Assembly (NCBI GenBank): GCA_023132155.1
Contig: JAGLYP010000008.1
Span: 4,846 to 68,845, forward strand
Reading direction: 5' to 3'
From: Candidatus Parcubacteria bacterium
Lineage (GTDB): Bacteria > Patescibacteriota > Patescibacteriia > Patescibacteriales > UBA12075
Length of the DNA: 64,000 nt
Below are positions 1 to 64,000 of the stretch, one piece after another. The number at the start of each line of letters is the position of its first letter. Within the stretch, counting starts at the first letter, position 1. Both the position numbers and the translations under genes were made by a program. The notes beneath the pieces were generated by a model. The model ran no database searches, had not been told where the DNA came from, and saw nothing but the letters and a program-made list of their open reading frames with translations.

Positions 1-1202
1 GTGCCCCTGATTATTAATTCGTCTTTTTTGTTTATTATTTTCGGAATACTGGTGATAATCGGCGCTTTTAAAGGCTCTACCATAAAATCAATACTGGACG
101 AAGCGGCATTTCCGGCTTTATCGTATGCGGCAACTTGCACCTCATGCCTGCCAGGATCAAGCGGCTGCAGCTGATAATAGCCCTTATCCATTTGTCTTGT
201 GCCAATTCTTTCGCCAATACCGTCTATTGAAATCTTATAATAATCCAAACCGGACGCTTTATCTTCGGTTTTGAAGCGTAATTTCGCGGCCGGATTGGTC
301 GGATCGCCGCCGCTATCATAGGCTATATCAAAATCTTTTGGCGGAGTAACATCAACTAAAAATTTACGATGCGCGATTTGGCTCCAACCTGATTTATTTT
401 TATATTTAATATGAAAATACTGCTCGCCGTCCGCAACATCTTCATCAAAAACCGCGTTTTCAATTATGCCGTCTGATTCGGGACCCGGATCGGAATCCGG
501 ACTATCGGTAATTAAAAAACTTACTCCGGTTAAATCCGCCAAAATCTTCCAAGTAAATTCAGGGTTGTTGTTTTGATACCAAATATCTGTTTCCGGATGA
601 GTTTCCGACGAAATATCAGGCAGAGGAGGGAGAAGGCCTTTTGGCGTATCATCCTTTTTTTCCTGTTTCGGCTTTGGCTTCGGTTTTTCCTCCTTTTTCT
701 CCGCCTCAATAATGTTAAATCTGGCATTGCCAAAACCGCTAAAAATATTCGTGCCTTTGCCGTCTGCCGCCAAAACTATTCCTGAAGAAAATTTAACTTC
801 GGTTGTACCGATTTTTTTAGTTGAAAAAGTAATCGTGAAAATCGTACCGTTTGTACCTTTGTACGGCCCGGGAGAACCGCCGCCGAAACTGATTGTGCCG
901 GCTGAATTTGAATAAGTCGGATCAGTAGTCCATAATTTAAAAATTGAACCGGTATCTGATAATTTAGAAACAGTTAAATAAGAATTGTCATATTTAATTG
1001 AACCTTCAGCCGCGTTAATACCAGAGCCTCCGCCGCTATTGACTGCTACCGAAACAGTAAAACTGCGGCCGACATTATAATCGCCGGTACTTGGAGACAA
1101 AAATAAAACCGCTCCTCCCGCCTGTGACAAGCAAGAATCAAACGGTAAAAAACCGGTTAAAAACAATAATAAAAATAAAAAAACGCTAACAATTTTCTTC
1201 AT
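1..1202 (-). CDS. Secreted cohesin-domain surface protein, partial (N-terminus at 1202; C-terminal part lies beyond the window start)
   Basis: Absent from the ORF track because it is open at the edge. My reverse translation from the ATG (1202-1200) gives MKKIVSVFLFLLLFLTGFLPFDSCLSQAGGAVLFLSPSTGDYNVGRSFTVSVAVNSGGGSGINAAEGSIKYDNSYLTVSKL...: a signal peptide, a cohesin-like module, a KPKPKPK linker and an Ig-like region. The frame stays open to position 3. Confidence 0.7.
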   Translation of the reverse strand, partial: MKKIVSVFLFLLLFLTGFLPFDSCLSQAGGAVLFLSPSTGDYNVGRSFTVSVAVNSGGGSGINAAEGSIKYDNSYLTVSKLSDTGSIFKLWTTDPTYSNSAGTISFGGGSPGPYKGTNGTIFTITFSTKKIGTTEVKFSSGIVLAADGKGTNIFSGFGNARFNIIEAEKKEEKPKPKPKQEKKDDTPKGLLPPLPDISSETHPETDIWYQNNNPEFTWKILADLTGVSFLITDSPDSDPGPESDGIIENAVFDEDVADGEQYFHIKYKNKSGWSQIAHRKFLVDVTPPKDFDIAYDSGGDPTNPAAKLRFKTEDKASGLDYYKISIDGIGERIGTRQMDKGYYQLQPLDPGRHEVQVAAYDKAGNAASSSIDFMVEPLKAPIITSIPKIINKKDELIIRG

Positions 1203-1234
1203 AATAAAATGCTATTTAAAAATATGCTTAAAAA

Positions 1235-1687
1235 TTACCCGACATTAACCGCGATTTTTTTCTTTCCGGCTGATTGTAAAAGCAATAAAGGCAAACGCAA
1301 AATTAATAAGCCTCTCTTGAATTTGGCTTCAACATCAGACACATTTATTTCTTGCGGTAAAATAATTTGCCTATAAAACCGCCCCCATTGGCATTCCTGG
1401 CGAAGATATTTTACGTCCGCGTCAGCTTCGTCCGTGTATTCAGACAAATCCGGCTGCTCAATTTTTCCCTGAATAGTAACAACATCGTTTTCGTTTTCAA
1501 TACTAATATCAATATCACTAACTTCCACGCTTGGAATAGTCGCCACAATAATAATATCTTCCGCGGTTTGAAAAATATCCACTTCCAACTGCATAAAACC
1601 GGAATTTTTATCTATAACTCCGTCTTTTATTTCTTCGGTGTCGATTTTTTCTTCCACTTTAACTTTTAATTTATCTAAAAAGCTCAT
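1235..1687 (-). CDS. Small heat-shock protein, Hsp20/alpha-crystallin family
   Basis: 150 aa. The alpha-crystallin-like core reads DIFQTAEDIIIVATIPSVEVSDIDISIENENDVVTIQGK...WGRFYRQIILPQEINVSDVEAKFKRGLLILRLP. Confidence 0.8.
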   Translation of the reverse strand: MSFLDKLKVKVEEKIDTEEIKDGVIDKNSGFMQLEVDIFQTAEDIIIVATIPSVEVSDIDISIENENDVVTIQGKIEQPDLSEYTDEADADVKYLRQECQWGRFYRQIILPQEINVSDVEAKFKRGLLILRLPLLLLQSAGKKKIAVNVG

Positions 1688-1913
1688 ACTTAAAAATTTA
1701 TGATTTATGGTTTTAGATTTATGATTTTTGGATTATAAATATTATACCATATTTTCTAAAATTTACAAAATATGTACTGTCAAGTGTTTCTTAATCCCCA
1801 AAAACCAAAAAGCGGAACCGTAAACGGATCTGCTTTTTTATTTTTTGAAAAATTTCAAAATCACTTGTGCTCGCTTGACGGGTGAAAATCTAAAATCATA
1901 AATCTAATATTTC

Positions 1914-3791
1914 TTAACCTGTCCAATAAAAAAGCATAATGCTAAAATCAGTCAAATTAACAGTGCCGTCATGGTTTTGGTCGGCGCATTCATCGTCCGT
2001 GCCCCAATGATATAATAAAATTGAAAAATCGGTTAAATTAACGCGTCCGTCGTGGTTTAAATCAGCGCCTTCGCAAATACCGGACGGCTCAATTTGGGCG
2101 GCGCCGATATTAGTTTTTAATATCGCGCTAAAATCACTTGTGCCGGCGTCAATAATCGTCGTACGGGCCTTTACAAGATATGGCCCGTCAGTTAAATTAT
2201 CCGTATTTAAAAACAAAGACCATTCTCCGCTCGCGCTTACCAAACCGTCTTTTTTTGTGATTTCAGAATCTAGGACATCACCGCTTTTTTCAGGATACAG
2301 CCAAACCTCAACCGTACTGCCCGGAACAGTTTGCCCAAAAGCCTCAATAATTTGTCCCGCGATAACGCTTGATTTTGTTAAAGCAATCGTCGGCGCCAAA
2401 ATAATATCAGAGATTGTTGTCTGTGTTCCGGCTTCCATCCAAAATGTAGTTGAAAAAGTATTTGATTTTCTTCCCGCCGTGTCCGCGGCCCAAAGCCCGA
2501 AAGTATATATTCCACGATTTAAAACTTCTAAATAAGCGCCAAAATCAGCTTGCGTTCCGGTTAAAGATTTTCCAACCTCAATGCCGTCTTTAAGCACTAC
2601 AACCTCTGTTCCCGGATAAGCCCAGCCGGTAAACACGACTCCGGGCGCGCCCGGAGGAGGAGGATACGGCAAATAATTACCTGCTCCTCGGCCGATTCCG
2701 CCTCCGCCGCCTCCGCCGGAGCCAGAACCGCTGCCGCCGCCGGAACTCGAACCATCGCCATCTTGATCCGAATCATCTCCGCCGGTTCCCGAATCATCGC
2801 CTCCGCCCTCGCCTTCTTTAGATGAAATTTGAAATGGAATATAATAATCAACGCAGTCCAATTGTAAAATAGGCGTTCCTGACGCAGTCGCGAAAGGAGT
2901 CGTGCTGACATTTGAATATACGCATTCATGAACATTATTGCTAAGCCCCTCATCGTTAATACAGCGCACATAATATTCATAACTTCCTCCATTTACCAAG
3001 CCTTCAATAATTTTTGTATGATGAAGATAATACGCGGTTGAACTGGCATAAGAAAAATCATTTGTAATGTCAGCAAAAAGCGTTCCTGAAGCAGTTGAAT
3101 AACGGCAGCGCGCCGGGTAATTGGTTTGTAAAGACATAATAGTCTGCGCGGTACCAAAATTCAACCAGCCTATCGGTGAAGCGCCTAAATACCTTTTTCT
3201 GGATAAAACGCTGAAATTGACCGGTTCAACTGTTACCATCATAATTTGCGCTCTCTCAATATAAGTATCAGCGGAATTATATGTCCTGATTATAATACGA
3301 TATGAATCAAGAGCCGCGGGATTAATTATCCGTTCTTGCCCGGCCTCGCCATACTCGGCATTTGTTCCCAATTCTATTTTTACATATTTACCGGCGTTAA
3401 TGCAGCTCGCGCTATTTAAATTAATGCTAATAATTTTCTCGGTAGCCGTGGCAATGCCAACGCCGTCAAAAGAAACGGATGAAGAAGACGCAAGCGCGCG
3501 ATCCGCAAACGGTCCGCCGGAAAAATCAGATATAGAAAAATCAACATCAGAATAATCAAAACCTGATGGAAAAATAAAATTATTATCAAATTCAATAATA
3601 ATTTTTCCACTAAGTGGGATATTTTCCGTAGTACGAAATTGCATTGTATGATTTGAAGCAACTCCCGGCCAAGAAGTTGAAATTCTGTCGCTTGCGAGAT
3701 ACAAAGCTTCTGATGAATCTACGAATAAGAAAAAATTAATTATTATAAATAATAATAATATTAAGCTAATTTTTACAGTTCTAATTAGCAT
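1914..3791 (-). CDS. Secreted protein with Gly-rich linker and C-terminal dockerin-type repeats
   Basis: 625 aa with an N-terminal signal/TM (MLIRTVKISLILLLFIIINFF) and a GGGDDSGTGGDDSDQDGDGSSSGGGSGSGSGGGGGGG linker. The C-terminal duplicated segments DLNHDGRVNLTDFSILLYHWG and DQNHDGTVNLTDFSIMLFYW match the dockerin type I pattern. Confidence 0.7.
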   Translation of the reverse strand: MLIRTVKISLILLLFIIINFFLFVDSSEALYLASDRISTSWPGVASNHTMQFRTTENIPLSGKIIIEFDNNFIFPSGFDYSDVDFSISDFSGGPFADRALASSSSVSFDGVGIATATEKIISINLNSASCINAGKYVKIELGTNAEYGEAGQERIINPAALDSYRIIIRTYNSADTYIERAQIMMVTVEPVNFSVLSRKRYLGASPIGWLNFGTAQTIMSLQTNYPARCRYSTASGTLFADITNDFSYASSTAYYLHHTKIIEGLVNGGSYEYYVRCINDEGLSNNVHECVYSNVSTTPFATASGTPILQLDCVDYYIPFQISSKEGEGGGDDSGTGGDDSDQDGDGSSSGGGSGSGSGGGGGGGIGRGAGNYLPYPPPPGAPGVVFTGWAYPGTEVVVLKDGIEVGKSLTGTQADFGAYLEVLNRGIYTFGLWAADTAGRKSNTFSTTFWMEAGTQTTISDIILAPTIALTKSSVIAGQIIEAFGQTVPGSTVEVWLYPEKSGDVLDSEITKKDGLVSASGEWSLFLNTDNLTDGPYLVKARTTIIDAGTSDFSAILKTNIGAAQIEPSGICEGADLNHDGRVNLTDFSILLYHWGTDDECADQNHDGTVNLTDFSIMLFYWTG

Positions 3792-3824
3792 AAAACAATT
3801 AATTTAACAATGTGGTATAAAAAA

Positions 3825-4226
3825 TTATTTTAAATTATTGCTTGCCTTAATTCTTTTTCTTTTCCAGTCCAAATAATAATTCAAAATAATAAGTATAAAT
3901 AAAACCATAATTCCGCCCGCCATCAGCCAAAACAATAATGTTTGATCTTCTGTTTTATTATGTTTATCTAGGCTTTTCTCTCTTTCATTAAGTTCTTTTT
4001 CTTTTTGATTTAAACGATCCTCCTTCTCACTAAGCTGAAAGGCTAATCTGCTAAAAGGATTTTCCGCCACGCTGGTGGACATGCCAACAGCGGAACCAAT
4101 CTTAGCGCCTAAAAAAACACCGACATCAATCGGATTAAGCCCTGCCACGACGAAAAAACCGATAATAATGATTGCCAAAAAATAAACCCTCAACTTATGG
4201 ATGAATGAAACTGTTTTGTGAAACAT
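3825..4226 (-). CDS. Small membrane protein with central coiled-coil segment, unknown function
   Basis: 133 aa with hydrophobic helices at both ends (YFLAIIIIGFFVVAGL; LLFWLMAGGIMVLFILIIL) and a charged EKEDRLNQKEKELNEREKSL core. Confidence 0.5.
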   Translation of the reverse strand: MFHKTVSFIHKLRVYFLAIIIIGFFVVAGLNPIDVGVFLGAKIGSAVGMSTSVAENPFSRLAFQLSEKEDRLNQKEKELNEREKSLDKHNKTEDQTLLFWLMAGGIMVLFILIILNYYLDWKRKRIKASNNLK

Positions 4227-4313
4227 AGAATTTAGTATAAAGTTAAAAGTTAAAAAGTAGAAAGTTAAAAAAAATTATTATAACTTTATACTTTATAACT
4301 TTCTACTTTCTAA

Positions 4314-5165
4314 CTATTTGACGCATCTAAACCCGACGCCGGTGCCGGCAAATGACGGTTCGGAAACTACATATAATGAATACTGTCCGGCGTCAGTTTT
4401 ATTATTCCAATATCCGCCGCGCGCCATACCGCGCACACCCTTGTTTTTTATCCAAAAATAATCATAATAATAATTTTCATTTCCTTTGTTTAAATTAGTC
4501 GCGCTGGGCAGGGCTTCTGAGTCAACTCCTTCAATATAGCCTGATTCAGGTAAAATCTTATCTTCGTAAACGCCGTCATGCGCGGTGCCGTCAACCCATT
4601 CCCAAACATTACCGATCATGTCATAGGCGCCGTATGCTGACACGCATTTACCGCCCGATCCGCCCGGTCCCGGCTCAGAACCCCAATTGTTCGCTACATT
4701 ACAATTCTCTTGGCTCCAGCCTTTTTCAATATCGGGCGTGCCTAAAGCGGCCGCCAGCCATTCTTCATTAGTCGGCAGGCGCTTGCCGGCTTTCGCGCAG
4801 GCAATTGCCGCCTGATTCTGCGATATAAAACGCCACGGCAAATTATTCAACCCCGATTTCGGCTTACAATCAGCGTAATCTAAATTTAAACGTGATTCTT
4901 TTTGGTTTACGGGATTTACGTAAGGACAGCCATCGCCGGGAGCAGCTTCATATTTATCAATACAGAATCCACCGCTAGCGGAATTAATAAAAACCATTCC
5001 AACGGGACATTGGCCGTCATCAAGCGCTAACTCTTCTTTCTCTGATCCTAAAAAATTATCGCTTGCCTTAATGCCGACAGTTGTCAAAACCACAGCTAAA
5101 ACAATAACAATTATTTCCCGCTTGCCAACAAACCTTCTTTTTTTTAAATTTATAATTTTTCTCAT
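4314..5165 (-). CDS. Formylglycine-generating enzyme (SUMF1/FGE-sulfatase) family protein, membrane anchored
   Basis: 283 aa with an N-terminal TM. Family-typical motifs are LPTNEEWLAAALG, GNVWEWVDG, RGGYWNN and GFRCVK at the C-terminus. Confidence 0.75.
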   Translation of the reverse strand: MRKIINLKKRRFVGKREIIVIVLAVVLTTVGIKASDNFLGSEKEELALDDGQCPVGMVFINSASGGFCIDKYEAAPGDGCPYVNPVNQKESRLNLDYADCKPKSGLNNLPWRFISQNQAAIACAKAGKRLPTNEEWLAAALGTPDIEKGWSQENCNVANNWGSEPGPGGSGGKCVSAYGAYDMIGNVWEWVDGTAHDGVYEDKILPESGYIEGVDSEALPSATNLNKGNENYYYDYFWIKNKGVRGMARGGYWNNKTDAGQYSLYVVSEPSFAGTGVGFRCVK

Positions 5166-6295
5166 GATTTTTTCAAATCAATTACATCATTTTTGTCTTG
5201 AATATTTTTTGGTGTTATTCTTTTTTTTCTCACCTTTTTTTGCTGCGCACCGACTACAGTCTTTTCTGGACGGACTAATTTTGAATTAACATGTTGTGTG
5301 TTGTGTGTTGTGTGTTGTGTGTCAAGAGCTATGCGCTGCGTGTTACGTATTGCCCTTCTAATATAAGAACGAATAACTATCATGGTTAAAAATATAATAA
5401 ACAATATCGCGCTTAAAAAAATCACCAAAGGCTTAATAAAAACCACCCAAAAATATATTGTTTGATCTATGGTCCGTTTTTCATTTTGACCGTAAGTCAA
5501 AATTAATTCCGCACGATAACGCCCCATATCCAACAAGCTTTTACCGCTTTCCCATTCAAAATTCCACTTGCGGATGCTTTTTGGCAAAACATTGCCAAAA
5601 TCAGTATCATGATTAATTAATATCTTATCTTTAAGCTCGTCAAATTGATTATAAATTTTAATATCTCCTCTTGGCTGCAAATGGATGTTGCCCAAATTTT
5701 CAAAACGCACGATAAAATTAATTTTTTCATCCTGATAAAATTTTTTATCAGAGCTAAACTCCCTGATAATACCTCTCTCTAGAACATCGCCTTTAACATT
5801 TAATAAAATCAAAGACGCCAAAAGAGAAGAAATTTTTATTGAAGAACCGCTTATATCATCAAACGGAGGAGCGGTGCCTGCCAAAATAGCCGCGTAATGC
5901 CCGCCAGGAGAAGCGTCTTCAGGCACATCAATTATAAACGGTATTTCCTTGCTTCCAAAGGGAGCAATTTTAATCTCTTCACTGTCAAGCACTATCCATT
6001 GGCTGAAAAAGGGCGAGCTTCCATCAATATTTTTTTCCTTTGCTTGCGAAAATTCCACCTCTCCTGACTCTTTTCCGCCTTTAAAATCCAAAGCTTGCGC
6101 GTAAATACTGATTTCTTCCGGATTATTATTAATAATCTTGATTGAACTTTTCCAAATTTCCCCCGGACTCATGCTATTTTTTATCAAAGGCGGCGTTATG
6201 GAAAAAGCTATCGCCCCGCTGCTTTGCGCGTTAACTAAACAAGCAAAAAAATTACTGAAAACAAATATTAAAATAAACAAATAAAATTTTTTCAT
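5162..6295 (-). CDS. Surface protein paralog 1 (signal peptide, two beta-rich modules, C-terminal TM, basic tail); possible CscA/DUF916-DUF3324-like
   Basis: 377 aa. Paralogous to 6292..7263 and 7368..8486 through shared blocks PGGHYAAILAG/PGGYFGAIILG, LLNVKGD/LLRVKGD, ENLGNIHLQPRGDIKIYN/ENAGNVHIKPHGAISIKN and LPKSIR/LPRSIR. The 4-nt overlap with the downstream gene suggests an operon. Confidence 0.6.
   Translation of the reverse strand: MKKFYLFILIFVFSNFFACLVNAQSSGAIAFSITPPLIKNSMSPGEIWKSSIKIINNNPEEISIYAQALDFKGGKESGEVEFSQAKEKNIDGSSPFFSQWIVLDSEEIKIAPFGSKEIPFIIDVPEDASPGGHYAAILAGTAPPFDDISGSSIKISSLLASLILLNVKGDVLERGIIREFSSDKKFYQDEKINFIVRFENLGNIHLQPRGDIKIYNQFDELKDKILINHDTDFGNVLPKSIRKWNFEWESGKSLLDMGRYRAELILTYGQNEKRTIDQTIYFWVVFIKPLVIFLSAILFIIFLTMIVIRSYIRRAIRNTQRIALDTQHTTHNTQHVNSKLVRPEKTVVGAQQKKVRKKRITPKNIQDKNDVIDLKKS
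5293..5320. repeat. Heptanucleotide tandem repeat (GTTGTGT)x4, = (ACACAAC)x4 on the coding strand, inside the cytoplasmic tail codons of 5162..6295
   Basis: Direct reading gives gttgtgt gttgtgt gttgtgt gttgtgt gtc, which encodes DTQHTTHNTQH. The unit length is not a multiple of 3. Confidence 0.85.
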
Positions 6296-7263
6296 AATTT
6301 ATTCTTTAAATCCAAAACCCCGTCTTCTTGAACTTGTTTATGCTTGGACGCGTGATGGCGCGCGCGATATGTTTTTTTAAATAAATATATTATTAAAAAC
6401 ACTGTCGCCAAAAACAAACCGCCGATAGAAAATAAAAGAAACGGTATCGGCAAAATCCAAAAATAAATCGTATCTTGCAAATCGCGCCGATATTTTTCTC
6501 CATACTCTAATTCTAATTTAGCTTTGAATTTACCAATGCCTTTTTTGGCGTTCCAATCCAAATATATCTTTTTTTGCCCGCCCGCTTCAATGCTTTCACC
6601 AGCATCATTAAATTTTAAACTGTCCAAATACTGCTCCCGGCGATTATAAATAAGCACTTGACCCTCTGGCTTGAACGAAACATTACCGATATTCTTTAAT
6701 TCAACTGAAAATTTTATCGGCCAGACAAAATGTGTTTTTGCCAAAGCGCTAAAATTAATTAACTGGGCCTTTTCAACGGTTTCATCTTCAATTTCCACAT
6801 TAATCATTATTTGCGGGACATTTTCCTTGTCTATTTTCGCTTCAGCTAAGGGACGATTTGAAGCGTTGGGAAAAGAAACAACCGCGTAGCGCTTACCGGG
6901 CACAGCTGATTGGTTAATCTCCACTGAAAAAGGAACTTCCGTCTCTTCGCCGGGCATAATTTGAATCGCGGCGCGCTTGATTCTAATCCAGCGCGCCAAA
7001 GAAAGGCTTTTATCAAGTTTGGAAGGATCAAGAAACTCCTGTTTGCCATCGCTCATTGACAAATCGTTAACTACCGGATAAATATCCATCTTATAGCCGG
7101 TATTATTTTTTAGCTTGATTGTTCTTTCAATTTTTTCCGAAGCCTTAGCCTTTTCATCAATAATTCGCGGACTAATCTCCAATTCGTTCACGGCGCGGAC
7201 TTGCTTAAAATCTACCGCAAAAAATATCAAAAAAACAAATAATATAATTAATAATTTACGCAT
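6292..7263 (-). CDS. Surface protein paralog 2 (signal peptide, beta-rich modules, C-terminal TM)
   Basis: The ORF-track start at 7314 lies inside a long hairpin repeat. I prefer the ATG at 7263, giving MRKLLIILFVFLIFFAVDFKQVRA, a good signal peptide. It shares KNIGNVSFKPEGQVLIYN and YFWILP blocks with its neighbours. Confidence 0.6.
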   Translation of the reverse strand: MRKLLIILFVFLIFFAVDFKQVRAVNELEISPRIIDEKAKASEKIERTIKLKNNTGYKMDIYPVVNDLSMSDGKQEFLDPSKLDKSLSLARWIRIKRAAIQIMPGEETEVPFSVEINQSAVPGKRYAVVSFPNASNRPLAEAKIDKENVPQIMINVEIEDETVEKAQLINFSALAKTHFVWPIKFSVELKNIGNVSFKPEGQVLIYNRREQYLDSLKFNDAGESIEAGGQKKIYLDWNAKKGIGKFKAKLELEYGEKYRRDLQDTIYFWILPIPFLLFSIGGLFLATVFLIIYLFKKTYRARHHASKHKQVQEDGVLDLKNKL

Positions 7264-7273
7264 AAAATATAAT

Positions 7274-7365
7274 AATGCTAATCTGCGAATAAATGCTAAT
7301 CTGCGAATTGCCAATATTAATTATTCGCAATTCGCAGATTAGCATTTATTCGCTAGATTTGCATT
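7274..7365. repeat. Long intergenic inverted repeat/hairpin between paralog genes
   Basis: Arm gcgaataaatgctaatctgcgaattg (7285-7310) is the perfect reverse complement of caattcgcagattagcatttattcgc (7328-7353), with a 17-nt loop. An additional direct copy of aatgctaatctgcgaat lies upstream. Confidence 0.85.
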
Positions 7366-7367
7366 AT

Positions 7368-8486
7368 CTACGAAAAGAATAAAAAATAAAAAACCGTAAG
7401 CATAAAAAACATTATCACAAAAACAATAATCAATATCACTCCCAAATGCAAAGCAGGAAAGGTCCCTTGCGCGCGATCTTGTTGAGTATAGCCGGCTTGA
7501 TTAATTCCCGCTCTTTGCATTGCCTTTTTAACCGCCTTATTTTTATATAATTTTATTAATAAAATAAATATTCCGCTAATAAATAATAAAGTTAAAAACA
7601 CCGGAATAATTATTCGCCAAGGAATAATCCAAAAGGTTTTAACTGCCACTAAACTGCTCTTGCCTTGTCCGCCTTTATCCGCGGATACGCCATAAGTAAT
7701 GCCGAGCGTGGCTGTATATTTTCCAAAAGCTCCGGTTCCCTCCCATGTATTTTCATTAAAGCGGCGAATTGAACGCGGTAAAATATTACCGCCCTTTTCA
7801 TTGACTTTCAAAACCCGCACCTCCTTGCCAAACATATTTTTAATTGATATGGCGCCATGCGGCTTAATATGGACATTGCCGGCATTTTCAATACGAATTA
7901 AAAAATCAACCAAAAAAGGCGTACTGTAAAAATCCTTATCAGTATTAAACTCTCTAATATGCGCATCCTCCAAAACATCGCCTTTAACTCTAAGCAAAAG
8001 CAAAGACGCGGTTTGCTGGGCAATTGCCATACCCGCGCCCTTTTCCTCGTTTTGCTGCTGGATACGCGGCGGTTCAGTGCCCAAAATTATCGCGCCGAAA
8101 TATCCGCCCGGTCCGATGTCTTCCGGAACATTAACCGTAAACGGAACCGCTTCTTCCTGTCCGGGCGCCAGCTCAATTCCCTCGCGACTGACATCAATCC
8201 ATGATGCTAAATAATAGCCCTCTTCTGTTCCGGGGATAACAAGTTTTGCCATTCCGCTTTCGCCCTCAGACTTAAAATCGCGTAAGTAAACATAAAAAGT
8301 TCTTTTCTCATTAGCTTCGTTGGTAACTTTAATTTGAGATTTAAAAATTTCGCCAGGCTCAACCATTTCTTCAATTTTAACCGGACTGATTTTAATGCCC
8401 GTGGATGATTGGGCTTGCGCGATATTCGCAACAACGAAAATAAATAAAAATATTACTAAAAAAAATATCAGTTTTCTGTATTTCAT
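7368..8486 (-). CDS. Surface protein paralog 3 (signal peptide, beta-rich modules, TM segments at C-terminus)
   Basis: 372 aa with signal peptide MKYRKLIFFLVIFLFIFVVANIAQA. It shares the same conserved blocks as 5162..6295. Confidence 0.6.
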   Translation of the reverse strand: MKYRKLIFFLVIFLFIFVVANIAQAQSSTGIKISPVKIEEMVEPGEIFKSQIKVTNEANEKRTFYVYLRDFKSEGESGMAKLVIPGTEEGYYLASWIDVSREGIELAPGQEEAVPFTVNVPEDIGPGGYFGAIILGTEPPRIQQQNEEKGAGMAIAQQTASLLLLRVKGDVLEDAHIREFNTDKDFYSTPFLVDFLIRIENAGNVHIKPHGAISIKNMFGKEVRVLKVNEKGGNILPRSIRRFNENTWEGTGAFGKYTATLGITYGVSADKGGQGKSSLVAVKTFWIIPWRIIIPVFLTLLFISGIFILLIKLYKNKAVKKAMQRAGINQAGYTQQDRAQGTFPALHLGVILIIVFVIMFFMLTVFYFLFFS

Positions 8487-8637
8487 TATTTTTTCATTAA
8501 ATTCAAAAATTCAATGTCTTAAGAAGGCATTGAAAAAATATCAAAAAATCTTTGTATTTTTTGATAAATTTATTGTTTTTATACTTTTATTTTAACATTT
8601 TTATAATATATTTACAAATATTCTCTTGACATAGCAT

Positions 8638-8723
8638 AGAAACTAAGTACCTACGATTTTTTTTGTTAGTTTTGGGTTTTAAAACCCAAAACTAACAAAA
8701 AAAATCGTAGGTACTTAGTTTCT
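8638..8723. repeat. Perfect 86-bp palindrome (43-bp arms, no loop); MITE-like or operator-like element
   Basis: agaaactaagtacctacgattttttttgttagttttgggtttt (8638-8680) is followed directly by its exact reverse complement (8681-8723). The outer ~25 bp recur as the termini of the element at 31570..31690. Confidence 0.9.
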
Positions 8724-8739
8724 TTTTTTAATTTTATCT

Positions 8740-8778
8740 AAAAAAATATCTCCCCTATAACAAAAACAAGGGAGATAT
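8740..8778 (-). terminator. Rho-independent terminator of 8806..9825
   Basis: Stem atatctccc (8746-8754) pairs with gggagatat (8770-8778) and is followed on the minus strand by a T-run (A-run 8740-8746 on plus). Confidence 0.6.
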
Positions 8779-8805
8779 TTTGTATATCTGTTTAACAGAA
8801 ATTAT

Positions 8806-9825
8806 CTAGTAAGTTGGAGTACAGATATAGGTTAAAGTGTTTTGATAATCACCTGCTTCTTGCAAAACGGAAACTTCAATTTTGTATCCAACTGTTGTAG
8901 TACCAACACCGGCACCCGCTCCGCTTACGGGACCGCCGTGTGTCATAATGGTAAATGCATTTGTGCTGTCCAAACCTTGATACTGTCCGGCGGTAATCGC
9001 GTCACTATCATCTGATGTTAAACCTAGCGAACCCCAGGTATTCTCATCATTGATATCTGCTGTCGGAGATGACCATGCGGCGCTAGTTGAAGTAGAAAAA
9101 CTGTCAATATCAGCGCCAGCCGCGGTTTGCAAATTTTCATCCTGCTGAACAGTTACAGTATAGCCGTCGTCAGCATTTGTGGAAACACTCAACAAATGGC
9201 CCATCAAATATTCCGAACCGGAATTCAGAGTCCCAAACGCTAAAGCGGTCGGCGATGATGTTCCCGTGAAACTGTCCGAACCGACCTTATCATCTGGCGT
9301 TGTTGTTGCTATTGAAAACGACAAAGTCGCGTCAACATGAGCTGTAACCGTAACGTCATCAATGATATATATTTTTGCTTCTGAAGATTCAATTTCCACG
9401 TCATCAGTTTGGTGCGTACTAATGGTTACGCTATAGTCGCCGGTTGTTGACGGATTAACCGCATCGGTTACAGTCGTTGTCGCAACCGTAGTGGAAGCCA
9501 ATGTCTGTCCTGCGTCAACCACGCAATCAATCAACTGCGCGGTAGCGGAAGCGGTTGTATTTGCCGGACAAGTAGTTGTAGCCGAGCTTAAATCTATTCC
9601 CGCTTCAAAAGTAAAACGCACATACTGGCCGGCAGTCAAGGCGGTGCCTAAATCATACACTATTGTGTGTGTAACACCGGGTTGGCTAGGTGAAGAATCA
9701 CTAATCGTATCCTTGGCACTGTCAAGCGAAGCCGCTTCAACCTTTGGTGCAGAACCATAGATTGCCACCATAGATAAAATTAGGACAGCAACTACAGCAA
9801 TCTTTAATCTTTTTATTTTTTGCAT
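8806..9825 (-). CDS. Secreted surface protein with C-terminal WxL-like (YxV/YxC variant) module
   Basis: 339 aa with a signal peptide ending KVEA|AS. The C-terminal module carries STNADDGYTVTVQQDENL and the terminal AGDYQNTLTYICTPTY. The same module occurs in 10333..11415 and at the end of the 4353-aa protein. Confidence 0.6.
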   Translation of the reverse strand: MQKIKRLKIAVVAVLILSMVAIYGSAPKVEAASLDSAKDTISDSSPSQPGVTHTIVYDLGTALTAGQYVRFTFEAGIDLSSATTTCPANTTASATAQLIDCVVDAGQTLASTTVATTTVTDAVNPSTTGDYSVTISTHQTDDVEIESSEAKIYIIDDVTVTAHVDATLSFSIATTTPDDKVGSDSFTGTSSPTALAFGTLNSGSEYLMGHLLSVSTNADDGYTVTVQQDENLQTAAGADIDSFSTSTSAAWSSPTADINDENTWGSLGLTSDDSDAITAGQYQGLDSTNAFTIMTHGGPVSGAGAGVGTTTVGYKIEVSVLQEAGDYQNTLTYICTPTY

Positions 9826-10271
9826 GGGGATAAAACTTAGCTTATAAAATTTAAAAAATAATTTTAAAAACTAAATTCTTAAAACAAAATAATAAAATTT
9901 ACCCCGCTCTAAAAACAAGAGTGGAGAAAAATAAGCTTATTTTTAATGTACATAACAAAATTTCGACCTTTTTTACTCGCGAAAAGCGCAATTAACGAGT
10001 AATTTTGTTACTGTGAAATTATTATAACATATTTTTCTATATTTATAAAATATTTTGTAAAAATTTTAATTATAAAAAATTTAAAAAAATAATTTAACTA
10101 ATTTTAGATAAATTATTTTATTTAACAAACAAATAAATTTTATAATTTTTTTATATTTTCCTTATAATTGATTTATAATTATTTTTATTTAAATAAGCTG
10201 TGGATAATAATGTCATACAACATATAACACACAGCATGCAACATTGTTGCGTGTTGCATGTTATATGTTTC

Positions 10272-10315
10272 AAACACAAAAAACCTTGCTTATAAAAGCA
10301 AAGCTTTTTGTGTTT
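10272..10315 (-). terminator. Rho-independent terminator of 10333..11415
   Basis: On the minus strand, aaacacaaaaagctttgcttttataagcaaggttttttgtgttt forms a hairpin followed by a T-rich tract. Confidence 0.6.
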
Positions 10316-10332
10316 ATAATCTTCTAATGATT

Positions 10333-11415
10333 TTAGAAGGTCGGGGTACAAATGTAAGTCAAGGTATTTTCATAATCACCAGCTTCCTGCAGTGATCCGA
10401 TTTCCGCTTGATAGATAATATGCGCTTCACCTTTATCATAGGTATATCCATCAGACGGACCATCATGATGCATAACCGGCATTGGATCGGTAGTGTTCAA
10501 ACCGGCAAACAAATTAGTGCTAAAATCATCATATCCTCCCAAACTGTTTAAATCAGAATCATCTGTATGCAAACCCATATGTCCATAGGTATGATAAGCA
10601 TCTAAAGTATTTGTCGGACTAACCCAAGCTTCCGGCGTGGTTGAACCGGTTTCATTTGGAGAATTGTTAAAGCTATTGATGTTTGAATCGGAATCAGAAG
10701 TTAATTCATCATCCTGCTCAACCGTTACCGTATAGCCATCATCCGCGTTAGTTGTAACATTTAATGTTTGGCACACAGTTGAAGTGGCGTCTACTGCTAA
10801 GGTGCCGAATGGAGTATTTGTCGCCGTAGAAATATTAGAACAAGGAATACCGTCAACTACGCCCTCAGTTGAAGTTCCGCTAATTGTAAAAGTTAAGGTT
10901 GAATCCACTCTGGCAGTCATCAATATATCCTCAATAATGGCAACAGCGACCGAAACTCTTTCCAATATATTATTGCCGGAATCATAATGTGAAATTTCTA
11001 TATATCTGGCAGCTTCTGAATCTGGATTGGTTACGCTGTTTATTAAAATCTGTTTTGTGCCTGAAGCTTTTTCCACGGTATTTGAAGTACAACGAATTGT
11101 CCGATCACCGTTGCTAAGAGTTGTTGTCCAAGCACCGGCAGGACAAGTTACGTTAGCCGAAGAACTTGTACCAAATTGAGTCGGAAAAGTAACTTCAATA
11201 TAACCGTTAACCGCGGTTGATGTTCCTGTTGTGAAATCAAAAGTATGATTCGCGACCTTGCTTACGTCAGAATCGCTGATTGTGTCTTTCGCGTCACTAA
11301 TCGCGTCAACCGCGTTGGCATTATCCGGCAGCGGAATAAAGCCATACATGGCAATCATTATTAATACAACCAATATGCCTGCCAAATATTTTTTTTGTTT
11401 TTTAATTTTGCTCAT
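10333..11415 (-). CDS. Secreted surface protein with C-terminal WxL-like module (paralog of 8806..9825)
   Basis: 360 aa with a signal peptide. It shares the N-terminal DAKDTISDSD motif, then TTNADDGYTVTVEQDDEL and the terminal AGDYENTLTYICTPTF. Confidence 0.6.
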   Translation of the reverse strand: MSKIKKQKKYLAGILVVLIMIAMYGFIPLPDNANAVDAISDAKDTISDSDVSKVANHTFDFTTGTSTAVNGYIEVTFPTQFGTSSSANVTCPAGAWTTTLSNGDRTIRCTSNTVEKASGTKQILINSVTNPDSEAARYIEISHYDSGNNILERVSVAVAIIEDILMTARVDSTLTFTISGTSTEGVVDGIPCSNISTATNTPFGTLAVDATSTVCQTLNVTTNADDGYTVTVEQDDELTSDSDSNINSFNNSPNETGSTTPEAWVSPTNTLDAYHTYGHMGLHTDDSDLNSLGGYDDFSTNLFAGLNTTDPMPVMHHDGPSDGYTYDKGEAHIIYQAEIGSLQEAGDYENTLTYICTPTF

Positions 11416-11431
11416 AATTTTTATTTTTTAT

Positions 11432-11647
11432 TTAAATATTTGATCTATGCGGGATATTGCGAAAATAGTCAGTTGATAATACCACGTCAATTATATTTTT
11501 TACCTCATTCTTGCTGTAATACCGCCAGCCCCGAGAATCTCTTTTAGCCAGTGGAATCAAGCCTTCTTTTTCCCAGCGAATCAATGTAGTCTTATCTCTG
11601 TCTATTTTATCTTGAATATCCTTAAGACGATATTTTTTGATATTCAT
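11432..11647 (-). CDS. Small MerR/excisionase-type helix-turn-helix protein
   Basis: I prefer the ATG at 11647 ([49 protein letters not shown]). The track start at 11722 is a TTG preceded by low-complexity sequence. The [12 protein letters not shown]...RGWRYY pattern is typical of MerR-like HTH. Confidence 0.55.
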
Positions 11648-12142
11648 AATTTTTATTTTTTTATTTTTATTATTGTTTTCGACCTTTTCATTTTTAGTCT
11701 CCGCCTTAAAAGCAAGAAACAAGGTATATAAATTTTGAAAATTAATTTTTCACAAACATTTTTCCAACAAAAAAAAGCTTTTTTAACAAAAAAAACTTTA
11801 AATCTAACTTATATATATAATAGCGATTTTGATATTTATTATTTTTCATTTTTGTTTTTTTTGCCTATTTTGGACAATTTTTATTTTTTTGGTTTTTATA
11901 AATATACCACATAACACTATAATGCTATATTGCTATACTATATTTTATATTATACACTATTTTTATAAAAGGGTCAATTATTTAGCTGTTAATAACCTAT
12001 ATTTTATTTAATATTAGTTAAATTAAATTTATTTTTATTTTTTATTTTTAGTGTTTAAATTTTAATTTTTAAACTTTTTTTATGAAATTTTTCTAAATTA
12101 GCCAATTTTTTTAACAACTGTGGATAAATATTTTCGGAATTA

Positions 12143-15100
12143 TTAATAATTCGGCGCCAAAACGTAAACAATATTTGTGGTGTAGTCCCCTGCCGCTTGA
12201 AGATCACTGACTTCAACGCGATAAATTAAATCTACTGTTTCGTTGTTTACCGGCAGCGAGCTATAAGAAATTTCCCTTAGGTTTGTGTCAAATTGGGCAT
12301 ATCTTTCATCGGAAGAAAAACGCGCGGGAAATGATCCTGACAAATTATCGTCTCCGGTATGATAGCCAAAAGCGCTCGGATTAGGGTTAGCCGGCCATAA
12401 ACCGGGATTTTCATTGGTACCTGCTACGGGATCAATATCCGCGCCTGTATTTGAAAGAAGAGCTTGGCGCTGATAAACGAATAATTGATAACCCATTTCG
12501 GCATTGGTTGTAATTGTAAAACGATGTCCTGCTTCAATTTTACTGCCAATCGGCAATATGCCGAACGGTACGCTGGTGGCGGTACTGGGAACGTCAATAG
12601 TAATGTTTTCCGTGCTGGTTCCGCTTGGAAGCCCTGAAACATTAAAACTTAAAACCGCGCTGGAAACGATTACGCTTGGATAAGACGAGCCGTCATTTTT
12701 TAACACTGCTTTTTCAAAATTGCCATATAAACTGTAATAATTACAAAAACCGCGAAAATAATAAGTAGTTGACGTAGCCGGACTATCGGCACACACCGTA
12801 AATTCCCATTCGTCCGTATCCAGTTTCGCGTGATTAAATGAGCTGGTGGAAATGCCGGATTCATTATGAGCGGCTTTTGTGACTGAATCTGTTAAGAGTA
12901 AAGCGCTTATTAAATCATTATCATCATCAACGCCGTCGCCATAAGTCCAAAGCGCGGTCGTTGAAGCTTGCTCTCCGACAAAATAAACATTACTTGCGAA
13001 ACTTGAGTCAGTGGAATACTGCAAACGCATTTTTACATTTTTTCCTAAAATATTTTCTGTTTCTTTAATGCTAAGCCTTAATTTTAGAAGATTACCATCG
13101 CCGACAATTTGCGGGGCGTAATTTTCTAAGGCAGCCGGAATAACCGGAGTCTCCGAATCCTCATCATGATACCAGCGCCAATTTTGGGATTTTGGCGAAT
13201 AGGACGGGCTGTCGTCCCAAACAATATATCCTCTTGGGTCGCCCGGATCTGAATCATAATCTTCACCCGCGTAATGCCCGTAATGCTCTGTAAACGTCCA
13301 AGGATAAGACGATGTACTGTTTAATATTACATTATAACCGCTTGTTATTCCCGTGCTGGTGGCGAAACGAATATTAGTACTGGTCGCCCAAGGATTAGCG
13401 TCAATTACGCTCGCCGCGACCTTAATCATAGCTCCGCCATTAGCGCTTAATTCAAAATCGCCATTATTAAAAGAGTCTATACTGGTGGTGCCAGACAAAT
13501 TCAAGCCGTTCGCGTCTGTGTTTCTGAATTGAAAATAATTTGCCGCCAATGTTGTGGTTGCGACTGACAATGAAAAATCGCCTGAACCCTGATTGGCAAT
13601 GGTCGTTGTTGCGGCGCTTGTTCCGACAATATTTAAAATAGAGTTACTTATGTCAATTGAAGAATTATTAGCGATTCTAACATCGCATTGCCGTTCAGTT
13701 CCGCTTAAATTCGCGCCGTCAAAATCCGTGGCATAAGCCCAATACTCAATGCCTGCGTCAATATTATAATCTCCCCAAATATATAAATCGCCGTTAACAT
13801 TTGCGTGGTCTTGCGAATACAGCGATCCTGTTGAATCAACCGTAAATACTCCAGCACCGGTATTCCATTGTTTAATGTCGGTATTAGCGCCTACTCGCAA
13901 ACGAGAATAATTTTCCGAAGATTGATTCTTAGATGCGATGTTGTAAGCTGTGCCGCTATTCAAAAATAATTCCGAACCGGAATTCCAAACGGTAACATTC
14001 GGCGCGGTATCGGTAATAATGTACTCGCCCTGAACTTCAATTTTCACGTTAGCGGCAACCGTAAAGGCGGAAGCGTTATTGATTTCCCAGTTACCTGTTG
14101 ATGTCGCATTATCGGTAATAGTCCAACCACCGCTCGCGTTAGCAAATACTACGCGGTTAAAAACGGAACTTCCGGGATTAATTATTTTTCCGGTACTAAG
14201 CGCGTCAAAAGTGGTAGTCGCGTTCTCTGCCCAAAACTCGCCATTATTTATCCAATTTCCGGCTGCGTTAATGTCATAATTATTGCTTGAAACATCTAAA
14301 ATTGAATTGGAACCGATATTTAAATCTCCACTTGTTTTAAGATTATTATTCACCAAACTAGTTGATGCCAAAGATGATTTAGCAAAACTTAAATTATAAA
14401 AATCATGGTTAGCGTCAACTCCGCCGGAGCTGAGCGTCGCGTCTGCCGTCCCATCGAAAGTTGTAGTCGCGTTTGCGGCTACAAACGCACCGGACGCGTC
14501 AACTGTCCAATTTCCGCCCAAAGTAATAATCGTGCCGTCCCCTTCTTTGTTGTCCAAGCAATCAAAAGTACCATACACAGTAATAAAATTCGTAATACCC
14601 ACTTCATAACCGCGGGTATAAAAACTATCACCGCTGCTAACTGTTAAGCTGTCTGCGACAAAATCCGAGTTAAGGTTGGTTACGGCCGGAGAATAACCGA
14701 TTTGCACATTACCTAAATTATTTATTACCGTATTTCTATCTTCAAAAAATCCCTCGCCTTGATCTTCAAAAATTAAAATACCGGTACCGCTTGCTTTAAC
14801 AAAAACGGCTTCGTTTTCAATCAACATGCTGCCGGTTTCAAAATTTACATCCTCTCCTTGAATAAGAGTTCCTTTGGCAATTGTAGTAGTAGCGGTTGTC
14901 GTGGATGAATCAAACAATGTCCACTCTCCGCCAGCGCCATTTAAAGTTAAATTCCAAAACGGCTGATTGTTGGTTTTAATTATCTTGCCGGTACTGGTGG
15001 AAGTAAACTCAACCGTTGAAGAAGCTGCCGTAAACAAACCCTCAGCAGCCTCCCAATTTCCCGCTACCGTAATCACTTGTTCGCCTATCGCCGTAAATTG

Positions 15101-18100
15101 GCCGCAAATTTCCATATCATCAATTGTGATATTGCCGCTGCCGGATTCAAACTGGCTTCCCTGCCAAACATATAATTTATTTCCCGACGCGACGTTAAAG
15201 GCGGTACCTGTTACCGCGCAAGAAATATCATTATCCTGATCAGAATCATAACTATTAATATTCGCGACTGTCAAAGGACCCGCGTCATCATGCCTGACAA
15301 TTATTCTATTTTGATATATATCAAAGCCTGTTACTTCGCCTTGTCCGGAATAACGGTTATAAGCTACGCCTTTTTCAATTTTTCCGTCAATATATATTAC
15401 AATCGGCGTGCCTGTCGCTTGCGGATCAATATCTTCAAATACAAAAGAACCGTCCACGGCTGAAGCCGCGATTGACCGTTCGTAAACGCCGTTAATGGCA
15501 ATGCTGATTGTCGGCGCGGTTAAAAGCGGCGTTAGGCCTTCGTCCGAATAAACTGCGCCGTAATAAGAAGGCACCAGCTTGGTTGTAACTTCTCCCGACG
15601 AATAAGACTTATTGCCAAACTGATCATAAGCCCAAATTTTAAATACATATTGATTATTTTTAATAAGCCCTGTGATAGTGGTTGTAGCCGCGCCTTGAAA
15701 ATCGGCATAACCTAAATTCTCATCCGTACTGGAGCTGTGCGCGCTATCGGATTCCGTTACGCCTGATGCCGCTTGTTTATAGAATATTTTATATTCAAAA
15801 AAATTATTGTCGCTTGAGGTTGCGCCAAATTCTAATGTTACCGAATTGTCGGTTTTACTGACAACCGTTAAATTGCCGGGGCTGGACGGATCCTTGTTGT
15901 CAACCGTTAAAGTGGTGGTGGCTAATGGATATTGATCGTCATAACCGTCATTAACGGTTAGCCGCAGGCAATATGTATCTTCCAAATCCGGAATATCACT
16001 GAAAGAATCCCAATCAAAACCAATGGTATTCGGACCATATTGAGTGATAATTTTATTGGAACCGGTACCGATTTGATATTCGTTCGCGTTGATAATTATC
16101 GGGTTGCCATAATCATGCTGAATATTATCAATATTTTCATCCAAAGTCGGATCCGCGGGCGAGCCAAAATCGCAAGCTCCGCCTTGGACATATTCAATTT
16201 TAGCTATGCTTGGATCATGGTCTAAATCTGTAACTAAAATTGAAATGTCTACCACGCCATTGCCGCCTATTTTTTGTTCGGCCGAAACAAAAGATCCGGT
16301 TGGTTTGGGCACAAGCGTTAGTTCCGGATATTTTTCATAGATATTTATATCTTCGCCTTCATAAGTTAAACGAAAACAATAAGTTTCTCCGGCCTCGGCG
16401 TTAACTGTTGGGATAATCGCATACTCAATTTCCGTATATTCATTCTGGCTTAAAGTCAAAGGCGAAGTGCTGGCAGACGGCGATTTTACCATATAGCCCT
16501 GCGCGTAAGAATAGCTTTCTGAATTAACAAACTTTTGAAAAGTTGCGTCTTGATTATTAAAATAAGGGCTGTCGTACATGGAAAAATGCTCTGTTCCCGC
16601 GTTAATCGGCACCGAAATCCAAGGATCAGCGCTTGCGCAATCCCCGTTTTTGACGCCGTATTCAATTTGGTAAGCATAGTTCGTTGAATCCCAATCGCCG
16701 ACATTAGATATTGCAACGCGCAAGCGTACCGGTGTTTGCCGTCCGATTGGCGTACTGGTTGCCGGATCAGGATAATCTTCATATTCGCGCCAAGTGGCCG
16801 AAGGCACTATTATCGTCGTAGTCGCCAGTTCCTCTGTCGCGCTCGCTTTATTGCCATAATTATCATAAGCCCAAATATTAAAATAATAATCCGTATTTTG
16901 TTCCAGACCGTTAATCGTAACCGCGTTTGCGCCGTCAAAAAATATATCAGCTAAACTATTATCATCATATTGATTAAATTCACTGTCAGACTCCGTAACT
17001 CCGGGAGTACTCTCTTTATAAAATATTTTATACTCTTTAAAATTGGTTTCCGTGGTCGTTGCTCCGAGTCCGATCTCAATTTCCAAACCACTGACTAAAA
17101 CCGCGCTTAAATTCCCCGGATCAGCCGGATTGGTATTGTCAACAGTCAAGGTGGTTGTTGCGGAAATAGCTTGATCGTTAGTGCCGTCATTAACCGTTAA
17201 TCTTAAGCAATAAGTGCCGTTGGCGTTTGGAATATCGCTTTTAGAGTCCCAGTCAAATTCCACTGTATTCGCGCCTAAGTTGGTAATAATTTTAGTGGAA
17301 GTGCCAATTTGATAAACGTTGTTATTACCAATATCCGGATCCCCATGGTCGGCGGCAATATTAGCGCCGTCTTCATCCAATGTCGGATCCTCGGGCGAGC
17401 TAAAATCGCAACCGGCGCCTAAAACATATTCAAGCTTGGCAATACACGCTTCGCCGTTAACATCATATACTTCAATGGAAACATCAACCACTCCGCTGCC
17501 GTCGGTTTTTTGCGCGGTAAACAATGGATTAAAATCGCCTGTCGGAAGCGCATTAGTGGAAATTGTTGTTTGCGAAGAATTTGATTTGTTGCCGTAATCG
17601 TCATAAGCAAAAATTTTAAAGCTATACTGTTTATTTTCATCCAGCAATTCAATTGTTGTGGTTGCGGCGCCATAAAATAATATATCTCCTAAATTAGAGT
17701 CAGCATGAGGTGTATCGCCTTCATCAACTGCGGATACGCCTTCTTTATAATATATTTTATATTCTTTAAAATTTGTTTCGGTGGTAGTCGTGCCAAATTC
17801 CAAAGTAATTGAAGAGCTGTCAGAAGAATAAAGGCTTAAATATCCGGGAACAGTCGGCGCGGCATTATCAATCGTAATTGTTGTGGTCGCGCTTACGGAT
17901 TGGTCTTCAATTTGATCGTTAACGGTTAGCCGCAAACAATACGCGCCGTCGCCTTCCGGCAAATTGCTCTGAGACAACCAATCAAAATTTACGGTATTTT
18001 GTCCGCTTGCGGTCGTAATCCAACCGGATGCATCACCAATTTGATAATCATTATTGTTGTCAATTTTCGCGTCATCATAAGTGCTTGTGGCATTAGCGTC

Positions 18101-21100
18101 TGTCGCATCCAGAGTTAATTTATCAGCCGAAACAAACAAACAGCTTGCGCCTGCTTCATATTCTATTTTTGCCTGAAGCTCCTCATCATCTATATCATCA
18201 ACTTGAATTGATAAATCAACTGCTCCGCTGCCATCAATCCTTGTGCTGGCGCTTGAAAAAAATCCAATCGGCAAATTATTGGTTTTATAAGTGAATTCTT
18301 GCGTGGAACTGGCAATATTGCCCGCCTCGTCATAGGCATAAATATTAAATACATAATCAAGACCTGCCAATAAACCGCTTACGCTTGTCGTGGCTGCTTC
18401 GTCAAAATCAATAAAAGCCAAATTAGCATCATCACTGAAATTAAATTCATCGTTATCCTCGGTAACTCCGCTTGTGCCTTGCTTATAAAATATTTTATAC
18501 TCGCTAAAATTATCTTCCGTAGTAGTCGCGCCAAAATTAAGAGTTATGGAATAGCTGTTATAGCTTGCCAAGCTGAGGGCGCCGGGATTTGCCGGCAAAG
18601 TGTTGTCCAATTTAAAATTCGGGCTTGTGGCATTAAAAACCGTCCATTCTGAACAAGAACCATTATCATCGCAAGCCAAAACCTGCCACTTAAACCCGGC
18701 GGAAGAATCGGAAATTCCCGTTGGTTTTATAAAGCCAATAAAAGGCGTGATTGAATAATTGCCTGGCGCGCTTGCAGTCTGCCAAAATTTACTCGAACAA
18801 TCCTCATAAGCAGTGCTTGAGGCGCAAGCTCCAAATGGCGCAGTGGTAGCGGTGGCAAAAGTTTCAATGTCTGTAATTAGTTCAAAATACAAAGTCAAGA
18901 CTTCGCTGGTATCGCTGTCTAAAACGCTTGCCGTTAATTCCACAACATCCTCTTCTGTCCAATCACCGTTCGCAATCGCGCTTACGCCATCATTTTTGAA
19001 TTGCGCGGGAGAGCTGGGATTATTAGGCAAGTAGTTCGTTGTTGCCGTTAATTCAGCTGTCGCGCTTGCCTTATTGCCATAAGTATCATAAGCCCAAATA
19101 TTAATTACATATTCTGTGCCCGGACTTAAATTGTTAATGGTTGTAGTAGCGGTATTATTATACAAAATATTATCCAAATCCGGATCGTCATGTTCGCTAT
19201 CGCCCTCAGTAACTCCGCTAGAACCTTCTTTGTAATATATTTTATAATCTTGAAAATTCGACGCGGTAGTAGTCGCGCCAAAATTAAGCGTTAAAGAATA
19301 GCTGGTTTTTGAATTAAGATTCAAACTGCCCGGAGAAGCGGGGCTGGTATTATAAACTGCGATAGTAGCCGTTGCCGGACTTATCTGGCTGAATGTGCCG
19401 TCATTAACAGTTAATTGTAAACAATAGTCACCGCTTGTTTCAGGCAAATCTGTTTTTGAAAGCCAGTCAAATTCAACCGTATTTGAGCCGGGCGAAGTCC
19501 AAATCCAGCCTGTGGTCGTGCCAACTTGATATTCACTCGTATTGTCTACATCCACGTCTCCATAATCTTGGCTGATATACGCTCCATTTTCATCCAGAGA
19601 TGGGTCTTGCGGCGAACTAAAATCACAAGCAACTCCGGCAACATAGTCAATACGCGCGCGCAAAGTATCATCATTATCAGGATCATCAACTTCAATGGAA
19701 ATATTAATTCTGCCTGAGCCGTCTTGCTCTTGCGAAACCGAATTAAAACTTGCCACAGGCGGAGAAGCAGCGGAATCAGTTGTTACAGTTATTTCCGAAG
19801 CATTGGCTTTATTTCCGGCCTCGTCATAAGCCCAAATATTAATCACATACTCTGTGCCGGCCGACAAGCTATCAATCGTTGTAGTTGACTCGTCATTAAA
19901 ATCAATATCCAATAAATTTTCATCACTGCTTGAGCCATGCTGTAAGTTTGATTCAGTAACACCGGAACTGCCCGCCTTGTAATAAATTATATACTCTCTA
20001 AAATTTGCTTCCGTGGTAGTCGCGCCAAAATTAAGCGTAATACTTGTGCTGGTTTTCGCGTTTTCACTTAAATCTCCAGGAGTATCAGGGGCGCTATGGT
20101 CAACTTTAAAATTCGGATCAGCGCCGGCGTCCGTCCAATCGGTGCATTCATTATTGTCATCGCAGGCCATAACGCGCCATTTATAACCGACAACTGAATC
20201 TGGAATATCAGTTGGATTAACTTCTCCAGTATATGCGACAGAACTGTAATCACCGGCCGCGGACATAATTTTCCAGACTTTATTTGAACAAGCATCCCAA
20301 GTTTCGCTAACCGCGCAAGCGCCGACAATATTTCCCACAAAAGCATCTGTGCTGGTTGCCAGTTCAAAATAAAGTGTTAATATTTCGCTAAAATCGTTAT
20401 CATTTACGCTTGCTTTTAATTTAATATTATCCTCATTAGTCCAAATACCATTATTAATTTGAGTTACTCCATCGTTTTTTAATTGCGTAAGTGACGCGGG
20501 GTTGGAAGGCGCGTAATTTGTAGTAGTGGCAATTTCAGATATTGCCATTGATTTATTACCAACTATATCATAAGCCCAAATATTAAAAACATACTGCGTG
20601 CCGGTTGCTAAACCGTCAATAGTAACGGTTGTGGCGGTTTGATATAAAATATCTCCCAAATTTGAATCATGCGTGGAATTAAATTCCGTATCAGATTCAC
20701 TTACGCCTGATGCAGCTTGTTTGTAATAAATTTTATATTCGCTAAAATTTACCTCTGTGGTAGTGGCGCCAAAATTTAAAGTTATGTTATCGCTGGCTTT
20801 GGAATTAAAAGTCAAATTTCCAGGGGCAGTCGGCGTATTCGCGTCAATCGCGTCACTGTCTTGCGAAATCGGAGTGGCATAAACGGCGCTTTGGTTGGTA
20901 GCAACATCAGAAATTACGACATTAGCGACTGAAATATTTGAACTGGACGCGACATCAGCGCCGCCTTCGGTTATTGTGAACTGCGCCGTGTAGGTGGTGG
21001 AGTTGGAACGGGTAAAATTAGATAACGCGAAGCCGTTGATTGTGCCGGAGCTTAATGAATAAGTTTCACCGCCGTCATCTTCAGTTGTGAATGTGGCGGT

Positions 21101-28400: not shown

Positions 28401-30702
28401 CAGTGTCTCCATTACACATATCGTTTCTAACCACAAGACCGTCATCTGTGCTCATCTCTGTTACAATGCCATTAGGCGATTCAATCGTCATATATAAATC
28501 CGCGTCGCAAATTGTACGCCCGTAATTATCCAAAACCGCCATCTGTAAATAAGCGCTTTCATCATCAACCGTATAAACAGACTTATTAGCATTAATCGCT
28601 AAAACGCCCCAGCTAAAATCCTGCTTAATCTCAATTATCTCTAACTCATCTCCGGAGCTATCTTCAATAATAAATTTTATTGAATATTTCCCTGGCCTTA
28701 ATTCGCGATTATACTCCGGCAATTTAATCGTAAACTCGCCATCTTCCTCAAAAATCATAGTCAAAGGCAAATCAATTTTTTCTCCAAAATTATTCAAAAG
28801 TTCCGCCCTGATATTTATATCCTGCCAAAAGCTTGCTAAGCCGAGAAATTCACTTAAAGACTCAAAAATATTTAATTTTTTCCGATTAAAACGAAACTTT
28901 AATTCGCCTGTTTCATTCACTTTAAAATCAATCTGCCCGGATAATAATTCCAAAGCATCCTGCCATTTTTGTCTTTTTTTAATTTTAATCATTTTTTCAC
29001 TCGGTTCAAATTCCGCCTCCACCCAAACGCTGTCTAAATAAGCGCTAAACTCCATCTGATTATTACTATAAGCTTCAAATTTTATATTCAACCTTTCAAC
29101 ATCTTCCCAAGATTCAAGAAAAGGAGCGTCATAATTAAAATACCCGCCGTTTAAAGAATTTGACAGACGCTTTCCATTGAGAGTATCAAGTTTCTGCCAT
29201 AATTTTTTCTCATCATCCGCGGACTCCGACAAGGAATACCAAATTATTATTTTAGCGGCGCTTGCTTCAGTCGTTCGCGCGTTGGCGCTTGCCAAAGAAA
29301 ACCACTTTTCTATTTTCTGAAGCCTGCTTAACTCTTCCTTGCTTCTTTCGTCTTTAATATTAGTAATCTCTTTTTTTACCTCCTCTTCAATAATCATCTC
29401 ATCTAAAACCTCATCGCTATCCTCAACATCATCTTTAATAACCTCGGTTTTATCTTCAATATCATCATTATCCATAATTTCATTTTCTATTTCATCAAAA
29501 TACTCATTATCCTCACCATCCTCTAACACCTCAACATCAAACAATTCGCCGCTATCTTTGGAATCTTCTTCAATAAAATTCTTTTCAATAGAATTCTCTT
29601 CAATCTCAACTTCCAAATCTTCAAAAACATCTCCGTCAATCCTTGATTCTTGATTCTTGATTCTTGATTCCATGTCAACATCAACATTCATCGCAAAAGA
29701 AAATTTAATCTTGGCCTTTTTAAATTCACCCAAATCGAAAAGGCTTGTTAATTTATCGTTAATTTTTTCTTTTGCGTGAGCAATTAAAATTGTAAAAGAA
29801 CTTTTCATTTTTTTAAACCAAGATATTTCCTGTTCTTCATTCATGTCTTCCTCCTCGGTAATAACTTCAACTATTACTTCCTCAACAGATTCTTCAAATA
29901 CTTCAATAAAAGCTTCCATATCATCATCACTTTCAGGCTCAACAATTTTTACTTCTTCCTGTTCTCGCGCGCCGCTTTCATCATCTTGAATATCTTCAAT
30001 TGATTCGCTGATTTCCTCTTCTTTCGCGCCGCCTTGAATCCCTTCAATTAGCTCTTCTGTTTTATTTTCCGTAAAATTCTCCATATCCCGAACTTCATTA
30101 TTCTCTTCTTCTTGAATATTTTCCAATCCACGCAATCCAACATCATTGCTCTCGTCCGAATTTATATCTTTTCCCAAAATATCACTTGCTGTATTTTCTA
30201 TAATTTCCACTTCAGTGATTATATCCGATATATATTGATCATTTTCTTCTAAATATTGATTAATTTTCTCAGTATCAACCAGCCTTAAATCATCTTCCAA
30301 AAATCTAAAACCGCTTAAAACCAAGCCGGCATTTCCACCGGAATAAAAAGCGGAATTTGTATCTGAAAATTCAATTAAACCGGCAGATGGCGATAAATCA
30401 ACATCGCCAACAAGTTTTTCAGTATTCCACCAACCACTTTGAAAACTCTCGTCAGGATTATCTATTTTAAAATTCGCGGGATAAAGCTTGATTACTTCGG
30501 GATTTCCGCCAATCGCCTTGATTGATGTGATAATAAAATCCAAAGGCAAAAAAACAAACAAAATTAATAAAATCGTTAAAATCCCGGAAACAAAACGCCA
30601 GCCGGAACTTTTATGCCTGTTCCGGCTGGTTATTTTGTTTTTAAAGCCAAAAAAAGAATTATTTTTCTTTCGGCTTATTTTTCTTTTTTGACAAGCAAAC
30701 AT
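25432..30702 (-). CDS. Large (1756 aa) surface protein, paralog of the N-terminal and FN3 parts of the 4353-aa protein; apparently lacks the C-terminal anchoring module
   Basis: N-terminal TM WRFVSGILTILLILFVFLPL, followed by a long E/D-rich low-complexity region. It shares blocks with the giant protein (DFSWGVLAINANKSVY, FDAPDESPEFYLLGP, RFLYIDQIRIRV) and has FN3-like modules. It ends ...HYRWRNDDGGE*, exactly where a new module begins in the paralog. Confidence 0.8.
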   Translation of the reverse strand: MFACQKRKISRKKNNSFFGFKNKITSRNRHKSSGWRFVSGILTILLILFVFLPLDFIITSIKAIGGNPEVIKLYPANFKIDNPDESFQSGWWNTEKLVGDVDLSPSAGLIEFSDTNSAFYSGGNAGLVLSGFRFLEDDLRLVDTEKINQYLEENDQYISDIITEVEIIENTASDILGKDINSDESNDVGLRGLENIQEEENNEVRDMENFTENKTEELIEGIQGGAKEEEISESIEDIQDDESGAREQEEVKIVEPESDDDMEAFIEVFEESVEEVIVEVITEEEDMNEEQEISWFKKMKSSFTILIAHAKEKINDKLTSLFDLGEFKKAKIKFSFAMNVDVDMESRIKNQESRIDGDVFEDLEVEIEENSIEKNFIEEDSKDSGELFDVEVLEDGEDNEYFDEIENEIMDNDDIEDKTEVIKDDVEDSDEVLDEMIIEEEVKKEITNIKDERSKEELSRLQKIEKWFSLASANARTTEASAAKIIIWYSLSESADDEKKLWQKLDTLNGKRLSNSLNGGYFNYDAPFLESWEDVERLNIKFEAYSNNQMEFSAYLDSVWVEAEFEPSEKMIKIKKRQKWQDALELLSGQIDFKVNETGELKFRFNRKKLNIFESLSEFLGLASFWQDINIRAELLNNFGEKIDLPLTMIFEEDGEFTIKLPEYNRELRPGKYSIKFIIEDSSGDELEIIEIKQDFSWGVLAINANKSVYTVDDESAYLQMAVLDNYGRTICDADLYMTIESPNGIVTEMSTDDGLVVRNDMCNGDTVISLPDYYAHYMLYSAGEYKINLSAATGNGFYSIQDRFEVREYAPFDIERAGPTRIYPKAEYDMVISVKANEDFSGDIVEYVPEGFEITNYKLQITNNKNKELELGNYDLEISNDTNKKNLKFKDVVLNQGDIFEFNYTFDAPDESPEFYLLGPAELIGFGTGTPFAEARSWQIASDAPVISTSTNGVNVNWTNPGNAWDNGTDTYASRDIPKKTSGGEPANYIQSSVNSATDLGGVINSVEIGIEAYVENTTVSAYLVAYFDGTTAGTIHSIAGATLGTASSDITNYVTITTEGPGSGNWTWDDIMNLDIRVYGGNSSNSANRFLYIDQIRIRVDYTANTPPNATFLSAKQRVDDSGIVDISIQVSDANNDDSRARLDYVLGADCDFNSPLDPTLDAAEANATSSILDVDIDNDWPYQVGTTTDLIRTTSANDVHFDWTSLSDISNADGTYCLRITANDFDNDDATPATTTVVIDNKAPTAPGVFSGASTTKSTAVLYFGATSTETHFDEYRVYYSTSTPVTENDYLHSSSTDENLTDIDFYGAATTTITDLLENTIYYFSLFAYDEYGHVSSSTPEDFTTNKTPLGVFSTSSPAAQRTDGSGIIDITIEVDDFNNDHSKAKIEYATGSDCIFSPAGDPALDETQSNINPTYGVPKIENDNEYQMGMGAEFWIQTPATNTIEFDWFGKTDLPIGDDTYCLRLTVNDGKDDQNISATATLTIDNVNPTAPGNLSEYDVGTSTIILNFGATTTETNFTYYKIYYKAGISGVSESDDPHVDDNLNDLHYDSAATTTIGGLISNTDYVINIWAYDDFGSKASATEVVIKTAATISNDSLTFVNPTASNWAVAGEDDEWTFRAVVSEENGWQTINNVVLRLANETDNATPFSDLEFTWNQTADVFTKTGADANSVVILSNTSTSTCADNTCTLDFNLIFNHNFFASGTNYSAELYSSNDGALTDFNTYVDFYQVKIVKVKQIHYRWRNDDGGE
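28111..28142. repeat. Heptanucleotide tandem repeat (ATTTGTA)x4.5 inside the 1756-aa gene
   Basis: atttgta atttgta atttgta atttgta attt, encoding EITNYKLQITNN. The unit length is not a multiple of 3. Confidence 0.85.
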
Positions 30703-30753
30703 GGGGATTATTGCTTTTCTTTAATATACCAAATTTGAGGCGAAGAAGAAGTC

Positions 30754-31294
30754 TTATAAATTATCATTCGCATGTCCCGCATTCGCAATTGGCGGGTTCG
30801 CAAAACGAATAACTTTAAAAAGACAAATTTTGTTCTATATTATTTAAATTTTGTAAATTTTTATTAGTATCAATATTTTTATCTAAAATTATATAAATTA
30901 TATAAAAACTCAATAAAGAAAAACTGATAACTATCACAAATAATAACGGCAGGGAATATTTAAAAGTCTTAAAAAATAACTTTATAATACCCATTTCCAT
31001 CACAAGCATCCGCCAACGATTTGCCAATTTTTCTCCAACACTTAGTTTGGCATCAGCTTTACCTTTATTTTTATAAGCCATAACCGCGTCCGCCGTAGTC
31101 ATCCAAGCAACAGTACAGCAAACCTGTTTTCCGGGAATTTTTCCGGTCCGAATTAACTGTCCAATATAATCAGCGGAATAATCGGAAATTTTAGCCGCGT
31201 CTTTTAAAGAAATTAAAGCTTTCTCGTTCATTTATGTTATTGCCTTCGGCAACCCGCCTCTGCGAATACGGGACATGCGAATGATAATTTATAA
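30754..31294. repeat. 541-bp segment bracketed by ~45-bp imperfect inverted repeats (26 bp perfect) that enclose the HTH gene; candidate invertible or mobile cassette
   Basis: The left arm ttataaattatcattcgcatgtcccgcattcgca..gcgggtt starts at 30754. The right arm aacccgc..tgcgaatacgggacatgcgaatgataatttataa ends at 31294. The outer 26 nt are exact reverse complements. Confidence 0.85.
30815..31231 (-). CDS. HTH (MerR/excisionase-like) protein with C-terminal transmembrane helix
   Basis: 138 aa. The N-terminus LISLKDAAKISDYSADYIGQLIRTGKIPGKQV is HTH-like. The C-terminal segment LPLLFVIVISFSLLSFYIIYIIL is a TM helix. Confidence 0.55.
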   Translation of the reverse strand: MNEKALISLKDAAKISDYSADYIGQLIRTGKIPGKQVCCTVAWMTTADAVMAYKNKGKADAKLSVGEKLANRWRMLVMEMGIIKLFFKTFKYSLPLLFVIVISFSLLSFYIIYIILDKNIDTNKNLQNLNNIEQNLSF

Positions 31295-31569
31295 TTTAGT
31301 TAATTTTAGCATTTCTCGACCCTCGAGATTGATATTTTCTGTCAAAATCTCGAGTAGCGAGATTTTTCTTTCTTGGCTATATTGTACCATTTTTAATGGT
31401 TAAGTTGCAAGGGCCTTAATTGATTTTATTAATTATTTTTGTTTTATTTTATTCTGCTAATATTAGTTATTTAAAATTTTGCAATATTTTATTATTATTT
31501 TTATTATTCTTAATTATTAATTTTTAATTATTAATTAAAAAATTGTGTGGATATCTTTTTGGGTAAAAT

Positions 31570-31690
31570 AGAAACTAAGTACCTGCGATTTTTTTATTTA
31601 ATATCCAAATAAATTTTAAATACAGCAATTAAATTGTTATATAAAATTAAACATTGTATAGCAACAAAAAATCGTAGATACTTAGTTTCT
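31570..31690. repeat. 121-bp element with 24-25-bp terminal inverted repeats related to the 8638..8723 palindrome
   Basis: The ends are agaaactaagtacctgcgattttt (31570-31593) and aaaaatcgtagatacttagtttct (31666-31690). These are the same termini as the 86-bp palindrome, but the AT-rich interior is not palindromic. Confidence 0.85.
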
Positions 31691-31970
31691 TCACATTTCT
31701 TGAATTTTAACTAAAATAATTGCTTTTATTGGACATTTTTGGTAATATTTAAATATACAAAATGTTTGGTTTAAATATTGACAATTTCCATTCATAAAAC
31801 ATTCTGATTGGAAATTTATATAATGATTTTAACTAATTTTAAATAAAATAATGGCAGGTTTGTATATTACTTGTTAGCTGAAATATTTCTTTTCTTTTCT
31901 GGGCTATTGCCCAATTGTTTTAAAAAATTTTCAAATTATTTCTTTATTTCTGGAAAAAATAAAAACTTTC

Positions 31971-32714
31971 ATGACAAAAAAATTCTCGAATCAATACTGC
32001 ATATATTGTTTAAAATATTTTGACGACCTCACTAAAGACCATATTTTTCCAGAATCATGGTATCCAAATTCAACTCCAAATAATAAAGAAAAATGGGTAG
32101 CTCCGGCATGCTTTGATTGTAATAATAAACTAGGAAAAATTGAAGAAGAAACTTATAAAAAACTTGCTATTAGTGTAACGAAGAATGATATTGCCGCCTC
32201 GGGAGTATCGGAAAAAGCTTCCCGTTTGTATAATCCAAATACAGCCAAAGATAAAAAAAGCAAAACACGCAAGATATCAAATATTAAAAAAATTATTCCT
32301 GACGTATATCCAGCCGATAAAATCCCGATAAATGCATTTATGAAAAATTGCGGTCTGAAAGAAAATGAACTTAATCAAAAACTTGCTGTTAATATTTCCT
32401 TCGAATTATTAGACTCATTTGCAGAAAAAATAATACGAGGATTAGAATTTAAGTTTAGAGACAAATTAATAAATCAAGAACACAGAAAAATTGATATTAT
32501 TCATCCACCAATTGGAATAGATCAAATTGCTCCTAATGAAATCAAAGAATTAAACAATATATTAAATCAGGATGGAGCTAAAGCTGATTGCGGTCCTGGA
32601 TTTAAAATTCGATATGTAGTTGATATATATAACACTAGTTTATACCACATTATTATTTGGGGTAAAATAGAAATTTGGGGAAACGTTTATAATACAAGTC
32701 TAAGAACAAAATAA
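31971..32714 (+). CDS. HNH-endonuclease-like protein (cassette 1)
   Basis: 247 aa. CIYCLKYFDDLTKDHIFPESWYP...APACFDCNNKLGKIEE matches an HNH/Cys-pair signature. Confidence 0.55.
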   Translation: MTKKFSNQYCIYCLKYFDDLTKDHIFPESWYPNSTPNNKEKWVAPACFDCNNKLGKIEEETYKKLAISVTKNDIAASGVSEKASRLYNPNTAKDKKSKTRKISNIKKIIPDVYPADKIPINAFMKNCGLKENELNQKLAVNISFELLDSFAEKIIRGLEFKFRDKLINQEHRKIDIIHPPIGIDQIAPNEIKELNNILNQDGAKADCGPGFKIRYVVDIYNTSLYHIIIWGKIEIWGNVYNTSLRTK

Positions 32715-32780
32715 AGAAATAATTTGAAAATTTTTTAAAACAAATTTTCTTATCAGAAAACAAAAGAAAAGAAATACATC

Positions 32781-32881
32781 AGCTAACAACGCGATATCCG
32801 GTTACGGCTCTTCCGAGAGCCTACACCCAAATTTTCTTCCGCTTCGCTCCAAAAAACTTCGGATATCGGTAAACGTTAGCT
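32781..32881 (+). repeat. attC-like element 1 (101 bp)
   Basis: AGCTAAC-aacgc-GATATCCG...ggctcttccgagagcc...CGGATATC-ggtaaac-GTTAGCT. The outer and inner boxes are complementary, the spacers are unequal (5 vs 7 nt), and there is an internal hairpin. Confidence 0.65.
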
Positions 32882-32910
32882 AAAATAAATTTTTATCTTA
32901 TTGTTTTTAT

Positions 32911-33336
32911 ATGAGTTGGAACAAAATAATCAGTAATAAATCAATGGAAATCGTCTTTAATTTTGAAAAATCGAATGGCAGATTTCCAGAGGAGGTTCAT
33001 ACAACCGGTGTGGGTTATGATATTCTTTCTAAAAACCAAGGCGAAGAAAGACATATAGAAGTAAAGGCAACAAGTGAGCTATGGTCCACTTACACATGGC
33101 TTCCTCTTTATAAAAACGAAGTCCAAGCACTAAAAAATTTTCCGGATAAATTTTATTTATATATCGTAAAATTTGACCTAGATAGAAATAATAGAAATGA
33201 AGATTCATTGAACTCAGCGGATTATGAACTTTTTATTATTAACGGTCAAAATTTATTAAATAAATTTAAAATTACCCAGGAAACTTATAGCTTGTCTCCT
33301 ATTAGCAGAAAAAAACTTACTGATTACAAACAATAA
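32911..33336 (+). CDS. PD-(D/E)xK nuclease-fold protein, DUF3883-like (cassette 2)
   Basis: 141 aa. The GVGYDILSKNQGEERHIEVKATS pattern (D...E-x-K) resembles the restriction-endonuclease-like DUF3883 core. Confidence 0.45.
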   Translation: MSWNKIISNKSMEIVFNFEKSNGRFPEEVHTTGVGYDILSKNQGEERHIEVKATSELWSTYTWLPLYKNEVQALKNFPDKFYLYIVKFDLDRNNRNEDSLNSADYELFIINGQNLLNKFKITQETYSLSPISRKKLTDYKQ

Positions 33337-33352
33337 GATAAAAATTGACATC

Positions 33353-33727
33353 AGCTAACACGGCGTATCCGACTACGCTTTAAAAAATTTAGTTAATTTT
33401 ATTTATTAATAAACAATCGTATGGAGGACTCAACACAAAATCTAAGTAAAAAAGAGAAAACTAAATACAACATAGGGCAAATTATAAAAATGATCGCCGG
33501 AGTATTTCTAATTTTATTTACATTAGCAAATAACGGTTTAGTTTCCTCTTTTAGTGCAGAGGCAATCGGGTATAATTTCTGGACTTTATTATTAATTGCT
33601 TTTGGAATATGGTTAATTTATAGCGGAATTAAAAAGTGGAAAAAGTAAAATTAACCAAATTTTTAGCTCCGTCCTAATTTTTGCTTCCGTTGGTCGCAAA
33701 AACTACAGATACTCCGATACGTTGTAC
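33353..33727 (+). repeat. attC-like element 2, split: left half (33353-33380) and right half (33655-33727) separated by a 75-codon ORF
   Basis: The left half AGCTAACacgGCGTATCCGactacgc matches the left halves of the other elements. The right half ccaaattttt..cttccgttggtcgcaaaaactacagatactCCGATACGTTGTAC matches their right halves. Confidence 0.5.
33421..33648 (+). CDS. Small two-TM membrane protein (cassette 3, nested in attC-like element 2)
   Basis: 75 aa with hydrophobic segments IIKMIAGVFLILFTLA and FWTLLLIAFGIWLIYSGI. It is bracketed by the IR aaaaatttagttaatttta (33383-33401) / taaaattaaccaaattttt (33646-33664). Confidence 0.45.
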   Translation: MEDSTQNLSKKEKTKYNIGQIIKMIAGVFLILFTLANNGLVSSFSAEAIGYNFWTLLLIAFGIWLIYSGIKKWKK

Positions 33728-33822
33728 GAAATAATTTTTTTATCTTAGTGGAGGTTTCAATACTTAGTGATTTTAACACGGCGAAAATTTGATTTTTTTA
33801 TTTATTTAAAAAGGGAAATAAG

Positions 33823-34290
33823 GTGTTTTCTCCGCTGTCGCTGCGAAAACGATTTATTAGTAATTTTATGGACAAATCAGAGAATAAAATAAATAAGACA
33901 ATTCAAATTATTTTTCTAATATTTTTCTTTGTTATTATTTGTTTTGGTGTTCAAAAAGCATATTCATCGGGGATAATATATTATTTAATTCTATTTGCTG
34001 TGTTAACATTAATTCCTGTAATTATAAAAGACTCTGATATTTTAAAATGCAGAATATCGCTTAGTAAATATATAAATTTTTTCATGGAAAAAAGAGAAAA
34101 CATGAAAAAAATAATAAAATCAAATAGATCCGATGATGATAAAATTAAAGAGGGTCAAAAATTGATCGATGAAGCCTTTAAATTAGGATATGAAGTAGGT
34201 GGAGGAAGGATTGTAAACAATATTCAGAATGTTAAATTTACGAAAAATAAAGATGGCGAAACCACAGATGTACAATTTGATGAAAATTAA
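33823..34290 (+). CDS. Membrane protein, unknown function (cassette 4, first ORF)
   Basis: 155 aa with a GTG start (an alternative ATG lies at 33868). Two hydrophobic helices (IQIIFLIFFFVIICFGV, YYLILFAVLTLIPVII) are followed by a charged C-terminal half. Confidence 0.4.
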   Translation: MFSPLSLRKRFISNFMDKSENKINKTIQIIFLIFFFVIICFGVQKAYSSGIIYYLILFAVLTLIPVIIKDSDILKCRISLSKYINFFMEKRENMKKIIKSNRSDDDKIKEGQKLIDEAFKLGYEVGGGRIVNNIQNVKFTKNKDGETTDVQFDEN

Positions 34291-34354
34291 TATTCTTTAC
34301 TCAACAATTTTTTGAAAATTTGATTTTACAATAAAAAAATAATTAACAAAATTT

Positions 34355-35194
34355 ATGAAAAGACAATTTAAAATTTTTTTAATTATGGCGATTTTTGCTG
34401 TTATTATTATATTCTTTGCATATCAAATGACCCAAAAACAATCCTCAAAATATTCAAACGAAAAAAATTATTCTGATCAGATAAATAAAGGAAGAGATTT
34501 GCCTTTACAATATTCCGACCCTCCGCCGTTAAATACGAAAAAACAATTTATACCAATCGCCCAAGATATTATCGGTACTTGGTACATTGTATCATCAAAT
34601 CCAAAATATAAAAATAAAATTATCACTGATTACACTAAATTTACATTTTACTTAAACGGCAAATTAGACAGAAATCAATTTACATCTGATAAATACAAAA
34701 TAGATGCAGGGAAATACGCATTTTTAGAAGATGATAAAACCTTTCCTATTACATTTGGTACTGATGATATAAAAAAATCTAATCTCTTTTGGAAACTTGA
34801 TGAGGAAGGATTGGCACAGTCATATTACAAAAGTAAGAAAGATTCGGTATATATTAAAGAAGGATCAAAAGAATGGGATAAACGAGAAAAAATTACTATC
34901 ACAACAGAGCTACCTATATCTTTTATTAATCCTAATGATTTGCAGATTGGGAAAACATATGAATTATCTAAAAAAACACCACTTATGCCGGAGGTAAATC
35001 CAGTTGATTCTATTGCAGCCCTTGGCGATATGAGAGAACTTAGTGCTGGTAGTGCAATTAAAATTATTTCCATCGCTCAAAAAAATAACACCCCATGGTA
35101 TAATGTTGGCTTTATTAATTATTCAACTGGGAATCTTGATTATGGCTGGATAAATAGCATTGCTTTATATGGGCAGTCTTTAAAAGAAAAATAA
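34355..35194 (+). CDS. Secreted/anchored protein with possible C-terminal SH3b-like domain (cassette 4, second ORF)
   Basis: 279 aa with N-terminal TM FKIFLIMAIFAVIIIFFAY. The C-terminus AGSAIKIISIAQKNNTPWYNVGFINYSTGNLDYGWINSIAL resembles bacterial SH3 domains. Confidence 0.45.
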   Translation: MKRQFKIFLIMAIFAVIIIFFAYQMTQKQSSKYSNEKNYSDQINKGRDLPLQYSDPPPLNTKKQFIPIAQDIIGTWYIVSSNPKYKNKIITDYTKFTFYLNGKLDRNQFTSDKYKIDAGKYAFLEDDKTFPITFGTDDIKKSNLFWKLDEEGLAQSYYKSKKDSVYIKEGSKEWDKREKITITTELPISFINPNDLQIGKTYELSKKTPLMPEVNPVDSIAALGDMRELSAGSAIKIISIAQKNNTPWYNVGFINYSTGNLDYGWINSIALYGQSLKEK

Positions 35195-35339
35195 CCATTT
35201 ATTAAAATAATAAGGAGTTTTGGGCAAAGAGCATTCACCCCTTTAATTCCCCTCTTCCCTTTGCCCCAAAACGAAAAACAAAATTAAATTCTTTTTAAAA
35301 GTGATTTGCATTCGCAAATCAAAGAAAAATATATACATC

Positions 35340-35439
35340 AGCTAACAGCGTATATCGGGTTACGGCTCTTCCGAGAGCCTCCACCCAAATTTGTCTCCGC
35401 TACGCTACGACAAACTTCCGATATACGCATATGTTGTAT
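35340..35439 (+). repeat. attC-like element 3 (100 bp)
   Basis: AGCTAAC-agc-GTATATCGG-gttacggctcttccgagagcc...CCGATATAC-gcatat-GTTGTAT. Its central part is nearly identical to element 1, while the inner boxes differ yet stay complementary. Confidence 0.65.
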
Positions 35440-35460
35440 GCAATTTGATAAAAAAATTTT

Positions 35461-35820
35461 ATGACAATAGAAAAAATAAACCATAATGTTGAAAAACCTG
35501 AAAATACAAAAGAGCGTTTATTAAACGATTTCAAAATGTTTAGAAATGATTTCCTGGAGGGGTTTCCGGATGAAATACTTTTGCCTGATATGCCCAATTA
35601 TCACAGATATAAATGTCGTACTAATTTTTTCAACAATATCTCGATTCGCATTTTACGCATACAACACGAAGGTATTAAATTAAGCAATGAAGGTAAAATA
35701 AAATGTGATAAATTTATGGATTATTGTACGACATTAAAGGGTAAAACAGAACGCTACCAACAAGAAGACATTGATAAGGCCAATGAAATACTTGATGTTT
35801 TAATAAACGAATTGTCATAA
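35461..35820 (+). CDS. Hypothetical protein (cassette 5)
   Basis: 119 aa with no motif I recognise. The start and stop codons lie inside a 22-bp perfect IR (tttgataaaaaaattttatgac / gtcataaaatttttttatcaaa). Confidence 0.45.
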   Translation: MTIEKINHNVEKPENTKERLLNDFKMFRNDFLEGFPDEILLPDMPNYHRYKCRTNFFNNISIRILRIQHEGIKLSNEGKIKCDKFMDYCTTLKGKTERYQQEDIDKANEILDVLINELS

Positions 35821-35863
35821 AATTTTTTTATCAAACTCTGCGCCATCACTTGCCCTTCGGGGC

Positions 35864-36014
35864 ACACAACACGGTATATCTGGTTACAGAAAATTTCATT
35901 ATTAATTTAATAATGTACAAAATTTTCTTCCACCCAAATTTTTGCTTCTCTTTTCTTTATTAATTATAATAATGAAGAGAACCAAAAACTTCAGATGACA
36001 CCGAAACGTTATGT
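35864..36014 (+). repeat. attC-like element 4 (151 bp)
   Basis: ACACAAC-acg-GTATATCTG...CAGATGACAC-cgaaac-GTTATGT. The ACACAAC box is complementary to the GTTGTAT/GTTGTGT that opens this cassette at 35433. Confidence 0.6.
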
Positions 36015-36040
36015 GCTGTAGCGAATTCCTGAGCTATTGC

Positions 36041-36193
36041 ACATAACAACGCGATAAGCGGTTCAGGAATTTTCTTAAAATAATATATAATAATGAGAAA
36101 AAATTCCTTCTCCCAAATTTTTGCCTCTCTTTTCTTTATAATATATAATAAGGAAGAGAAACAAAAACTTCGCTTCATCGGTAAACGTTAGCT
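36041..36193 (+). repeat. attC-like element 5 (153 bp)
   Basis: ACATAAC-aac-GCGATAAGCG...CGCTTCATCG-gtaaac-GTTAGCT. It is preceded by a 40-bp ORF-less unit, GTTATGTGC..GCACATAAC (36008-36047). Confidence 0.6.
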
Positions 36194-36259
36194 GAAATAA
36201 CTAAAAACAAACTCTTTATTTATATTTTTTTTTCAAACCCCTTTTTAATTTTTTAATAC

Positions 36260-36937
36260 ATGAATATAAAACATACAAAATTAACTAATAAAATTCATTT
36301 GCTAACTTTTGAAACCCAGCAAGATATAACATCCACTTTTTTGCGTTTTCAGGAACACTATGAATCACCAAATTTTAGAGGGAAAATATTCTCTTTTGAT
36401 GAATTTAAGCAGTGGTATATTAAAACCTCACCAAATGGAAAGATATCCGGAAAGTTTACATATTATTCCGATTGGAACGGTTTTAATATTCCGTCGCATG
36501 TTTTAAAGCCTTTTTATGATGGTAAATTTAATCCGCTTTCCGAACAAGAAAGTAAATTGTTAGATATATTCAAGGATGAAGTGGGTGCATTTTATATTAT
36601 CGGTGTTCATAGTGGAACGAAGAAGATTGACCAGCTCTTGAATCATGAAATTGCCCATGGACTATTTTACACTAGTGATAACTATAAAGCTGATGTTTTG
36701 CGGATTCTCTCGCAGTTTGATGTCAGTGCTATAAAAGAGGAGCTGCGCTCAAAAGCAGGCTACCATGAGAAAGTGCTAAATGATGAAGTTCATGCATATA
36801 GCATTGATTCAGTGAGCAATTTAAAAACACCAATACCTGAAAGTTTATCCTCGAAATTAAAAAAATCATACGAAAAACATTTGAAAAAAAATATAAATAA
36901 ACAAACTCTTTATTTATATTTTACCAACCAAAATTGA
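36260..36937 (+). CDS. Hypothetical protein with HExxH motif (cassette 7)
   Basis: 225 aa. The NHEIAHGLFY motif and a later EVHAY suggest a possible metallopeptidase-like fold, but I recognise no family. Confidence 0.45.
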   Translation: MNIKHTKLTNKIHLLTFETQQDITSTFLRFQEHYESPNFRGKIFSFDEFKQWYIKTSPNGKISGKFTYYSDWNGFNIPSHVLKPFYDGKFNPLSEQESKLLDIFKDEVGAFYIIGVHSGTKKIDQLLNHEIAHGLFYTSDNYKADVLRILSQFDVSAIKEELRSKAGYHEKVLNDEVHAYSIDSVSNLKTPIPESLSSKLKKSYEKHLKKNINKQTLYLYFTNQN

Positions 36938-36985
36938 CTAAATATTTTTAATTGGATATAATTGGATATAGTTAATATATCCAAT

Positions 36986-37077
36986 CAAGTTATGCCCAAA
37001 GGGCACTAACAGTAAGCGAAAATATTCTCAGCCCGAGGCTGATCCGCCTCGGGAGGAAAATTCCTTGACTATAAATT
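36986..37077 (+). repeat. Dispersed repeat copy 1 (62-bp family, here with a 30-bp insertion)
   Basis: caaGTTATGCCCaaaGGGCACTAACagtaagcgaaaatattc[tcagcccgaggctgatccgcctcgggagga]aaattccttgactataaatt. It ends 1 nt before the fic ATG. Confidence 0.85.
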
Positions 37078-37078
37078 T

Positions 37079-38173
37079 ATGGCAAAATATATTAAAAAAA
37101 TAACAAAAAAACATACAGTCCCGGACAATTTTTCAAAACGAATTGAAAATATTCCCGCTAGTATTGTTTCTAAAATAGCAAAAATTGACGAATTAAAAGG
37201 GCAATGGATATCAGGGGCTCGTTTAAGTCCGCAAGTTTTAGGCAAACTTAAACGGTCGGTTTTGATTACTTCAACAGGCGCTTCTACCCGTATTGAAGGT
37301 GCTAGGCTGGCTGACGCTGACATTGAAAAATTGATGCGCGGATTAAATATTCAAAAATTCACTAACCGTGATAAGCAGGAAGTGAAAGGTTACTATGAAT
37401 TATTGGAAAATGTTTTTAATTCATGGAAAAATCTCAAATTCAACGAAAATATTATTAAACATTTTCACCAAGAATTACTAAAATATGTAGACAAAGACAA
37501 AAATCATCGTGGCGAATACAAAAAAGGAAAAAACAAAGTGCATATGATAGACGAAGCAGGACAATCAGTCGGTATTCTTTTTGACACCGCGCCTGCATAT
37601 CTTGCTCCTAGTCAAATGTGTGATTTAATGGAATGGACGCAAAAAACATTGGTAGAAAATAAGTATCATTCATTATTGGTGATTGGAAATTTTTTGGTTG
37701 AATTTTTAAAAATTCATCCTTTTTCTGACGGAAACGGAAGATTGTCCCGCGTGCTTACAAACTTGCTTTTACTCCAAAACGGGTATTTGTATATGCCTTA
37801 TGTTTCACATGAAAAATTAATTGAAGACAATAAGCCTGATTATTATATTGCCTTGCGGCGCAGCCAAAAAACAATGGGGTCGGAAAAAGATAATATTACA
37901 GATTGGCTTGATTTTTTCCTGGGTATTGTTTTAAAGCAATCACAAATGGCGGTAGAGCTTTTGTCCAAAGAAAATATAGAAAAAATACTGTCAAAAAAAC
38001 AGCTTGTTATTTGGCAATACATTGAAAAAGTCAAAGAAACAAGCACTGGTAATATTGTAAAAAATACAGGAGTGACGAGGCCAACTGTTAAGCAAGTATT
38101 GGAAGTATTGCTTAAACTTAAAAAAATTGAAAGAATCGGGCTTGGAAGAAGCACTAGATATAGAAAAATTTAA
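37079..38173 (+). CDS. Fic family protein (Fido domain with C-terminal winged-helix)
   Basis: 364 aa with the canonical Fic motif HPFSDGNGRLSR. The C-terminal TGNIVKNTGVTRPTVKQVLEVLLKLKKIERIG is wHTH-like. Confidence 0.85.
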   Translation: MAKYIKKITKKHTVPDNFSKRIENIPASIVSKIAKIDELKGQWISGARLSPQVLGKLKRSVLITSTGASTRIEGARLADADIEKLMRGLNIQKFTNRDKQEVKGYYELLENVFNSWKNLKFNENIIKHFHQELLKYVDKDKNHRGEYKKGKNKVHMIDEAGQSVGILFDTAPAYLAPSQMCDLMEWTQKTLVENKYHSLLVIGNFLVEFLKIHPFSDGNGRLSRVLTNLLLLQNGYLYMPYVSHEKLIEDNKPDYYIALRRSQKTMGSEKDNITDWLDFFLGIVLKQSQMAVELLSKENIEKILSKKQLVIWQYIEKVKETSTGNIVKNTGVTRPTVKQVLEVLLKLKKIERIGLGRSTRYRKI

Positions 38174-38235
38174 AAATAAAAAAATAATAATGAGTTTATT
38201 TTATTTTTATTTTAAATTTTTTTTATCAACAACAT

Positions 38236-38310
38236 ATGATAAAAGCAATAATATTTGATTGGGGAGGTGTATTAAGGGTATTTGAAAAATATGCGACTGC
38301 GCCTAGTTGA
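38236..38310 (+). pseudogene. Remnant of a HAD-superfamily hydrolase gene (first ~13 codons conserved, then premature stop)
   Basis: The translation MIKAIIFDWGGVLRVFEKYATAPS* carries HAD motif I (IIFDWGGVL) but stops after 24 codons. Confidence 0.45.
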
Positions 38311-38335
38311 TAAATAATTAAAAAACTAAATTCAT

Positions 38336-39082
38336 ATGCAAATTATCCCCATAAAAACAAGGATAATAAACCCGCCAAAAGACAATTTATATGATGTGAT
38401 AAACAATTTTTGCCCCGCTCTTAAAGAGGGCGATGTTTTTTTAGTTACCTCAAAAATTTTAGCCATTCATCAAGGACGCTGTATTTCCATGGATTCAGTT
38501 AAAGATAAAGACGCCTTGATAAAAAAAGAAGCGGATATTTTTATTTCCAGAAAAGAGTGTCCGGGAGAACATGTAATATTAACTTTAAAAGAAAACACTT
38601 TGATTCCTTCCGCCGGAATAGACGAGAGCAACGCGAACGGATATTACATTCTTTGGCCCGAAAATTCAAGAAAAGAAGCAAAAAAAATTTGTAAATATTT
38701 GAAAAAAAAATTCTCGTTGAAAAAACTGGCGGTTATAATAACAGATAGCCATTCTACCCCGCTGCGATACGGTACTATGGGGATTTCTATCGGGGCATAC
38801 GGACTTAATCCGCTAAAAGATTATTCAAAAAAAAGAGATATTTTTGGACGGGAAATAAAAATGACAAAAGCTAACATTGTGGATACTCTGGCCGTTACGG
38901 GGGTATCAGCGATGGGAGAAGGCGCCGAGCAAACCCCAATGGCTATAATACGAGACGCGCGCTTTGTGAAATTTACCAATCAAAAAAATTATAAGGAATT
39001 ATTAGTTCCAATAAAGGAAGATATTTATTATCCATTATTAAAAAACTTTTATAAAAAACAAGTTATGCCCAAAGGGCGCTAA
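38336..39082 (+). CDS. CofE-like (F420-0:gamma-glutamyl ligase family) protein
   Basis: 248 aa. GDVFLVTSKILAIHQGR and IPSAGIDESNANG resemble the CofE family core. The last 8 codons (KKQVMPKGR*) are supplied by repeat copy 2. Confidence 0.55.
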   Translation: MQIIPIKTRIINPPKDNLYDVINNFCPALKEGDVFLVTSKILAIHQGRCISMDSVKDKDALIKKEADIFISRKECPGEHVILTLKENTLIPSAGIDESNANGYYILWPENSRKEAKKICKYLKKKFSLKKLAVIITDSHSTPLRYGTMGISIGAYGLNPLKDYSKKRDIFGREIKMTKANIVDTLAVTGVSAMGEGAEQTPMAIIRDARFVKFTNQKNYKELLVPIKEDIYYPLLKNFYKKQVMPKGR

Positions 39083-39120
39083 CAGTAAGCGAAAATATTC
39101 AAATTCCTTGACTATAAATT
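39059..39120 (+). repeat. Dispersed repeat copy 2 (62 bp)
   Basis: caagttatgcccaaagggcgctaacagtaagcgaaaatattcaaattccttgactataaatt. Confidence 0.9.
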
Positions 39121-39126
39121 GAAAAC

Positions 39127-39618
39127 CTACATCCGTTCCAATATCTTTAATTCCGGTTCGTTTTCTTTTAAATCCCAAACAGCGAAAGTGGCTTTTTGAA
39201 AAACGCCACTCAAGGTTCCGGGGTTAACAAATGAATAACCGCTTTTCTTTTCTATCCAGGGTTTATGGGTATGGCCGTAAAAAACCATATCGCACTCGCC
39301 TTTTTTTAAAACATAATCCAATAAAAACGGCTCATGGCAAAGGCCGATTTTTTTTCCTTCCAATTCAAATCTCGCGACTCTGCCAAAATAAATTATATTT
39401 TTATATTTTTTAGGCTCTTTATCCTCAAATAATTCCATATTGCCGCGCACTAAATATATTTCTTTTTGAAAATTATTCGCTAAAAATTTTAATGTATCGG
39501 AATTCGTCACATCTCCGCAGCAAAAAATTTTTTCAATATCATTCTCCGCGCAATAAAAAAGACACTTTTTTAAATTAGGAATATTATCATGAATGTCGGA
39601 AATTATGGCGATTTTCAT
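39127..39618 (-). CDS. Metallophosphoesterase, YfcE/MJ0936 family
   Basis: 163 aa with motifs ISDIHDN, GDV, GNME and GHTH in the canonical order. Confidence 0.8.
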   Translation of the reverse strand: MKIAIISDIHDNIPNLKKCLFYCAENDIEKIFCCGDVTNSDTLKFLANNFQKEIYLVRGNMELFEDKEPKKYKNIIYFGRVARFELEGKKIGLCHEPFLLDYVLKKGECDMVFYGHTHKPWIEKKSGYSFVNPGTLSGVFQKATFAVWDLKENEPELKILERM

Positions 39619-40775
39619 ATAAGATTAAAATTTATAATTTCATAAATCATACCGGCGGCAAATAATCCCATCAATAAATAAACAAGCGCGTTTGACGGTT
39701 TATAGGTAAACATCGGCAATTTATTTTTTTTCTTTTTTATTTTCAAAAATACGATAAGCATAACAATCGCGCAAAAACCGCCTCCAACCGCGCCAACAAA
39801 ACTTATAACACTGATTAAATCGGTAACTCCGGCTAAATATAAAATATAAGGCACAAAAATCGCTAAAGCCCAAGAAAGCGTTTTATTAACTTTAAAATCC
39901 CACCAAAGAGTTTCCTTGATTGATTCCGCCACGCCGATTATTGAAGTCATTATGCTAAATAGGCCAAAAATCAACACAAAATTAATGATACCGTTGGCAA
40001 GAACCTGCTGAACGCCTACAAGCGCGTCAGGAGTGGTATCCGCTCCGGAAATGCCTACTATTACAAACACAAACAAAGTTAAAATCAATAAAGATAAAAC
40101 CATGCTTGTCCTAATCACGCTTTTAAATAAAACCGCGTCTTTTTTAATCAGCCGCCCCACTATCGGCAAAGAACCGTTTCCATCCAAAGACATTAACATT
40201 GCTCCAAAGGGAAGTAAAATATTTTTCCAATCAATTGCCAGATAATTTTTCGCCTCAATCGCGTCCCAGCCCTTATAAACCATTATGCCAATCACAAAAA
40301 AAAGCAGGGCTGACATATACAGCTCCACTTTTGAAATCGCTCTTATTCCCTTGAAAACTACAATCGCCCCCAAACCGACAATAATACTCGCGTACAAAAT
40401 TAAATTCTCTCCCAAAAACGGACTTAATAATTGCCTTAAAAAAATACTGGAAATAATAATATAAGCAAGCAACGCGCCGTAATTTCCAATCAACTTAGCG
40501 GCAAAAACCGCCCATTTTCCCTTAAGGCCCAAATATTTTTCAACATAACCGGGCAAACGATGGAAAGAACGATTGATTACGATCATATTGGCATAAATCA
40601 AATGCACTAAATATTGAGCCGGGCCCAAAACCACTAATAAAATTATAAACACCAGCCAACCTGCCCTAACTGTCAGATATGGCAAACCGAACATGCCGAC
40701 TCCGATAATATAACCAACCATTACCGCTATTGCCTGAAAATATCTTTTGTTTTTTTGATGCTTTTTTTTGAACAT
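39615..40775 (-). CDS. Polytopic transporter, amino-acid permease-like (APC / Trp-Tyr permease-like)
   Basis: 386 aa with ~11 predicted TM helices and N-terminal AVMVGYIIGVGMFGLPY. The 4-nt overlap with 39127..39618 suggests an operon. Confidence 0.5.
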   Translation of the reverse strand: MFKKKHQKNKRYFQAIAVMVGYIIGVGMFGLPYLTVRAGWLVFIILLVVLGPAQYLVHLIYANMIVINRSFHRLPGYVEKYLGLKGKWAVFAAKLIGNYGALLAYIIISSIFLRQLLSPFLGENLILYASIIVGLGAIVVFKGIRAISKVELYMSALLFFVIGIMVYKGWDAIEAKNYLAIDWKNILLPFGAMLMSLDGNGSLPIVGRLIKKDAVLFKSVIRTSMVLSLLILTLFVFVIVGISGADTTPDALVGVQQVLANGIINFVLIFGLFSIMTSIIGVAESIKETLWWDFKVNKTLSWALAIFVPYILYLAGVTDLISVISFVGAVGGGFCAIVMLIVFLKIKKKKNKLPMFTYKPSNALVYLLMGLFAAGMIYEIINFNLI

Positions 40776-40780
40776 TAATA

Positions 40781-41350
40781 TTATTTCCTAATATTAATAT
40801 CATAATTTATCTGTTCAATTTTCCTTAAATTGCCTTTGGCCTGGTCGTACTTGGTGCGCAAATAACCTGTCATATCAAACTCAACCAATTCACGCAGAAT
40901 ATCGCTGATAATATTTTTAATTTTTTTTACTTCATTATAATTTCCAGCTGCCGCTTGGTTAACCGCCCTTCTTACAAGCTCGCCGGTCAAATCACAAATT
41001 CCGCCCAAATAACTTTCATAGCTTAATTTAACATCTTTAAATTTATTAATCTTTTCATTATTCAAAACCATATAAAAAGTTTTTGCTTCCGCGTATTCCT
41101 CAACGCCCGCCCTGTATGAACCCTCTTGATTTAAACGGACATAGCCGAATTTCTTTTCCAATTTTATTAATATTTTTTCAATTTCATTCAAACTTGCCAG
41201 AGCCTTCTCTTTATCAAAGCGATGCAAAGCGAAAATAACGCGCTTTGAATCATGCAAAACCACATTTGCCAAACTGATAATCTGCCTGCGCTCGCTATTA
41301 TTTTCCAAATAGTCTTTTTTTAATTTTTGGATGAATTTTTTGTTTATCAT
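40781..41350 (-). CDS. Translin-family-like protein
   Basis: 189 aa, all-helical. YLGGICDLTGELVRRAV resembles the translin GxxDLTGELxR motif. Confidence 0.5.
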   Translation of the reverse strand: MINKKFIQKLKKDYLENNSERRQIISLANVVLHDSKRVIFALHRFDKEKALASLNEIEKILIKLEKKFGYVRLNQEGSYRAGVEEYAEAKTFYMVLNNEKINKFKDVKLSYESYLGGICDLTGELVRRAVNQAAAGNYNEVKKIKNIISDILRELVEFDMTGYLRTKYDQAKGNLRKIEQINYDINIRK

Positions 41351-41459
41351 AATATTTTAATGTTAATAATTAATCAATTCTTTGCTCAAGTAATTCAACA
41401 TTTCTGTCGGACAATGAATCTCTCTTAATTTATCCGGCCATAGATTTAATTTCTATTAT

Positions 41460-42191
41460 CTACGTTTTAGAGCTTATTCCCCATAAAGCGTCAAAAATCA
41501 TTTTCATTGTTTTGCTTAAACTTTTACTCTCAATAATAAAACCCACACCCTCTTCTTCAGGCGTGATAACTGTCATTTTATTATCAAAAATAAAAATCAT
41601 TCCTGAAACCGCCAACTCCTTTTGCAATAATCTTACTTCCCGTAATTCTTTTGATTGATTTTCAATCCAATCATCATCAAAGTCATCATTTTTTGGTCTA
41701 AGGCATTTGGAAAAAACCTTTTTTGATAATCTTCTTTTAGTAAATGAAATTATTCCTCCTTCTGCTTTTCTTAAATCCTTTACTGAGCCTATGGAACGAA
41801 CTAATTTTTCTTTGCAATTTAATTCTTCTTCTATAATTTGTCCCATCCCTTCTTTTCCTTCAAAAAGATGCAAATTAACAAACCTCTCTCCTGAAGTAAT
41901 TTTTTGTAATTCAGGAATATATTTTTCAGATAAAAATATTTTGCCTTCAAATATTCCTTTTATGCTGTTAGGATTTTCAGCAAAAAACCTTCGCGCATTT
42001 TTATGCTTATAACTGCTGGCAAGACCAAGTTTTACCAAATCTTCAAGATGATGATAAGTCGTGGTCCTGGGAAGTTCGGCTTTTTTAGCAATATTTGACG
42101 CGGAAGCATCAGCCAATTTTAAAAGCGCCAAATAAACTTTTTGACTTTTCTCATTTAATCCGATAGAAGATAAAAATTTTAATAAAGACAT
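41460..42191 (-). CDS. TrmB-family transcriptional regulator
   Basis: 243 aa. The N-terminus LNEKSQKVYLALLKLADASASNIAKKAELPRTTTYHHLEDLVKLGL is a typical TrmB wHTH. Confidence 0.7.
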   Translation of the reverse strand: MSLLKFLSSIGLNEKSQKVYLALLKLADASASNIAKKAELPRTTTYHHLEDLVKLGLASSYKHKNARRFFAENPNSIKGIFEGKIFLSEKYIPELQKITSGERFVNLHLFEGKEGMGQIIEEELNCKEKLVRSIGSVKDLRKAEGGIISFTKRRLSKKVFSKCLRPKNDDFDDDWIENQSKELREVRLLQKELAVSGMIFIFDNKMTVITPEEEGVGFIIESKSLSKTMKMIFDALWGISSKT

Positions 42192-42393
42192 ATTATTAGT
42201 ATAACAGAGAAAAAATTATTTGTCCACTTTTTTGGTCAACATTTTATTTAGTTGATAACAGCTAAAAAATGGCTTATTAAAGCCATTTTTTTAGTATTAT
42301 AAAAAATAAAAATGCTATATATAAAAATATTTAAATTATTTTTTGACAAACAATTATAATGGCGTTAGCACTTTGAAATTAAAATAAAAGGAG

Positions 42394-42630
42394 GTGATAA
42401 AAATAAGAACATACTGTAATTTGCCTGATGGAAGAGTTCAACTAAAAGGAGAGGTAGGGAAATTCAGTCTCAATATAGGAAATGTTGAGATAAAAATTTC
42501 TCCTCAAACGGCAAAAAAAATCTTTCTATTAGATCCAATCGCAACAAATATTCTAATAGAAGAAGGGAACTTGCCTAAGGAACTCTTCTCGGAAAAAGAG
42601 ATAGATAAATTGCGAAAAATTTTCGCATAA
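42394..42630 (+). CDS. Hypothetical small protein
   Basis: 78 aa with a GTG start immediately abutting aaaggagg, so the start is uncertain. I recognise no motif. Confidence 0.35.
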   Translation: MIKIRTYCNLPDGRVQLKGEVGKFSLNIGNVEIKISPQTAKKIFLLDPIATNILIEEGNLPKELFSEKEIDKLRKIFA

Positions 42631-42823
42631 TAATCATCTGTCTCAAGGTGGGTCCTCCGTCTGACCACCTCTACATAGAAAGTAAGGAGGGTGTACTCGG
42701 CTATAAAAGACTAAAAACCGAATTTCCTAAAAAATTCTAAATAATCTTGGCGAGTTTCGGCTCGCCGCTCTTTCAGAGCCCAAAAATAATTTTGGTCTCT
42801 GCGGGGGGAAAACAAAAAATATT

Positions 42824-42910
42824 TTTTTTCGCGCATTGCTCTTTGACATAAAAATAATTTTGCTGGTTTTGAATAAAACCAGATACGCGGAAGAAAGAAA
42901 AGGAGAAAAA
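42824..42910 (+). promoter_or_regulatory. Conserved 5' leader copy 1 (outer CGCG pairing, inner hairpin ctggtttt/aaaaccag, then SD aaaggag)
   Basis: ttttttcgcgcattgctctttgacataaaaataattttgctggttttgaataaaaccagatacgcggaagaaagaaaaggag aligns with 43709..43802. Confidence 0.55.
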
Positions 42911-43105
42911 ATGGGATATGAACATTCGCATACGCGGGGATTTGAAAGAGTTCCTGTGAGAAAAAAAGAGAAAGTCAAAGTGAAGGGTAAGGTCAGGAGT
43001 GTTTGCTCCTGGTTACAGAAAGGAAACAAAAAAGAAAAGTGCCCCTTTATTAGCTATGGGTGCGGTAATTCTCCTGCTTGCTGTCTTGGGGAAACCGACT
43101 ATTGA
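42911..43105 (+). CDS. Cys-rich small protein (64 aa)
   Basis: An ATG follows the SD aaaggagaaaaa. The product is MGYEHSHTRGFERVPVRKKEKVKVKGKVRSVCSWLQKGNKKEKCPFISYGCGNSPACCLGETDY. The track ORF 42836..43105 is an upstream extension into the leader. Confidence 0.45.
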   Translation: MGYEHSHTRGFERVPVRKKEKVKVKGKVRSVCSWLQKGNKKEKCPFISYGCGNSPACCLGETDY

Positions 43106-43126
43106 TATGATAAAAAAAGAGGTAAA

Positions 43127-43708
43127 ATGAAAAAAGTTGTTTTAACAGGAGGACCATGCGGCGGCAAGTCAACTATCGCAGAGGCATTGGCAAGGGAGTT
43201 CGGGAACAAAATTATTATCGTTCCTGAAGTGGCAACCGCGCTTTTTGAAGCGGGATTTCCACCGCCGAACCCTTGGACACAGGAATGGCAGGACGCTTTG
43301 CAAGCCGCGATTATAAGCGGCCAACATAAAGCGGAAAGCCAAGCAATGACTGAGGCGGCCAACAACGGCGCCAAAGCTATTATCTGCGACAGGGGAATTC
43401 TGGATGGAGCCGCTTATTTAGCTGGAGGCGTGGCGGAATTCTGTCAGCGGTTTCGGGTGGATGAAAATAATGCTCTGTCTCAATACGAGACAGTAATTCA
43501 TCTTGAATCATTGTCAACACTAAATCCAGATTTATACATGGATTTAATAACGACAAATCCGAATCGTTTTGAACCGCTTGAGCAGGCGCAAGGACGAGAG
43601 CTTAATCTGCGTCACGCATGGGCGCAACATCCAAAACGAATTCACCTTGCTGGCAAACTCAATAAAAGCGCCGAAAGGACGCTTGAAATAGTAAGTCAAA
43701 TTTTCTAA
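43127..43708 (+). CDS. P-loop NTPase (AAA_28-like ATPase)
   Basis: 193 aa. The Walker A motif TGGPCGGKST lies at the N-terminus, followed by a Walker-B-like IICDRG. Confidence 0.6.
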   Translation: MKKVVLTGGPCGGKSTIAEALAREFGNKIIIVPEVATALFEAGFPPPNPWTQEWQDALQAAIISGQHKAESQAMTEAANNGAKAIICDRGILDGAAYLAGGVAEFCQRFRVDENNALSQYETVIHLESLSTLNPDLYMDLITTNPNRFEPLEQAQGRELNLRHAWAQHPKRIHLAGKLNKSAERTLEIVSQIF

Positions 43709-43802
43709 TTTTTTCGCGTACGCTCTTTGATATATTTTTATGTTTTGCTGGTTTGGATATAAATCAGATGCGCGAGAAAAGAAGAGAAAGGAGGTGGTGA
43801 TA
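43709..43802 (+). promoter_or_regulatory. Conserved 5' leader copy 2
   Basis: ttttttcgcgtacgctctttgatatatttttatgttttgctggtttggatataaatcagatgcgcgagaaaagaagagaaaggagg has the same architecture as copy 1. Confidence 0.55.
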
Positions 43803-44000
43803 ATGAGCAAAAGTTGGCATCCTTGTTCAAATTGTAATGGTGACGGCTACATTGCCGAATACCATGGCGGATGTTATGAAGGGTCTAGTACTTGCCCTAT
43901 CTGTCACGGCAAAGGTGGTTGGGTAGAGGACAGCAATAATGATGTAGAACTGACAATTGACGGAAATTCCGACTTTTCCGACAATTGGAAGTATAGGTAG
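43803..44000 (+). CDS. Small DnaJ-type zinc-finger protein (CxxCxGxG x2)
   Basis: An ATG at 43803 follows aaaggaggtggtgata. The product MSKSWHPCSNCNGDGYIAEYHGGCYEGSSTCPICHGKGGW carries two CxxCxGxG motifs. Confidence 0.55.
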   Translation: MSKSWHPCSNCNGDGYIAEYHGGCYEGSSTCPICHGKGGWVEDSNNDVELTIDGNSDFSDNWKYR

Positions 44001-44013
44001 ATAAAAACTTCCT

Positions 44014-44045
44014 CCTGAATTAATTTAATACAGAATTAATTCAGG
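44014..44045. terminator. Bidirectional hairpin between convergent genes
   Basis: A 12-bp perfect stem, cctgaattaatt (44014-44025) / aattaattcagg (44034-44045), with an 8-nt loop. Confidence 0.55.
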
Positions 44046-44217
44046 GGATTTGTTTGGAGAAATAAATTCCTTAAAATTTAGGGTTAAGGGAGAGCTCTGG
44101 CAAAAAGCCATCTCTCCTAATTTTTTTGAGTTTGTTTTCTGCTAGGGAAATAAATTCAAGGTGAGATTTATTTACAAAAATTTAACCTTTAATTCGTAAT
44201 TGATAATTGAAAATTAA

Positions 44218-45933
44218 TTACCTGTCCTCCGCCACCCTAAATACCTCATCAACCGAAGTAATGCCGCCAATCGCTTTCAACAGCCCGTCTTGGGCCATGG
44301 AAATAGTGCCTTTTTTAGCGGCCGCGTTACGCATATCATATTCGCTGACATTTCCTGATAAAATTAATTTTTCCATTTCTTCATCAACCACAATTATTTC
44401 ATATATTCCAATGCGGCCTTTGTAGCCGATTCCCTGACAAGCTTCGCAGCCTTCGCCCTGATAAAATTTTAAATTATCAAAATCTATATTTTTCTTTTCT
44501 TCTTCCGAAAGTTTTTTTAATATTTCAAGCACCCTCTTTTGTTTTTCATCTTCAAGCTTAATTTCTTTTTTGCAATTTTCACAAACCTTTCTAACCAGAC
44601 GCTGGCCGATCATCGCGTTTAAAGCAGGCGCCAATAAAAACGGCCTTGCTCCCATTGATAAAAACCGCGGCACTGTCCCGGCGGCATCATTGGTGTGGAT
44701 TGTTGATAATACCAAATGGCCGGTTAATGACGCCTGAATGGCAATTTCAGCGGTTTCCAAATCGCGAATCTCTCCTACCATGACTATATCGGGATCCTGG
44801 CGCACGATTGACCTTAAGCCTTGGGCAAAAGTATATTTCTTGCTGATTTGCGATTGATTCACGCCCTCTAATTGATATTCAATCGGATCTTCAATAGTTA
44901 TAATTTTTGTTTCTTGATTATTCAATCTTTTCAAAATCGCGTAAAGCGTTGTGGTTTTTCCGCTGCCTGTCGGTCCGGTGGTAATAATCATTCCATTCGG
45001 CCTTTCCACTTCTTTTTTTAATTGTTGAAAAGCATGATTCCTAATCCCCAAGTCTTCAAAAGCCAATCCGACCGAACTGGATTTGAGAATACGCATTACC
45101 ACGCTCTCACCGAAATTTGTCGGCAAAAATGAAGCGCGAATGTCAATTCTTTCTTTTGACGTAATCAATGACAGCCGCCCGTCCTGCGGTTTGTCAATAA
45201 TATTAATTTTTACTTTGGTCAAAACCTTTAAACGAGAAATTATTTTTTTCCATAATTCCTTGTTAACCACTGCCGCGTCATGCAAAACGCCGTCTACGCG
45301 AAAGCGCACTTTTATTTCATTTTCTTCCGCTTCAATATGAATATCGGATGAATCTGATTTTATTGAAGCCGCCATAATCATAGTTACGATATCGGTAACC
45401 TTTGCCTTGTCAATTCCGGCTTGCAAATCGCGAAAACTTGAAAATTTCTCGCTGAATTTATTAAGATCAGCTTCGCTTAACTCCACGCCGCGCGATATTT
45501 CCCTTACTTTTGGAATGGATTTATAAAGTTCTAAGGCGTAATCAAGGCTATTTTGCGAAATCAAATAAATTTCACCATCGCAATAAAGTTCCGTACATAA
45601 TTTTTGCAATATATCTACCACATCACTATTCCGCGGATTAACCGCGCCTAAACGAATTTTCTTGCCATCGTAGAAAAAACAAACAGCCTTAATCCTTCCG
45701 GCATTTTCTTCATCAACTATTGATAATGCTTCGGGACTAATCGGAAAACCGAATAAATTAATATAAGACACGCCTAAACCGGACGCTTCCGCTTCCGCTT
45801 TTCTTTCCATTTCCTTTACTTTGATCTGCTTTTGCTTAGACTGGAACTTTGCCTGCGCGCTCTCATCGTCAATAACATCGCCATTTTTTGAAGCCGCTAT
45901 CAGATTTTCAATTGATTGAACATTTTGCGCCAT
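44218..45933 (-). CDS. pilB: Type IV pilus / type II secretion ATPase (GspE/PilB family)
   Basis: 571 aa. Walker A GPTGSGKTTTLYA, the Asp/His boxes (IMVGEIRD, GHLVLSTIHTND), and a C-terminal tetracysteine motif CENCK...CEACQGIGYKGRIGIYE. Confidence 0.85.
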   Translation of the reverse strand: MAQNVQSIENLIAASKNGDVIDDESAQAKFQSKQKQIKVKEMERKAEAEASGLGVSYINLFGFPISPEALSIVDEENAGRIKAVCFFYDGKKIRLGAVNPRNSDVVDILQKLCTELYCDGEIYLISQNSLDYALELYKSIPKVREISRGVELSEADLNKFSEKFSSFRDLQAGIDKAKVTDIVTMIMAASIKSDSSDIHIEAEENEIKVRFRVDGVLHDAAVVNKELWKKIISRLKVLTKVKINIIDKPQDGRLSLITSKERIDIRASFLPTNFGESVVMRILKSSSVGLAFEDLGIRNHAFQQLKKEVERPNGMIITTGPTGSGKTTTLYAILKRLNNQETKIITIEDPIEYQLEGVNQSQISKKYTFAQGLRSIVRQDPDIVMVGEIRDLETAEIAIQASLTGHLVLSTIHTNDAAGTVPRFLSMGARPFLLAPALNAMIGQRLVRKVCENCKKEIKLEDEKQKRVLEILKKLSEEEKKNIDFDNLKFYQGEGCEACQGIGYKGRIGIYEIIVVDEEMEKLILSGNVSEYDMRNAAAKKGTISMAQDGLLKAIGGITSVDEVFRVAEDR

Positions 45934-46001
45934 AATAATTTATATCTAAATAAAGAAGACAAAAAGCCTTCTTTATTTAATATTTATATTTAACCTTTAT
46001 T

Positions 46002-47000
46002 TCAGGCCTCGCCTTTTTTTATTTTTTTATTAAATATTCTGGTAATTTTGCTCACTCCGCCTTTGCCGACCAACTCCATAAAAAGATATGTCCAAGAAGA
46101 AATCTGGAAAGTGGCAAGCATGGCGCCGACAAATACTATCATAATTAAAAATAAAATAATAGCTGACACGATTATAAACCAAAAATTGAAATAAAACGCC
46201 ATTTTAGAAAACATTAAAATAATAAACAAAAACGGCACAGCCAGAATTAAAAACAGTAAAATCGCCGCTAATCCAGTTAAAAAATTAATAAAAAACAAAA
46301 TAATCGCCATCTCAATGCTTATAAGCCAATTATTTTTAAACAAATTCCAGCCTGATTTTATGGCGTGAATTGTCTTTTGCCCTTTAATTACCACAAAAGC
46401 GATTGAATATTTTATTAAAAACGAGAGCATTAAACTAAGCGGTATAAAAATTATAAACATTATAATATACCAGCTATTTACTAACTCCGGATTTTTAAAT
46501 ATTTCCAAAAGCAAAGGCAAGCCGATTATAAAAAACATGATTGCCGCGGCAACGCGAGAAATAATATTTAAACTTAAAACCGGCCAAAACTTTTTCATGC
46601 CCGCCAATATTCCGTCTTTGAAATCATGTTCTTTATCATGCTTGATTTTCGCGGTATTATGGACAATCGCCACTTGCGAAGTAATGCTTAGCCACAGCAA
46701 AAATAATCCCAAAATCAAGATAACAAACAAAGTCATTAACGCTAAAAACAAAGAAAAAGGATCTTCTTGCGCCATATGCCCCATATTGCTTAAAGTTCCC
46801 TTGCTAAAAAATCCGGTTTCCAAAATTCTTTGCATACCCGCGTAAAGATTGTTTCTACCCGGTTCATCAAAACCCCTGAAAATTAATTCCAATTCACCGC
46901 CATTGCCCAGCAGCGCGGCAAAAAGCCCGAAAAACCATAAATATTTATGCTGCCAGGTATTTCCCCACGCGCGCTTTAAAATTGTGCGATATAATGCCAT
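46002..47000 (-). CDS. Polytopic membrane protein, unknown function
   Basis: 332 aa with about 7 hydrophobic helices. I recognise no motif. Confidence 0.5.
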   Translation of the reverse strand: MALYRTILKRAWGNTWQHKYLWFFGLFAALLGNGGELELIFRGFDEPGRNNLYAGMQRILETGFFSKGTLSNMGHMAQEDPFSLFLALMTLFVILILGLFLLWLSITSQVAIVHNTAKIKHDKEHDFKDGILAGMKKFWPVLSLNIISRVAAAIMFFIIGLPLLLEIFKNPELVNSWYIIMFIIFIPLSLMLSFLIKYSIAFVVIKGQKTIHAIKSGWNLFKNNWLISIEMAIILFFINFLTGLAAILLFLILAVPFLFIILMFSKMAFYFNFWFIIVSAIILFLIMIVFVGAMLATFQISSWTYLFMELVGKGGVSKITRIFNKKIKKGEA

Positions 47001-47100
47001 ATTTTTAAAATATAAAAATTATTTTATTATGATTTTATTATAACATATTTTGAATAAATAACAAAATTATTTCAGTATTATTTCAGTATTAAGCAAAAAT

Positions 47101-47137
47101 AAAAAAACTCGGTCTCTACAATTTATCGTAGAGGCCG
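47101..47137 (-). terminator. Rho-independent terminator of ftsH
   Basis: On the minus strand, cggcctctac..gtagagaccg forms the hairpin and is followed by ttttttt. Confidence 0.65.
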
Positions 47138-47160
47138 AACCTTTGAAAATTTCTAAAAAT

Positions 47161-48975
47161 CTAATCTTTAACTAACTCTTCAAATTTTTTCTTCTCAATC
47201 GTTTCATTCTTTAATAATTCCTGAACAACTTTTTCAATTTTATCTTTTTTGTCTTCAATAATTTTTTCAGCCATTTTAGTCGCGCGGGAAATAAACGTAA
47301 ATATTTCTTCATCTATTTGTTCCGCTATTTTTTCGCTATAATCTCGCTGTTCGGTAATTTCCCTACCTAAAAATATCATTTCTTCTTTATTGCCAAAAGT
47401 GCGCGGTCCCAAAATTTCACTCATACCGAAATCCGTAATCAAACGGCGGGCAATTGAAGTAGCGCGCCGCAAATCAGAAGTAGCTCCGGTAGTAACTTCG
47501 TTATAAATACTTTTTTCAGTTAAATATCCGCCTAACAGCACGGCAATTTCTTCAATATATTCAGACTTGGTATGCATATGCTTGTCTTCTGTCGGCATTT
47601 TTAAAGTATAACCTCCTGTTTGTCCGCGCGCGATAATGGAAATTTTATGAACCGGATCGGTATTAGGCAAATAATGCGCCACAATCGCGTGCCCGGCCTC
47701 ATGATAGGCTGTAATATCTCTTTCTTTTTTCGTAATTACTCGTGATTTTCGCTCAGGACCAAGCATTACTTTTTCAATTGCGTCAAAAAGTTCATTCATA
47801 TCAATAATTTTTTTATTTTTTCTGGCCGCTAAAATCGCCGCTTCATTAAGTACATTAGCTAAATCAGCGCCGCTAAATCCGGGCGTACGCTGGGCAATGT
47901 GGCGCAAGCTTACGTCTTTTGCCAATGGCTTCTTTTTGGCATGCACTTTTAAAATCGCCTCTCTGTCATTAATATCGGGATTTTCCAAAACAACTTGGCG
48001 ATCAAAACGGCCGGGCCGCAACAGCGCGCTATCTAAAACATCCGGGCGATTGGTAGCGGCAAGCACGATAATATTCGTATTTGGCTCAAAACCGTCCAGT
48101 TCAACCAAAATTTGATTTAAAGTTTGTTCCCGCTCATCATGCGAGCCGCCAAGCCCTGCGCCGCGTTTTCTGCCAACCGCGTCAATTTCATCAATAAAAA
48201 TAATGCAAGGAGTATTTTTTTTGGCTTTTTTAAATAAATCGCGCACGCGGGAAGCGCCGACGCCGACAAACATCTCAACAAATTCAGAACCGGAAATATG
48301 AAAAAACGGCACATTAGCCTCGCCGGCTGTCGCGCGCGCCAATAAAGTTTTGCCCGTACCCGGGCTTCCTAAAAGTAAAACTCCGCGCGGTATGCGCGCG
48401 CCCAAGTCCAAAAATTTTTTCGGATTTCGCAAAAATTCAACCACTTCCAAAAGTTCCTCCTTGGCCTCTTTGACTCCGGCTACATCTTTAAAAGTTACTT
48501 TATGTTTTTCATCTTTGGTAAATTCCTTGGCTTGCGACTGTCCAAACATCATCGCGCGTGAATTAGCTCCTTGCACCCCGCGCATCATTAAAAATACAAA
48601 AAGACCGATTAATAAAAACGGCAATAAAAACGGCAAAAGCGTTACCAGCCAATAATCAAAGCCTTCTCCTTCTCTTACCTCAATATTTAATTTTAAAATT
48701 TTTTCTTTTTCTACGCCGAAATTACTTAATAACTCGGACAAAGATTCGCCTGTTTCTTTTTTTACGATTTCTTTTTTACCGTCTTTTAATTGCATCTCTA
48801 TCTTTGTGCCTTCAACAATAATTTTTTCAATTTCTTCATTATTAATGCGTGAGATAAGCGTTTCAGTGCCGACTCTTTTTGACTCCGCTTTTGGCTCGCC
48901 CATAAAACTAAACAAAGCGATAATAAGAATAAATATTATAAAAAATATTCCAAAATTTTTAAATAAATTTTTCAT
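47161..48975 (-). CDS. ftsH: ATP-dependent zinc metalloprotease FtsH
   Basis: 604 aa with N-terminal TM helices. Walker [14 protein letters not shown], Walker [13 protein letters not shown] region, and zinc motif HEAGHAIV. Confidence 0.92.
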
Positions 48976-49130
48976 TTATCAATAAAATTGTTGTATTGTT
49001 ATATTGCTTTATATTTGCAACAATACAACAATGCGACAATTTAACAATTAAATTAAATTACTTAGTTCAGTATACAATATGTATTTATAATTGGCAAATA
49101 CTATTTTACAAATTTTTGCTATTTTTAAAT

Positions 49131-49180
49131 AAAAAAATAAAAGACCGCGGAAAATCATAAAACTTTTCCGCGATTTTTTT
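49131..49180 (-). terminator. Hairpin terminator downstream of the S1 gene (T/A runs on both sides)
   Basis: Stem cgcggaaaa (49146-49154) / ttttccgcg (49164-49172), flanked by an A-run upstream and a T-run downstream. Confidence 0.55.
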
Positions 49181-49209
49181 GTATACTATGATTTTACATT
49201 CTTACATAT

Positions 49210-50370
49210 CTAGTCCTTCACTTTCGCTTTCTTAATCTCATCCGAATGAGCCAAACCCAAACGATGTTCTTTCGGTTCAATTGAAACAATTTCAAAATTC
49301 ATTTTCTCTCCTGCCTTAAATTTATCATTGATTTTTTCTTTTGGAGCAAGGCCTAACTGGCTGATATGCGCCAATCCATGAATATCATCGTCAAGCTTTA
49401 TAAACATGCCGAATGGATTAACTTTAATAATGGTTCCCTTGGCAATTTGGCCGACTTTATATTTTTCACTAACCGATTCCCATGGATCTCTAAGCAATTT
49501 TTTGGCGCTTAAAAATATTTTTGAATCTTTCAGGCTGATTACTTCGGCTTTAACAACATCACCGACCTTATACAACTCGGCCGGATCGTCAATTCTTTGC
49601 CATGCCAATTCAGATATGTGGATAAGGCCTTCCAAATTTTCGCCAAAACTGATAAAAACGCCGAAATCGGTAATCGCGGTAATAGTGCCGTCAACAACCG
49701 TACCGACTTTGTACTTTGAAATAATATCTTTTTGCCTCTCGCCCCAAGCGTCTTTTTCCGAAAAAATAATCTTATCTTCATGCTCATTCAAAGTCATTAC
49801 TTTTACTTCAAACTCTTTGCCCGCGAAAGACCTTAATTTCTCTAAAATTTTGCCCTTATCGCCGCCGTTAATTCTGGGATAATTTTCCGGCGCCAACTGC
49901 GAAACAGGCAAAAAACCGGCAATCTGGCGATACTTTACCAATAAACCGCCTCTGTTGGCATCAACCACTTTTACTTTAATTGTTTCTTTATTTTCATTCG
50001 CCTTTCTAAGTCCTTCCCAAGCCTTTTCCTGTCCGGCGTATTTAAATGATAATTCCAATTCGCCATTTTCATTTTCCGGCTCTAAAACAGTTGCCTCAAC
50101 CATATCGCCCGGCTTAAGCCCTGAATATTCTTCGTCTTCTTCATACAATTCCGGACCGCGCACAACACCGGTCATAATTCCGTCAACATCAAGCTTTACT
50201 TCCGCTTTTGAAGCTGAAATTACTTCTCCTTTAATTAAATCTCCTGACTGCGGAGCTTTAAATTTATGATCGTCTAATAATTTATCAAACTCATCATGGC
50301 TTAAATTATTGTTTTGGTCTTTTTTATTTTCTGGCATATTTTTAATTTTTTTGTTAAATTTTTCCAACAA
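49210..50370 (-). CDS. rpsA: 30S ribosomal protein S1-like (four S1 RNA-binding domains)
   Basis: Repeated S1 motifs are GDLIKGEVISASKAEVKLDV, GGLLVKY, GTVVDGTITAITDFGVFISF and GQIAKGTIIKVNPFGMFIKL. The track start is a TTG; an alternative ATG lies at 50337 (MPENKKD). Confidence 0.8.
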   Translation of the reverse strand: MLEKFNKKIKNMPENKKDQNNNLSHDEFDKLLDDHKFKAPQSGDLIKGEVISASKAEVKLDVDGIMTGVVRGPELYEEDEEYSGLKPGDMVEATVLEPENENGELELSFKYAGQEKAWEGLRKANENKETIKVKVVDANRGGLLVKYRQIAGFLPVSQLAPENYPRINGGDKGKILEKLRSFAGKEFEVKVMTLNEHEDKIIFSEKDAWGERQKDIISKYKVGTVVDGTITAITDFGVFISFGENLEGLIHISELAWQRIDDPAELYKVGDVVKAEVISLKDSKIFLSAKKLLRDPWESVSEKYKVGQIAKGTIIKVNPFGMFIKLDDDIHGLAHISQLGLAPKEKINDKFKAGEKMNFEIVSIEPKEHRLGLAHSDEIKKAKVKD

Positions 50371-50562
50371 AAAAACATATCTTAACCTTCTCTTTTTTTG
50401 AGAAAAGTTTTTTAGCCACCTCTTTAGCCAAAAATAGCCAAATACTCACTAAAAATTTATTATAGGTGTTTATTTGATTTTGATTATGGTTTTATTATAC
50501 AGTGTTTTTTAGAAAATGCAAGGGGAAATCTTAGCGGCTAACGGTTCTTGTTTAATATTAGA

Positions 50563-50624
50563 CAAGTTATGCCCAAAGGGCACTAACAGTAGTCGGGAAT
50601 ATTCAAATTCCTTGACTATAAATT
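50563..50624 (+). repeat. Dispersed repeat copy 3 (62 bp) at the downstream edge of the E1/E2/JAB island
   Basis: caagttatgcccaaagggcactaacagtagtcgggaatattcaaattccttgactataaatt. It is preceded by a short GCTAAC..GTTATGC palindrome (about 50541-50572). Confidence 0.9.
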
Positions 50625-50625
50625 A

Positions 50626-50657
50626 AAACCCGCAACGATTATTTACGCTACGGGTTT
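50626..50657 (-). terminator. Hairpin terminator after 50676..51371
   Basis: aaacccg (50626-50632) pairs with cgggttt (50651-50657). On the minus strand it is followed by ttttaattt. Confidence 0.55.
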
Positions 50658-50675
50658 GTTTATGTTTTTATATAT

Positions 50676-51371
50676 CTACAGACTCCAACTCTCAAACTCT
50701 ATAGATACAAAACTTACATCATATTTTTGAAAAGGATGTTTGTGGCGAGCAAATTGGCCGTCTGTATCACGACGTAAACTTGTAACAGTTAACTCTCCGT
50801 GCGGTACATTATCAACCACATATCTCCCGTATTTTAGCTGATCCCATACATACATTAAATATTCTTCACCATTTTCTTTCCGATACTCTTCAGTAGACAT
50901 AAATGCCGCTGTATAAATAAAGGTTTCACGAATCAGATGAATAACATCAACATTAAATTTATCCTGCCCACCATACCGCCTATGGAGAGATACAAGAGCT
51001 CTATTGTCTTGTCCGATAAGGTAACAAATTTTACCAGTTATTTCGATTAAGTATCCGTCATTAAGCCTTGCTGAACATGAAAAATCTTGGCTCATTGCGC
51101 TTTCATAGATATAAACGTCCTGACTTAATTTTAAAATGTTACGATCAAAAAATTTTATTCTAAGTTTTTTCGTATCAGCGAATACGTTGCCTCCTTGAAC
51201 CTTGACAACGTAATCTCCATTTCCTGCTTTTTCAAACAAACCTAGCGCGTTACCATCCCAGCTAAACGATTTCATATTTATCGCCGCCACGCCACCCGCA
51301 AGCAACATAACTACAACAACCAAAACAATAACCGGCTTATAATCGCCTCTTAAATTAAAATATTTTGACAT
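50676..51371 (-). CDS. SPFH/band-7-like membrane protein, short paralog
   Basis: I prefer the ATG at 51371, preceded by gaggagggtgtg, giving MSKYFNLRGDYKPVIVLVVVVMLLAGGVAAI (N-terminal TM). The core ARLNDGYLIEITGKICYLIG...AAFMSTEEYRKENGEEYLMYVWDQLKYGRYVV aligns with 60266..61525 and 61581..62858. Confidence 0.5.
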   Translation of the reverse strand: MSKYFNLRGDYKPVIVLVVVVMLLAGGVAAINMKSFSWDGNALGLFEKAGNGDYVVKVQGGNVFADTKKLRIKFFDRNILKLSQDVYIYESAMSQDFSCSARLNDGYLIEITGKICYLIGQDNRALVSLHRRYGGQDKFNVDVIHLIRETFIYTAAFMSTEEYRKENGEEYLMYVWDQLKYGRYVVDNVPHGELTVTSLRRDTDGQFARHKHPFQKYDVSFVSIEFESWSL

Positions 51372-51586
51372 CACACCCTCCTCATTTAAAATTTTATGGT
51401 TTAGTATAAATTTATTTCTCAACGAACGATGATTTTTAATATTAACATACTTTCGGAAATAAGTCAATAGCAACCTCCTACCTGTAAAGGTGAAATAGAA
51501 ATGTCCTACTTTGGGTGATTTAGAAATGTCCTATTTGGACACTTTTATTAATTTTTTAAGATATTAATTTTAATATTAGGTAAATT

Positions 51587-51618
51587 AAAACCCGCAGACG
51601 ACTTATGTCTTCTGCGGG
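51587..51618 (-). terminator. Hairpin terminator after the prepilin-like gene
   Basis: cccgcaga (51591-51598) pairs with tctgcggg (51611-51618), with a T-run on the minus strand. Confidence 0.6.
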
Positions 51619-51661
51619 TGGATTAAAAAGCTATTACAGACATTACTATATTTCACTGTTT

Positions 51662-52207
51662 TTATTTTGACACGCATTTTTTCTTAAAGTCGCGAATATC
51701 GTCTCTAAGCGAATTGATTCTTGTTCTAAGCTCTTGAATTTCAGAACCTGAACTAGAGTAATTATGAATGAACATTGTTTTTTGATTTTCCAAAATTATT
51801 AACTGATTTTGCATAAGTTTAAGCAGTAACTTATTAAGTTCGCGATTATTTTGATTATCCGAAATTGTTTTACTTTCTCCATCTGCCTTGCTTGTACTTT
51901 TTTTCACAAGCTCAGCTGAGGGCGGCAAAAGGCGCGGTTCTAAGTTATCAGTTGCCATGTTTCCTTTTACAATTTTTGCCCATTCCGCCACTTCATTCGG
52001 CATTTCTTCTATAAAAAATTCTTTATGATCATTAAAATATTTTATTTCATTTTTAGTAAGTACTTGGCCGGATTTTATCTTTTCGGTAATTGCGACTTTA
52101 GTTTTATGATTTATAAAATTAGGAATAGCAATAGCGGCTAGAATTCCAATAATCGCGATTACAATCATTAATTCAATAAGCGTAAAACCCCTCCTGTTTA
52201 TCTGCAT
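51662..52207 (-). CDS. Prepilin-type N-terminal cleavage/methylation domain protein with atypical helical C-terminal region
   Basis: An ATG at 52207 follows aaggagaataatt. MQINRRG|FTLIELMIVIAIIGILAAIAIPNF is a class III signal. The remainder is charged and coiled-coil-like rather than a globular pilin head. Confidence 0.7.
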   Translation of the reverse strand: MQINRRGFTLIELMIVIAIIGILAAIAIPNFINHKTKVAITEKIKSGQVLTKNEIKYFNDHKEFFIEEMPNEVAEWAKIVKGNMATDNLEPRLLPPSAELVKKSTSKADGESKTISDNQNNRELNKLLLKLMQNQLIILENQKTMFIHNYSSSGSEIQELRTRINSLRDDIRDFKKKCVSK

Positions 52208-52302
52208 AATTATTCTCCTTTTGATGTTTTTGGTCAAGACACAATTTTTATCAGGGTGCCGGAATTAAATCCAACACCCCTGTTTTGATAATTACAATAA
52301 TA

Positions 52303-53016
52303 TCAATCAGCAGTTTCAACAAGCAAATTGCGAGTCTTACAGATCAAATATTTTTCTACAAGGACATTTCGGTCGGCTAATGTTAATGCTTGATTGGCTG
52401 ATACTATTTTTTCTAATAATTCTTGAGCTTCAGGGCAATTTCTTATCTTTCCTTTAAGAATCATATATTCATCAGCCGGCAATAAAACATCACTGTTATT
52501 CTTTTCCTCGGCTTTCTCGGTATAATTATTTAAAGCTAAAGCAACCCGACTATTGCCCTTTTCATTAAATTCCTCAGATTGCTCGTCTTGATTTGTTTCT
52601 GAATCCTCCTTGGATTTATTCGCCACTTTTAAAATAAGGCGATACCAATCATGATCAATAGCATCCCACCTTGTGTCCAACTTCCTTTTTTTGTGAGCAC
52701 TACCCTCATTGCCGGACAACTGTAGAGAAACATCATTATTGAGTACAATTGCTTTTGCCATATCAATAAAAGGGACAGCATCTTCAGATGGTTTTATCTT
52801 TCTTAGTCTTACGGCTGATCTAATATCTTGTAATTTAACATCTTCAAAATCCTCTTTCCAGCCGCTTTCCACTTTATCATAAAAAAGTTTTTCAGTTACG
52901 GTCATTTTCCCCCATGTTTCCTCTGCGACAGAATCCCCCTCAGAATATTTTGCGCAGCCTGCCAACATTGCCAAAAAAATAATTACCAATAAACCAAATA
53001 AGCTTAATTTTTTCAT
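52303..53016 (-). CDS. Lipoprotein, unknown function
   Basis: An ATG at 53016 follows aaggagaacaaa. MKKLSLFGLLVIIFLAMLAGC carries a lipobox (LAGC). Confidence 0.6.
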   Translation of the reverse strand: MKKLSLFGLLVIIFLAMLAGCAKYSEGDSVAEETWGKMTVTEKLFYDKVESGWKEDFEDVKLQDIRSAVRLRKIKPSEDAVPFIDMAKAIVLNNDVSLQLSGNEGSAHKKRKLDTRWDAIDHDWYRLILKVANKSKEDSETNQDEQSEEFNEKGNSRVALALNNYTEKAEEKNNSDVLLPADEYMILKGKIRNCPEAQELLEKIVSANQALTLADRNVLVEKYLICKTRNLLVETAD

Positions 53017-53062
53017 TTTGTTCTCCTTTATTTTTTTTGACAAACATTATTTTCTTCTGATT

Positions 53063-62884: not shown

Positions 62885-63142
62885 TTACACCTGTGTTTCT
62901 TCTAAAATTTGCCGATCATCTTTCTCAAAATGCAAACGCAATTCGTCATACAGTTCTCGCGCCGACACGTCTTTATCGGTTAAATGCCTGACTATCAGAC
63001 GATTTAAAGTAGAATCGCCTCCATTGGCGAAAATATATATTGCCCCCGAAGTTATTCCAATCACGATAAACTTACGCAAAATCGCCAATACGGCGATAAA
63101 ACCGCCCCAAGCGATTATGGTTGAGATTATTGCCACAAGCAT
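62885..63142 (-). CDS. Small two-TM membrane protein, first gene of the island
   Basis: 85 aa with hydrophobic segments VAIISTIIAWGGFIAVLAIL and VIGITSGAIYIFA. There is no obvious SD, and an out-of-frame 32-codon ORF with a strong SD overlaps its start. Confidence 0.45.
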   Translation of the reverse strand: MLVAIISTIIAWGGFIAVLAILRKFIVIGITSGAIYIFANGGDSTLNRLIVRHLTDKDVSARELYDELRLHFEKDDRQILEETQV

Positions 63143-63554
63143 GTGGTTCGCCGCTTAATGCCTGCTCCATATTGCACCACCTCCTTTCTTTCGTTTCTAA
63201 AATTAAAATTGATTTCACATACTGCATTTACGAAAATACAAAATATATAAATTTTTCAATGAACAATAGAAGTCATTTAGCGTTATTTTAATTTTTTAGC
63301 TTAGCTATTAAAACCCTAAATGAATCCATAACTATATATTCTTAGCACTATTTTATTTTATTGTCAAGGGATTTTCAACGCGCATCGTAATCATTCACCG
63401 CCCCAAATACTTTCCCCTAATTTTCTCTTTAATTTTAATTAAAAATATGCTAAAAATAGATATAAACTAAGGATAATATGAAACAGCGAATAATAAAACA
63501 AAGACAAAAACAAGTAATATCAAAACTTAAGTAATGAAAATGCTAAATTGAGAT

Positions 63555-63591
63555 TAAAAAAACAGGCCATATTTTTATGGCCCGTTTTTTT
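63555..63591 (-). terminator. Rho-independent terminator after the thioredoxin-fold gene
   Basis: aaaaaaacaggccatatttttatggcccgttttttt has stem acaggccata/tatggcccgt, flanked by A and T runs. Confidence 0.65.
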
Positions 63592-63609
63592 ATATTAAAC
63601 TAATTTTTT

Positions 63610-64000
63610 TTACTTTTCGCAACCGGCAGTTGTGTTTGAACCTGTTTTATCATAACCGAATCCCGGTGAAGGAGAAGCGGATGACAATTCAGCGCTACAA
63701 CCCTTTGGAGCTTCTTCATAACCGGAACAAATCGTCCTTAAAAGGCTGTCCGCGTCTCTGGCGCTTGAAATTTTAATACCGTTCACAATCAAACCGGGCG
63801 AACCCTTAACTCCGTATTTGACAACATCATCTTTGTTGACATTATATTGGGGAAAACGTCCGGAAGTCCAAGTGTTTTTATCATTATATAATTCGGTAAC
63901 TTTGTATTCTTCATCGCTTGCATTTACGCAAGAAGTTAATTTAGAACGATTAATTCTCGCGCTATCCAAACATTTTTCCGTAGAGTCGGCCTCGCTTAAA
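63610..64000 (-). CDS. DsbA/thioredoxin-fold-like protein, partial (N-terminus beyond window end)
   Basis: The frame is open from 63610 to the window edge (...LSEADSTEKCLDSARINRSKL...). The C-terminal GSPGLIVNGIKISSARDADSLLRTI resembles the DsbA-family PT.viNG.. segment. The track start at 63969 is a TTG and is probably internal. Confidence 0.5.
   Translation of the reverse strand, partial: LSEADSTEKCLDSARINRSKLTSCVNASDEEYKVTELYNDKNTWTSGRFPQYNVNKDDVVKYGVKGSPGLIVNGIKISSARDADSLLRTICSGYEEAPKGCSAELSSASPSPGFGYDKTGSNTTAGCEK

Follow-up and report, generated by a model that had tools for sequence, protein, structure and literature searches.

A probable integron-like cassette platform with a deleted recombinase gene in a Candidatus Parcubacteria genome

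Introduction

The window, i.e., the whole stretch of 64,000 nucleotides analysed here, carries a run of short co-oriented ORFs separated by hairpin elements. To which system does this run belong, and which recombinase would act on it? The original prediction was an integron-like cassette array without an integrase, either a CALIN-type cluster or one served by an unknown recombinase. Window positions 31793-37020 are very probably the cassette platform of a CPR-widespread integron-like gene-capture system, from which the recombinase gene was deleted and in which its start codon and attI survive. No description of a CPR integron-like system with a short recombinase was found in the searchable literature. 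The recombinase of this system is without a domain held essential in classical integrons.

Array and attC-like elements of the window

Window positions 31873-37020 contain six cassettes behind an attI-like site, together with five attC-like elements of the layout R''-L''-three-way junction-L'-R'. Seven ORFs were found, all on the plus strand as predicted, i.e., 31971-32714, 32911-33336, 33421-33648, 33823/33868-34290, 34355-35194, 35461-35820, and 36260-36937. The first matched Pfam HNH_5 and the second NOV_C, a PD-(D/E)xK-type domain, in line with the nuclease and the PD-(D/E)xK-like protein proposed from the sequence; the remaining array ORFs matched no significant Pfam family. The window proteins are named Candidatus Parcubacteria bacterium in the source records, which agrees with the proposed CPR-type genome. 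Cassette order was the same in three assemblies of the window locus, and no polymorphism of the window array was seen there.

All elements lie on the plus strand. E1 (32781-32881) is of the short type (R1 model, 104.5 bits, E 8e-24; R2 model, 75.4 bits) and is 89% identical to locus L102, 7189-7319. E3 (35340-35439), also short, scored 106.1 bits with R1 (E 3e-24). E4 (35864-36014) is of the long type (R2, 114.7 bits, E 9e-25; bottom-strand fold z = -7.3), and E5 (36041-36193) was matched by R2 at 36034-36199 with 105.7 bits. With these family-specific covariance models, the four complete elements scored 75-115 bits (E 3e-15 to 9e-25). Each complete element folds into R''/R', a bulge, L''/L' and two hairpins. 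Bottom-strand folding, a check suggested with the original prediction, gave structures stabler than shuffles for all four (z -2.8 to -7.3).

E2 (33353-33727) is split, with R'' and L'' at 33353-33375 and the junction, hairpin B, L' and R' at 33660-33727. A 75-aa membrane-protein ORF (33421-33648) occupies the expected place of hairpin A. The flanks 33383-33407 and 33640-33664 form a stem (88% complementary), and the 3' half was matched by R1 at 33642-33733. The same layout of an ORF inside attC was found in 15 other loci, with unrelated ORFs. At the right end lies a truncated attC 5' half, R''/L''-like (37004-37020, CACTAAC at 37004), downstream of which the R1 scan gave no model match. E1 to E5, the opening GTTAGCT at 31873, and this 5' half were located where they had been predicted. 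Three features had not been noticed, i.e., that the R stem continues for ~25 nt within the cassette ends, that the three-way junction is conserved, and that an ORF lies inside one attC.

Element family across genomes

An exact-pattern scan from the window elements was run on species-representative genomes and gave at least 119 stretches, mostly Patescibacteria/CPR. Covariance models recognized 291 elements in 105 of the loci listed, arrayed on the same strand with as many as 8 in 8 kb; at least two elements were present in 73 of these loci and at least five in 21. The R2 model gave 320 matches at E < 0.01 in the loci and the window together. Strand was uniform within the loci, with 2 exceptions, and the median spacing of the elements was 737 nt. 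The reading as an integron-like array is upheld by elements that are in place in the window and recur in 105 other loci listed.

In MAFFT alignments, compensatory changes were found at 18 of 22 predicted pairs (13 elements) and at 24 of 30 (23 elements). The specified structure was paired at 95% in the L stem and 93% in each of hairpins A and B, against 31-49% in slid controls, and its pairing score was reached by 0 of 500 shuffles. The L''/L' covariation claimed from the window copies is borne out by these values. The core consensus is RYMYAAC for R'' and GTTRKRY for R', the unpaired spacer is a 1-nt/4-nt bulge, and the three-way junction is conserved in sequence (CCCAAATTT / AAACTTC). Of 23 aligned elements, 21 have an uninterrupted L stem, and extrahelical bases are not conserved. 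An AAGG(A) motif conserved in the hairpins resembles a ribosome-binding sequence. For 181 of 203 elements (p = 7e-30), folding energies predict the better fold on the bottom strand, i.e., antisense to the ORFs.

The longest ORF was co-oriented in 158 of 183 cassettes, with a median ORF of 174 aa, and 150 cargo ORFs matched 122 Pfam families. Leaders and trailers are common to cassettes with unrelated cargo.

Crossover core and cassette exchange

At 140 junctions, the four variable bases of R''(n) were perfectly complementary to the upstream R'(n-1) in 75 and to their own downstream R'(n) in 15 (random pairs, 6%). Of the two matches, the upstream one was better 82 times and the downstream one 20 times. 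Complementarity of the cassette ends extends a median of 25 nt (control median 0), with a conserved 2x2 mismatch. Exchange was seen between L027 and L139, of which the recombinases are 96% identical in amino acids. They have a common 1.2-kb cassette (99.6% identity) behind two unrelated attCs, and the identity begins exactly at GAAAC|GTT. L139 differs from L027 in its first cassette and has a restriction-modification cassette in addition, and the attI flanks of the two loci diverge exactly at GTT. The junction statistics and this breakpoint support the proposal of a crossover in the GTT core, and would place it within the invariant GTT and not at a specific bond.

Cassettes of the window

The six cassettes all lie on the plus strand. 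Cassette 1 (31873..32875) has a leader arm (31873-31949), the HNH_5 nuclease ORF (31971-32714, E 1.7e-6), and a trailer arm (32709-32789). Its arms are complementary at 31871-31898 with 32762-32789 (93%) and at 31915-31949 with 32709-32743 (100%). The leader is 91-92% identical to leaders of L033, L118, and L008, and the ORFs after those are unrelated. Cassette 2 (32875..33721) carries the NOV_C ORF (32911-33336, Pfam E 4e-16), with E2 as its attC and arms (32875-32909 / 33325-33359) that are 86% complementary; its R'' AGCTAAC (33353) fits the upstream GTTAGCT, not the downstream GTTGTAC.

Cassette 3 (33721..35433) is composite, i.e., a conserved leader (33721-33866), two ORFs (33868-34290 and 34355-35194), and a conserved trailer (~35203-35339). 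The leader contains a degenerate hairpin-B-like motif, its region is weakly matched by R1 (33773-33877), and it resembles leaders in L023, L114, L029, and others (76-87% identity); the L029 counterpart belongs to the first cassette after attI. The trailer has a strong hairpin and resembles more than 15 loci. It is reasonable to consider cassette 3 as two cassettes fused through attC loss, and the mismatch of its R'' AGCTAAC with the upstream GTTGTAC is consistent with such fusion.

Cassette 4 (35433..36008) has an ORF of 119 aa (35461-35820, no Pfam family), and its arms (35444-35489 / 35790-35835) are 78% complementary. At one position, its R'' ACACAAC does not complement the upstream GTTGTAT; on the bottom strand, this mismatch would form a G.T pair. 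Cassette 5 (36008..36193) is without an ORF and consists of GTTATGT, a 26-nt hairpin loop, and E5; near-empty cassettes of this kind are also present in L073 and L100. Its R'' ACATAAC complements the GTTATGT before it at every position, but not the GTTAGCT after it. Cassette 6 (36187..37020) carries an ORF of 225 aa (36260-36937, no Pfam family) followed by the truncated attC, with arms (36195-36232 / 36884-36921) 76% complementary. The R'' of each cassette had been claimed to be complementary to the core that opens the same cassette. This is exact for cassettes 1, 2, and 5, has one mismatch in cassette 4 and two in cassette 6, and fails in the two-ORF cassette 3.

attI-like site and recombinase remnant

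The attI-like site of the window lies at 31857..31885 on the plus strand, with proximal box and crossover core GGTTTGTATATTACTT|GTTAGCT-GAAATA. A two-box attI consensus was built from 14 loci. In at least 13 complete loci, a conserved attI, TTCGTATAnAAACGA|GTTNNNN-GAAAT, precedes the recombinase start codon by ~100 nt, and its GTTNNNN is the exact complement of the R'' of the first cassette. The window GTTAGCT (31873) complements AGCTAAC (32781) in the same way. A recombinase-attI intergenic remnant lies at 31793..31872 on the minus strand; it still includes the start codon of the recombinase (31793-31795, CAT, read on the minus strand), and a degenerate distal box lies at ~31813-31825. The L029 interval between the recombinase start codon and attI (2295-2380) aligns with window positions 31790-31875 over 86 nt at 75.6% identity, and the CAT to GTT spacing of 77 nt is identical in this alignment.

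No recombinase-like coding sequence was found left of 31793. In the 64 kb, family queries found no tyrosine recombinase gene or pseudogene (tblastn best E 0.04, profile HMM best E 0.96), nor did the Pfam scan of twenty window ORFs, and the absence noted originally is confirmed. The window is a decapitated copy, with the recombinase ORF gone and attI and the recombinase start codon kept. Its array is rearrangeable only with recombinase supplied from elsewhere in the genome.

Recombinase adjoining the arrays

A tyrosine recombinase of ~270 aa is the largest protein family in the loci listed; ORF clustering gave 24 members, and tblastn found it in 27 loci. Because the loci were found via the attC pattern, 27 of 119 is not a prevalence. 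In 22 of 24, the gene lies immediately before the first cassette, in divergent orientation. The linkage holds in both directions; 4 of 5 recombinase homologues, picked solely for sitting on long contigs, have attC-family matches adjoining on the divergent strand. The earlier choice between a CALIN-type cluster and an unknown recombinase is settled by this finding, i.e., the family's own short tyrosine recombinase adjoins arrays in related genomes.

The recombinases contain Pfam domains Phage_integrase and Phage_int_SAM_4. They scored 218-241 bits with the NCBIfam XerA model NF040815 (cut-off 220) and 196-244 bits with TIGR02249, below its cut-off of 265, and the best PDB match was VchIntIA 2A3V (E 1.5e-44). 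All 24-27 recombinases found beside arrays are shorter by ~45 residues of the IntI-specific domain, and the ALER patch is among the missing residues. Because this defining domain is missing, classical integron biochemistry may not transfer.

Comparison with known systems

As in classical integrons (classes 1-3 and Vibrio superintegrons), a divergent tyrosine recombinase gene adjoins attI, and mostly single, co-oriented, promoter-poor ORFs of very diverse cargo are each followed by an imperfect inverted repeat R''-L''...L'-R'. The cores are near RYYYAAC/GTTRRRY, the bottom strand gives the better fold, and each R' is a hybrid because the crossover lies in GTT. Canonical attC sites have an unpaired spacer forming a roughly symmetrical bubble, unlike the asymmetric CPR bulge. 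Unlike classical attC, the CPR site also ends in the sequence-conserved junction, is without conserved extrahelical bases, and has an R stem that reaches ~25 nt into cassette-specific sequence with the 2x2 mismatch. ORFs inside attC, leaders and trailers common to unrelated cargo, and the shorter recombinase, below the TIGR02249 cut-off, are further differences from classical integrons.

CALIN is a cluster of attC sites lacking integron integrase (Cury et al. 2016, PMC4889954). The window is alike in having at least five attC-like sites and no recombinase within 64 kb, but it keeps attI and the recombinase start codon, as a recently decapitated platform and not a dispersed cluster, and its sites were called by family-specific models, not the CALIN-defining IntegronFinder model. 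Archaeal integrons are MAG arrays, most without an adjacent integrase (Ghaly et al. 2022, PMC9668308). The CPR arrays are likewise in MAGs of uncultured lineages beyond the classical host range, most without an adjacent integrase, but archaeal IntIs were reported with the IntI-specific additional domain (PMC9668308), whereas the CPR recombinases are without it.

The CPR recombinase is equally near XerA and IntI, and its attI is laid out as arm, 6 nt, arm, as in Xer/dif including archaeal XerA/dif. The folded attP of CTX phage is a precedent for a folded single-stranded hairpin as recombination substrate. Unlike Xer/dif, CTX phage, and Acinetobacter pdif modules, the CPR arrays consist of unidirectional hairpin sites of ~100-160 nt with hybrid cores. 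Further differences from Xer/dif-exploiting elements are the coupling of recombinase gene and array, and one locus near dnaA instead of the terminus.

Proposed mechanism and alternative explanations

An IntI/XerA-like tyrosine recombinase of ~270 aa, without the IntI-specific insertion, would act on the sites; in intact loci it is encoded divergently, ~100 nt from attI. The attC would fold as bottom-strand ssDNA into an R''/R' stem, a short asymmetric bulge, an L''/L' stem of ~12 bp, and the three-way junction carrying conserved CCCAAATTT and AAACTTC. Strand exchange in the GTT of the R' box would excise a cassette circle, to be re-inserted at attI (TTCGTATAnAAACGA|GTT). In the circle, the cassette ends would pair ~25 nt further, with the conserved 2x2 mismatch, so the recombination site would be a long hairpin that is split on integration. 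We infer the bottom-strand ssDNA substrate, the exact cleaved bond, and the ~270-aa recombinase as catalyst from the sequence patterns above.

An ordinary CALIN, with cassettes made and moved by a canonical IntI encoded elsewhere or in donor bacteria and the short recombinases as incidental neighbours, is decidedly unlikely. The near-canonical core consensus and the size, orientation, and cargo diversity of the cassettes would fit it, archaeal attC arrays are likewise mostly without IntI (PMC9668308), and some matches are in MAGs labelled Chlorobium, Leptospirales, and KSB1, where classical integrons were reported (PMC8618304). Against it, every array-adjoining recombinase is without the IntI insertion and below the TIGR02249 cut-off, its position and orientation are fixed relative to a conserved attI, and the recombinase-first search found arrays in 4 of 5. 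The extrahelical bases needed by canonical IntI are not conserved in the mostly continuous L stem, and the canonical attC sites of dfrA17 and aadA5 gave no match with the family models.

Unlikely, too, is a reading of the adjoining recombinase as the XerA-like chromosome-dimer resolvase of the cell, with attI as its dif-like site where IMEX-like cassettes would accumulate, much as CTX-phage hairpins or Acinetobacter pdif modules exploit Xer. XerCD acts on the folded single-stranded site of CTX phage, and the highest-scoring model of the CPR recombinase is XerA NF040815. The attI is dif-like, with left arm TTCGTATAG, 6-nt centre AAACGA, and right arm GTTATATGAA (reverse complement TTCATATAAC). 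Xer-related recombinases of candidate phyla were classed as a 'Cand' subgroup, discussed beside class-specific simple recombinases that may compensate for Xer function (PMC8138268). However, the sites are hairpins of 100-160 nt in one orientation with hybrid R', not 28-bp duplexes in alternating orientation, and the gene is coupled to the array like intI. In L130, the recombinase and array lie ~6 kb from dnaA, where a terminus dif is not expected. If the enzyme were an essential resolvase, loss of its gene at the window locus would be unexpected, barring a second copy. The difference from the integron-like reading is mostly a second, housekeeping role of the enzyme.

Structured intergenic RNA (processing, termination, or stability), or REP/MITE-like repeats spread otherwise, without cassette recombination, is very improbable. 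Covariation proves a conserved fold and alone cannot separate RNA from single-stranded DNA, the elements between co-oriented ORFs would be transcribed, and AAGG(A) looks like a ribosome-binding sequence. But the antisense strand folds better, no Rfam family matched the elements, and the pairing partner of R'' is the core that precedes the ORF rather than the R' of the same element, which an RNA hairpin does not predict. An identical cassette behind different elements, with its breakpoint at GAAAC|GTT, and the fixed association with a tyrosine recombinase and attI are also against it. Because the elements are presumably transcribed too, an additional RNA-level role is conceivable.

Right border of the array

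A Fic/DOC gene (37079..38173, plus strand; Pfam Fic, E 1e-13) adjoins the array end. The R1 scan found no attC 3' of this gene. It may be a former cassette, and its membership of the array is uncertain. Fic homologues are the second largest protein family of the array loci (7 loci among those listed), and they also occur there as cassette cargo.

Cassette Array of the Window

Seven ORFs were called between 31971 and 36937 (+), interleaved with elements of the general form R''(NNNNAAC)-spacer-L''...L'-spacer-R'(GTTNNNN), where the original prediction had put them. By Pfam search, ORF 1 was assigned to HNH_5 and ORF 2 to NOV_C, i.e., a PD-(D/E)xK-type domain. The other ORFs of the array matched no Pfam family. 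Five attC-like elements were recognized, i.e., E1 (32781-32881), E2 (33353-33727), E3 (35340-35439), E4 (35864-36014), and E5 (36041-36193), and the halves of E2 are split by an ORF of 75 aa at 33421-33648. The array opens with a bare GTTAGCT at 31873 and closes with the truncated 5' half of an element at 37004-37020. With the covariance models of the family, the elements scored 75-115 bits.

As single-stranded DNA, the complete elements fold into an R stem and an L stem, with a bulge between them, and hairpins A and B round a junction, which keeps CCCAAATTT and AAACTTC. Their bottom-strand folding z-scores were -2.8 to -7.3. In a repeat scan, long inverted repeats bracketed each ORF, extending outward from the R boxes, a feature absent from the original prediction. 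The arms of cassette 1, for example, are 31871-31898 with 32762-32789 (93%) and 31915-31949 with 32709-32743 (100%).

The claim that no tyrosine recombinase lies within the 64 kb was confirmed, the best E values being 0.04 in tblastn and 0.96 with a profile HMM. On the 769-kb scaffold of the same genome, no recombinase match was found among the best 120 homologues of two queries. Five elements in 4.4 kb with no integrase nearby correspond to a CALIN, i.e., at least two attC sites close together without an integrase, the sites here being called with family-specific models. The integron-like interpretation of the cassettes was supported. What the window holds is very probably a cassette array formed by recombination, one member of a large integron-like family in CPR.

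Distribution of the Element Family

An exact pattern was derived from the conserved 3' half of the elements, i.e., CCAAATTT N17-47 AAACTTC N9-13 AAACGTT. Scanning one genome per species gave at least 119 matching stretches, for which the expected chance yield, roughly estimated, was about 10. Among the matches listed, a CPR lineage was named in 43 of 80 record titles and 10 of 80 were unclassified, the remainder having other names. The CPR names included Parcu-, Morani-, Peregrini-/Peri-, Sacchari-, Uhr-, Falkow-, Kerfeld-, Dojka-, and Magasanikbacteria, and WWE3. Some matches under non-CPR names had no covariance-model match and are chance matches. Nearly all pattern matches had the full architecture, with a conserved CATC preceding R'' and GAAAT following R'. 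Viral contigs scanned with the attC pattern gave 0 matches, so nothing pointed to a phage vector.

Two covariance models were used, R1 for short-type and R2 for long-type elements, since R1 gave no match to E4 and E5, which are long. R2 gave 320 matches at E < 0.01 in the loci and the window. Of the loci, 105 had one element or more, 73 had two or more, and 21 had five or more. The elements all lay on one strand, save in two loci, and their median spacing was 737 nt. In one locus (L084), two arrays, 517-4467 (+) and 5777-6959 (-), converge on opposite strands within 8 kb.

Family elements, some of them nearly identical to CPR ones, were also seen in MAGs labelled Chlorobium, Methanofastidiosia (an archaeon), Paludibacteraceae, KSB1, Leptospirales, Thermodesulfovibrionia, Omnitrophota, Mycoplasmatota, 'Gammaproteobacteria', and 'Bdellovibrionales'. 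The loci with such labels are L009, L015, L022, L024, L054, L077, L011/L049, L037, and others. Several isolate names of the form HK-STAS-PATE-xx among these MAGs suggest mislabelled Patescibacteria, and either horizontal transfer or an error of binning or labelling may account for such records.

Structure and Covariation of the Elements

The original prediction had read the changes between L'' and L' as compensatory. RNAalifold on MAFFT alignments showed compensatory change in 18 of 22 and 24 of 30 predicted pairs. When the structure was specified on an alignment of 23 sequences, 95% of the L stem, 93% of hairpin A, and 93% of hairpin B were paired, against 31-49% in slid controls. Both sides had changed in 9 of the 12 L-stem pairs, and the covariation score was equalled by 0 of 500 shuffles. 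The structure of the element is under selection. In the same alignment, pairing between the variable R'' bases and the downstream R' of the same element was present in only 55% of cells. The core consensus was R'' = RYMYAAC and R' = GTTRKRY.

Folding energy favoured the bottom strand over the top in 181 of 203 distinct elements (-22.3 vs -19.7 kcal/mol, p = 7e-30). Extrahelical bases are not conserved. The L stem was continuous in the 23-sequence alignment, where bulge columns 20 and 150 were filled in only 1 and 2 sequences, all from E4 or E5 of the window.

Long-type elements carry a conserved TAATAAGGA(A/G) on the 3' side of both hairpins, at columns about 58-66 and 122-130 of the element alignment A2, e.g., window 35905-35915 and 36145-36155. 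A CCGCTnnGCTnC loop recurs in hairpin B of the short type and also in some cassette leaders, i.e., arms 5' of the cargo ORF (window 33829-33850).

Cassette Junctions and Movement

If cassettes are circles that cross over in the GTT of R', the variable part of R' belongs to the next cassette, and R'' should consequently match the core with which its own cassette opens, as had been claimed for the window. This relation held across the family. The four variable bases of R'' were perfectly complementary to the preceding R' in 75 of 140 consecutive element pairs, whereas a perfect match with the R' of the same element was found in 15 of 140 (random pairs, 6%). The better match was upstream in 82 and downstream in 20 of the 140. 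The complementarity runs on into cassette-specific sequence for a median of 25 nt (control median, 0), with a conserved 2x2 mismatch at positions 10-11, GTTNNNNGA-AA-T opposite A-CA-TCNNNNAAC. It is thus reasonable to consider the recombination site of the circular cassette as a long hairpin that is split upon integration.

Cassette exchange was seen between two loci, L027 and L139, with 96% protein and 88% DNA identity between their recombinases. They have in common a 1.2-kb Peptidase_S66 cassette, 99.6% identical, which stands behind two unrelated attCs. Its left junctions are ...CTCATATTCAGAAAC|GTTATATTCAATTG and ...CAGATATGCCGAAAC|GTTATATTCAATTG, and identity begins at GAAAC|GTT. L139 has an additional cassette with a methyltransferase and a HinfI-type endonuclease, and its first cassette differs from that of L027. 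The attI flanks of the two loci are homologous through GAAAC(G/T)A and divergent from GTT. The crossover falls within the GTT of R', the invariant GTT allowing no finer placement. Where homologous cargo occurred in different loci, the neighbours differed in 7 of 7 testable comparisons, such genes being few.

At the window locus itself, the expected polymorphism of cassettes was not seen, three assemblies having the same cassette order. The window cassette proteins had no homologues in the other 119 loci, Fic excepted, and cassette sharing was therefore demonstrated in other arrays. A metagenome scan anchored on the neighbouring cofE-like gene yielded 6 loci only, all too short upstream. In one relative (L123), whose cofE-like gene is 70% identical, the sequence upstream of cofE has other small ORFs and a faint attC-like element (E 0.01), which is no more than suggestive. 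The pair L029 and L136 was considered for a polymorphism comparison and set aside as uninformative, because the two are 99.9% identical and represent the same strain.

Recombinase and attI Site

Clustering of every ORF of 150 aa or longer in the loci gave one dominant protein family, with 24 proteins of about 270 aa. tblastn raised the number of loci to 27. In 22 of 24, the gene stands immediately upstream of the first cassette and is transcribed divergently from it. By Pfam, the proteins were assigned to Phage_integrase and Phage_int_SAM_4. They scored 218-241 bits with NCBIfam NF040815, 'site-specific tyrosine recombinase/integron integrase' (cut-off 220), and 196-244 bits in two pieces with the integron-integrase model TIGR02249, below its cut-off of 265.

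The best solved relative was the Vibrio integron integrase VchIntIA (2A3V, E 1.5e-44). In this alignment, query 7-178 corresponds to IntI 8-182 and query 195-270 to IntI 242-317, so that 16 residues replace 59. When aligned with IntI1, the recombinase was without about 45 residues, including ALERKYP. The additional IntI-specific domain around patch III is thus absent from the array-linked recombinases. The family comprises more than 7,251 clusters at E < 1e-30. In a reverse search of five homologues, selected solely for long contigs, attC-family elements lay on the divergent strand right beside the gene in four. Most contigs with a recombinase homologue are 1-3 kb long, which fits a picture in which assemblies break where arrays are repeated or vary between strains.

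In at least 13 complete loci, the first cassette begins about 76-180 nt from the recombinase start codon, at a conserved attI, TTCGTATAnAAACGA|GTTNNNN-GAAAT. Its GTTNNNN is the exact complement of the R'' of the first cassette, and a second box, TTCGTATAA, lies about 45 nt further upstream. The window attI was found at 31857-31885, GGTTTGTATATTACTT|GTTAGCTGAAATA. Window 31790-31875 aligns with the stretch of L029 from the recombinase start codon to attI, and CAT at 31793-31795 is the start codon, 77 nt from GTT, exactly as in L029. An attI next to a divergent gene is thus a feature of the family, of which the window keeps attI and the start codon, the gene being gone. Since attI and cassettes are present with no recombinase-like coding sequence to their left, the integrase gene was deleted, and the window array is a decapitated member of the CPR integron-like family.

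Several recombinase genes had unusual features or surroundings. The recombinase of L099 (3309-4217) has 303 aa and an insertion of about 30 residues near the position of the IntI insertion, non-homologous to that of IntI; at 244 bits it comes closest to the TIGR02249 cut-off. In L130, a gene for an IS200/IS605-type Y1 transposase (6192-6794) was found among the small divergent ORFs that precede the recombinase gene, and the closest attC-family matches are at 7973-8085 and 9382-9592. Immediately upstream of blaVEB-3 on a Klebsiella pneumoniae plasmid (L134, NZ_CP061701.1, 33315-34079), and also on Aeromonas and K. michiganensis plasmids, lies a short tyrosine recombinase that shares 43% identity with the CPR enzyme and, like it, is without the IntI insertion. 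It was considered as a carrier of CPR-family attCs, and none were there. On plasmids of Chryseobacterium and Clostridium estertheticum, similar proteins bear the annotation 'integron integrase' or 'site-specific integrase'.

Cassette Content and Frames

The longest ORF was in the R''-to-R' direction in 158 of 183 cassettes, and the median ORF had 174 aa. Matches to 122 Pfam families were obtained for 150 cargo ORFs, including NUDIX, SDR, radical SAM, methyltransferases, HD, GNAT, and Fic. This profile is that expected of an accessory-gene pool.

The cassette ends recur independently of the cargo. Leaders were common between genomes in 54 cassette pairs, trailers, i.e., the arms 3' of the cargo ORF, in 76, and both in 22, and the cargo was homologous in 1 pair each time. 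In the window, conserved frame arms lie at 31872-31949, 32702-32812, 33716-33866, and 35203-35340, and the first leader is 91-92% identical to leaders before unrelated genes in L033, L118, and L008. Mini-cassettes without an ORF were found in the window (36008-36193), L073, and L100. They consist of two attCs parted only by a short hairpin, GTTATGTGC...GCACATAAC.

An ORF can also be placed within the attC itself, between L'' and the CCAAATTT junction, where it replaces hairpin A. This was found in E2 of the window (33421-33648) and in 15 other loci, in which 9-10 of 10 L''/L' positions remained complementary. Among these loci are L007, L023, L037, L041, L079, L080, L088, L095, L098, L105, L108, L112, and L118. 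In 13 extracted cases, the enclosed ORFs had 60-154 aa and were mutually unrelated, including membrane, NUDIX-like, and GNAT-like proteins. Frames with unrelated cargo, cassettes without ORFs, and ORFs in attC together suggest that genes are put into the loops of pre-existing hairpin frames. The frames may bear on how cassettes are created, and they make the long-standing question of cassette origin directly testable.

Comparison with Known Systems

Integrons are the textbook gene-capture machines of bacteria. The CPR family has in common with them a divergent recombinase, an attI, folded attCs, near-canonical cores, a GTT crossover, and co-oriented single-gene cassettes. The cores of classical attCs are RYYYAAC and GTTRRRY, those of the CPR family RYMYAAC and GTTRKRY, which, with the compensatory changes in their structure, places the elements among attC sites. 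However, the classical integrase has the IntI-specific domain, whereas the CPR recombinase does not. Extrahelical L-stem bases, which mark the recombinogenic bottom strand of classical attCs, are not conserved in CPR elements. The terminal structure of classical attCs is variable, but CPR elements end in a three-way junction of conserved sequence, and their R stem is extended. The CPR family model did not match the canonical attCs of dfrA17 and aadA5 (best 6 bits).

It may be considered that the recombinase doubles as a Xer enzyme, as it is about as near to archaeal XerA as to IntI and its attI has a dif-like layout, but dnaA is only about 6 kb away at one locus (L130) and, unlike dif modules, the sites are hairpins that all point one way. 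Xer/dif modules (IMEX, pdif) have duplex sites of about 28 bp (11-6-11), in alternating orientation in pdif, on which the host Xer acts. In contrast, the boundaries of the CPR array are hairpins of 100-160 nt in one orientation, and only attI is dif-like.

For the integron-like reading, the substrate would be the single-stranded bottom strand; we infer this, and likewise the exact bond that the recombinase would cleave and the way in which it would work without the IntI domain. Tentatively, with a little less than even confidence, it is proposed that CPR/Patescibacteria have their own ancient integron lineage. In this lineage, a minimal IntI/XerA-like recombinase without the 'essential' IntI domain would read an attC with a sequence- and structure-conserved three-way junction, not extrahelical bases. 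The cassettes would be built on reusable hairpin frames, i.e., conserved arms with the cargo ORF in the loop or sometimes inside attC. If so, the CPR system may preserve visible intermediates in the making of cassettes, which is the step that integron biology has yet to solve, and it may be the ancestral Xer-like state from which IntI integrons arose.

A 2021 review counted 14 integron host phyla, Patescibacteria not among them (PMC8618304). In the archaeal integron paper, a passage citing Messier & Roy 2001 treats the IntI-specific domain as necessary for attC recombination, and the presence of the additional domain in archaeal IntIs is stressed (PMC9668308). The 'Cand' recombinases of candidate phyla were placed among Xer-related enzymes in a classification (PMC8138268). 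Among the open-access papers searched, none was found to describe integrons in CPR, Patescibacteria, Parcubacteria, or Saccharibacteria, and a description could exist elsewhere. The protein family is known to annotators, since source databases name some proteins 'site-specific tyrosine recombinase/integron integrase'.

The family is large, with more than 7,000 recombinase protein clusters and arrays in more than 100 species-level genomes. Tools requiring the IntI domain would not call such arrays complete integrons, so they would be under-counted in metagenomes. The system retains the integron logic and dispenses with the IntI domain and the extrahelical bases. Through it, episymbiotic bacteria of very small genome size would have a dedicated means of acquiring accessory genes, and the cargo includes restriction-modification, NUDIX, GNAT, and Fic genes. 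It is also a natural experiment on strand and orientation choice at folded DNA sites and on the evolution of IntI from Xer-like enzymes.

Other Features of the Window

At the gathering score, Rfam 15 gave zero families in the whole window, and at E up to 5 only chance-level matches were obtained in 31200-37200. No tRNA genes were found in the window, and promoter and terminator counts in the scan were at chance level. Two intergenic palindromes, 7261-7360 and 10208-10273, gave weak R1 matches on both strands (12.9-15.1 bits, E 0.5-1.8), and the ends of the palindrome at 10209-10273 are CATATAAC...GTTGTATG. Both are probably chance matches or terminators. Immediately upstream of the array lie two giant ORFs, 12143-25204 and 25432-30702 (-), of 4353 and 1756 aa, with faint fn3 matches, which are probably surface proteins.

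Follow-up and report, generated by a model that had tools for sequence, protein, structure and literature searches.

The inverted repeats that flank genes in this stretch of DNA (64,000 nucleotides, referred to here as the window) are real. They form the paired ends of mobile gene cassettes belonging to an integron-like system found in tiny uncultured bacteria, and the region itself is an array of such cassettes on the chromosome of a Candidatus Parcubacteria (Patescibacteria/CPR) bacterium. The mobile unit begins with the TT of a crossover box (G|TTxxxx) and ends with the G of the following one; its parts are the cargo between a 5′ and a 3′ arm, followed by an attC-like site of about 100–150 nt, which folds into a three-way junction. 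The best reading of the arms, to which we assign a probability of roughly 55%, is that they extend the R-box helix of a single-stranded folded recombination site, which would make that site far longer than in classical integrons.

The array and its relatives

The repeat of about 100 nt that lies between cassettes occurs in more than 100 contigs from Patescibacteria and DPANN and is conserved in 40 genome loci and approximately 105 metagenome loci, mostly from Patescibacteria. Within one locus, all sites are on one strand. A divergent tyrosine recombinase is found at the 5′ side of the array in all 11 of the recombinase-holding loci; among solved structures, it is closest to the Vibrio integron integrase 2A3V (177 bits), with XerA behind at 153 bits. 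Arrays begin at an attI-like site and a 5′ arm, with no preceding repeat. In the window, the attI-like region is at 31826–31872, upstream of the first crossover box (this and all other window features are on the forward strand), and 31826–31937 is 85% identical to positions 7594–7487 of locus L037, a stretch that directly adjoins the start of the recombinase gene. No integrase was detected in the window (tblastn with four recombinases, nothing at E < 1), and the array is CALIN-like, with the integrase lost.

Cassette 1 starts at R′ box 0 (GTTAGCT, 31873–31879). Its 5′ arm (31880–31949), here called module A5, consists of GAAAT, stem I, the mini-hairpin GGGCTATTGCCC and stem II; ORF1 (31971–32714) encodes 247 amino acids with an HNH endonuclease domain (Pfam PF14279, E = 1.7 × 10−6; PF01844); and the 3′ arm (module A3, 32709–32780) is an inverted copy of A5 that has its own mini-hairpin, TTTTCTTATCAGAAAA, and overlaps the stop codon (32712–32714). 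The attC-like site 1 (32781–32881) folds as a three-way junction in which the L box and hairpin 1 covary, and has the order R″ AGCTAAC, L″, GGTTACGG, hairpin 1, CCCAAATTT, hairpin 2, AAAACTTC, L′ and R′ GTTAGCT. In cassette 2, the 5′ arm (32882–32909) ends 1 nt short of the ATG, ORF2 (32911–33336, 141 amino acids) encodes a nuclease-like NOV_C domain (PF13020, E = 4 × 10−16) and the 3′ arm (33325–33352) takes in the stop codon and the last three codons.

What had been read as an ordinary third cassette is instead ORF3 and its arms within hairpin 1 of the second attC-like site. The 5′ half of site 2 (33353–33378; R″, L″ and GACTACG) is followed by the 5′ arm of the insert (33383–33407), which stands in for the ascending strand of hairpin 1; by ORF3 (33421–33648; 75 amino acids, probably a membrane protein, with only a weak DUF3784 match) in the loop; and by the 3′ arm (33640–33664), with 19–20 arm-to-arm pairs in the minimum free energy (MFE) fold. 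The 3′ half of the site (33665–33727; CCTAATTT, hairpin 2, AAAACTAC, L′ and R′ GTTGTAC at 33721–33727) forms 11–12 pairs with the 5′ half in the MFE fold. A gene likewise lies inside hairpin 1 at locus L137, with 31-nt perfect arms.

Cassette 4 (33722–35339) holds two ORFs (33823/33868–34290 and 34355–35194) and the family-wide leader and trailer modules M2 (33784–33860), M3 (35198–35300) and M4 (35301–35339), and has a homologue in locus L024 (73% identity). Its attC-like site 4 (35340–35439; R′ GTTGTAT at 35433–35439) is 82% identical to site 1. In cassette 5, the 5′ arm (35444–35468) is conserved in loci L041 and L042, ORF5 (35461–35820) encodes 119 amino acids with no known domain, and the 3′ arm (35811–35835) is separated from R″ by a bulged GC hairpin (TGCCC-TTCG-GGGCA, 35851–35864) that has counterparts of different sequence in L041 and L042. 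Both hairpins of site 5 (35864–36014; R″ ACACAAC, R′ GTTATGT; z = −7.3) are long. The array continues with an ORF-less mini-cassette (36008–36047) made of GTTATGTGC, a 22-nt loop and GCACATAAC, and with site 6 (36041–36193), the last that is recognizable.

Complementarity, architecture and covariation of the arms

Reverse-complementary flanks had been noticed by eye in a sequence-only reading at cassettes 1, 2, 3 and 5, and they are present there at, or a few bases from, the positions given; the longest perfect blocks are 35, 19, 10 and 25 bp, respectively. In cassette 1, 31873–31949 is complementary to 32709–32787 over about 77–79 nt in all, with a perfect block of 35 bp (31915–31949 with 32709–32743) and a further, imperfect one of 28 nt at 93% that includes the R box, where perfect blocks of 31 and 14 bp had been proposed. 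Cassette 2 has the 19-bp perfect repeat AATTTTTATCTTATTGTTT (32888–32906 with 33328–33346; 18 bp had been claimed) inside 35 nt at 86%. The cassette 3 repeat (33383–33407 with 33640–33664) exists but is less regular than the 18 of 19 bp first counted: 25 nt at 88%, with a perfect run of at most 10 bp. The cassette 5 repeat is perfect over 25 rather than 22 bp (35444–35468 with 35811–35835) and does, as had been described, include the ATG (35461) on one side and overlap the TAA (35818–35820) on the other. That each ORF is bracketed does not hold, as comparison of the window flanks found no cognate arms for the two-ORF cassette (33722–35439) or for ORF7 (36260–36937).

Smith–Waterman scores for cassettes 1, 2, 3 and 5 are 91, 45, 35 and 50, compared with maxima of 50, 28, 26 and 33 (means of 16–26) among 300 dinucleotide-type shuffles, so that 0 of 300 shuffles reached the observed score in any of the four. 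Non-cognate flank pairs from the window score at most 33, below every cognate pair. Cognate pairs exceed non-cognate ones elsewhere too: among 46 bounded cassettes, the median score is 27 for cognate and 5 for non-cognate pairs, and 26 of the 46 outscore every non-cognate partner.

Across 56 distinct cassettes, the arms begin exactly at the G|TT crossover box, and in 39 of these they are 70–79 nt in length. They share one fixed layout, in which the R box plus GA is followed by a conserved 2 × 2 internal loop (GAAAT/ACATC), stem I, one mini-hairpin per arm and stem II. The distance from ORF start to R box ranges from 25 to 257 nt; short cassettes have arms that extend up to or across the ATG and the stop codon, and elsewhere the arms enclose cargos of 3–5 genes. 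Some cassettes without an ORF (42–111 nt) consist solely of arms, with the 42-nt and 111-nt examples in loci L122 and L129. Around 20% of cassettes are armless and therefore arms are not strictly required for cassette persistence. In the single-stranded DNA MFE fold of the array, each R″ pairs with the R′ of the preceding site at 7 of 7 positions (for cassette 1, 31873–31879 with 32781–32787), and arm pairs with arm in cassettes 1, 2 and 5.

Arm sequences vary between cassettes and covary within them. Over the R box and stem I, 87.1% of cells pair, compared with 67.5% in shuffles, and the covariation score is 0.485 compared with 0.147 when shuffled (0 of 500 shuffles) and 0.12–0.18 with a slid partner; 19 of 24 pairs vary on both sides, with 3–4 pair types per column. 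The 5′ TTxxxx of a cassette covaries with its own R″ and not with that of its neighbour. Compensatory R-box changes are seen between the window and L042 (GTTGTATGC/GCACACAAC versus GTTGTACGA/TCGTACAAC) and between the window and L157 (GTTAGCT/AGCTAAC versus GTTGGCC/GTCCAAC). Constraint on the arms is seen in cassette 2: its 5′ and 3′ arms are nearly identical to those of the L157 homologue, whereas the two proteins share only 60% identity.

There are also hints of a strand polarity in the pairing. Among isolated transition mismatches, wobble pairs fall on the bottom (antisense) strand 14 times and on the top strand 4 times (P = 0.03); those tolerated are mostly A·C on the sense strand and G·T on the antisense strand. 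The bias is modest, and strand-biased mutation could be its source. The invariant A/C of the GAAAT/ACATC loop has the same polarity, and both arms, inverted though they are, carry mini-hairpin loops that read TATC/TAAC on the top strand.

The arms form sequence families that are common to unrelated cargos of many genomes. At least 10 other loci hold copies of module A5 at 75–90% identity, placed after attI or an R′ box, and A3 is conserved upstream of R″ in around 20 loci; together they bracket 10 cassettes with cargos of 0.57–6.4 kb that have no BLASTP similarity to each other. Modules M2 and M3 similarly stand beside unrelated genes. The description of the arms as private to each ORF is thus wrong for cassette 1 and, overall, only partly right. 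In L041, an ORF5 homologue has been inherited together with its downstream site, while the upstream site differs; L042 has the inner arms of window cassette 5 with a different R box and site, which points to some modular exchange.

A proposed prolonged recombination site and its alternatives

In a single-stranded or circularized cassette, the 5′ end would pair with the cassette's own R″ and the helix would continue outward through the 7-bp R box plus GA, a 2 × 2 loop (5′ AA opposite 3′ CA) and a stem I of about 15 bp; beyond this, one mini-hairpin per arm would create a four-way junction, followed by a stem II of about 30 bp with the cargo as its terminal loop. ORF3, carried in the hairpin 1 loop, follows this principle on a different branch of the junction. 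The arms would keep the R box duplex and bring the cassette ends together, and the folded single strand could then serve as substrate for a Xer/IntI-like tyrosine recombinase; as in integrons, this would probably be the bottom strand. That the enzyme acts on folded DNA is an assumption, given that the window lacks an integrase and that the recombinase of relatives lacks the approximately 42 amino acids of the IntI-specific domain. This recombinase is without the domain through which IntI reads extrahelical bases, and the conserved GAAAT/ACATC beside the R box is probably part of its binding arm. Extension of the attC stem is the best supported of the three readings suggested for the arms at the outset, by the G|TT anchoring, the R″ covariation, the fold and the ORF-less mini-cassettes. 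As counter-points, the arms are up to 6.9 kb apart, so pairing would need long single-stranded stretches, and the complementarity could in part stem from inverted duplication or gene conversion of arms and not from selection.

An unlikely alternative, which takes in the earlier proposal that mRNA ends pair over the start codon and is less favoured than the extended attC stem, is that the 5′ and 3′ untranslated regions of each cassette pair with each other in the array transcript, similar to rRNA processing stems, and provide RNase III-type processing sites, protection of mRNA ends or a masked ribosome-binding region and start codon. The contact with start and stop codons in short cassettes and the co-orientation of nearly all cargo ORFs with the array are consistent with this, as are the Shine–Dalgarno-like AGAGGGG in leader M2 (complementary to CCCCTCT in trailer M3), a conserved short reading frame in M2 and UNCG-type loops on the sense strand of several hairpins. 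However, the arms are positioned by the crossover box and not by the ORF, are kept in cassettes with no ORF and form one of the best pairs in the only reverse-ORF cassette (L019); the polarity of the mismatches and of GAAAT/ACATC places A·C pairs on the sense strand; and neither promoter-like nor terminator-like sites are enriched in the array. Still less likely is a relic of cassette genesis, in which cargo was loaded at the apex of a palindromic ‘empty cassette’, or a hairpin-forming step made both ends, such that the arms are complementary by descent, homogenized by gene conversion and of little present function. The modules shared by unrelated cargos, the ORF-less hairpin cassettes, the genes at the apex of hairpin 1 (ORF3 and L137) and the inner arms in L042 would all fit, but arm families of unrelated sequence retain the length of about 75 nt, the mini-hairpin position and the internal loop; columns covary through several pair types; arms are more conserved than coding sequence; and no full-length ORF-less A5–A3 scaffold was found among 154 loci.

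The third of the initial suggestions was that an ORF and its arms make up a transposon-like mini-element with terminal inverted repeats (TIRs) at its ends, inserted into a repeated target; we regard this as very unlikely. The arms are terminal and inverted, ORF3 and the L137 gene lie inside an otherwise intact repeat and L042 joins the same inner arms to a different outer site; yet arm sequences differ between cassettes, which leaves no common transposase-binding end beyond GAAAT/ACATC, and neither a transposase gene nor target-site duplications were seen. The idea is mostly contradicted also by arrays whose first element is an attI-like site beside a recombinase, followed by a 5′ arm with no repeat ahead of it, by the co-inherited downstream site of L041 and by the uniform orientation of repeats in each locus. 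Chance complementarity of AT-rich intergenic DNA, which had been named beforehand as the outcome that would refute the repeats, has a negligible probability: the array has a G+C content of about 29% and many weak inverted repeats are also reported in it, but the shuffles, the excess of cognate over non-cognate pairing in the window and in 46–56 cassettes elsewhere, and the significant covariation (as had been proposed for checking, across cassettes of other genomes) refute it.

Relation to known recombination systems

The closest known systems are sedentary chromosomal integrons and CALINs, together with archaeal integrons (Ghaly et al. 2022, PMC9668308). Shared features are co-oriented cassettes separated by imperfect-palindrome sites with an R″-L″…L′-R′ layout, xxxxAAC/GTTxxxx boxes with a crossover consistent with G|TT, sites that are homogeneous in any one array, an attI-like junction that in relatives adjoins a divergent tyrosine recombinase, typical cargo (nucleases and small membrane proteins) and some arrays that, like this one, have no integrase; CALINs, a term used by IntegronFinder, are reportedly clusters of attC sites without an integrase. 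By contrast, the site here forms a three-way junction whose junction boxes are conserved across many lineages, and one of its hairpins can hold a gene; terminal inverted repeats of about 75 nt prolong the R-box helix, whereas classical cassettes share only the 5′ TTRRRY; and cassettes can hold 3–5 genes (up to 6.4–6.9 kb) and have standard leader and trailer modules in common. The recombinase of relatives also lacks about 42 amino acids matching the additional IntI-specific domain, a defining characteristic of IntIs (PMC9668308).

Other systems resemble the armed cassettes in single respects. MITEs and TIR transposons are likewise short DNA units delimited by terminal inverted repeats, whereas here there is no common TIR, target-site duplication or transposase, and the arms covary as structure and not as a protein-binding sequence. 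In rRNA operon processing stems and phage RNase III sites, long-range pairing of flanks also makes a functional unit the loop of a long helix; these act in RNA with no tie to a crossover, unlike the helix here, which starts at a recombination box and persists in ORF-less units. The pdif (dif) modules of Acinetobacter plasmids are reportedly similar in that genes lie between inverted recombinase sites and an Xer-type recombinase is implicated in module movement, but their XerC/XerD sites are double-stranded, 28 bp long and alternate in orientation, as opposed to structured repeats of 100–150 nt in one orientation whose inverted elements are long variable arms. Finally, XerCD is said to recombine the folded single-stranded attP of CTX phage, where, as proposed here, an Xer-family recombinase uses a duplex-like site made from distant inverted segments of one strand; in the phage genome this is just one forked hairpin, about 150 nt long, that integrates at dif, whereas here there is a cassette array with a stem around each armed cargo.

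Inverted arms of the cassettes in the window

On the + strand between 31.8 and 36.2 kb lies an array of co-oriented ORFs with a repeat of 100–150 nt between them. The G+C content of the array is about 29%, compared with 38–44% in its surroundings. GC skew was set aside as a guide to orientation relative to replication because skew is confounded here by gene orientation. Each repeat consists of R'' (AGCTAAC, ACACAAC or ACATAAC), L'', GGTTACGG, hairpin 1, CCACCCAAATTT, hairpin 2, AAAACTTC, L' and R', which reads GTTAGCT, GTTGTAC, GTTGTAT or GTTATGT in the sites of the window; AGCTAAC and GTTAGCT each deviate once from the RYYYAAC and GTTRRRY consensus. Six of these attC-like sites fall within 32781–36193. 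As single-stranded DNA, the repeat is predicted to form a three-way junction of an R/L-box stem and two variable hairpins (fold z-scores of −2.7 to −7.3), and covariation is found in the L-box helix and hairpin 1. A search of 30500–40000 with the covariance models of Rfam 15 (E ≤ 1) returned nothing near any gathering score (best E = 0.049). The cargo includes an HNH endonuclease and a NOV_C nuclease-like protein, and ORF5 is identical to a hypothetical protein in NCBI (locus tag KAU09_01185, Candidatus Parcubacteria bacterium).

The sequence-only reading had reported that each cassette ORF is bracketed by its own inverted repeat, and an inverted-repeat search recovered all of the pairs that it named. 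The arms of cassette 1 are the longest (31873–31949 and 32709–32787, about 77–79 nt, with a perfect block of 35 bp), followed by those of cassette 2 (within 32875–32909 and 33325–33359, 35 nt at 86%, longest perfect block 19 bp). Cassettes 3 (33383–33407 and 33640–33664, 88% identity, longest perfect block 10 bp) and 5 (35444–35468 and 35811–35835) both have arms of 25 nt, which in cassette 5 form a perfect block of 25 bp with the ATG and TAA inside it. Local alignment scores for cassettes 1, 2, 3 and 5 were 91, 45, 35 and 50, compared with 33 or less for non-cognate flank pairs in the window, and the score of each of the four cassettes lay above those of all 300 composition-preserving shuffles. 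The bracketing extends to these four cassettes and not to all, as the two-ORF cassette (33722–35439) and ORF7 have no arms. ORF3 is not a normal cassette: with its arms, it takes the place of hairpin 1 in the second site, the halves of which (33353–33378 and 33665–33727) still pair. In cassette 5, the ATGACAAT/ATTGTCAT stretch of the repeat is accounted for in part by conserved protein termini (MTI... and ...LS*), and the ...LS* end also occurs in a non-cassette homologue that starts with MDEN (L047); only the non-coding part of this repeat is clean evidence for cassette 5.

Architecture, covariation and sharing of the arms

An exact-pattern scan for the junction boxes, which includes some chance hits, placed the repeat in 40 stretches of genome sequence and 105 of metagenome sequence. 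The host bins are mostly Moran-, Falkow-, Parcu-, Magasanik- and Campbellbacteria, and a few contigs are from DPANN archaea or other taxa. The boxes called by profile search number 166 for R'' and 170 for R', and no locus has them on both strands.

Among 46 cassettes bounded by a called R' and R'', an inverted repeat beginning at the R box is present in about 37 (cognate median score of 27, compared with 5 for non-cognate pairs), and 26 score above every non-cognate partner. A wider search yielded 56 distinct arm-bearing cassettes of 111–6897 nt, with arms of 70–79 nt in 39 of them. The two complementary arms are anchored at the crossover boxes and follow a conserved plan: the R box (7 bp) and GA; a nearly invariant 2 × 2 internal loop, 5' GAAAT opposite 3' ACATC; stem I of about 15 bp; one mini-hairpin per arm at the same position; and stem II of about 30 bp. 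The stem sequences belong to several unrelated families, yet they pair within each cassette. Arms occur independently of the presence, number, distance and, in one case, orientation of ORFs.

Comparison with other cassettes had been proposed as a check on whether the arms covary, and they do. In a gapless alignment of the R box and stem I from 41 distinct cassettes, 87.1% of cells are paired, compared with 67.5% after shuffling and 38.3–52.1% with the partner slid by 1–3 columns; the covariation score is 0.485, compared with 0.147 and 0.12–0.18, respectively (0 of 500 shuffles reach the observed value in either measure). Both sides change in 19 of 24 pairs. The mini-hairpin stems covary too (GGGC/GCCC, CGGC/GCCG, CCGC/GCGG and others), and, despite the inversion, the loop sequence of both arms on the top strand is TATC/TAAC, which argues for a strand-specific, single-stranded function. 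Of the isolated transition mismatches, 14 are G·T wobbles when the bottom strand is read and 4 when the top strand is (P = 0.03), a polarity shared by the invariant A/C of the internal loop; this bias is a faint hint that a folded bottom strand may be what recombines.

The arms had also been described as private to each ORF. Those of cassette 1 are not private; those of cassettes 2 and 5 are rarer and are retained in homologous cassettes. The 5' arm module of cassette 1 (A5, 31880–31949) follows an attI or R' box at 75–90% identity in at least 10 other loci, and its inverted 3' copy (A3, 32709–32780) precedes R'' in about 20. Ten distinct cassettes of this arm family carry 0.57–6.4 kb of cargo with one to five genes and no mutual BLASTP similarity, and differences are matched in both arms (TTTTAAAATT on each side in L031, ATTTC on each side in the window). 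A full A5–A3 scaffold without an ORF was not found among 154 loci. Homologues of ORF5 in L041 (85% identical) and L042 (81%) retain the arm TTTGATAAAAAA(A)TTTT, with two compensatory changes between the R boxes of the window and L042; the repeat is absent from non-cassette homologues such as L047. Two further loci (L044 and L045) keep the 5' leader and the ATGACAAT/ATTGTCAT complementarity and have neither an attC-like site nor an inverted 3' copy of the leader. A homologue of ORF2 that is 60% identical (L157) has a near-identical pair of 17–19-nt arms with compensating R-box changes, and operon-embedded ORF2 homologues have no arms.

Leader and trailer modules are also shared. A leader in the two-ORF cassette (M2, 33784–33860) has more than 50 copies in the loci, for example in L025, L031 and L153. 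It comprises an SD-like AGAGGGG, a GTG or ATG about 7 nt further on and a short conserved frame, (V/M)FSPLRYENDLFIRGKRIQ*, which in the window is in frame with the ORF at 33823–34290; at the nucleotide level it is similar to hairpin 2 and to the 3' half of the attC-like site. The frame may encode a leader peptide, act as a regulatory upstream ORF or be no more than a conserved structure. The trailer (M3 and M4, 35198–35339) is common to many cassettes, with 70–93% identity in other loci, and consists of a long hairpin (GTTTTGGGCAAAG...CTTTGCCCCAAAAC), a CCCCTCT tract, the complement of the AGAGGGG in the leader, and a second hairpin, GATTTGCATTCGCAAATC. Paired-arm cassettes in L031, L011, L012/L052 and L153 hold 2–5 genes in 4–6.4 kb (in L153, for example, genes for 581, 779 and 635 aa) and far exceed the typical size of an integron cassette.

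The associated recombinase and known systems

A recurrent tyrosine recombinase of 270–288 aa lies on the opposite strand at the 5' side of the array in all 11 loci that hold one. In two of them (L025 and L037), the first GTTAGCT is about 75–80 nt from the recombinase start codon. The window is 85% identical at 31826–31937 to the recombinase-adjacent junction of L037, and the attI-like remnant at 31826–31872 is all that it keeps of this junction; tblastn found no recombinase in the 64-kb window, which makes it CALIN-like. In the very AT-rich non-coding stretch at 31.4–31.87 kb, before the attI-like junction and where an integrase would be expected, there are two further inverted repeats (31570–31594 and 31666–31690, 25 nt at 92%; 31581–31604 and 31836–31859, 24 nt at 88%).

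The best solved relative of the recombinase is the Vibrio integron integrase 2A3V (177 bits, compared with 153 bits for XerA). In the alignment to VchIntIA (2A3V), query residues 196–207 stand opposite chain residues 186–239, so that about 42 aa are missing, and the match to TIGR02249 is split into two stretches and scores 228 bits, below the cut-off of 265. Judged by this alignment, what is missing matches the IntI-specific additional domain, which counts among the defining characteristics of IntIs and which the IntIs of archaeal integrons also possess (PMC9668308). Against the XerA_Arch model NF040815 (cut-off of 220), the L025 enzyme passes at 236 bits, and those of L030 (197) and L033 (207) fall below.

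A CALIN is defined as at least two attC sites that are spaced by less than 4 kb and have no integrase close by. With six sites and no recombinase, the window qualifies as one. The system works like an integron, with a divergent recombinase adjoining the first cassette in the related loci and attC-type imperfect palindromes of the form R''-L''...L'-R' that fold as single strands; the one defining feature that it lacks is an IntI with the additional domain around patch III. Compared with integrons, its peculiarities are the three-way-junction site, where a classical attC has a simple variable loop, the cassette-spanning arms of about 75 nt, multi-gene cassettes and shared leader and trailer modules. 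Modules mobilized by Xer recombinases have 28-bp double-stranded XerC/XerD (dif) sites that alternate in orientation around each module, whereas the sites here are 80–155 nt long and lie on a single strand per locus. Open-access literature on integrons or attC in Patescibacteria, CPR and DPANN yielded no account of this family or of cassette-spanning stems.

Contigs in Pacearchaeota (L033), Woesearchaeota (L030) and Methanoregula (L016) bins have the same site type, recombinase and paired cassette ends, and sites that are nearly the same are found on contigs assigned to several CPR classes and to archaea. The archaeal occurrences reflect either cross-domain transfer or CPR contigs that were misbinned. 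Viral contigs scanned with the site pattern gave no matches and thus no evidence of phage carriage.

The moving unit, its cargo and the surroundings of the array

The sequence-only reading had offered as one alternative that each ORF with its arms is a mini-element bounded by terminal inverted repeats and inserted into a repeated target. Several lines of evidence speak against this. Arrays begin at attI with a 5' arm and have no repeat before it; the site downstream of the ORF5 homologue in L041 is homologous to site 5 of the window and the upstream site is not; and the 5' TTxxxx of a cassette covaries with its own R''. Stem-only mini-cassettes without an ORF exist (window 36008–36047; L122, 42 nt; L129, 111 nt). 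Differing from a TIR transposon or MITE, the arms are several families of unrelated sequence and their flanks are R boxes rather than duplications, and the proteins of the loci include no recurrent transposase. We therefore favour a unit of arm, cargo, arm and site, following integron logic; by the sequence pattern, the cassette would extend from TTRRRY to the G of the next core site, its 5' end belonging with its own R''. In the L042 cassette, the inner arms are the same and the R box and site are different, which indicates that modules are exchanged at some level.

Two other roles had been suggested for the arms, extension of the attC stem and pairing of the mRNA ends. The predicted single-stranded DNA fold agrees with the former, in that each R'' pairs with the R' of the preceding site at 7 of 7 positions, arm pairs with arm and the L boxes pair within each site; the prolonged helix itself we infer. 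In a single-stranded or circularized cassette, the arms would prolong the R-box helix, and this helix would keep the R-side binding arm of the recombinase (TTxxxxGAAAT/ACATCxxxxAA) duplex and the cassette ends juxtaposed. In classical integrons, the IntI additional domain reads extrahelical bases, and the extended helix may make up for its absence here. A role in RNA is possible: the ORFs are co-oriented with the array, the arms touch start and stop codons, and the SD-like sequence is complementary to the trailer. However, it fits the ORF-less cassettes and the R-box anchoring less well, and a scan of the array revealed no enrichment of promoter-like or terminator-like sites (36 promoter-like sites compared with 35.2 expected), so that promoters or terminators of individual cassettes could not be argued.

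Cargo is also found at a second position. In L137 (1602–2386), a gene with perfect 31-nt arms is embedded in an attC-like site, precisely at the base of its hairpin 1, the arrangement of window ORF3 (33353–33727), so that branches of the junction beyond the R-box branch can carry cargo. These are the only two cases that hold; four of five flagged split-site candidates (L083, L150, L014 and L079) proved to be missed intermediate sites. One scaffold around unrelated cargos of one to five genes, together with genes at the tip of hairpin 1, suggests that loading at hairpin apexes may occur. A broader reading, to which we would assign a probability of roughly 0.3, is that of a distinct integron-like lineage across Patescibacteria and DPANN, in which a recombinase that never acquired or has lost the IntI domain relies on a larger folded substrate (the three-way-junction site, continued by a helix of about 75 bp that spans the cassette and has a four-way junction of its own), and in which empty cassettes, formed beforehand, perhaps take up cargo at the apexes of their hairpins.

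Integron biology has yet to explain how its cassettes arise and what secures the folding of attC. Classical cassettes are thought to share only the 3' attC site and six 5' bases; here, a whole cassette family has a second, long, covarying structural element that ties both cassette ends together, and the associated recombinase is nearest to integron integrases yet without the domain that is their hallmark. Should recombination require the arms, there is another way to build structure-specific recombination, the evolutionary transition from Xer to IntI has a natural counterpart for comparison, and models of cassette genesis can be tested on standard scaffolds that surround unrelated cargo. Scaffold sharing and the location of cargo at apexes could possibly inform on how cassettes are made, and apex loading, if true, would be a concrete route to their long-unsolved origin. 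In addition, the family is the mark of a system for gene exchange in CPR bacteria, a poorly understood group with tiny genomes, and the paired arms allow cassette boundaries to be called in such genomes.

Directly upstream of the array are giant minus-strand ORFs (12143–25204, 4353 aa; 25432–30702, 1756 aa). Towards its other end, ORF7 (36260–36937, 225 aa, no known domain) has direct-repeat flanks (36195–36228 and 36889–36922, 88% over 34 nt) and is not followed by an attC-like site. A near-consensus promoter, TTGACT-17-TATAAT (36934–36985), overlaps three TTGGATATA repeats, two direct and one inverted, and the same element of about 60 nt occurs just downstream of arrays in L008 (341–377), L071, L147, L041 and L035. 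The palindromic TTGGATATA motif at 36949–36985 could be taken for a dif-like Xer site at the end of the array, but it overlaps the promoter and recurs upstream of genes in other loci; the element is probably a promoter-operator, and a Xer/dif-like site is less likely. A direct repeat of 45 nt (36983–37027 and 39056–39100, 96% identical) combines an R'-like/R''-like hairpin (GTTATGCCC-AAA-GGGCACTAAC) with a truncated L''-like stretch; its first copy has an extra 30-nt hairpin insert, and between the copies are a Fic/DOC gene (37079–38173) and an F420-ligase-like gene (38336–39082).
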